Shown: one piece after another, positions 1-26,862 of the stretch | Numbering within the stretch: position 1 is the stretch's first letter | Layout: each line of letters begins with the position of its first letter | Assembly (NCBI GenBank): GCA_054600435.1 | Contig: BAAIJX010000041.1 | Location: 186,001 to 212,862, forward strand | Direction of reading: 5' to 3' | DNA length: 26,862 bases | From: Neophaeotheca triangularis | Taxonomy: Eukaryota | The notes under the pieces: model-generated | Database searches by the model: none | What the model saw: the letters and a program-made list of their open reading frames with translations, nothing else | Told to the model about the DNA's origin: nothing | Made by a program: the position numbers and the translations under genes

Positions 1-1
1 G

Positions 2-898
2 AAGCAAGTAGCTAATAAGCCTAGTATGCCTATCGTCGATATGCCGGCCTATATAGCCTTCGACATTTAGTATTCTTTTAACAAGAATACTATCTCCGAG
101 ATAGCGTTATACTAGAAGACAGCTATAGCTAAAGTAGGCGAGTTCTTACCGTCGGTACACGAGTTCCGGACCCTTATAGCCTTTCCGATACTCCTTAACC
201 TATATAACGAGGACTCCGACCTTTCTAAAGAGCTCGGGTCCTTTACTATTAAAGCTATGAAAACGATATTTCGATAGCGAGAGGAGATGTATCTTTAGGC
301 CTATATAGATAAGCTGTATAATACTAAAACGATGCTGTTAATCCGTTCGATTATATAAGCATTCCGTAAGTTACCTAATACATTAGGAAAGAAACGTAAA
401 GTCGTCTTCGCGGCTCACAAACTATTTAACCTTGTAATCCTCTAGCTATATCTCGTCTACCTTAGTAGACTAGATAGTTATGATGCGCTTCAAGACGAGG
501 ATAATATCGCCATAGTCGCATCGTGGGCATAGAGTCCGACCGCTAACTAAGAGAGGATAAAGGCGTTTACGACTATAATAAATAAGTCCGAGGGTTACGA
601 AGACAAACCCTTTATCATAGTAGCATCTGTTACTTAGATCAAGTCTAGTATATCTCTTCTACCTACTAATGTCGTGGTGTAGCTCGATAGTAACTAGGAT
701 CTAGTAACGGATTACTAGCTTACTAGCTATATATAGCGTAACGTATCGGTATAGGCAGCGAAGCATACGGAGAGCTTTAGGCTAGTGCCGTTCACTAAGG
801 ATGTTAAGCTCGTATACTAGTAGTCTTTGTCCTATACGAGTCTCTAGACTATAAAAAGTCAGATTGACGAGGTAGAGGCTATAATAGGCATAGTTTAA
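2..898 (+). pseudogene. RIP relic of a SNF2-like helicase/ATPase, C-terminal lobe (copy A; 5' part outside the window)
   Basis: Frame +2 reads KPSMPIVDMPAYIAFDI*YSFNK...KRKVVFAAHKLFN...KAFTTIINKSEGYEDKPFIIVASVT*IKSSISLLPTNVVV*LDSN*DLVTDY*L...ESFRL. This is collinear with the C-terminal part of the helicase relic at 6789-7705. The 3' end is approximate. Confidence 0.75.
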
Positions 899-1039
899 CA
901 CGACGTTACTATAGGGACGGGATAGATGCGACTAGGGCATATAGCCTATACGTACATTTTAGGTATTTAGTAGTAGCATATATAAGGCGAACATTTTAGT
1001 TAGAGACACGTTGATTTGCTAGCCGTCTTATAAGTCGTG

Positions 1040-1172
1040 TTCGAGTCGACACCCGAGTTAACACCTAAGTTAATACCTAAGTCGAGACCCGAGTCGAGAC
1101 CTAAGTCATATTCATATTTCATCTTGAACCTATTACCTAACCGAGTCGACAACCGATTCGGAAATCGTTTCG
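1040..1172 (+). repeat. 12-bp tandem array (CCCGAGTCGACA-like)
   Basis: gagtcgacaccc gagttaacacct aagttaatacct aagtcgagaccc gagtcgagacct aagtc, followed by ccgagtcgacaaccgattcgg. Confidence 0.85.
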
Positions 1173-1599
1173 AATACCTAGTGATAATAGAGTAAAGTAA
1201 ATACGTAGTATCCTTATACTAAAGGGTTAGTACCTATAGTGCTAGTGTAGTATGTAGAACAATCGTTTGATAATTAGAAATATGACCATGTACTAATAGT
1301 AGTTTAAATGCACGAGGGCTACAAACCTATAACGTACGCTGTTTTGCCGTTTTCGCCCTTATTTCTATGATATAGTATGTCGTAATAAAGACTATAGTCA
1401 ATCTTTACCTATTAGACTACTCTTACTACATACTACTCGATCAATACGACCTTGCTGTTAATTGATCCGTTTTACCTAAATCTTAAACTCTAACCCTAGC
1501 CGCGACTCGCTACCAAATCGCGAACTAAGCCGATTAGATTAAGCGTCTTTTTCGAGTTAAGACGAAAGTAATAACACCTCTCCTATAAGTTACACAAAC

Positions 1600-2760
1600 T
1601 ATAAGTAATGTCTCGCTCCTAATATAGATAGATTAGTCTCGAGCCGAAGAAAATTAGACCCTTATCGTTAATACCCGGATAACGTCCTATCGACACCCCT
1701 ACACGCCCTTATACTCGCTAACCTTCGTTAGATAAGAGAAGGAGATAAGCAAGTACTAGACAGGAACAACGCCGTCTTTAACTAAATTCAAGAAGCGTAA
1801 AGATAGGGAGACTTCGCGGCTAGGGTAAGGCCTAGTAGTAGTCGAAGGGGTAGTAGTACTAGTAGTAGCGACTACTACCTTAAGGCGTTTAAGCTTAGTA
1901 GACTTAGCCTCTAACCCCTTTACGAGATTATCGCGTTCCTTAGCGGTAGCGCGGTAGGGGTCGGGCCTAGTAGTAGTTAAAGGGGTAATAGTGCTAGTAG
2001 TAGCGACTACTACCTTAAGGCGTTTAAGCTCGGTAGACTTAGCCTCTAACCCCTTTACGAGATTATCGCGTTCCTTAGCGGCAGCGCGGTAGGGGTAGGG
2101 CCCGGTAGTAGTCGAAGGGGTAGTAGTACTAGTAGTAGCGGCTACTACCTTAAGGCGTTTAAGCTCGATAGACTTAGCCTCTAACCCCTTTACGAGATCA
2201 TCGCGTTCCTTAACGGTAGCGTAGTAGGGGTAGGGCCTAGTAGTAGTCGAAGGGGTAGTAGTACTAGTAGTAGCGGCTACTACCTTAAGGCGTTTAAGCT
2301 CGGTAGACTTAGTCTCTAACCCCTTTACGAGATCATCGTATTCCTTAGCGGTAGTGCGGTAGGGGTAAGTACTAGTAGTAGCTACTACCGTCTTAAGGCG
2401 TTTAAGCTCGGCGGACTTAGCCTCTAGCCCCTTTACGAGATCATCGCGTTCCTTAGTGGCTACGTAGTAGGGGTAGGGCCTAGCGATAGACGAAGAGGTA
2501 GTAGTGTAAGTAGTAGCTACTACTGCCTTAAGGCGTTTAAGCTCGGCATACTTAGTCTCTAACCCCTTTACTCGCTACAAGTTAACACTCTTTAGTAAGC
2601 TAGTACCTACCTTTACTCCTTACCTTTATATTCGAGAGCTACGCCTATAGCTATACGAAATAACCTAGCGACATCTACGGCGATCTACGAACGCATGATG
2701 ACTAGGGCCTATATGTTACCCGTATCCGGTAGTAACGCTCGTAGCATACTAGCGGCTTAT
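1600..2760 (-). pseudogene. RIP relic of an unknown protein with tandem 45-aa coiled-coil/low-complexity repeats
   Basis: A minus frame reads ...RALLPDTGNI*ALVIMRS*IAVDVARLFRIAIGVALEYKGKE*R*VLAY*KSVNL*RVKGLETKYAELKRLK, then repeats of ..RAAAKERDDLVKGLEAKSAELKRLK.. Repeat lengths keep the frame. Ends are approximate. Confidence 0.5.
1820..2570. repeat. 135-bp tandem repeat, about 5.5 copies (one unit shortened to 108 bp)
   Basis: The anchor ttaaggcgtttaagct occurs at 1880, 2015, 2150, 2285, 2393 and 2528 (spacings 135, 135, 135, 108, 135). Confidence 0.95.
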
Positions 2761-2767
2761 ACTATAG

Positions 2768-3290
2768 GCCGTAGTTAACTCGTTTACTAGCTAGACACTC
2801 GTATTACCCGAAACTAGTGGTAGGGCTCGAAAGGTATAATGATATGTGAACTTGAAGACTAAAACTGTCTTACCTTTACTCTCTTTATTCGCTTATGCTA
2901 ACTATAAGCCTTACTAATATAATAGCTAGCTACGATAGACCGGACAGCTATTAGTAGGACTCGACTTATACTACCGACTCACTTTCGGTATATAGACTAA
3001 GTCGTAATTCTAACATCATAGCCTATACACATAAGCCGTAGTTAACTCGTTTACCGACTTAGCGCTCGTATTGTTAGAAACTAGTAATAGCGCTCGCAGT
3101 AGACAATGATATGTGAGTCCTATAACTACCCTACCTTTACTTACCTCATTCGTTTATGCTAACTATAAGCCTCGCTAACATGATAGCTAACCGTAGTCAA
3201 ATAGACAAGTGTTAGTAGGACCCGACTCGTACTACCGACTTATATTACGGCTCGTAGTTAACTCGTTCACCGACTCGGCACTTACTACTA
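2768..3290. repeat. Diverged direct repeat, about 2.2 copies
   Basis: The anchor gtagttaactcgtt occurs at 2771, 3038 and 3254. The first two units share aatgatatgtga, ttatgctaactataagcc and ttagtaggac.cgact...actaccgact. Confidence 0.85.
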
Positions 3291-4879
3291 TGCCTACCTA
3301 GTACCTCCGACTACTAGGGTCCGCATTTACTTAGTAACGCTAGCACGTGCCACTACGCGCTTTTAGGCGTCGAAACACCTAGAAGTACGTTAACTAAACA
3401 ACTCCCTACCTCTTACTACTAACACTATAGTACATGTACTAACCGCTCGCACGATAAGTAGTAAATATACTATACTTAAGGGTAGCTCTCGTAGTTCGCC
3501 CCTTCACTCGATTTCCACAATTTGCTAGTAAAGGCATAAGAAACGCGGCAAACCTATATATGAATCCCGCGTGTACAACGCACTATAGCTCCCCCTAGGT
3601 AGGACCCGAAGCTCTTTACATCGATAGTAGACGCGAATCACTAGACTAATAATGCTAGTGATAATAATACTATGAGCTTAAGATAGCTATTTGACATCAC
3701 ATCTACAGAGTTTAGGGTTCTTCTTAATAAAGCGTAGCGACTTCTTATAGAGGCTTATAGTAGAGTCGAGAACGTTCCGAGCCGCCTCCCTAAGATATCT
3801 ACTTAGGGATACTCTCTATATATCCGCGTAGAAGAGGAGTTATATCGCACTTTAGCCGCTTTACTCTATTTACGTTAGGAGAAGGAGGGCACCTCGGCTC
3901 TAGCCTGGTTTCGCTTAGACATGACGTAGACTAGACGCGTATCTAGAGTAGGAGACGACGACAATAGACACCTAAACCCGACCCTTAGCCAGATACTTAT
4001 ACATTAAGTAAAGGCGACTAAATTCAAGGCACTAAAGACCTAGTCGACAACACCTATACTAGTAGCTACACTATTAGCACTATGAACCACTCCTATAGCG
4101 ACGTATCCCTCTAATATACTGACCGCGCCCTATATACCGACAGTATCCCCCGGAGCGACTATACCCTCTTCTAAGCGCCTATTGTCTCCGGACATAACGA
4201 CTAAAAGCTTAGTGAGACCTATACGCGAGGCTAGTATTAAAGCTACTAATACTATGACTAGATTAGTAACCCCTCGCTTTATAAGGTCTTATAGTCCGAC
4301 TCCTCTTCCTAAACTAGACCTAGAGCACGTTATAGTGTATATAACTTAGGTACGCGACTATAACGATAGTATCTACATTCGAATAAAAGCCGTTACCTAT
4401 AAGCATTTCTTTAGTTTCGGTAGTTCTTCTAATGCTAATAGGAAGTTAGCTAAGTTCAAATAAGTCTACGGAGTTAAATAGAAGGACATAGACTTCTACT
4501 AGCTAAAACCTTTTGCCTTTAACGCGTAGGCGTTAGATAACATATAGGAGATTAACACTACGCTTATTACGTAATAGACGTAGATCGATATACGAAGCCT
4601 TCTACGATTTGTCGGCATTAACCTCTTCCTTACTAATAACCCTAGCCTCCTTAAGCGACTACCCCCGAAGTACAAGATACTATCTTAAATACCTCGTATA
4701 GAAGTCGTACTCTACGAGGACGATCTCTAGGACATAGCGATAAGTGACGCCTAGCTAGTACATAGGGAGCTAGGAGGGGTAGTAGGTAAAACGGACGAGG
4801 AGCTTATATAGCGGTTATAGGCCTACGAGAACGAGATAGAAGTTAATGACGAGGAGCCGCGTGAGGAGCTATATAAGGG

Positions 4880-5035
4880 GCTAGGTAATGATCTAGGCGA
4901 TGATCTAGGTAATGATCTAGGTAATGATCCGGGTAATGATCCGGGTAATGATCCGGGTAATGACCTACTAGTTAACTTAGTGTCGAGTATCGAGCCGAAT
5001 ACCGAATCGACTCTTGACTCGACTTTAGAGTCGAA
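4880..5035 (+). repeat. In-frame 12-bp arrays inside the helicase relic (GATCCGGGTAAT, encoding PGND; then CGAATCG/GACTCG type)
   Basis: About 7 copies of ctaggtaatgat/ccgggtaatgat, followed by gagccgaatacc gaatcgactctt gactcgacttta gagtcgaat. Confidence 0.85.
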
Positions 5036-5683
5036 TATATAACAAGATGCACCTACCGTCGACATTATTAAGACTTCGACCACTCTTCCTGCCCTATAGT
5101 CTAAGTTTCCGTTTATAAGTGTCGTTAACTAGGCGTCTACGAAACTAAAAGCGCTTAGGCTAAAGACGGAACTAACTATAGACATCACGAGCTTTAGCGA
5201 GGGCGAAGAGTTAGAGTAAAAGACGGGCGAGAACAGCGAAGGTCTTAGTAAGTGTACGAGGAAGGGCAAGACGTACTAATAGACGCTAGTCCCTTAAATG
5301 ACTACGGCTTCTAATAATGAAGGCCCCTTGCCTAGGCTACTAGGAGATAAAATGTAGGAAGGCGAGGATAAAGTCAATAATTAGTCTTTACGCGACGACG
5401 ACGAATTAGAGACTATTATAGGATCTACGGTTATCGACCCTAAGTTATAGAAGGCCGCCTACAAATTCTTCGAGTTTAATCCTATAGAAACGGATTCGAG
5501 GAGTACTATTTAGTACTATAGGTAGAATAAGGCCACTAGACTATATACATACTAGATGTATGCTGTCGCTTTTACCTTATGAAGGTTCGTCTATAGCGAG
5601 GATCTCTTGATCGTCTTATTAGGTATAGGTTTAGGGAAGACTCCTATAGGACTCGCTATACTTAACCTATTACGCCGGATCTA

Positions 5684-5755
5684 GGAGTCGGTACCCGAAT
5701 CGGTACCCGAGTCGGTACCTAAGTCAGTACACGAGTTAGTACCCGAGTTAACCCT
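5684..5755 (+). repeat. In-frame 12-bp array GAGTCGGTACCC (ESVP repeats) between helicase motifs I and Ia
   Basis: gagtcggtaccc gaatcggtaccc gagtcggtacct aagtcagtacac gagttagtaccc gagtta. Confidence 0.9.
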
Positions 5756-7854
5756 AAAGCTAAGCGCGACGTGGTTCCGGAAGTTCGTAGCGCTAGGCGG
5801 TAAAGAAGAAGCGCCATATAAGGAGGGTATAACGCTTATCGTGTGTCGAAAACAACTACTTCTAATGTAGGCGGCTAAAGCTAGCAAATTCTTCGACAAG
5901 AAGAAAAACCCCCTAACACTTATAGTAGCCCATAAGACTAGCCTTAGCGAAGATAGGAAGAAGAAGACTAGCTACGACAAATGCATCTACTATAAGGGCT
6001 CTATACATATCGCCGACTACAAAGTGTACTATTAGCTTGCGAAGAACTTTAACGTAAAAACCGTTAAGGGGTAGAAAAGTAATGGCGGCATGATACCTAT
6101 TAGTATACTTCTTAGTAAGAGCTCAAGTAATGACTATAGGAACATAGACTACTTCTAGCAAAAGGACTTCTTCGTTCTAACAACACCGCAAACCTTGTCC
6201 CATATTGTAACAAACTTTAACATGTCTAAAGCTACTGTTACGAAGGGCTTCCTAGAGATAGCATAGGCAAGTATACTAGTCGACGAGTTCTATAAGACTA
6301 TCGCGTTTACATTATAGCCCTAGCCTACTATATCCGGGCTCGATAGTGACCTAGTAATCATTGCTATAAGTGCAACACTATTCACGAAGACGAAGGCTTT
6401 AGCTCCGGTCACCTTAGCGCCTTATGCTCGCTATTTCTAGGTAGAGGCGGAGAAAGCTATGTTCATGTCCGGTAATAGTAAAAGAGCTAAGGCGAGGACC
6501 TCTTTCTACAACTTTAGCAGTCTATTCACATTGACTAACACGTATATAGGCTTCCTCTTAGACGTCTCGCAAGCCGAAAGGAATAGGGTAAAGGACGTTA
6601 GTTATCTAGACATGCACTAGATATGTAACCCTATCGACAGCTTCATGTTAAAGAAGCTTAGTGACGGGATAAAGCGAGACGAGGAGATGCCCGATCACGT
6701 TAAAGACTATATCCGAAAGCTTAGCGACTAGCTTAAGCCTTAGATAGTTTCGTTCGACTCTAATTTGTAATAGAAGCTAGTTCTATCGAAACCTAGTATA
6801 CTAGTCGTTAATATACCTGCCTACTCTACCTTTAACGTTAGCTACTCTTTTAATAAGGGGACTAAAGACCTTATAGCTACCTATTAGTAAAAGAGCGTGA
6901 ATAGTACTAGGGATAGTAGCGAGGGCAAGAGCTAAGCATGGTTAAGTAGCGTGAACCGGTTTAGAGTTCTTATCTTGTTTCCTACGCTACTTCACTATAC
7001 GCTAAGCGACGATAAGGAAGGCGACGACCTATAGAATGAGCTCTTCCCCTTTAACACTAAAGAAGCTAACAAGATTGTCTAGGACCCTTAGAATACTACC
7101 CTCTAGAAGTATATAGGCGAACTCGACAAGACGCTTACGATGTAGCTCGTTCGTAACATGATCATTCAAATCTAATCGTAAAAGAATAGGCTCGACTTTA
7201 AGCGAAAGGTAGTGTTTGTTTACTATAAGCTAATCAATACTGCGATACTATACACCTACATTTAATGGCTATACGATCAAGAAGATTTTAAGGAGCTTTA
7301 GCATTATGAGTAGGTTGTCTTAGTCTTAAAGCTTACTAGCTAAATGTTAAAGGTTAGGGAAGAGAATATAAGGGCGTTTAAGATAACGTTAAACAAACAG
7401 GAGGGTTATTAGGACACCCCTTTCATTATAGTGGCTAGTATTAGTAGTGTCAAATCAGGGATGTCCCTACCTCTAGCCGACATACTAGTCTAACTTGATA
7501 GCGACTAGAACCATCTACCGATATGTAGCTCATAGGACGAGTGCGGCATAATGCTATAGTATAGCCTATAAAGTATATAGAGAGTTTTAGGTTCTTGTAA
7601 TCTATAGACACGGTCGAGCTCGGTAGGTAGTAATCGTATGTACATACGAGTAAGACTAACATTAAATAGAGGATCGAAGTAAACGTAATAGACGTTATAG
7701 CATAAGGTCCTACTAGTAGGCTAAGATCGAGTAGCGCGAGATCTTAGAGTCATAGGGTTAACTTGTTTCTTAGTATAGAGAGTATATAAGCATAACATAG
7801 GTTCTAATCTAAATGCTGTATTATATGTTTATTACTAATAGAACGACGTGTATC

Positions 7855-8030
7855 TTAAGTCGATTCGTTAATCGATTCATCTATAAGTCCTAAGTCGACT
7901 CCTAAGTTAACTATTGACTCGATTACTAAGTCAAGTCCTAGGTTAACTATCGATTCGCTTTCGGATTACACTATTAAGCGGGTTAATGCCGAACCTAGCC
8001 GGAGTCGAAACCCGAATCGCTTTTACGACT
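7855..8030 (+). repeat. Degenerate 12-bp array between helicase B and the transposase
   Basis: taagtcgattcg ttaatcgattca ... cctaagtcgact cctaagttaact attgactcgatt actaagtcaagt ... ggagtcgaaacccgaatcg. Confidence 0.7.
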
Positions 8031-8099
8031 TAGTACGTAGCAATATGCGCTACTTAAACCCATGAAATGAATAGCGCACTTCTTTAGCAACTAACCTCC

Positions 8100-11000
8100 T
8101 AGCTAAGTACCCTACCTAGTACCGATTAAGATAGGGAACTCGAGAACCTAAGGCACGTGTAGTCTAACCGTGAAAAGACCGGAAGGGTTAACAAGGCATA
8201 TACGAAAGTGTAGACTATAGGAAGCATAACAAGCCTAGTTTATACGTATAGTAAGACGACGTCCGAGTATAGACATATCTACTTAGGGCCTCTACTATAA
8301 AGGAGATACTAGCGACGATACTTCACGCGATTATGGCTCGTCGACGAATGCTAAGGCTACTAAAAGTAGGCATTAACAGATTGTCGAGGACGAAGAGATA
8401 GAATTATATGACATAGGCGTAGACTAGCTACTAACTAAAGAACTAAGCCATACTAGTATAGAGATGAATACCGCTCCTTATACTATAGGCCTAGCGCATA
8501 TAGGCAGTGTTATGGCGGACGACATAGCGCCTATTAGCGATCTCATAGAAGGTGAAGTAACTAGGTTCGTAGACGACTTCGAAGACGAAGTGCTTCTATA
8601 TAGCGATAACGGCTTAGGTATCTTTAATGACATATATTTTGCCATGCCTCTAACGAATAAAGACAAGGACGAGACGTTATAAACGCCCTACCCTACGGTT
8701 AATGACTAGACGATAGAGACTACGAATAGCGATAGAGATAAGGCGATAACGGTCTAAGCGTAGAGTTCGAGATCTATGAGATTAGAAAGAGGGAGACTCC
8801 GCTTATCTATATACCTAGAGAGCTATATAAAAGCGACATTTGAGAAAGAGACGGGAAAGCGCGCTAGGGTATGTAAGTACGCGTGAGTGTAACCCCTAAA
8901 CTACAGCTCTTAATGCATACTAAACAGGAACCTTTAGAAACTAAACGAGACGCCGAGCCGAGTCGTAAACCGAGTCGTAAACCGAGTCGTAAGCCGAGTC
9001 GTAATCTAAATTAGTAGACGAGGCGAATTATAAGGGTTTCGACAGTAGACTAGACTTTGCATTCGCGCATTAGCTACTATAGGAAAATATATCGGGGTAA
9101 GCAGTTAGTCGACTTTTAAGAGATCCCGCGATAGAACCTTTTTACGACTTGTTAAGTTAGAAGACTATAGCCGAACTTAGAGTAAGAATTAGGAAGATAG
9201 GGACTAAAAGGGTAGCTTCGGTAGGAGAGTAGTATAAATAAGAGCTAACTATATCAAATTCGCGGAACCCTACTAGAGAAGAGCGCTACGTCCTACGTTA
9301 TCGTAGAGTGGATAACGTCGTCAGATTCTTACTTAGTCATCTAGGCTTTAGTAGCGAGTTAATATACGAGCCGTGCCGTCTATAGACAATAGATAAACCA
9401 TGCCATCGCATCTACGCCGACATGTCTATAGGGGACTAGTAGTAGAGTATGTAGGAAGCATTAGATGTTAATAGAGCGACTATCGTCCCTCTTATTATCG
9501 CTAGCGATAAAACCTAGGTAACAAACTATGCTAGTGATCTAGCCGCTTACATAGTGTACCTTATGATTAGAAATCTCCTAGTAGCTATACGCAATTCGAA
9601 CGAGCGACCTAGAAGTGTTCTCCTAGCTATACTACCGATTATTAAAGACAGTAATGCGGACGAGAGGAGTAGGATGTTTCACGAGAGCATACGATAGATA
9701 TTCGACCCTATAAAGCGCATTATAGAGGAAGGGGGGATAATAATACTATGTAGTAATAGCTAGATAAGACATTACTTCCCTACGATTATAGTAATAGCTA
9801 TAGATTACGAGGAGCAGGTTAAGATCACGGGTATAAAAGCTAACTAACAATGCTCTATTTGTACTATATACCCTAGCGAACGGGAAGATCTCGAAGCTAC
9901 TATGCTATAGAGGACACACGAGTATACATAAGAGTAGTACCGCTGCTAGTAGACGGGAAAAGGCAAAAGAACCGACCCCGATTAGGTGTACGATATCGAC
10001 AACTTCGCGTTTAGCTATCGACATGTCGACATACATAAGGCGATAATAGTCGACATCCTATACTAGCTGCTTAAGGGAGTAATAATACACATGAAAGAGT
10101 GGATTATAGTATTAATAGTAGACAGGATGTCTAAGAAACCCTCGCAGTCGAGTAGTATTAACTAGAAGACGACTTAGGACCTAATTCGTAGGTATAGGCG
10201 ATATATAGGACTAGTATTAAAGGAAGCGGTTACGGCTATTATCGACTATCGTTTCGCCTATATACTGACATACCGCGGGATAAAGACATTCGCCTATTTA
10301 TTATCTATGAAGCAATAGACGGGTAAAGAGTAGAAGAGCATTCTACGGTAAATCCTACCTATATTTACCCTACTATTACTAGAGGTCGGAGAGTACGAAG
10401 CGGTGTATTTCCTATAGGCCGTCGTAGATTTCATACTATTAGCTATGTATAAGAGCTATAACGACGAAACTCTACAGTATATAGACTTAGCGCTATATCG
10501 TATAAACAAGTACAAGGAAGTCCTATAGAGATATCGACAACTAGGGAACGAAGACGGCTATTTCAATTTCCTGAAGTGGCATGTTATAACACATTACCTT
10601 ACTATGATTAGGCTGTATGGCAACGCGCTAGATCTCGATAGTAGACACTTCGAGCACAAGCATATTAACTTCGTTAAAGACTTGTTTAACGTAACTAACA
10701 AGTAAAAGGGTTAGGAAGACTAGATCTTCATGTATACCTTCTAGAAGCTAATAGTATAGGCTTAGTTCGACATTAGTTTGTTTATGCGACTAGAGACACA
10801 TGCAGAGAAGTAAGAAGCAAGTAGTATACCTAATCAACCTACCGCTCTAGTAGCGGTCTATAGGTTCTTTAGCTAGCTAGAGCGTAAAGGCTATATGAAG
10901 GGGGGAAATATCTAGAGGACTATAGGAGAGGTAGTAGGGCTCGTTAGTTAACTAATAGGGGAGCACCTCTACTAAGCTATCGTAGTGTTTATTCGTGAGT

Positions 11001-11770
11001 AATGACGTGAAGGAACTAGTAGTGCCGACAATCTAACTTAGGATCTAGACGCGCTACCTAGACTTATAGACTAGGTAAATAGCCTATGTGTTAAGTTCTA
11101 CAGATCGCTATAGTGCTAGAAACCTACTAGGGAGGACCCTAACGACATAGACGAGGAGTAGTAAGACATTGTCTGTTATAGTCCGAATTAGTAGGGTATA
11201 AAGGGACGAAAACGATATGACTAGATATAGGTATAAGAATACACTATAGATCCCGGGCAAGATAGTTCTACTGCATTTAAAGGGAGACTCCTAGCTTAGG
11301 TATAGTTCGTATTATCTATAGAAGATAGATACACGAGACTAGGGGAAACGTGCTAGGTCGAAGATGAAAACGGTAACCTACTAGTGTTTATAGGAGCTTT
11401 TGTTAAGCTATACCACCCTAAACACCTAATGGGTCTAGCCGACGACCTCTACGGAATGACGGTAATTAAAGTAGCACTACTAGCACTAGCGAGAGATAAG
11501 CTATAAGGCTGACGAATTTATAGCCTTACTTTAGTCTATTATGCAATCTACGTAGTTCTAGTAGACGAGAACTACGCCTATAGGGGTAATTGTTATATTA
11601 ATAACATAGCTGACTTTATGAGTTATAACATGCTGTAGAACGTAGAGTGGGAAACAAAGCAAGTAAGGGACGTAGTAATAGCGATAAGAGAGCATGAAAA
11701 ATCGAAAGCGAGGACAATAGGCGAGCGCGATAGCAAGCGTAAAAAGCGGAAGGAAAATGTCGTAGTGTAA
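8100..11770 (+). pseudogene. RIP relic of a Plavaka-family transposase (CACTA/EnSpm-related DDE transposase)
   Basis: Frame +2 from ~8930 to TAA at 11770 reads RIYADMSIGD***SM*E..ATIVPLIIASDKT*VTNYASDLAAYIVYLMIRNL, MFHESIR*IFDP, DYEEQVKITGIK..QCSIC, DILY*LLKG, KQ*TGKE*KSILR*IL, FNFLKWHVITHY..MIRLYG and FEHKHINFVK..FN.TNK. These are motifs I recognise as typical of Plavaka transposases. The N-terminal exon in frame +1 has a Zn-finger-like TCSLTVKRPEGLTRHIRKC (~8155-8211) and an acidic region. A probable intron lies at ~8873-8927 (GTAAGT...CAG). Confidence 0.9.
8953..9005 (+). repeat. In-frame 12-bp array CCGAGTCGTAAA inside the transposase
   Basis: ccgagtcgtaaa ccgagtcgtaaa ccgagtcgtaag ccgagtcgtaat. 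Confidence 0.9.
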
Positions 11771-11814
11771 AGAACAAACCTAGTAATAGAGGACGCGAAG
11801 CACGTTACGAATCA

Positions 11815-11950
11815 CCTTAGGCTTATGTGCCGACTCATAGTCCGACTTATAGGCTGACTTATATTCTGACTCATATTCCGACTTATACTCCGAATCATAC
11901 TCCGAATCATGCTCCGGCTTATAGTCCGACTTAGTACACTACTTAGGTGC
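11815..11950 (+). repeat. 12-bp tandem array CCGACTCATATT-like, just downstream of the transposase
   Basis: ccgactcatagt ccgacttatagg ctgacttatatt ctgactcatatt ccgacttatact ccgaatcatact ccgaatcatgct ccggcttatagt ccgacttagtac. Confidence 0.9.
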
Positions 11951-12355
11951 CGGTTCATTTACTAAATAAACATGAACGTTGATCTTATATTGCTTACCTC
12001 GGGCGAAACTAATCTAAACCCTCTATAGAGTAGCTCTCTTAACTAGAGCGAAAGCTATAAAGTAATATCTTATGCTCTAGCTTATACTCCGACTCATGCT
12101 CTAACTTATACTCTAGCTTAGCATAACACTTAGGTATAGGTTAGTTTGTTGATGGACATGTACGTGATCCTATAGATAAGTTGCTCTTATATTGCTTACC
12201 TCGGGCGAAACTGATCTAAACCCTCTATAGAGCAGCTCTCTTAACTAGAGCGAAAGCCATAAAGTAACATCTCATGCTCTAACTTATACTCTAACTTATG
12301 CTCCGGGTTAGTACACCACTTAGGTATAGGTAGGTTTATTAATAGATATATACGT
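11930..12355. repeat. ~202-bp direct repeat (2 copies), each containing a 12-bp sub-array
   Basis: cttatattgcttacctcgggcgaaact..tctaaaccctctatagag occurs at 11984 and 12186. Confidence 0.9.
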
Positions 12356-12374
12356 GCTTCGTGGATCGCTATAT

Positions 12375-13000
12375 GTAGCGCCTCTAAAGGTACTTCGTTA
12401 ATGGCCATTTCTAGCGTCTTAGTAGTAGAAGGAAGACGTAGTAACGTGAAGAGTGATTAGCCTTAAGTAGCTTCGTCTATAGAGTTCTCTAGCATCTCGA
12501 CTATTATATGATTCGAGGCAACTTTCACGGTGTAGGCGCTTCGTTTATAGCTATCTCTAACGCCTCTAGAGGTACTTCGTTAGTCGCTATCTCTAGCACC
12601 TCTAGAGGTGCTTCGTTAATAGCTATTTCTAGCATCTTAGTAGTAGAAGGAAGACGTAGAAACGTAAAGAGTAGTTAGTCTTAAGTAGCCTCGTCTACGG
12701 AGTTCTCTAGCATCTCGACTATTATATGATTCGAGGCAACTCTTATAGTGTAGGCGCTTCGTTAGTCGCTATCTCTAGCGCCTCTAGAGGTGCTTCGTTA
12801 ATAGCTATTTCTAGCGTCTTAGTAGTAAAAGAAAGACGTAGAAACGTGAAGAGTAGTTAGCCTTAAGTAGCTTCGTCTATAGAGTTCTCTAGCATCTCGA
12901 CTGTTATATGATTCGAGGTAGCTTTTATAGTGTAGGCGTTTCGTTTATGGCTATCTCTAACGTCTCGATAGGTGCTTCGTTAATCGCTATCTCTAGCGTG
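12375..13000. repeat. Nested tandem repeat: 3 units of 218/182 bp built with 36-bp subunits
   Basis: The anchor gattcgagg occurs at 12510, 12728 and 12910. Units differ by one 36-bp subunit (gcctctagaggtgcttcgttaatagctatttctagc). Confidence 0.9.
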
Positions 13001-13014
13001 TAGCTATAGTTTGA

Positions 13015-13160
13015 ACCGAGTAATAGACGAGGGTAGACTCACGTTCCGACTCACGTTCTAACTCACGTTTCGACTTATGTTTCGACTTACGTTCCGACTC
13101 ACATTCCGACTTACGACTAGATTTAAGTGCTAACTTATATGCCGACTCATGTTCCGGCTA
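13015..13160 (+). repeat. 12-bp tandem array CCGACTCACGTT
   Basis: agactcacgtt ccgactcacgtt ctaactcacgtt tcgacttatgtt tcgacttacgtt ccgactcacatt ccgacttacg ... ccgactcatgtt ccggct. Confidence 0.9.
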
Positions 13161-13299
13161 TTATTAGGGCCTTCTTTCTCCTCGTGTAGGAGCCTAATAA
13201 TACGCCGTGATGACTAATAAGTGTTGTAGATCGTAGAGCATACATCGATATACGTTAGTCTATAAAGGGAGATAGTGATAAGCGCTAGTATACGACGGT

Positions 13300-13575
13300 A
13301 TGCGGTAGTCTACAGTAGTCTGCGATAATCTGTAATGTTCTAACTAGCGGTATAGACATGTACTAGTCTACGCGAATATGCGATAGTCTACGTATGAATA
13401 TTGTAGTCTATATCGCGGGCTTATATGCGATAGTCTACGCTAGTCTACACGAGTCTACGCTAGTTTACATGTATATACGGCGTTCTACATAGCGATGTAG
13501 TTAGTGAACGTCTTCGCTAGTAAGCGCGAAAATGCGCTCGTAAGCCTATCTACGCCTATAAGCGTGTCTACGACT
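13300..13575 (+). repeat. Subterminal ~10-bp repeats (TAGTCTACGC-like), about 10 dispersed or tandem copies
   Basis: tagtctacag tagtctgcga ... tagtctacgc ... tagtctacgt ... tagtctacgc tagtctacac gagtctacgc tagtttacat. Confidence 0.75.
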
Positions 13576-13602
13576 ATAAGCGACGCCTTAGTTTCATAGA
13601 CG

Positions 13603-14037
13603 TACTTAGACTTAGATTTTATAGGTAATCTAGCTATATCTAGATTAATATCTAGCTTAGCCATTTTTATAAATAGTATATCTATAATCTAGAGATCTTA
13701 GAGATAGAAGGAAGTTATCCTATTAAGCACTAAGGTAGAGTATGTTATATTAATAGAAATTATAAGGGAAATTAACTAGATGTAGAATCTTTTCCTTAAA
13801 CTTTAGCCTTTAATAGAATTCAGCTTAAAGACTATTAAGGTTTATATTAATAATAAGTTAGCTATCCTACTTATAGAAGACTATACTAACTTAAAGCGGT
13901 TAAAGCATATATCCCTTAGAAATTATTACTATAGGGAATAGCTTAAGAAGGGGGTTATTAATATTAAATACATTAATACTACTAAGTAGCTAGTAGATAG
14001 TCTAACTAAGCTAAAGTCCCCTAACTAGATAATTTAA
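13603..14037 (+). pseudogene. Copia pol RNase H domain relic
   Basis: Frame +1 reads YLDLDFIGN (YSDSDFAGD before RIP)...I*RS*R*KEVILLSTKVEY...NNKLAI...KRLKHISLRNYYYRE*LKKGVINIKYINTTK*LVDSLTK, matching the Copia pattern SSTEAEY / KHI.LR.H..RE / QLADGLTK. Confidence 0.9.
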
Positions 14038-14249
14038 GATTATCCTACTCTTAGAGAGTAATATATCCTTATAGGATATAGCATTTTCCCTTTATTTCTA
14101 AACTCTAGAAAACTATCCTAGGAGAAACCTACTACACTATGTAGTATTCCCTTTATACTAACTAAGAAACCTAAGAAACCCTAGAAAACACTAAAACCCT
14201 AGGAAACCATCTCCTAAGAAATAACACCCTTATAGGACACCTTTTTTTC

Positions 14250-15580
14250 CTTTATTTTACTTTTTCTAGCTATCCTTAGAACTACCCTAGCTATCCCTAG
14301 CACTACCCTAGCTATCCCTAGCACTACCCTAGCTACTATCCTTCTTACTATCCTTCCTTACTAAGAGGCTTAAAGACGATAAAGAACTACTAGAACTAGA
14401 GGAGCCTCCTATAGAAGTTAGGAAGCCCTAAAAGGTACTTTCTCTACTAGACCTAGCTCTTATAGTAGATAGGGTAGATCTAGGACCTATTCCCCTATTA
14501 AGGGTAGACCTACTACTATAGATATCTACCCTTTACCTTAAGGCCTAAGCAAATATAGTAGCCCTAGCTAGGGTACTCTAGTCGATACTATTAGGGATTA
14601 GCACTTTAGTATATCTACTAGTTATTAGAGGAGCTATAGTAGGGGAGCTAGCTATTAACCCTATCCTTCTTAGTAAAGATACTAGAGTTTCCTATAAAGA
14701 TTTTGTCTATAGGACTAGCTAATAGGCTATCTACATATTAGTAAAGAATTCCTATAGAAATTAGTTAGTAATACTTATAAGAGAAGTCATATTAGTTAAA
14801 ATAGTTACTATAACTATAATTTCTATAGGCACCCTTTATAAACTTTTTACCCTTATGTTCTAAGGTAATATAGTTCTTCTAAGGGCCGTTACCCTTCTTA
14901 TATCTACTATAAGCTATATCCCCTTTATGAATTTTACCTCCCTTAGTAGCTTAGATTATAGTAGTAGGGAGGTAATTAGTATTCTTAGTAGATTATAGGT
15001 TAAATTTCTTACTAGCTACCCTTATCTCTAGCTTATTCTTTAGGGCTAAGGACTTATTAGAAGTATAGAACTACTAAGCCTTAGTATTACGGAATTATAG
15101 CTATATTTACTTAACGTTATCTAGTTTAAGGTTAACTACGACTTAGCGGATTCTACGTAAAGTAGCTAAGTCTAGCTAGATATAGTTAAGGACTATTTAA
15201 AGATGTTAGCGAAATTCTTATAGCTAGCCTATAGTAACTTACTTAATGTAGCTAGCTAGTTTAAGTTATATATAGCATAAGTAGAGGGAGTACTAGTTAG
15301 TAGCTTCTTACTACTACTAGAGCTACCTATACTACCTATCGTGCTTTAGTTAACGGTAGCTATACTAAAGCTACTATTAGTACTAAAGGTACTAAAGCTA
15401 AAGTGTTATTAGTTTTACTAGCTAGTATTAGTAAAGAAGCTATTAGTATAAAGGTAAAGCTATTAGTATTAAGGCAACTAGTAAAGATAAGACTAGTTAT
15501 TAGTACTTAGTAAAGATAAGAGGAGCTAGTTATAGTAGTAGGAAAAGTTAGAGAACTATAGTAGGAGGAGTAGGCCTTTT
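14250..15580 (-). pseudogene. Antisense extra ORF relic in the Copia 3' region, with a Cys-rich DUF3716-like motif
   Basis: The minus frame at ~14960-14775 reads II*ATKGGKIHKGDIAYSRYKKGNGP*KNYITLEHKGKKFIKGAYRNYSYSNYFN*YDF. Reversing TpG>TpA gives C..CKKGNGPWKNC...GAC.NC........CDF. ORF limits are approximate. Confidence 0.55.
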
Positions 15581-15761
15581 TATAGTACTATATTCTTTTA
15601 GGAGCTTTCTAAAAGTAACAGTAAAACACCTTCTACCTATTACTAGTAGCTTCTACGTAATAACGTATAGTAGTATGTAGTAGCGGCAATCGCCGCAAAA
15701 CGTAGTATTTATACATTCACTACTGAAAAGAGTAGTTACGTACGCTTGATAGCAGGGAGAG

Positions 15762-15913
15762 TGTTATAATAAGCCGTACTACGCAGCACGTGACGGATGC
15801 CTAAGGCAGAAGCTGCAGAAGCCGCAACCTGTCTTTACAGGCTTTGCTGTAAAGCACCTAGTTTAGTCCTTAGTAATCAATTAATCGAGTTCGTGCCGCT
15901 GCATATCACAACA
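15762..15913 (+). repeat. 3' LTR (152 bp) of the Copia element
   Basis: Starts TGTTATAAT (RIPed TGTTGTGAT) directly after the purine tract and ends ATCACAACA, giving a 9-bp terminal inverted repeat after de-RIP. Candidate target-site duplication CTTAT at 15914-15918. Confidence 0.85.
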
Positions 15914-16711
15914 CTTATCTCACACTTTCTTCTCAAACCCTAAAGGCTCGGATCGTCATGAGCGCTATGGTGTGCCTCAAGAAGCCTGTCGCGCTGTACT
16001 ACCGCTACCGTCAAGATAGTTCCGACAGCACATGGTGAATAAAATCCCGATCCCGCGACAGATTTGCCACACATCACGAGCTTTCATTTCAACACGCCAG
16101 AGTCCACTCGAAAGTCTTCGACCTCTCCATCCCACTGAATGCGGGCAGCCGGCAAACGTCGACCCAACCTCACAATGGATGTTAACGGCAATCGCCCTGC
16201 CGCTAATTCTCCTGAACAGAGGTTGTGATCCCATGTGTCGTCTGGATATGCTACGTCACGGAGGGATGGTAGGTGCCAACCTTGGAAATTTAAAGCGGCC
16301 GAAATAAAAGAGGCGTAACGAGCTTTGAGTCGATAGGGTAGTTTCACTGGACTGCTGTCTGTAGATTGCTCCGCTGATGGCTTGAAATGCAAAGTGAAGA
16401 AGGTGAGCGAAGCCGGTACACATATGACTTGTCCGAATCCTAGCCGTCTTCTTATATTTTAATCGTTCGCACAGCTCGCGGCAGGCACTTGCAGACCACG
16501 TGGGCAAGCGGAAGTTAGATCAAGATGCGAGGGACAGGGTCACGTAATCTGGTCGCGAGGGGCCAGAGAAGGGACGGGAAAGTAAAAGTAGCAGTTGCGA
16601 CTATGCAACCCCTATTGAGTGGAAGCTAACCAAGACAACCCAGTCCATCAACAGCACCCAGGGAGTCGTAAGTCCAAACGACTATGCTGCTATCAACTCC
16701 TGCCAACTCCC

Positions 16712-18517
16712 CTACTTTTCAACAACAATCTGGACTTCATCCATCTTCTCCGCATCGATACGCTTATCATTAGCCGTAGCAATAACCTCTTGGTCACTCC
16801 CATCAAAGGCCTTTTCCCCGAAGGCCACCGCGATCTCCTCGAGCGTGAGATGAGCAGTCTCGACATAGTAGAAATACGCCAGACCGGCAGAGAAGAGGCA
16901 AAACCCGGCGATGACAACGTAGAAGTATCCGCCAATGGAATCGAATGCGTCAGGGGAGACCATGCCGATGATACTGTACGATTTGGTCAGCAAACACGCG
17001 ACGGGAGGGATGGGAAGCAAAAGAACTTGCAAGTTAAAGCACCAGTTTGAGGCCGTCGAGATCGCCTGCCCCTTACTACGGCCTCTGAGTGGGAAGATCT
17101 CTGCCGGTATTAGCCACGGCATCGGCCCCCAGGTAAAGCCGTAGACGATGTTGAACAGCATCACAAAAGCGTACTGGCCGTTAGCTTTGGTCGTCACATT
17201 CATGCCAGCTTCGTTGAAGACGCAGACAATCGAGAGCAGTAAGGCCATCAAGGCACCGCCGAGGATCAAGAGTGGACGGCGGCCCCAATGGTCTGCGAGC
17301 CACCAGGTCGCTACGGTCGCGGCTGTGTACGGGATTGCGTTGGCTCCGGTGTAGAGGAGGGACTTGCGGTTGTCGAACCCTGCGGCGGCGAGGGTGCTTG
17401 GCAGGTAGAAGGAGATGATGTTGATGCCGTTGAGCTGGGCAAACATTTGGACGGTTATACCCACGATTGTGCGTTTGCGGTAGCGGGTGAACATTTCCTG
17501 CGAATTACTGTCAGTGGTTCCATTGGCTCGGGGGGTCGAGAAAGTACTTACACCCCAGCTCGACGAACCAAGGCTGCGCTCGTAGCGAACGGCTTCTTGA
17601 ATTTCAAGGAACTGGCGTTGCACGTGCTCTGCCTCGATGTCTCCGTTGCTGTGCAAGTCCGCTACGGTCTGCAGACTCTCTTGCATAAAGCCCTGCTTGG
17701 CCAGCCACCTCGGTGTCTCTGGTAGATAAAACGACATGACGAGCAGGAGGAAGGATAGAATGATCTGGATGATAAAAGGGCCCTGCCAGCTCATAGCGGA
17801 CGGAAGCAGAAAGTTGAAGCCGTAGTCGACCCAGCAGGAGAGCATGTATCCGGCGATGAGGAAAGTGTACTCGATGCCGACCATCAGGCCACGGGCGTGC
17901 GGCGCGGCGATCTCAGTCTGGATGATCGGCACAGTCATGGACAGGAAGCCAACGCCCACACCTTGGATCGTACGGCCTGCGACGAAAGTGTTGAAGCCCG
18001 GCGCGAACATTTGCATGAAGGCTGTGAAGAAGTAGATGAAGCCCCCGATCCGGACGCAGCGTTTGCGACCGATCGTGTCGCCCAGGCGGCCGGCCACGAG
18101 GGCTCCTACTGCGGCGGACGCTTGTAGGCAGGCGACTGAGATGCCGGTGATGGTAGGATTGACACCGTCTGTGGAGCCGTTGGCGCCGCCGCACGCGGAG
18201 AAGAATCTGGAGACGAAGACTGGATTCACCAGTAGGCCAGACATGATACCTTGATGTTGAAGTAAGTCTTGCGCCCCTCAACAGCTGACCCCTTTTGCCG
18301 ACCTACCTGAGTTGTATCCGAAGAGAGCATCGCCGAGACTGCCGAAGCCGCAGGTGGCGAAGAGTAGTGCTTTTCCCTTGATCGGATAGCGAGCGCTGAT
18401 CTTCTTGGGCGTGAGATTGCGTTGGATCCATCCGCTGGGGGGAGGTGCCCGGTTGTCGTTGGAGTAAAGCACATGGGCGTTGCGCTCGGTGGCTACGGAA
18501 GCTCGTTTTGAGGCCAT
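16712..18517 (-). CDS. MFS sugar porter family transporter (4 exons)
   Basis: ATG at 18517. Introns: 18306-18250 (GT..AAG), 17551-17498 (GT..CAG), 17030-16974 (GC..CAG). Sugar-porter motifs LFGYNSG, GDTIGRK, EIAAPHARG, PETPRWL, QLNGIN, DHWGRRP, PAEIFPLRGRSKG and VETAHLTLEEI. Confidence 0.93.
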
Positions 18518-18714
18518 TGCGAAGATTGCAGTTGCTGACGGCTGATAAGTATGCTGGTGAGGGAATGTTCCTGGAGATGTGTGGAGATATTTCCTGGAGA
18601 CTCCATGGGGAATGCGGCCCGTATATATAATCATACCCGCTTCACGGTTCTGAGGCTGCTGCGGCAATTGAAGGCTCCGGGCTACTCCCATACTCACCGG
18701 TGGCATTAGCTATA

Positions 18715-18729
18715 CGGTTCCGGCGGAAC
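18715..18729 (-). promoter_or_regulatory. Candidate Zn2Cys6 binding site GTTCCGCCGGAACCG upstream of transporter 1
   Basis: The identical 15-mer occurs at 20436-20450. This copy lies ~200 bp upstream of the ATG and ~90 bp upstream of a TATA-like run at ~18622-18630. Confidence 0.6.
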
Positions 18730-18935
18730 GTAAAGTGGCCTTGGACAGCCACAGCCCGGTACGATGATTGCCGGTAAGAAACCTTGCGGGAGGTGTGCAA
18801 TGTTCTGCGGGCTAACCTCAAAACCACCGAGGCAATTTGGCTGCATTACTATCGACGCCTTGAGACACCAGCACACCCGTAGTCATGGAACAGATGCATG
18901 CAATCGATATCGTCTCCATTGGTACAGCGAACTAC

Positions 18936-20160
18936 CTAGTTCAATGCTCCGATTATGGCATCTTTGCTATCGACTCCGGGCCCATAGATCACAGACTTCA
19001 CGCCCGACCTGTCTGCCACATTTTGAAACGCAGCTTCAGCCTCTCCGAAGCCGTATTCATGGGTTACGTATCCTCCCAGGTCCACTCGCTTCGACTTGAT
19101 CAATTTCACGGCGATGTCGTAGTCGCCAGGACCGTAGCGAAAGCTACCCTTGAATGTCGCTTCTTTGTCGCAGATGGCGCCGACAGGGAACTGGACCTCT
19201 GCTTTCCCGAGACCTGCCTGCACAAAGATGCCACCGCGCTTCAATGCGTTCACGCCGCAGCTGATGCATGGCTCTGCTCCGGTAGCATCGATGATGATGT
19301 CGAATCCAAATGGCAACCCGGCTTTCTTGGTCAGGGCTGTAGCGTTCTGCGCAGCGCTGTCTCGAGTCATCTCATAGATGTATGAGGCTCCTTTTTCCTT
19401 CGCAAACTCCAGCCTACTGAGAACGACGTCCGAAACAGCGACTGTGTCAGCTCCAAAAGCGCTGGAGACGTTTGCGCAGAGTTGTCCAACCGGACCAGCA
19501 CCGAATATCGCCACAGACTTGCCATGCATACTCCCGGCAAGCCTACAAACATGCACTGCGATGCTGAGCGGCTCTATCAACGCAGCGTCTCTCAGCAAAA
19601 GCGCTTCCGGCAGTCTGAAGACGTTCTCTCGAGGAAGGCGGTAGTACTTGGCCAGCGTACCATCGTACGGCGGAGTAGCCGCGAAGCGCATTCCGGGGCA
19701 TAGGTTGTAAGCGCCACGACGGCATTCATCGCAGCTATTGCAGGCAATCCCAGGCTCCAAGGCAACGCGGTCGCCGACTTGGAGATCTGTGGCATCGGAG
19801 CCTCTGTCGACGACGATTCCAGCCGATTCGTGTCCGAGGACTATGGGCTTGTCAACAACGTATTGTCCGATCGCACCGTGAAGCCAGTAGTGGACCTGGA
19901 CGAGGACTATCAGCAAGCCATACGGGACCGTATCAAATGGAAGCTTCACTTGCATCCGACCCGCACAGTCCAGTCGCCACGATTTGGACTACAACGTCTC
20001 TCGGAGACTGCACAGCGGGCTTCTCTCGATCCTCGTAGCTGAACGTGCGTTCTGGGCTCAGCACAAACGAAGGGTTTATCCACTTGTCTCAATTAGCCAA
20101 CCATCAATACATTGAATCTCGTACTCAGCAACATACATCAGCAAACATGGACTTTGACAT
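18936..20160 (-). CDS. Zn-dependent NAD+ polyol dehydrogenase (MDR superfamily; xylitol/sorbitol dehydrogenase-like, 3 exons)
   Basis: ATG at 20160. Introns: 20136-20083 (GT..AAG) and 19953-19896 (GC..CAG). The spliced protein has NPSFVL, TGLCGSDVHYW, LGHESAG, structural-Zn CNSCDECRRGAYNLC, FAATPPYDGTL, GAGPVG, an Asp after the Rossmann beta-2 strand (SDVV) and GSFRYGPGDY. Confidence 0.93.
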
Positions 20161-20432
20161 GGCTGAAGTTCGACTCAAATGTTTCGAGCGAGGGTACCTG
20201 GCTTGATCAATTGAGCTTTACATGATGTCCCCGGTATATAACGTCTTGAAATGCTCTTTCTGCAGCTTTCCACGGCACGCCATCGCGCAGTGCTCCATTT
20301 GAGTCGCCGAGTCTGATCAAAATGGATCCAATTTTTGAGTGACTTTGCTCACAGTATTGTCATTTCCCGCAGGTTGCAACAACAACGGCTAGTTAGGTCA
20401 AACCGTAAAGGGCTGATCGTCAAAAAGCCACA

Positions 20433-20500
20433 CCGGTTCCGCCGGAACCGGCACACGCGCAGCTGCCCGAGTTGCAAACACCTCGACTCCGCCGGAACCG
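20433..20500. promoter_or_regulatory. Two copies of TCCGCCGGAACCG in the divergent dehydrogenase/transporter 2 promoter
   Basis: CCGGTTCCGCCGGAACCGG (near-palindrome, 20433-20451) and TCCGCCGGAACCG (20488-20500). CGG triplets are typical of Zn2Cys6 sites. Confidence 0.6.
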
Positions 20501-20830
20501 AGCACTATATTGTCTTTTGTCGGCAAACTTTGACAACCTTCCAGGAACCACTGGCCTTGTGGCAATCCCGTTTGATGTCCGCTATATCCACGGTCTGACC
20601 CACGATTTCCTGCTATGTGGAGCCCCAGGCCAACGTGCCACCCCAAGACGGAGCGATGATTGCAGTGCGGGCTCGGCATGGTAGATCGTTCAAGAGTTTT
20701 GAGAGTATTAAAGGATGGCACGCTGTTCTCGACACATTGCGAAACACCGACAGTAACCACTGGTCTCTTTTTGCTTCTGCTCAACGACTCGACCCTAGTA
20801 TACACCCATTTCCGTAAGCCAAGCTGCACC

Positions 20831-22672
20831 ATGGCACAAGGCGAGCGACAGCCCTTCTTCGGTCTTAAAGGCACAGCGCTGACCGCATGGCTTACGATCG
20901 CTTGCGCGACCGACATGACCTTGTTTGGATACGATCAAGGCGTTTTCAGTAAGCTCTTTCCAGTAACAGACGACCAGCGTTGGGCAACCGCAGACACGAT
21001 GAAGCTCACAAAGATGCTTCTCCAGGCGGTGTCATCGTCTCCGACAACTTCCTTGAACTTCACGGAATCGTCGGCAACTCCACGATAATCAGTATCACGA
21101 CGGCAATCTACGACATTGGTTGTTTCCTAGGTGCCATCGTTGCTGCGGTGTACGGTGACACGCTGGGTCGAAAGAAGACCATCATCATCGGCACGACCAT
21201 CTTGGCGATCGGCGCGGCTCTTCAGACGACTTCATATTCGGTAGCTCAGATGATCGTTGGGAGAATTGTTGCTGGGATCGGCAACGGAATGAACACTTCC
21301 ACGGCGCCGGTCTGGCAAGCAGATTCGGCGAAGAGTAGCTGGCGTGGCCGATTGGTTGTAATTGAACTTGTGATGAACATTGCTGGGTTTTCTCTGGTGA
21401 ACTGGATCAGTGAGTATTGCACACGTCGCTGTGTATAGGACAAAGGACTGATCCAAATCTAAGACTATGGGATGTCTTTCGCAGGAGGCGCTACAGCCTG
21501 GAGGGTACCATTGGCCATTCAGTTCGTCTTCATCTTCGTCCTCTTTGCTACCGTCCCATGGCTACCGGAGTCTCCTCGGTAAGTGCACATGAAGTTGATG
21601 CAGCGTCTTGGACACCGACTGACGCCCGTCGTTCAGCTGGCTCATGGCCAAGGGTAGAGGTGCCGAGGCGACCCGTATCGTGGCGCTCGTCGAAGATATG
21701 CCCGAGGACGATCCAGTCACTGTGACCTTGGTGAACGACATAAAATGGGCCGTTGAGTACGAGAGAGAAAACGCACCAAAATGGCGTGAGCTACTCACCG
21801 GCAAGACGCAAGGCAAGGGCGGAACAGCAACACTTCAGCGCGCTTTCCTCGGCATTGGTCTTTTCGCGATGCAACAGTTCTCCGGCATTAACGTCACCTC
21901 GTACTACCTGCCGACGCTCCTGATCGAATCGGTCAACCTCAGCAACTCGATGTCACGACTCCTGACGGCTTGCAACTCCGTACAGTATCTGTTCTTCACC
22001 GCCCTGGCCGTCTTTTTCATTGAGAAGCTCGGGAGACGCAAGATGTTGCTCACCGGCGCGGCTGGGCAGGCCGTTTCGTTTGCTCTGATCGCGGCGTTAC
22101 TGTCCCAAAGCAGTACGGCGCGGACTCAAGCGGAAGAGGAGCGCTACGCTTCAGCATCGATTGCTTTCTTCTTCCTCTTCTTCTCCTTCTATGGATTCGG
22201 ATGGCAAGGAGTCAGCTGGCTGTTTCCTACAGAGATCAACAGCCTGGCGATGAGAGCGAAAGCGACCGGGATAGGAGTCGCTACCAACTGGATCATAAAC
22301 TTCATGGGTAAGTCGTTCAATGAAGGACCCACCACGGAACGATACTAACACTCCCCAGTCGTATTAGTCACACCGATCGGTATCGACAACATTGGCTGGC
22401 GCTTCTACATAATTTGGGCCATCTTCAACGCCGCCTTCATCCCGATTATCTACCTGCTGTACCCCGAGACGGCAAACCGTCACTTGGAAGATTTGGATCG
22501 ATACTTTGCGGAGAACAAGGGTATCATCGTGTGCTTTGATAAGGAGGCAACATCGACGAAGCGACCTGAGCGATACGAGGTGGAGCAGTCGGAGCAGGTC
22601 AAGAGAAACTACTCTGGCGCTGCTGGTGATGTGATGGAGAAGAGGAGAGAAGACTCGGTCTATGTCGACTAG
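20831..22672 (+). CDS. MFS sugar porter family transporter, STL1-like group (5 exons)
   Basis: ATG at 20831. Introns: 20949-21025, 21410-21463 (AAG acceptor), 21579-21636, 22308-22358. Motifs LFGYDQGVFSG, GDTLGRKK, GNGMNTSTAPVWQ, PESPRWL, QQFSGIN, EKLGRRK, PTEINSLAMRAK and YPETANRHLEDLD. Confidence 0.93.
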
Positions 22673-23102
22673 ACGGCCTGTATTTAGATGTGGATGTCAG
22701 AATCGTTCCGGCCTGCGAAGATCACTGCACTTTTTCGACAGTCTGCTTGATACCTAAACGATCGGCCAACGTACCGCTTCAGCGTCTGGTATCATGAACA
22801 CTTGTCATGGACACCGACGCAATAGGCACTGAAGCTTCGCACCAGGCAATGATGGTTACAGTGTCTCGGTCTTCCTCACAGATTATGTTGTTCTATAGTG
22901 TCTGCAGAGCGTAGCGGTCTTGAGTAGGCAAGGCAAGACATGCCCAAACACTCACCCTGAACGCGCAAGAAGAAGCATTGCATCGGCTACCGGAAAGAGT
23001 CCGCCCTGATCGCTTAAACAAGTACCTATATATAATTCATCCTCGACATGACTTTTGAATCAACTGCGTCGGAAAGTACTGTCAAGGTATCGATGGGCTC
23101 AG

Positions 23103-25392
23103 ATGACCATGGACGCTTCTCGACTGCCCACTCGGGTCAATAAGGCTTGCGATCGCTGCCGGCGCAACAAGTCGCGAGTAAGATTCGATACGAACAGCGT
23201 CCACGTCCGTTCTTCGCTCACGCTTCTCGCAACAGTGCGATCAATATCGGCCATGCTCGCTCTGCCGCAGGGCTGATGCGGACTGCGTGACATCGCTGGC
23301 TGATTCCGTAGAAAGGAACAACGTTAACGAGCCCCCGCCTGCGAAAAGACGCAAGCGGAGGCGATCAGCCAGCAATGGACCACCCGACGGCAATGATTCT
23401 TCTGCACAGGATAACTTGCCCCCGAGCTCGCTCCATGGCGCAACGGCTCATGGCTTCTTGACCAATGCTTTGCCAACCAAGGAGGCCGTGATGGACTTGG
23501 TGCAAGAGTACTTTGATTCTGTCCATTGGTTCTCACTGGTTGTATACGAACCGACTTTCCGCGCTTCCTTGAACAATATCTGTGAACACAGGCCCCAACG
23601 TGCGCAAAGACCATTCTTGTTATTGCTTTCGACTGTCCTTGGCCTAGCTGCCTGGTACCGAAGTCAAAAACCAGGGAATGAGCAGGGTGGAGGCTCTGTG
23701 AATTGGAAGGACTGGAGCAGCAAGCTGATTGCGAACGCACAATCGCAGATTCTCGACATCATGGATGATCGCTCCTTGACAGCTATACAGACGCTAACTC
23801 TGCTTGGCTCATTCTACGTCTATCATGGCCGCCCGAATCTGTCGTTCGCTCTTCTTGGTGCAACCGTGAGGGCTGCGCAAGCAGCTGGCATCCATAAACA
23901 CACGCCTCGGGCTTCCCCCGATGCGGTGCAGGAGAGAAGCCGGGTGTGGTGGACGATATACACCTGGGACAGGTGAGCTCAAAGCTGAACTACGCGGAAT
24001 CGCGCTAATTCTAATGCGCACTAAGGTTCGCGTCTATTACATACGGTCGCCCTCTCAGCATCAATGACGAAGACTGCAGCGCGCCGATGCCCGGTGATAT
24101 CTACGAAAACCCAGTTTTCGATCGCGACGCAACCGGTGCAGAACCTCGGCTTTGCTTCTCTAAGTACCAGAGAGAACTTAACCAGCTGTATATCATCGCA
24201 TCTCCGGCGATAGATCGTATGTTCCGAGTCAGGGAGGCCAGAACTCCGATCGGCGTACAGAACTACTTGAATCTGGTCGATGATGTTACCACCAAGATGC
24301 GACAGTGGTGGCAGCGTCTACCGGAGATCTTTTGTCGCTGCATGGACCAAGACTATTCGGCATCGCTCACGGCGGCGGAGCGAGCGTACAAGCTACAAGC
24401 GCTCTCGCTGTGCTTGACTTATGATAGCATCCTCATCATCATACTGTGCCCCTTCTGGGAGAAGCAACTCAATATCTTGCAGAACCACGCCGGCGGAGGC
24501 CTGGGGGTTGTCGGTCTGGAAGAGGAAACCAGCCGGGAGCCAACACCAAGGTCGCGCGACTCCGATTCTGTCGGACCCATGAACATGTCCAGTCGCGGAC
24601 AGTGGTGGGAAGCTGCCTCGCGCACCTGCATGTTGACCGAACTGCCGCAACTCGCCGAGCTTGCTTCTCTCAGCCATCTCTCAGCGTTCATGGCAATCAA
24701 CTTATACAACGCTGCTGTCGTCCTGGTCGTCGTGTCGTTGTCCGAGCCGTTTTCGACTCGCGCGCAGCAAGCGAAGCAGTCGATCGGCAGAGTCTACCGT
24801 CTACAGCAATCGCTTGGTGGTACAGTCAAGCTCGCTCAGAAGAGCGCGCAAGTACTGCGAAAGCTTGTCGTTCTGCTGCTCCGGCACGAAGGAGATGCCA
24901 TACTGAAGCCATCAGTCGTTCCAACGGAACGTACAACACCGCAGGTTGAACCATCGGTACCGGCGAGTCAAGTGTCTCTACGAAACGCACTCAACGTGCA
25001 CCACACTTCGGCAAACATCAGCCACGGCGAGCAAATGGGAAGCGTCCCCGGCAGCTGGGCGAACGCATACAACCTCGAAGACAGCCTCGCTTGCGTCCAG
25101 CAAGGTAAGTACGCGCACAAGCACAGCAGGTGACACGTGACTGACTTTGCACGCAGCGATCCACTCCAGCCCGCCGGATGCTTGGATCTTCGACACACCA
25201 CGAGATGTGACCTCAGCACCGACCTCGCAGCCGGGAGTTTTACAGGTCCAGGATCCTACTGTACCGCCGCACTGGGCTGACGCAAACTACTACGACGATA
25301 GCGTGTTCAGCGGCTGGGCTGGGGAGCAAGAAGATGCCGTAAATGACATGCACTGGCTTTGGGACAACGTTCCCATCGATCAAAATCTCTGA
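23103..25392 (+). CDS. Zn(II)2Cys6 transcription factor with fungal-specific middle homology region (4 exons)
   Basis: ATG at 23103 (or 23109). Introns: 23178-23235, 23973-24025 (AAG acceptor), 25105-25156. Spliced CDRCRRNKSRCDQYRPCSLCRRADADC, NLS-like PAKRRKRRR, and AQAAGIH...ERSRVWWTIYTWDRFASITYGRP. Confidence 0.92.
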
Positions 25393-25814
25393 GCTGGTAG
25401 TAGTACCAAGCGTACTTATTATACAGCTCAAGTTATACAGATAGTCAGGGGATCGTTCGGTCTCTCACCTCTCTCGTCACTTGTCCCACGACCTGCATTT
25501 ACTCCTAGTAGCCCTTTCATCAGGAGCTTGAGCTTCGAAGCAATTGATAAACACTTTCGCCGACGACAAAGTGAAGATTCTGGTGATTGCATCACTGTTC
25601 TCTTTGCCGTAAACCACACAAAAAAAAAACCACCTAGCGATCTGACCGGGTGAAGTTGCACATCGGAGCTTTCTGATCGAGCCGGGGCGCTAAATTCTGC
25701 CCCTCGAAAAAGTCAAGGCGGCACGACGGCAAAGCTTACCGCCCACCCAGCAAATTGGGAAAAAAAAAAGACGTACAAGAGAGTAAAAAGAGCAAAAGCT
25801 TAACGCCTAATTGG

Positions 25815-25949
25815 CGACGTGGGCAGGATTCGAACCTACGCCCCCGAAGGGAATTGATTTCTAGTCACTGTACAGTTGTCAGAACATGCTCGAATAGCAA
25901 GTGGAAAGGGGCTTGACCGACATCGCAGTGACCACTTTGCTACCACGCC
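25815..25949 (-). tRNA. tRNA-Ser(AGA): tRNA-Ser(AGA) interrupted by a 54-nt GT-AG insert at non-canonical position 28/29
   Basis: Exon 1 (25949-25922) GGCGTGG-TA-GCAAAGTGGTCACTGC-G-AT; exon 2 (25867-25815) TGA-CTAGAAA-TCAAT-TCCCTTCGGGGGC-GTAGG-TTCGAAT-CCTGC-CCACGTC-G. Joined they give an 81-nt cloverleaf with a long variable arm, G73 and A/B boxes. T-runs lie downstream on the minus strand. Confidence 0.92.
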
Positions 25950-26639
25950 CGACTGTGAGTAATCGATGACTTTTCGAATGACTAATTGTATAATGAACCT
26001 GTTTTTGGCAAACAGCAGCGAGACAATGATAATCGTCGCTCGACTCGACTCCTATGACCTAGCCCCAACGACTCGACTCGTTTTTCTCTCCCTCCTCTGC
26101 CCCCGGATGTACGAACGAGGGAGCAGACTACGGCTTGTCATTAGAAGTGCCGAGTTCGGTGCTACTACTCTCTACTGACCTCCGCTCTGCGAGACTCGGA
26201 GCCTTTTCACTGCGTAAATCGGGAGCAAGTCGAGACTTTGACCTCGCCTTCATCGGGAACATCTCAATATTCATTCTGCAAACGTTGTCTTCTTGGAGCT
26301 GGGCTCCGTGAGACAAACATGCTTACTTACAATTCACCTGTCTACGCGGAGCCGCATGGGTCTGCAGGCAGCTGGTAGAAGTGGTATCTTGAAACCATGG
26401 CCATTGAACGTCTCCTTTGTTGATAGCAAGCCCGACCATTGCATCGCATCGCATGGCCCGGGAGTGGTAGGTACAAATACTAGTAAGCCGCGATGTTCCG
26501 GATGCTTGTCCATCATCATTTTCACACAACCTTCCTCCTCCACCACAGAATTCGTGCCTCCCTAGCAAGAACCCCTTCGCAACAATGCCAGTCTTGCCAG
26601 TGCATGTAAGTTCTAGCAGCCATCACGCATGGCTCGACT

Positions 26640-26673
<34 letters not shown>

Positions 26674-26740
26674 AAGGGGGGGTTTTGGGTTTTTTTTTTT
26701 TTTTTTTAAAATAAAAAAAAAAAAAAAAAAAAAAAAATAA
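26640..26740. other. Homopolymer run block (poly-G, poly-T, poly-A); probable sequencing/assembly artefact or simple repeat
   Basis: About 28 G followed by long T and A runs, near the window end. Confidence 0.6.
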
Positions 26741-26862
26741 CACGACGACGAGAACGAGACAGCAACAAGGTAAAGAAAACCCACCAACGCCGGAGAACAG
26801 GAACGGGAGACTCACCGGTGGCAGCACACTTACCCCAACGCCGTTCGCACTTACCTCGAAAC

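Follow-up and report, generated by a model that had tools for sequence, protein, structure and literature searches.

Relics of Snf2-type ATPase genes beside a Plavaka transposase relic in a RIP-mutated block of Neophaeotheca triangularis

The window analysed here, a 26,862-nt stretch of the Neophaeotheca triangularis contig BAAIJX010000041.1 (186,001–212,862, forward strand; all coordinates refer to the window), raises the question of whether chromatin-remodeller-like genes and a transposase lying side by side once moved together. An earlier note, made from the letters alone, had proposed a multi-gene transposon of more than 13.6 kb. We give about even chances to the reading that positions 1–13,604 come from a single large Plavaka-lineage DNA transposon that RIP has inactivated; longer than 13.6 kb and with Snf2-type cargo, it would be represented here by its right-hand part.

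The transposase gene can be placed as follows:

9002–11650, + strand: Plavaka transposase relic (Pfam domain at nt 9176–10105; alignment to intact relatives)

In the plus-strand frame 8102–11770, scanned with X at stops, PF18759 is matched over residues 359–668, corresponding to nt 9176–10105 (E 6.2e-48; 164 bits against a cut-off of 26.3). The stretch 9002–11650 aligns over its full length with four intact Dothideomycete proteins at 30–42% identity: P0026 (41% identity, 92% cover, E 4e-193), P0027 from Aureobasidium pullulans, P0028 and P0029. The named relatives (Aureobasidium pullulans, Taxawa) all belong to Dothideomycetidae. Together, the domain match and the whole-length alignment bear out the Plavaka relic that had been read at 8100–11770. 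It contains 60 stops in 883 codons and retains SDKT, DYEEQ, C-x2-C and H-x3-H followed by E, predicted from their sequence to be catalytic and zinc-type motifs.

Upstream lie two SNF2-like relics:

2–898, + strand: hel1, C-terminal third of a SNF2-like ATPase relic, the gene exceeding the window's left end
3585–5384, + strand: probable N-terminal part of the hel2 relic, with an ATA start (3585–3587) and a shared frame
4875–4970, + strand: array B, in frame within this N-terminal part
5385–7790, + strand: hel2, SNF2-like ATPase core relic (phmmer, tblastn, motifs)
5679–5750, + strand: array C, in frame within the ATPase core

Neither relic itself matches Pfam in the one frame scanned (5505–7790 for hel2), and the family was recognised through relatives. 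A phmmer search with 5505–7790 against 1.84e9 representatives yields 21 relatives at E ≤ 1e-3 (best 1.8e-43). Half of the 14 scanned (7/14) pass the SNF2-rel_dom cut-off, two fall just below it and five show no match; the intact proteins helA and helB reach 38.6 and 34.4 bits against a cut-off of 24.9. PDB profile matches of the relatives are Snf2 remodellers in 61 of 61 cases, and the matches listed by Foldseek for the P0001 model (pLDDT 71.5) are Snf2-family ATPases in 50 of 50 (E 7e-15 to 2e-11). By Pfam, PDB profiles, ESM Atlas and Foldseek, the hel2 relatives are thus Snf2-family proteins. In hel2 itself, tblastn of helA spans 5385–7520 (E 3.5e-41), and GLGKT, DEFY (DEFH in relatives) and SATLF (SATPF in relatives) are retained.

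The intact relatives match, in fold and motifs, the Snf2 family (Chd1, ISWI, INO80, Mot1, CSB, Rad54, DDM1/HELLS) and nothing else, but share only 11–15% identity with its members in fold alignments and could be assigned to no one subfamily. Their Pfam scores are low (25–48 bits), Helicase_C stays below its cut-off, and unlike known Snf2 proteins they carry a long N-lobe insertion and an uncharacterised N-terminal region of about 370 aa.

The earlier note had called the relic at 3585–7790 a complete SNF2-family ATPase. The SNF2-type identity holds; completeness is borne by homology for about 5385–7520, while 3585–5384 is assigned from a shared frame with few stops (5.6 per 100 codons), a weak profile match and the exon layout of a relative's gene. 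By hhalign, 3585–5384 is collinear from residue 2 with the relatives' 367/368-aa N-terminal exon, a weak match with E 0.013 but a probability of 3%, and hmmsearch gives an i-E of 1.2. In the metagenome locus L001, the ORF of this N-terminal exon is in frame with that of the ATPase once a 52-nt intron (GTTAGT...CTGAC...TAG, splice signals read by eye) is removed, so this "upstream ORF" probably represents the first exon of the ATPase gene. The ATA at 3585–3587 is possibly a RIPed ATG.

The end of a second paralogue at 2–898, also proposed earlier, is confirmed: hel1 shares 39% identity with the hel2 C-terminus over 244 aa (BLASTP, E 1e-41), and tblastn of intact helA and helB matches nt 14–787 (E 1.7e-33 and 5.4e-31). 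It carries 14 stops in 263 codons. hel1 and hel2 are therefore two diverged paralogues of a rare, divergent Snf2-family ATPase. They show no DNA similarity detectable by blastn and, at this distance, are presumably too unlike to trigger RIP on each other. The pair is no accident of the N. triangularis locus, because the un-RIPed metagenome contig L002 has two co-oriented SNF2-like paralogues as well, 3.1 kb apart and with tandem repeats before each. This un-RIPed pair and the exon-1 reading of the upstream ORF are new observations.

All three genes of the block lie on the plus strand. The transposase begins 1.2–1.4 kb past the end of hel2, which is directly upstream. The signs of RIP are also alike throughout, as the earlier note had stated: TpA/ApT is 1.5–2.5 and (CpA+TpG)/(ApC+GpT) 0.34–0.47 in every segment but a tandem repeat described below, and each of the four relic frames has 5.3–6.8 in-frame stops per 100 codons, 161 of the 165 being TAG or TAA. 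CpG is retained across the whole block and not in the neighbouring repeat.

Could the SNF2-like genes be ordinary single-copy host genes, mutated by RIP that spread from neighbouring repeats? The distance between the paralogues (39% amino acid identity, nothing by blastn) would fit, as would copy number: over 2,669–12,006 the contigs of run X1, which is probably the source run and so not independent, gave no further copy with a likeness of 80% or more, and the summed depth there (129–153, the value of the single covering contig) compares with 125 in the gene flank. The earlier claim that the helicase genes were multicopy is for this reason not shown for the N. triangularis genome. Against a host origin, all 13.6 kb carry an even RIP dose, yet the signature is gone within about 250 nt beyond the far (right) side of the flanking repeat, which makes leakage from that repeat unlikely. 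Both paralogues are dead, and their relatives are few, scattered in distribution and for the most part found on short contigs, a pattern ill-suited to a housekeeping remodeller. We consider the host-gene explanation very improbable. The named relatives, three among the 21, come from Polychaeton citri (two proteins) and Meristemomyces frigidus, all Dothideomycetidae.

The block is further marked by short repeats, the following in addition to arrays B and C:

1037–1148, + strand: array A, 12-bp, unit ~ACACCCGAGTCG, just 3′ of hel1 (TRF; CCGAGTCG at 1089 and 1141)
7855–7990, + strand: array D, short repeats with AAGTCGA and CTAAGTTAAC units, just 3′ of hel2, resembling array A (TRF row 7855–7878)
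8950–9005, + strand: array E, 12-bp, CCGAGTCGTAAA x4, at the 5′ edge of the transposase relic (TRF, 97% matches)
11824–13115, + strand: non-coding 3′ region with arrays F–H (units such as CATACTCCGACT and CGTTCCGACTCA) and a 182/218-bp tandem repeat at 12357–12999
13257–13468, + strand: AGTCTA(C) short-repeat cluster, subterminal-repeat-like, 140–350 nt from the right junction (TRF period 10/20)

TRF finds nine period-12 arrays, near or inside all three genes. The earlier note had seen the parts linked by the same 12-bp motif; most arrays do have a common core, but the units differ. CCGAGTCG occurs eight times against 0.74 expected, always within 1–9001 and with four exact copies in array E, while TCCGACTYA occurs seven times against 0.36 expected, always within 11841–13113. 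The core reads GAGTCG to the left of the transposase core and as its complement CGACTC to the right, arrays F–H being inverted relative to A, C and E. The repeat-laden 3′ region, about 1.8 kb from the transposase to the junction, is non-coding, with no Pfam family in six frames of 11650–13604. Near its end, AGTCTAC has six of its eight window copies within 13307–13452, and AGT[CT]TA[CT] nine of 14 within 13257–13462.

En/Spm (CACTA) elements, whose transposase clade is related to Plavaka, carry 12-bp subterminal TnpA-binding motifs. The block is similar in that arrays of a 12-bp unit beginning CCGAC flank the transposase in opposite orientation; it differs in that neither CACTA ends nor a TnpA-like gene could be identified and that some arrays lie inside reading frames.

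These repeats can also be read as those of a compact Plavaka element of about 5.6 kb (~8,000–13,604), next to an unrelated RIPed SNF2-like block that would be a different kind of mobile element or a gene cluster that had once been duplicated, their co-orientation being chance. Arrays D and E on the left and F–H on the right, with inverted cores, would then be its subterminal repeats, and GTAGACT, the inverted form of the AGTCTAC clustered near the right end, occurs three times (8210, 8419, 9045). Array A and the array 3′ of hel2 align at 75.5 in a transition-tolerant comparison (control maximum 39.5), and the nucleotide similarity of the two helicase modules ends just after the arrays, at about 1,150 and 8,000 (downstream score 81.5, control mean 76); a boundary at ~8,000 between helicase module and Plavaka part is therefore possible. 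The un-RIPed L002 pair likewise shows no Plavaka gene within 10 kb upstream by tblastn. However, no partner for a terminal inverted repeat (TIR) is present at 7,800–8,700, the common array core also occurs inside hel2 and 3′ of hel1, and neither RIP dose nor CpG retention changes at the supposed boundary. We regard two independent neighbours as a tenable but less likely account. No Plavaka gene was seen by tblastn at six metagenome loci with helicase relatives, the downstream flank being missing for L001–L003; these are the loci of the close relatives, and downstream is the side on which the transposase lies in the window. The cluster tables show no apparent contig common to a helicase relative and a transposase relative.

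On the right, the block has a distinct limit:

13602–13606, no strand: right junction of the block, meeting a different many-copy, CpG-poor repeat (13606–15870)

Here CpG o/e drops from 1.5–1.9 in the block to 0–0.3 (locally 1.59, 0.24, 0.0) and GC from 0.41 to 0.32 in the flanking repeat. Contig 4 of run X1, the sole cover of the block's right part, stops at 13,632, many further contigs match beyond, and the summed word depth of X1 contigs rises from ~130 to 490–1690. The sharp junction noted earlier at ~13604 is real, and six frames of 13605–15872 hold no Pfam family of another giant element. Repeat search and end comparison detected neither a TIR nor a left end within the window: the reverse complement of the right end finds at best 31–32 of 40 purine/pyrimidine matches in 1–13,000, the median of 200 random 40-mers (range 30–37). 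The best gapped inverted match, of 2988–3465 with 13601–13171, considered as a TIR, stands 2.7 sd above 57 windows and was rated chance.

The failure to find any kind of end within the window would also suit a larger element, for example of Starship type, with its defining genes left of the window and the whole block, Plavaka included, as cargo or debris. The X1 contig covering 1–1858 continues leftward for 8,717 nt as one contig, so the low-copy RIPed block may far exceed 13.6 kb. Pfam reveals no such genes in one frame of 3585–7790, 8102–11770 and 2–898 or in six frames of 899–3600, 11650–13604 and 13605–15872, and the right junction comes after subterminal repeats like those of a transposon, which go with the Plavaka gene. 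We regard this as improbable, though less so than a host origin.

We favour the reading as one Plavaka-lineage transposon. Of the earlier proposal, the parts are real, co-oriented, equally RIPed and share a right end; no TIR or left end was found in the window, and no second copy among the X1 contigs. The SNF2-like genes and the transposase were probably once one mobile unit, although one dead copy cannot prove joint movement. Such an element, from a Dothideomycete-like ascomycete, would encode a CMC/EnSpm-like DDE transposase of the Plavaka lineage and, upstream on the same strand, an accessory gene present once or twice, whose product of ~1,250–1,400 aa would combine an uncharacterised N-terminal region with a divergent Snf2-family ATPase. 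It would adjoin, and probably be inserted inside, the many-copy repeat, with its left end beyond the window. We hypothesize that the DDE transposase would cut and paste the element, and that the Snf2-type motor, using ATP to translocate on DNA in chromatin, may open the element's ends or target for the transposase or counter heterochromatic silencing.

In such a role, the ATPase would resemble the cargo directed at chromatin in other Plavaka elements (TET/JBP; PAG1-3). The earlier note knew of no described family with this architecture, and literature searches agree, but Plavaka elements that bear cargo, and giant ones, have been reported before (PMC12730594; bioRxiv 10.1101/2025.02.11.637652). 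Fungal elements include the TET/JBP-carrying PlavakaB (Kojima 2025, PMC12730594, as far as its accessible text goes), which like the block joins a PF18759 transposase to an accessory gene acting on chromatin or DNA; its cargo is a dioxygenase rather than a Snf2-type ATPase. The families in that text were reconstructed from Agaricomycotina, whereas the host here, an ascomycete in which RIP operates, has its relatives in Dothideomycetidae. The ends it gives, TGT..ACA or CATCA..TGATG with a 2–3 bp TSD, were not found in the block, whose right end reads ...GACGTAC and not the ACA or TGATG of PlavakaA/PlavakaB (PMC12730594).

Giant Plavaka elements of 17–19 kb with accessory genes PAG1-3 occur in the red alga Bostrychia (bioRxiv 10.1101/2025.02.11.637652, in the part available). 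Like the block, they are very large and encode a Plavaka transposase; with it come several accessory genes that presumably act on DNA or chromatin, one of them adjoined by tandem repeat arrays. They belong to another kingdom, their cargo is N6-adenine methylase/SET and ParB-like/2OG oxygenase, and they have curated ends and huge copy numbers, neither of which the block shows. AcademH, KolobokH and Helitron are DNA transposons encoding their own SF1/SF2 motor protein, but with other transposase or nuclease superfamilies and helicase families, none described as Snf2-type in the accessible portion of PMC10799480. If our reading is true, the SNF2-carrying block would be a further variety of cargo-bearing Plavaka elements.

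Two repeats lie between hel1 and hel2:

1815–2571, no strand: 135-bp tandem repeat, ~5.6 copies (TRF, self-blastn)
2755–3240, no strand: two direct repeats of ~225 bp, upstream of the hel2 relic (self-blastn)

The first, which has the strongest RIP index of the block, replaces the repeat-protein relic that had been read at 1600–2760: TRF gives period 135 with 4.2 copies over 1815–2381 (91% matches) and overlapping rows to 2571, and the open minus-strand frame has only sub-threshold coiled-coil Pfam matches. In the second, 2755–2979 and 3021–3240 are 72% identical (self-blastn, E 4e-29).

By GC content the window falls into three zones: 1–13,604 at about 0.40, 13,605–15,870 at about 0.32, and the remainder at 0.50–0.58. 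One of the 37 ORFs of at least 80 aa lies left of 15,900. The right zone carries ordinary fungal genes, encoding two sugar transporters, a zinc-type dehydrogenase and a protein with a fungal-specific transcription-factor domain. The features treated below are:

1–13,604, RIPed block
2–898 (+), hel1, end of a Snf2-like ATPase relic
1815–2571, 135-bp tandem repeat
3585–7790 (+), hel2, paralogous Snf2-like ATPase relic (core 5385–7790)
8102–11,770 (+), transposase relic
13,606–15,870, CpG-poor, many-copy repeat adjoining the block

The RIP signature covers both left-hand zones and is gone within about 250 nt, at 15,750–16,000. TpA/ApT is 1.46–3.93 and (CpA+TpG)/(ApC+GpT) 0.15–0.47 in the block, as against 0.71 and 1.17 in the non-repeat flank (15,701–26,862); the usual thresholds are about 0.89 and 1.03. 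In-frame stops of the relic frames are TAG or TAA in 161 of 165 cases. RIP dose and stop density are uniform through the block, in agreement with the earlier note, which had judged its parts to be RIPed to a similar degree. Leakage of RIP onto the helicases from neighbouring DNA is a poor explanation, because the dose stays flat over 13.6 kb and yet stops at once beyond the flanking repeat. The block has kept a CpG o/e of 1.2–1.9, versus 0–0.3 in the adjoining repeat (GC 0.32). A frame starting at 13,606 resembles what we take to be the RNase H/C-terminal end of a Ty1/Copia pol gene, followed by LTR-like sequence; the likeness lies in a ...SDSDF..G......ST.EAEY-like pattern, read with RIP undone by eye. 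A six-frame Pfam search of 13,605–15,872 gave no family above cut-off. Should the Copia likeness hold, the Plavaka block would break up a pol gene of Copia type.

The identity of the transposase is secure. Translated with X at stops, 8102–11,770 (+) matches PF18759 with 164.1 bits (cut-off 26.3; E 6.2e-48) and spans positions 7–325 of the 325-position profile (nt 9176–10,105), so that the Plavaka transposase relic proposed from the bare sequence is confirmed by Pfam. A word-index search with 9002–11,650 returned four intact relatives: P0026 from a metagenome (41% identity, 92% cover, E 4e-193), P0027 (Aureobasidium pullulans D6D04_10664), P0028 (Taxawa tesnikishii) and P0029. Aligned with these four, the relic keeps SDKT, DYEEQ, QCSIC (C-x2-C), WHVITHY (H-x3-H) and HFEHKH, the same D, D, C-x2-C, H-x3-H, E pattern as is given for the EnSpm/Transib/Plavaka clade in the accessible part of Kojima 2025 (PMC12730594). 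Which of these residues would be catalytic we infer from that description.

The two helicase relics, 3585–7790 (+) and 2–898 (+), match no Pfam family themselves, and their SNF2-type assignment is drawn from their intact relatives. An exhaustive phmmer search with 5505–7790 yielded 21 proteins with E ≤ 1e-3, of which 10 reach ≤ 1e-10 and 2 reach ≤ 1e-30 (best 1.8e-43); among the 14 of them scanned for SNF2-rel_dom (PF00176), seven were above cut-off, two just below it and five gave no match. The intact paralogues helA and helB of the metagenome locus L002 reach 38.6 and 34.4 bits for this domain (gathering score 24.9). Their Helicase_C (PF00271) scores, 22.5 and 21.7 bits, are below the gathering score of 23.5; the C-lobe is nonetheless recognized through PDB profile hits. 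All 61 hits of the PDB sequence-profile search were remodellers, including ISW1 (3e-10), HELLS, INO80, Rad54 and DDM1, and all ESM Atlas neighbours of the intact relatives possess SNF2-rel_dom. An AF2 model of the relative P0001 (pLDDT 71.5) matched Snf2-family ATPases in 50 of the 50 Foldseek PDB matches listed, and the predicted Snf2-type two-lobe fold is thus that of a relative and not of the relic.

In the N-lobe of hel2 we recognize motifs I (GIGLGKT), II (VDEFY; DEFH in relatives) and III (SATLF; SATPF in relatives), the change of H to Y in motif II being of the C-to-T kind that RIP produces. The C-lobe blocks KRKVVF, KPFIIVAS...LD and R-N-x-x-V-x-x-A-x-x-T-E are kept in hel1. The two relics share 39% amino acid identity over 244 aa (E 1e-41), with no DNA similarity under ordinary blastn. 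Taken together, the support for a Snf2-like ATPase is good, although the Snf2 subfamily cannot be named. Two 12-bp arrays, at 4875–4970 and 5679–5750, run in frame within the Snf2-like frame as (GNDL/GNDP)n and (ESVP)n; the second lies in a loop behind motif I whose length differs among relatives.

A word-index search with intact helA gave just two proteins, and a profile search of viral and genome contig collections with the helicase alignment gave no loci. The named helicase relatives are two proteins of Polychaeton citri (K431DRAFT_316936 and K431DRAFT_316948) and one of Meristemomyces frigidus (LTR85_005691); the named species with helicase or transposase relatives are, taken together, all Dothideomycetidae. 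With 21 relatives among 1.84 billion representatives, the searches flag a rare, unannotated Snf2 branch, of which intact members exist in named Dothideomycetes and in metagenome contigs.

Scanning metagenome contigs with a four-protein helicase alignment yielded six loci. L002 has 53% GC, lacks the RIP signature and carries its two paralogues in the same orientation (helB at 4255–6765, helA from 9887 to the contig end; 50% amino acid identity). Each is preceded by an ORF of 367 or 368 aa (36% identical to one another) and a tandem-repeat array. The stretch 2740–11,491 of L002 can be described as two tandem modules, each of tandem repeats, a 367/368-aa ORF and a SNF2-like ORF. The 367/368-aa family has no relatives outside its own contigs, no tblastn match in the window and, but for a LicP_NPro hit below threshold in the 368-aa copy, no Pfam family; an AF2 model of the ORF was discarded (pLDDT 40).

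Locus L001 (498–4323) suggests how the two ORFs are related. Its 368-aa ORF ends ...CAGAG|GTTAGT, and 52 nt (1600–1651) containing CTGAC and ending in TAG separate it from the in-frame ATPase ORF. Judged by the usual splice signals, we read these 52 nt as a fungal intron, which would make the gene product a single protein of about 1,257 aa; P0001 (873 aa) and P0025 (251 aa) in the public annotation are then probably pieces of one such gene. The long relic at 3585–7790 described in the earlier note fits this fused model: between 3,601 and about 6,750, stops are few in frame +0 of the window, and the stop density over 3585–4874 (5.6 per 100 codons) matches that of the proven coding parts. The N-terminal match itself is weak. 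From window residue 2 onward the profile of the N-terminal exon is collinear with the relic (hhalign E 0.013, 3% probability), and an hmmsearch of the 367/368-aa family on the window gave an i-E of 1.2. At 3585 the relic has ATA, perhaps an ATG altered by RIP.

Paralogue identity is 39% and 50% within the two genomes, versus 23–31% across them. Because copies within a genome are closer than copies between genomes, the tandem could be ancestral with later homogenization, or could have arisen twice. L004 and L005 encode helicase relatives with a long N-terminal extension, and L006 matches weakly and in part, next to Vps39-like genes; no Plavaka gene was found on any of these three loci. When the block was compared with all six loci by tblastx, matches were limited to the helicase segments. 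The contigs of helicase relatives and those of transposase relatives have no length in common.

The sequence features are real, and the question is whether they belong to one element. In the window hel1, hel2 and the transposase all lie on the plus strand, with a SNF2-like gene directly upstream of the transposase. Transition-tolerant alignment detects likeness between the 3′ ends of hel1 and hel2 (130, control maximum 69) and between the arrays behind them (75.5, control maximum 39.5); past those arrays it finds no further likeness (81.5 against a control mean of 76). Because DNA likeness stops behind the arrays, the duplicated helicase module ends at about 1,150 and about 8,000. The Plavaka part after the second helicase copy could be a separate unit; the common strand and the adjacency of the genes, the uniform RIP dose and the retained CpG speak for a single element. 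Of the explanations considered we favour a single large Plavaka element whose cargo was of Snf2 type, with about an even chance of being right; proof through a pair of ends or further copies was not found.

A single element is further favoured by nine period-12 arrays, which are spread through the block and absent from the rest of the window. The earlier note had them share the same 12-bp motif; the arrays are there, and their units differ. The motif CCGAGTCG occurs 8 times versus 0.74 expected, always within 1–9001 and in seven of the eight cases on the plus strand, and TCCGACTYA occurs 7 times versus 0.36 expected, always within 11,841–13,113. Given this distribution, the CGACTC core faces inward on either flank of the transposase core. 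The 1.8 kb following the transposase contain many arrays and a 182/218-bp tandem repeat but no Pfam family, and a cluster of AGTCTAC repeats lies 140–350 nt from the right junction; by its sequence this 3′ region looks like the subterminal region of a transposon. Six-frame Pfam searches of 899–3600 and 11,650–13,604 gave no family above cut-off. What had been taken for a repeat-protein relic is the 135-bp tandem repeat at 1815–2571. Its open minus-strand frame encodes a 45-aa coiled-coil-like unit whose Pfam hits are all sub-threshold, and the long frame is not independent evidence for a gene, because the unit is repeated. The tandem repeats between the helicase genes of L002 are unrelated to it in sequence.

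The right end, at 13,594–13,604, reads ...CATAGACGTAC, and the left end is beyond the window. Plavaka ends are described in the accessible part of PMC12730594 as TGT..ACA (PlavakaA) or CATCA..TGATG (PlavakaB), with a 2–3 bp target-site duplication. Neither form is seen at the right end in the window, a CACTA...TAGTG end with a 3-bp target-site duplication is likewise absent from the right junction, and TIR searches found no inverted partner above chance in the window. RIP could have altered the element's ends. One weak inverted match, 2988–3010 with 13,580–13,601, starts 3 nt from the right junction (15 identities and one transition in 19 columns, one gap) and belongs to a gapped inverted alignment of 480 nt that scores 2.7 sd above 57 other windows. 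We rate it as chance; were it real, it would delimit a 10.6-kb element with hel2 and the transposase and without hel1.

Copy number was assessed in the public run X1, which is probably the source of the assembly and so not independent (99% of sampled words present). Four X1 contigs cover the block without differences, and summed word depth over 2,669–12,006 is 129–153, versus 125 at the single-copy gene flank. Several copies with common boundaries were not found: no further X1 contig is at least 80% alike over 2,669–12,006, a comparison that would miss copies RIPed below 80%, so a single copy is not proven. The earlier note's inference that the helicase genes were probably multicopy finds no confirmation in these contigs. 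Over 13,341–16,008 the depth rises to 490–1,690 and many further contigs align, which makes the flanking repeat a many-copy family. The contig over window positions 1–1858 runs 8,717 nt past the left end, so that the block, provided hel1 is complete, probably exceeds 17 kb by a good margin. In two runs under the same organism label, X2 and X3, both the repeat block and its gene neighbours went unrecovered at 80% likeness; the matches are 39–41 nt long even on the gene flank, so that these runs do not bear on whether the block is present or absent. The label of the three runs may cover quite different genomes.

Large Plavaka elements with cargo are known. The accessible part of PMC12730594 describes, besides the PlavakaA and PlavakaB ends, TET/JBP cargo in mushrooms, and that of a preprint (bioRxiv 10.1101/2025.02.11.637652) describes 17–19-kb elements of red algae with the accessory genes PAG1-3, among them methylase/SET and oxygenase genes; such cargo acts on DNA marks or chromatin. 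Helicases are carried by AcademH, KolobokH and Helitron, according to the accessible part of PMC10799480. A full-text search of the literature, covering main texts, turned up no Plavaka or EnSpm element described as carrying a SNF2-type gene, and the accessible parts of PMC5751038 and PMC7473861 contain nothing relevant.

We tentatively propose, with somewhat less than even confidence, a Dothideomycete Plavaka lineage with a regular cargo of one or two genes, each encoding a protein of about 1,250 aa with an N-terminal domain and a divergent Snf2-family ATPase; in that case a DNA transposon family would, for the first time, have a chromatin-remodeller-type motor of its own. Such a motor might help the element to get onto or off nucleosomal DNA, or to withstand silencing by heterochromatin, and the motor or the transposase would bind the flanking 12-bp arrays of CCGAC type. 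If true, this would extend the Plavaka theme from chemical marks to mechanical remodelling and offer a concrete case, open to testing, in which a transposon supplies its own tools for coping with chromatin. The value of this window alone is limited, as it holds one dead copy without ends.

Two minor observations concern the right part of the window. The genes at 16,712–25,133, which adjoin the repeat block, comprise two sugar-transporter genes (one apparently intron-split), a zinc-type alcohol dehydrogenase gene and a fungal-specific transcription-factor gene, and may be co-regulated, as a sugar-use cluster bordering an AT-rich region. Near the window end, at 26,645–26,737, a run of 38 G is closely followed by a run of 30 A, which may be an assembly or read artefact.

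Follow-up and report, generated by a model that had tools for sequence, protein, structure and literature searches.

A candidate spliceosomal intron in the anticodon stem of a tRNA-Ser(AGA) gene of Neophaeotheca triangularis

Introduction

Can a tRNA gene be interrupted by an intron of the kind that is found in messenger RNA, and would a gene so interrupted still work? This question is raised by a locus of Neophaeotheca triangularis, where what appears to be a tRNA-Ser(AGA) gene is split within its anticodon stem by an insert that begins with GT and ends with AG. The locus lies in a stretch of 26,862 nucleotides (assembly GCA_054600435.1, contig BAAIJX010000041.1, positions 186,001 to 212,862), all of which was analyzed and which we refer to as the window. 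The content of the window is fungal, and includes Fungal_trans, sugar transporters and a zinc-type dehydrogenase.

According to the relevant parts of two publications, the removal of tRNA introns is the work of a protein endonuclease and a ligase and never of the spliceosome (PMC13149111, PMC12530127), and the same sections of the first of these, a review from 2026, treat tRNA splicing as spliceosome-independent by definition (PMC13149111). Non-canonical tRNA introns of eukaryotes are confined, in the portion of a third source that deals with them, to nucleomorphs and Cyanidioschyzon, and all of these are short or of the bulge-helix-bulge (BHB) type (PMC4090602). Our full-text literature search, which covered few subscription journals, brought up no tRNA gene for which a spliceosomal intron is reported.

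Results

A tRNA-Ser(AGA) gene interrupted between positions 28 and 29

Reading the minus strand from 25949 to 25815, we found a class II tRNA-Ser(AGA) gene with an insert at positions 28/29 of the anticodon stem (Table 1). A permissive Rfam search of 25700-26100 matched this interval to RF00005 with 34.3 bits (gathering threshold 29, E-value 1.3e-05, model positions 1-71). In that alignment 77 nt in the place of the anticodon arm were handled as an insertion, and the cloverleaf score thus lies above the Rfam tRNA threshold even with the anticodon arm skipped. A default Rfam search of the whole window gave 0 matches, and ARAGORN called 0 tRNA genes in the unmodified window. When exactly 25921-25868 was cut out, ARAGORN called a regular tRNA-Ser(AGA); this call and the Rfam match bear out the proposal of the initial annotation that a tRNA-Ser(AGA) gene is split in its anticodon stem by an insert of 54 nt.

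In the ARAGORN cloverleaf of the joined exons, the anticodon stem has 5 bp (ATTGA/TCAAT) and the acceptor stem has 7 bp with one G-T pair. Exon 2 supplies the loop CTAGAAA, with the anticodon AGA at 25862-25860, and the 3' stem strand TCAAT; the long variable arm, the T arm and the acceptor 3' strand follow downstream of the anticodon arm. Serine tRNAs are identified by a long variable arm, discriminator G73, and T33 and A37 of the anticodon loop. The joined exons carry such features, namely a 3-bp variable stem that closes a 4-nt loop, the CTAGAAA loop and a discriminator G.

The A box was compared by eye with the consensus TRGCNNAGTGG, and Pol III is known to terminate at T runs, two of which lie downstream of the gene. 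With respect to the marks of a pseudogene, the boxes and the cloverleaf are intact, and among the differences listed for two of the comparison data sets described below (X2 and X3) no exon change was found, while the flanks do change.

Table 1. Features of the interrupted tRNA-Ser(AGA) gene and of its insert (positions are those of the window).
Feature	Positions	Strand	Description	Basis
tRNA-Ser(AGA) with insert	25815..25949	minus	135 nt; 81 nt without insert	Rfam RF00005, ARAGORN, L002
Exon 1	25922..25949	minus	acceptor 5' strand, D arm, position 26, anticodon-stem positions 27-28; 3' end ..GAT	
A box TAGCAAAGTGG	25932..25942	minus	Pol III internal promoter	read by eye
Insert, candidate spliceosomal GT-AG intron	25868..25921	minus	54 nt, between tRNA positions 28 and 29	
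Donor GTCGGT	25916..25921	minus	+3 is C (unusual), +5 is G, +6 is T	
Branch-site-like CTGAC	25878..25882	minus	A 11 nt from the 3' end of the insert	
Acceptor CAG (insert end ACAG)	25868..25870	minus		read from sequence
Exon 2	25815..25867	minus	from anticodon-stem positions 29-31 through acceptor 3' strand and discriminator G	
B box GGTTCGAATCC	25826..25836	minus	in T arm	agrees with Rfam T-arm consensus
T4 (25797-25794) and T5 (25789-25785)	25785..25797	minus	Pol III terminator-like, 18-30 nt 3' of the gene	

Uninterrupted homologues break at the borders of the insert

We scanned JGI metagenome contigs for exon 1 and exon 2 separated by an insert of 40-70 nt, and obtained 2 loci. One of these (L001) was a chance match without a tRNA. 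At the other (L002) the upstream part had been matched by chance, yet the locus carries an uninterrupted tRNA-Ser(AGA) gene that scores 60.1 bits with Rfam. This gene is identical to the joined exons at 76 of 81 positions, with 25 of 28 in exon 1 (L002 positions 1016-1043) and 51 of 53 in exon 2 (963-1015), and one acceptor pair differs in both of its bases (G6-C67 to T6-A67). When L002 was compared with the window by BLAST, the match split exactly between 25867 and 25868 and between 25921 and 25922. The flanks of L002 have no similarity to the window, and we accordingly speak of a homologue, not of an orthologue.

Further comparison data came from the contigs of four DNA runs (X1-X4) that align to 25500-26300 with at least 80% likeness. 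In X4, which is from another organism, an 85-nt contig aligns to 25823-25867 with about 82% likeness, and the alignment stops exactly at 25867. Beyond that point, read in the sense of the tRNA, the loose end of this contig supplies the 5' half of a tRNA-Ser(AGA) that is ordinary and uninterrupted and has an identical anticodon stem. Since the homologues elsewhere are uninterrupted, the insert is a lineage-specific gain in an otherwise normal gene. A search for uninterrupted tRNA-Ser(AGA) copies and for further split tRNAs in relatives had been proposed in the initial annotation. It succeeded for the former in L002 and X4, and no such copy was seen in X1, X2 or X3 at a likeness of at least about 80%. 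For the latter it came out negative, with no second intron-bearing relative among the 2 loci of the JGI metagenome scan.

Splice signals of the insert and of mRNA introns in the window

The GT and AG of the insert sit at boundaries set independently by L002 and by the X4 contig; since these uninterrupted homologues break exactly there, the ends of the insert are fixed to the base, and the GT-AG reading is not used in fixing them. Within these boundaries we could read the GT start, the CTGAC at 25882-25878 and the CAG end as originally described. The further claim that only an exact GT..AG cut works also stood, since the letters of exon and insert differ at both junctions and a cut shifted by one base is impossible. 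The donor had been called a weak match to GTRAGT, and we agree: G1, T2, G5 and T6 are kept, C is found at +3 and G at +4, and the exon side of the donor is GAT, unlike MAG. The insert contains no T run of 4 or more. We saw no other copy of it in the window, where matches were at most 9 nt long, and noticed neither direct nor inverted terminal repeats.

A strict-signal scan of the window picked out, in its gene-rich part, four candidates for mRNA introns, with lengths of 54, 58, 51 and 52 nt, all of which have the donor GTAAGT, unlike the GTCGGT of the insert. Another mRNA intron, at 16974-17030 on the minus strand, with which the initial annotation had compared the insert, is 57 nt long and of the GC-AG type with the start GCAAGT; it must start with GC, since only such a cut restores a sugar-transporter motif in frame. 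The length of the insert lies within the resulting range of 51-58 nt, as had been noted at the outset, and its branch-to-end distance of 11 nt compares with 10-14 nt in the candidate mRNA introns, which have the same branch motif. Apart from its weak donor, the candidate intron has the sequence marks of an ordinary mRNA intron.

How often such marks coincide was counted over all 53,618 54-mers of the window on both strands. GT..AG ends alone were found in 256 of these, and GT..AG ends together with CTRAY at 5-35 nt from the end were found in 40. The combination of GT, CTRAC and YAG occurred in 12 and that of GTNNGT, CTRAC and YAG in 3, the insert being one of these 3. We also folded the precursor: at minimum energy the donor is base-paired to the branch region, and the acceptor is contained in a 9-bp helix formed with the D arm, which has a 7-nt match to the acceptor region. 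As this fold is no more stable than those of shuffled sequences (z of -1.03; 28 of 200 shuffles fold equally well), we make no structural argument from it.

The insert is retained while its interior varies

X1 is the probable source run, and all 6 of its aligned records were seen. A 141-nt contig of X1 (25810-25950) spans the insert; it is connected to two long entry contigs that share 25810-25839 and to two exit contigs that share 25921-25950. Two entries and two exits mean that X1 has a second locus, with different flanks, for an identical intron-bearing gene, and the summed bin depths of X1 are fully explained by its records and one paralogue. There is no joint or loose end at 25867 in X1, and uninterrupted copies are thus absent from that run down to a likeness of about 80%. 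Gene conversion among tRNA copies may lie behind the identity of the two X1 loci; in the part of PMC4090602 that concerns it, such conversion is described as equalizing introns also.

X2 is an air metagenome from a different study, in which one 397-nt contig passes through the insert with 2 listed differences, both in the interior. X3 is a run with the same organism label (0.41 of words), in which two divergent contigs span 25844-25950, one with 9 substitutions and the other with 14 substitutions and 5 indels. Of the changes in these contigs, those listed (12 substitutions and 5 indels) are all at 25873-25909, inside the insert; the other 11 of the 23 substitutions are unplaced, and differences less than 30 letters from a contig end go unlisted. 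Among the differences listed in X2 and X3, with 11 of 23 X3 substitutions unplaced, none falls in the exons or in GTCGGT, CTGAC or TACAG. Given these unplaced substitutions, the conservation of donor and branch site in relatives is only partly shown. At the acceptor no X3 difference is listed for 25868-25872, but this comes with the limit that the last 30 letters of a contig go unlisted. The first G of the donor lies within a 30-mer that is common to all X3 copies.

The flanks of the X3 variants are heavily changed, one stretch of 182 nt having 18 substitutions and 6 gaps, and the divergence of insert and flanks is about 8-18%. The length of the insert across copies is 54, 54 and 53 nt. Breaks at 25921/25950 were seen in two contigs of X1 and in at least four of X3, so that the exon 1 stretch is common to all copies. 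From these contig breaks and from three records of at least 99% identity we infer that, in every X3 copy, exon 1 and exon 2 both match the window exactly. Furthermore, joints that skip the insert were found in none of the four runs X1-X4. Taken together, these comparisons suggest that the exons are under selection and that the interior of an insert of constant length drifts freely, and this pattern of change in exons and insert suggests a working intron-bearing gene rather than a dead copy.

Discussion

A probable working gene with a candidate spliceosomal intron

We consider it fairly probable, from the sequence features and comparisons given above, that this locus is a working nuclear tRNA-Ser(AGA) gene with a U2-type spliceosomal intron, which would be a single case. 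The weak donor counts against this reading, as do the minimum-energy fold and the 11 unplaced X3 substitutions, any of which may fall in GTCGGT or CTGAC. Transcription by Pol III would be driven by the intact A and B boxes, pass through the 54-nt intron and stop at T4 or T5. The spliceosome would then use GTCGGT, CTGAC and CAG, so that a lariat would be released and ..GAT would be joined to TGA.., and the joined RNA would fold into a normal class II cloverleaf before the usual end trimming and modification. The uninterrupted homologues show that the putative intron was gained in the present lineage, and the contig data from three data sets, within their limits, show it in all detectable copies of the gene.

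In fungi, TCT and TCC codons need the anticodon AGA, which is read as IGA (with inosine). Counted over five long ORFs of the window, serine is encoded 137 times, 42 of them by these two codons, so that a tRNA with this anticodon is required. Whether the only tRNA-Ser(AGA) genes are those with the putative spliceosomal intron, such that their precursor would have to pass through the spliceosome before use, we regard as an evenly balanced question.

Other explanations of the locus

The explanation that competes most seriously is an inactive copy, in which a transposed or reverse-spliced mRNA intron would have killed the gene and would never be removed, with serine served by other tRNAs. We regard this as unlikely, while granting it real weight. 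Eukaryotic tRNA genes with non-canonical inserts are usually called pseudogenes, at least in the sections of PMC4090602 that discuss them, the donor GTCGGT is weak, and other Ser(AGA) genes of less than about 80% likeness would escape the comparison. On the other side, the X4 gene was detected at about 82% likeness, whereas X1-X3 gave no uninterrupted copy. The insert is kept, at 54, 54 and 53 nt, by at least two X1 loci and by two or three X3 variants. An inactive copy also fits poorly with promoter boxes, terminator and cloverleaf that are all intact, and with exons that have no listed change next to an insert and flanks that have diverged to the extent seen in X3. A non-coding RNA, an extended UTR or some other longer transcript made by Pol II might instead serve as host, with the intron spliced there and the tRNA released later, or with the spliced host itself being functional. 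Spliceosomes normally work on Pol II transcripts, and the locus is intergenic, about 420 nt past the end of a convergent transcription-factor gene. We nevertheless hold such a host to be highly improbable, as the minus strand upstream of the tRNA has no ORF or gene that hints at one, and the intact Pol III boxes and terminator would suffice alone.

Removal by something other than the spliceosome, either tRNA endonuclease and ligase or another nuclease-ligase pair, would make GT..CTGAC..AG a coincidence or a relic, and we judge it very unlikely. The three splice signals would be expected jointly by chance at a rate of about 1e-4 or less. Precedent exists in a BHB-reading endonuclease that, by the account in part of PMC4090602, cuts non-canonical tRNA introns in Cyanidioschyzon merolae and in nucleomorphs, and a relaxed search of our precursor does give a symmetric structure in which a 4-bp helix lies between two 4-nt bulges and both cuts fall at bulge-helix borders. 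A strict BHB (3-nt bulges, a 4-bp helix and cuts after the second bulge nucleotide) fails, however, in both geometries tried: the central helix is incompletely paired and the outer helices are paired at 2 of 6 and 1 of 6 positions. We enumerated 1176 relaxed configurations, and the best-supported of these, with outer helices paired, all place the cuts 5' of the central helix strands. This is the reverse of real substrates, the cut geometry of which was reportedly set out by Marck and Grosjean in 2003. Fungi use a ruler mechanism that cuts tRNA introns at 37/38, whereas the insert is at 28/29; since it is not at 37/38 and lacks a bulge-helix-bulge, tRNA endonuclease is unlikely. Loops of the IRE1 type, which have the cleavage motif CNG/CNGN, are absent at both junctions.

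A self-splicing intron of group I or II was rejected, with 54 nt against a catalytic core of more than 200 nt and no intron family in the permissive Rfam search of 25700-26100. The initial statement that there is no intron at 37/38 calls for one correction. L002 contradicts a parse as tRNA-Leu, while ARAGORN, with introns allowed, offers exactly this: an intron of 43 nt, of the ordinary kind, would occupy 37/38 of a tRNA-Leu(caa) at c[25812,25949]. Genes for tRNA-Leu(CAA) often have a canonical intron, as the pertinent portion of PMC12530127 notes. This parse needs an anticodon stem of 4 bp with a T.T mismatch and a G-T pair, leaves a variable region of about 24 nt largely unpaired and has a discriminator G. 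L002 is co-linear with the Ser(AGA) parse at 76 of 81 positions, which leaves the leucine parse no room, and the X4 contig fits the serine parse as well. We rejected the latter as extremely unlikely in view of its poor stem, its unpaired variable region and its conflict with the co-linear L002, and the absence of an intron at 37/38 is in our opinion a well-founded judgement.

Comparison with known systems

The U6 snRNA gene of Schizosaccharomyces pombe reportedly contains an mRNA-type intron, as described by Tani and Ohshima in 1989. As with the candidate tRNA, this is a short Pol III transcript with a GT-AG intron of about 50 nt and exons of tens of nucleotides. The precursor of U6 is made by Pol III and spliced by the spliceosome, and its intron has been proposed to stem from reverse splicing and subsequent reverse transcription, both according to parts of PMC5855946. 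U6 takes part in the spliceosome's active site, which explains reverse splicing into U6, whereas a tRNA has no such link. Moreover, removal of the U6 intron has been demonstrated by experiment, whereas that of the tRNA-Ser(AGA) intron is proposed here.

[quoted passage not shown] Here, as at our locus, GT-AG introns are carried by fungal structural-RNA genes, including rRNA genes that are not transcribed by Pol II; none of these cases is a tRNA, and the list in that part of PMC5855946 is one without tRNA.

Among tRNA genes proper, Cyanidioschyzon merolae and the nucleomorphs of cryptophytes and chlorarachniophytes have introns outside 37/38, including some in the anticodon stem, and their excision has been confirmed by RT-PCR, as reported in sections of two papers (PMC4090602, PMC3728597). 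These introns, as far as the same sections describe them, are 3 to about 24 nt long or have BHB motifs that are read by the tRNA endonuclease. The insert in tRNA-Ser(AGA) differs from them in its 54 nt, in having no strict BHB and in the presence of donor, branch and acceptor motifs. With canonical 37/38 introns it shares a nuclear tRNA and the need for removal before the anticodon arm can form, a need set out in part of PMC13149111. It differs from these in its position at 28/29 and in having sequence motifs instead of the geometry of the tRNA body.

Implications

If the tRNA-Ser(AGA) gene is indeed matured by the spliceosome, the rule that tRNA splicing is spliceosome-free would be broken by a working tRNA gene, and a fourth route of tRNA-intron removal would stand beside endonuclease, group I and group II. 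The spliceosome would then handle a highly structured and uncapped Pol III transcript besides U6, and translation would depend directly on splicing of the mRNA type. The locus would also offer a natural and recent intron gain in a structured RNA that is unconnected with the spliceosome's active site; this gain would be datable, since close relatives are uninterrupted.

A spliceosomal intron would in addition account for tRNA finders missing such genes, as ARAGORN and the default Rfam search did here. Apparent gaps in fungal tRNA sets may conceal further cases, and annotation pipelines would need a split-aware tRNA search if the present reading is true.

One further contig of X1 (contig 4) carries a sister gene, which apparently has an ordinary short intron adjoining a CGA anticodon. 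Ordinary tRNA introns and introns of the putative spliceosomal type may thus coexist in one genome.

Sequence features of the insert-bearing tRNA-Ser(AGA) gene and a related locus

We found that the D arm of the tRNA-Ser(AGA) gene (GTCACTG) is perfectly complementary, over 7 nt, to the acceptor region of its insert, the candidate spliceosomal intron, and that this complementarity straddles the 3' splice site (CAG/TGAC, slash at the splice site). At the D-arm position, alignment with the uninterrupted homologue on metagenome contig L002 shows GTTAATG, so the match in the intron-bearing lineage arises through two D-loop changes. By a rough estimate, the chance of such a match is about 0.01.

The tRNA gene is directly followed by CCA, which is normally not encoded in eukaryotic tRNA genes. 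Its presence may reflect chance (1 in 64) or be left over from a retro-copied mature tRNA. The first five trailer letters are common to this gene and the second locus in X1, the DNA run that is the probable source of the window. We also found in X1 a contig from outside the window (contig 4) that aligns to window positions 25814-25862 with 5 differences in 49 nt, the tRNA's 3' half being in common. Upstream of the aligned part, in the tRNA sense, its sequence resembles the end of a D arm, then one strand of a stem (5 nt), then a loop whose anticodon is CGA. About 16 nt that lack the GT-AG pattern come next, and a T7 run lies 3' of the gene. As read from this contig, the sister gene probably encodes tRNA-Ser(CGA) and is interrupted by an ordinary intron at 37/38.

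In X3, a DNA run under the same organism label as the window, contigs 12-18 revealed two sequence versions over the whole 800-nt stretch (25500-26300), about 2-3% and about 7-18% divergent from the window and similar in depth. The sample therefore comprises two diverged genomes sharing one organism label, as a mixture, hybrid or heterokaryon.

Genomic neighbourhood

Window composition breaks sharply: GC content is 34-46% in 1-16000, where long ORFs are nearly absent, and 51-57% in the gene-rich 16001-26862. The former looks like the AT-rich, repeat-degraded blocks adjoining gene islands that are found in many filamentous ascomycetes. The sugar transporters (Sugar_tr, E 1.3e-83 and 3.9e-41), the dehydrogenase between them and the Fungal_trans gene may form a small sugar-utilisation cluster.

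Features of the window
Feature	Position	Strand	Remark
Sugar transporter, zinc-type alcohol dehydrogenase, sugar transporter	16084-22400
mRNA intron in sugar-transporter gene	16974-17030	minus	57 nt, donor GCAAGT
Fungal_trans transcription-factor gene	23182-25392		after the transporter/dehydrogenase genes
CCA directly 3' of tRNA-Ser(AGA)	25812-25814	minus	sequence reading
7-nt complementarity, acceptor-region side	25864-25870	minus
7-nt complementarity, D-arm side	25926-25932	minus

The mRNA intron with which the initial annotation had compared the insert is the one in the sugar-transporter gene. Judged from its reading frame, this intron must be of the GC-AG type, because only a cut at the tabulated donor preserves the frame and restores the conserved SNWCFNF/IIGMVSP. 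A long ORF traverses it uninterrupted.
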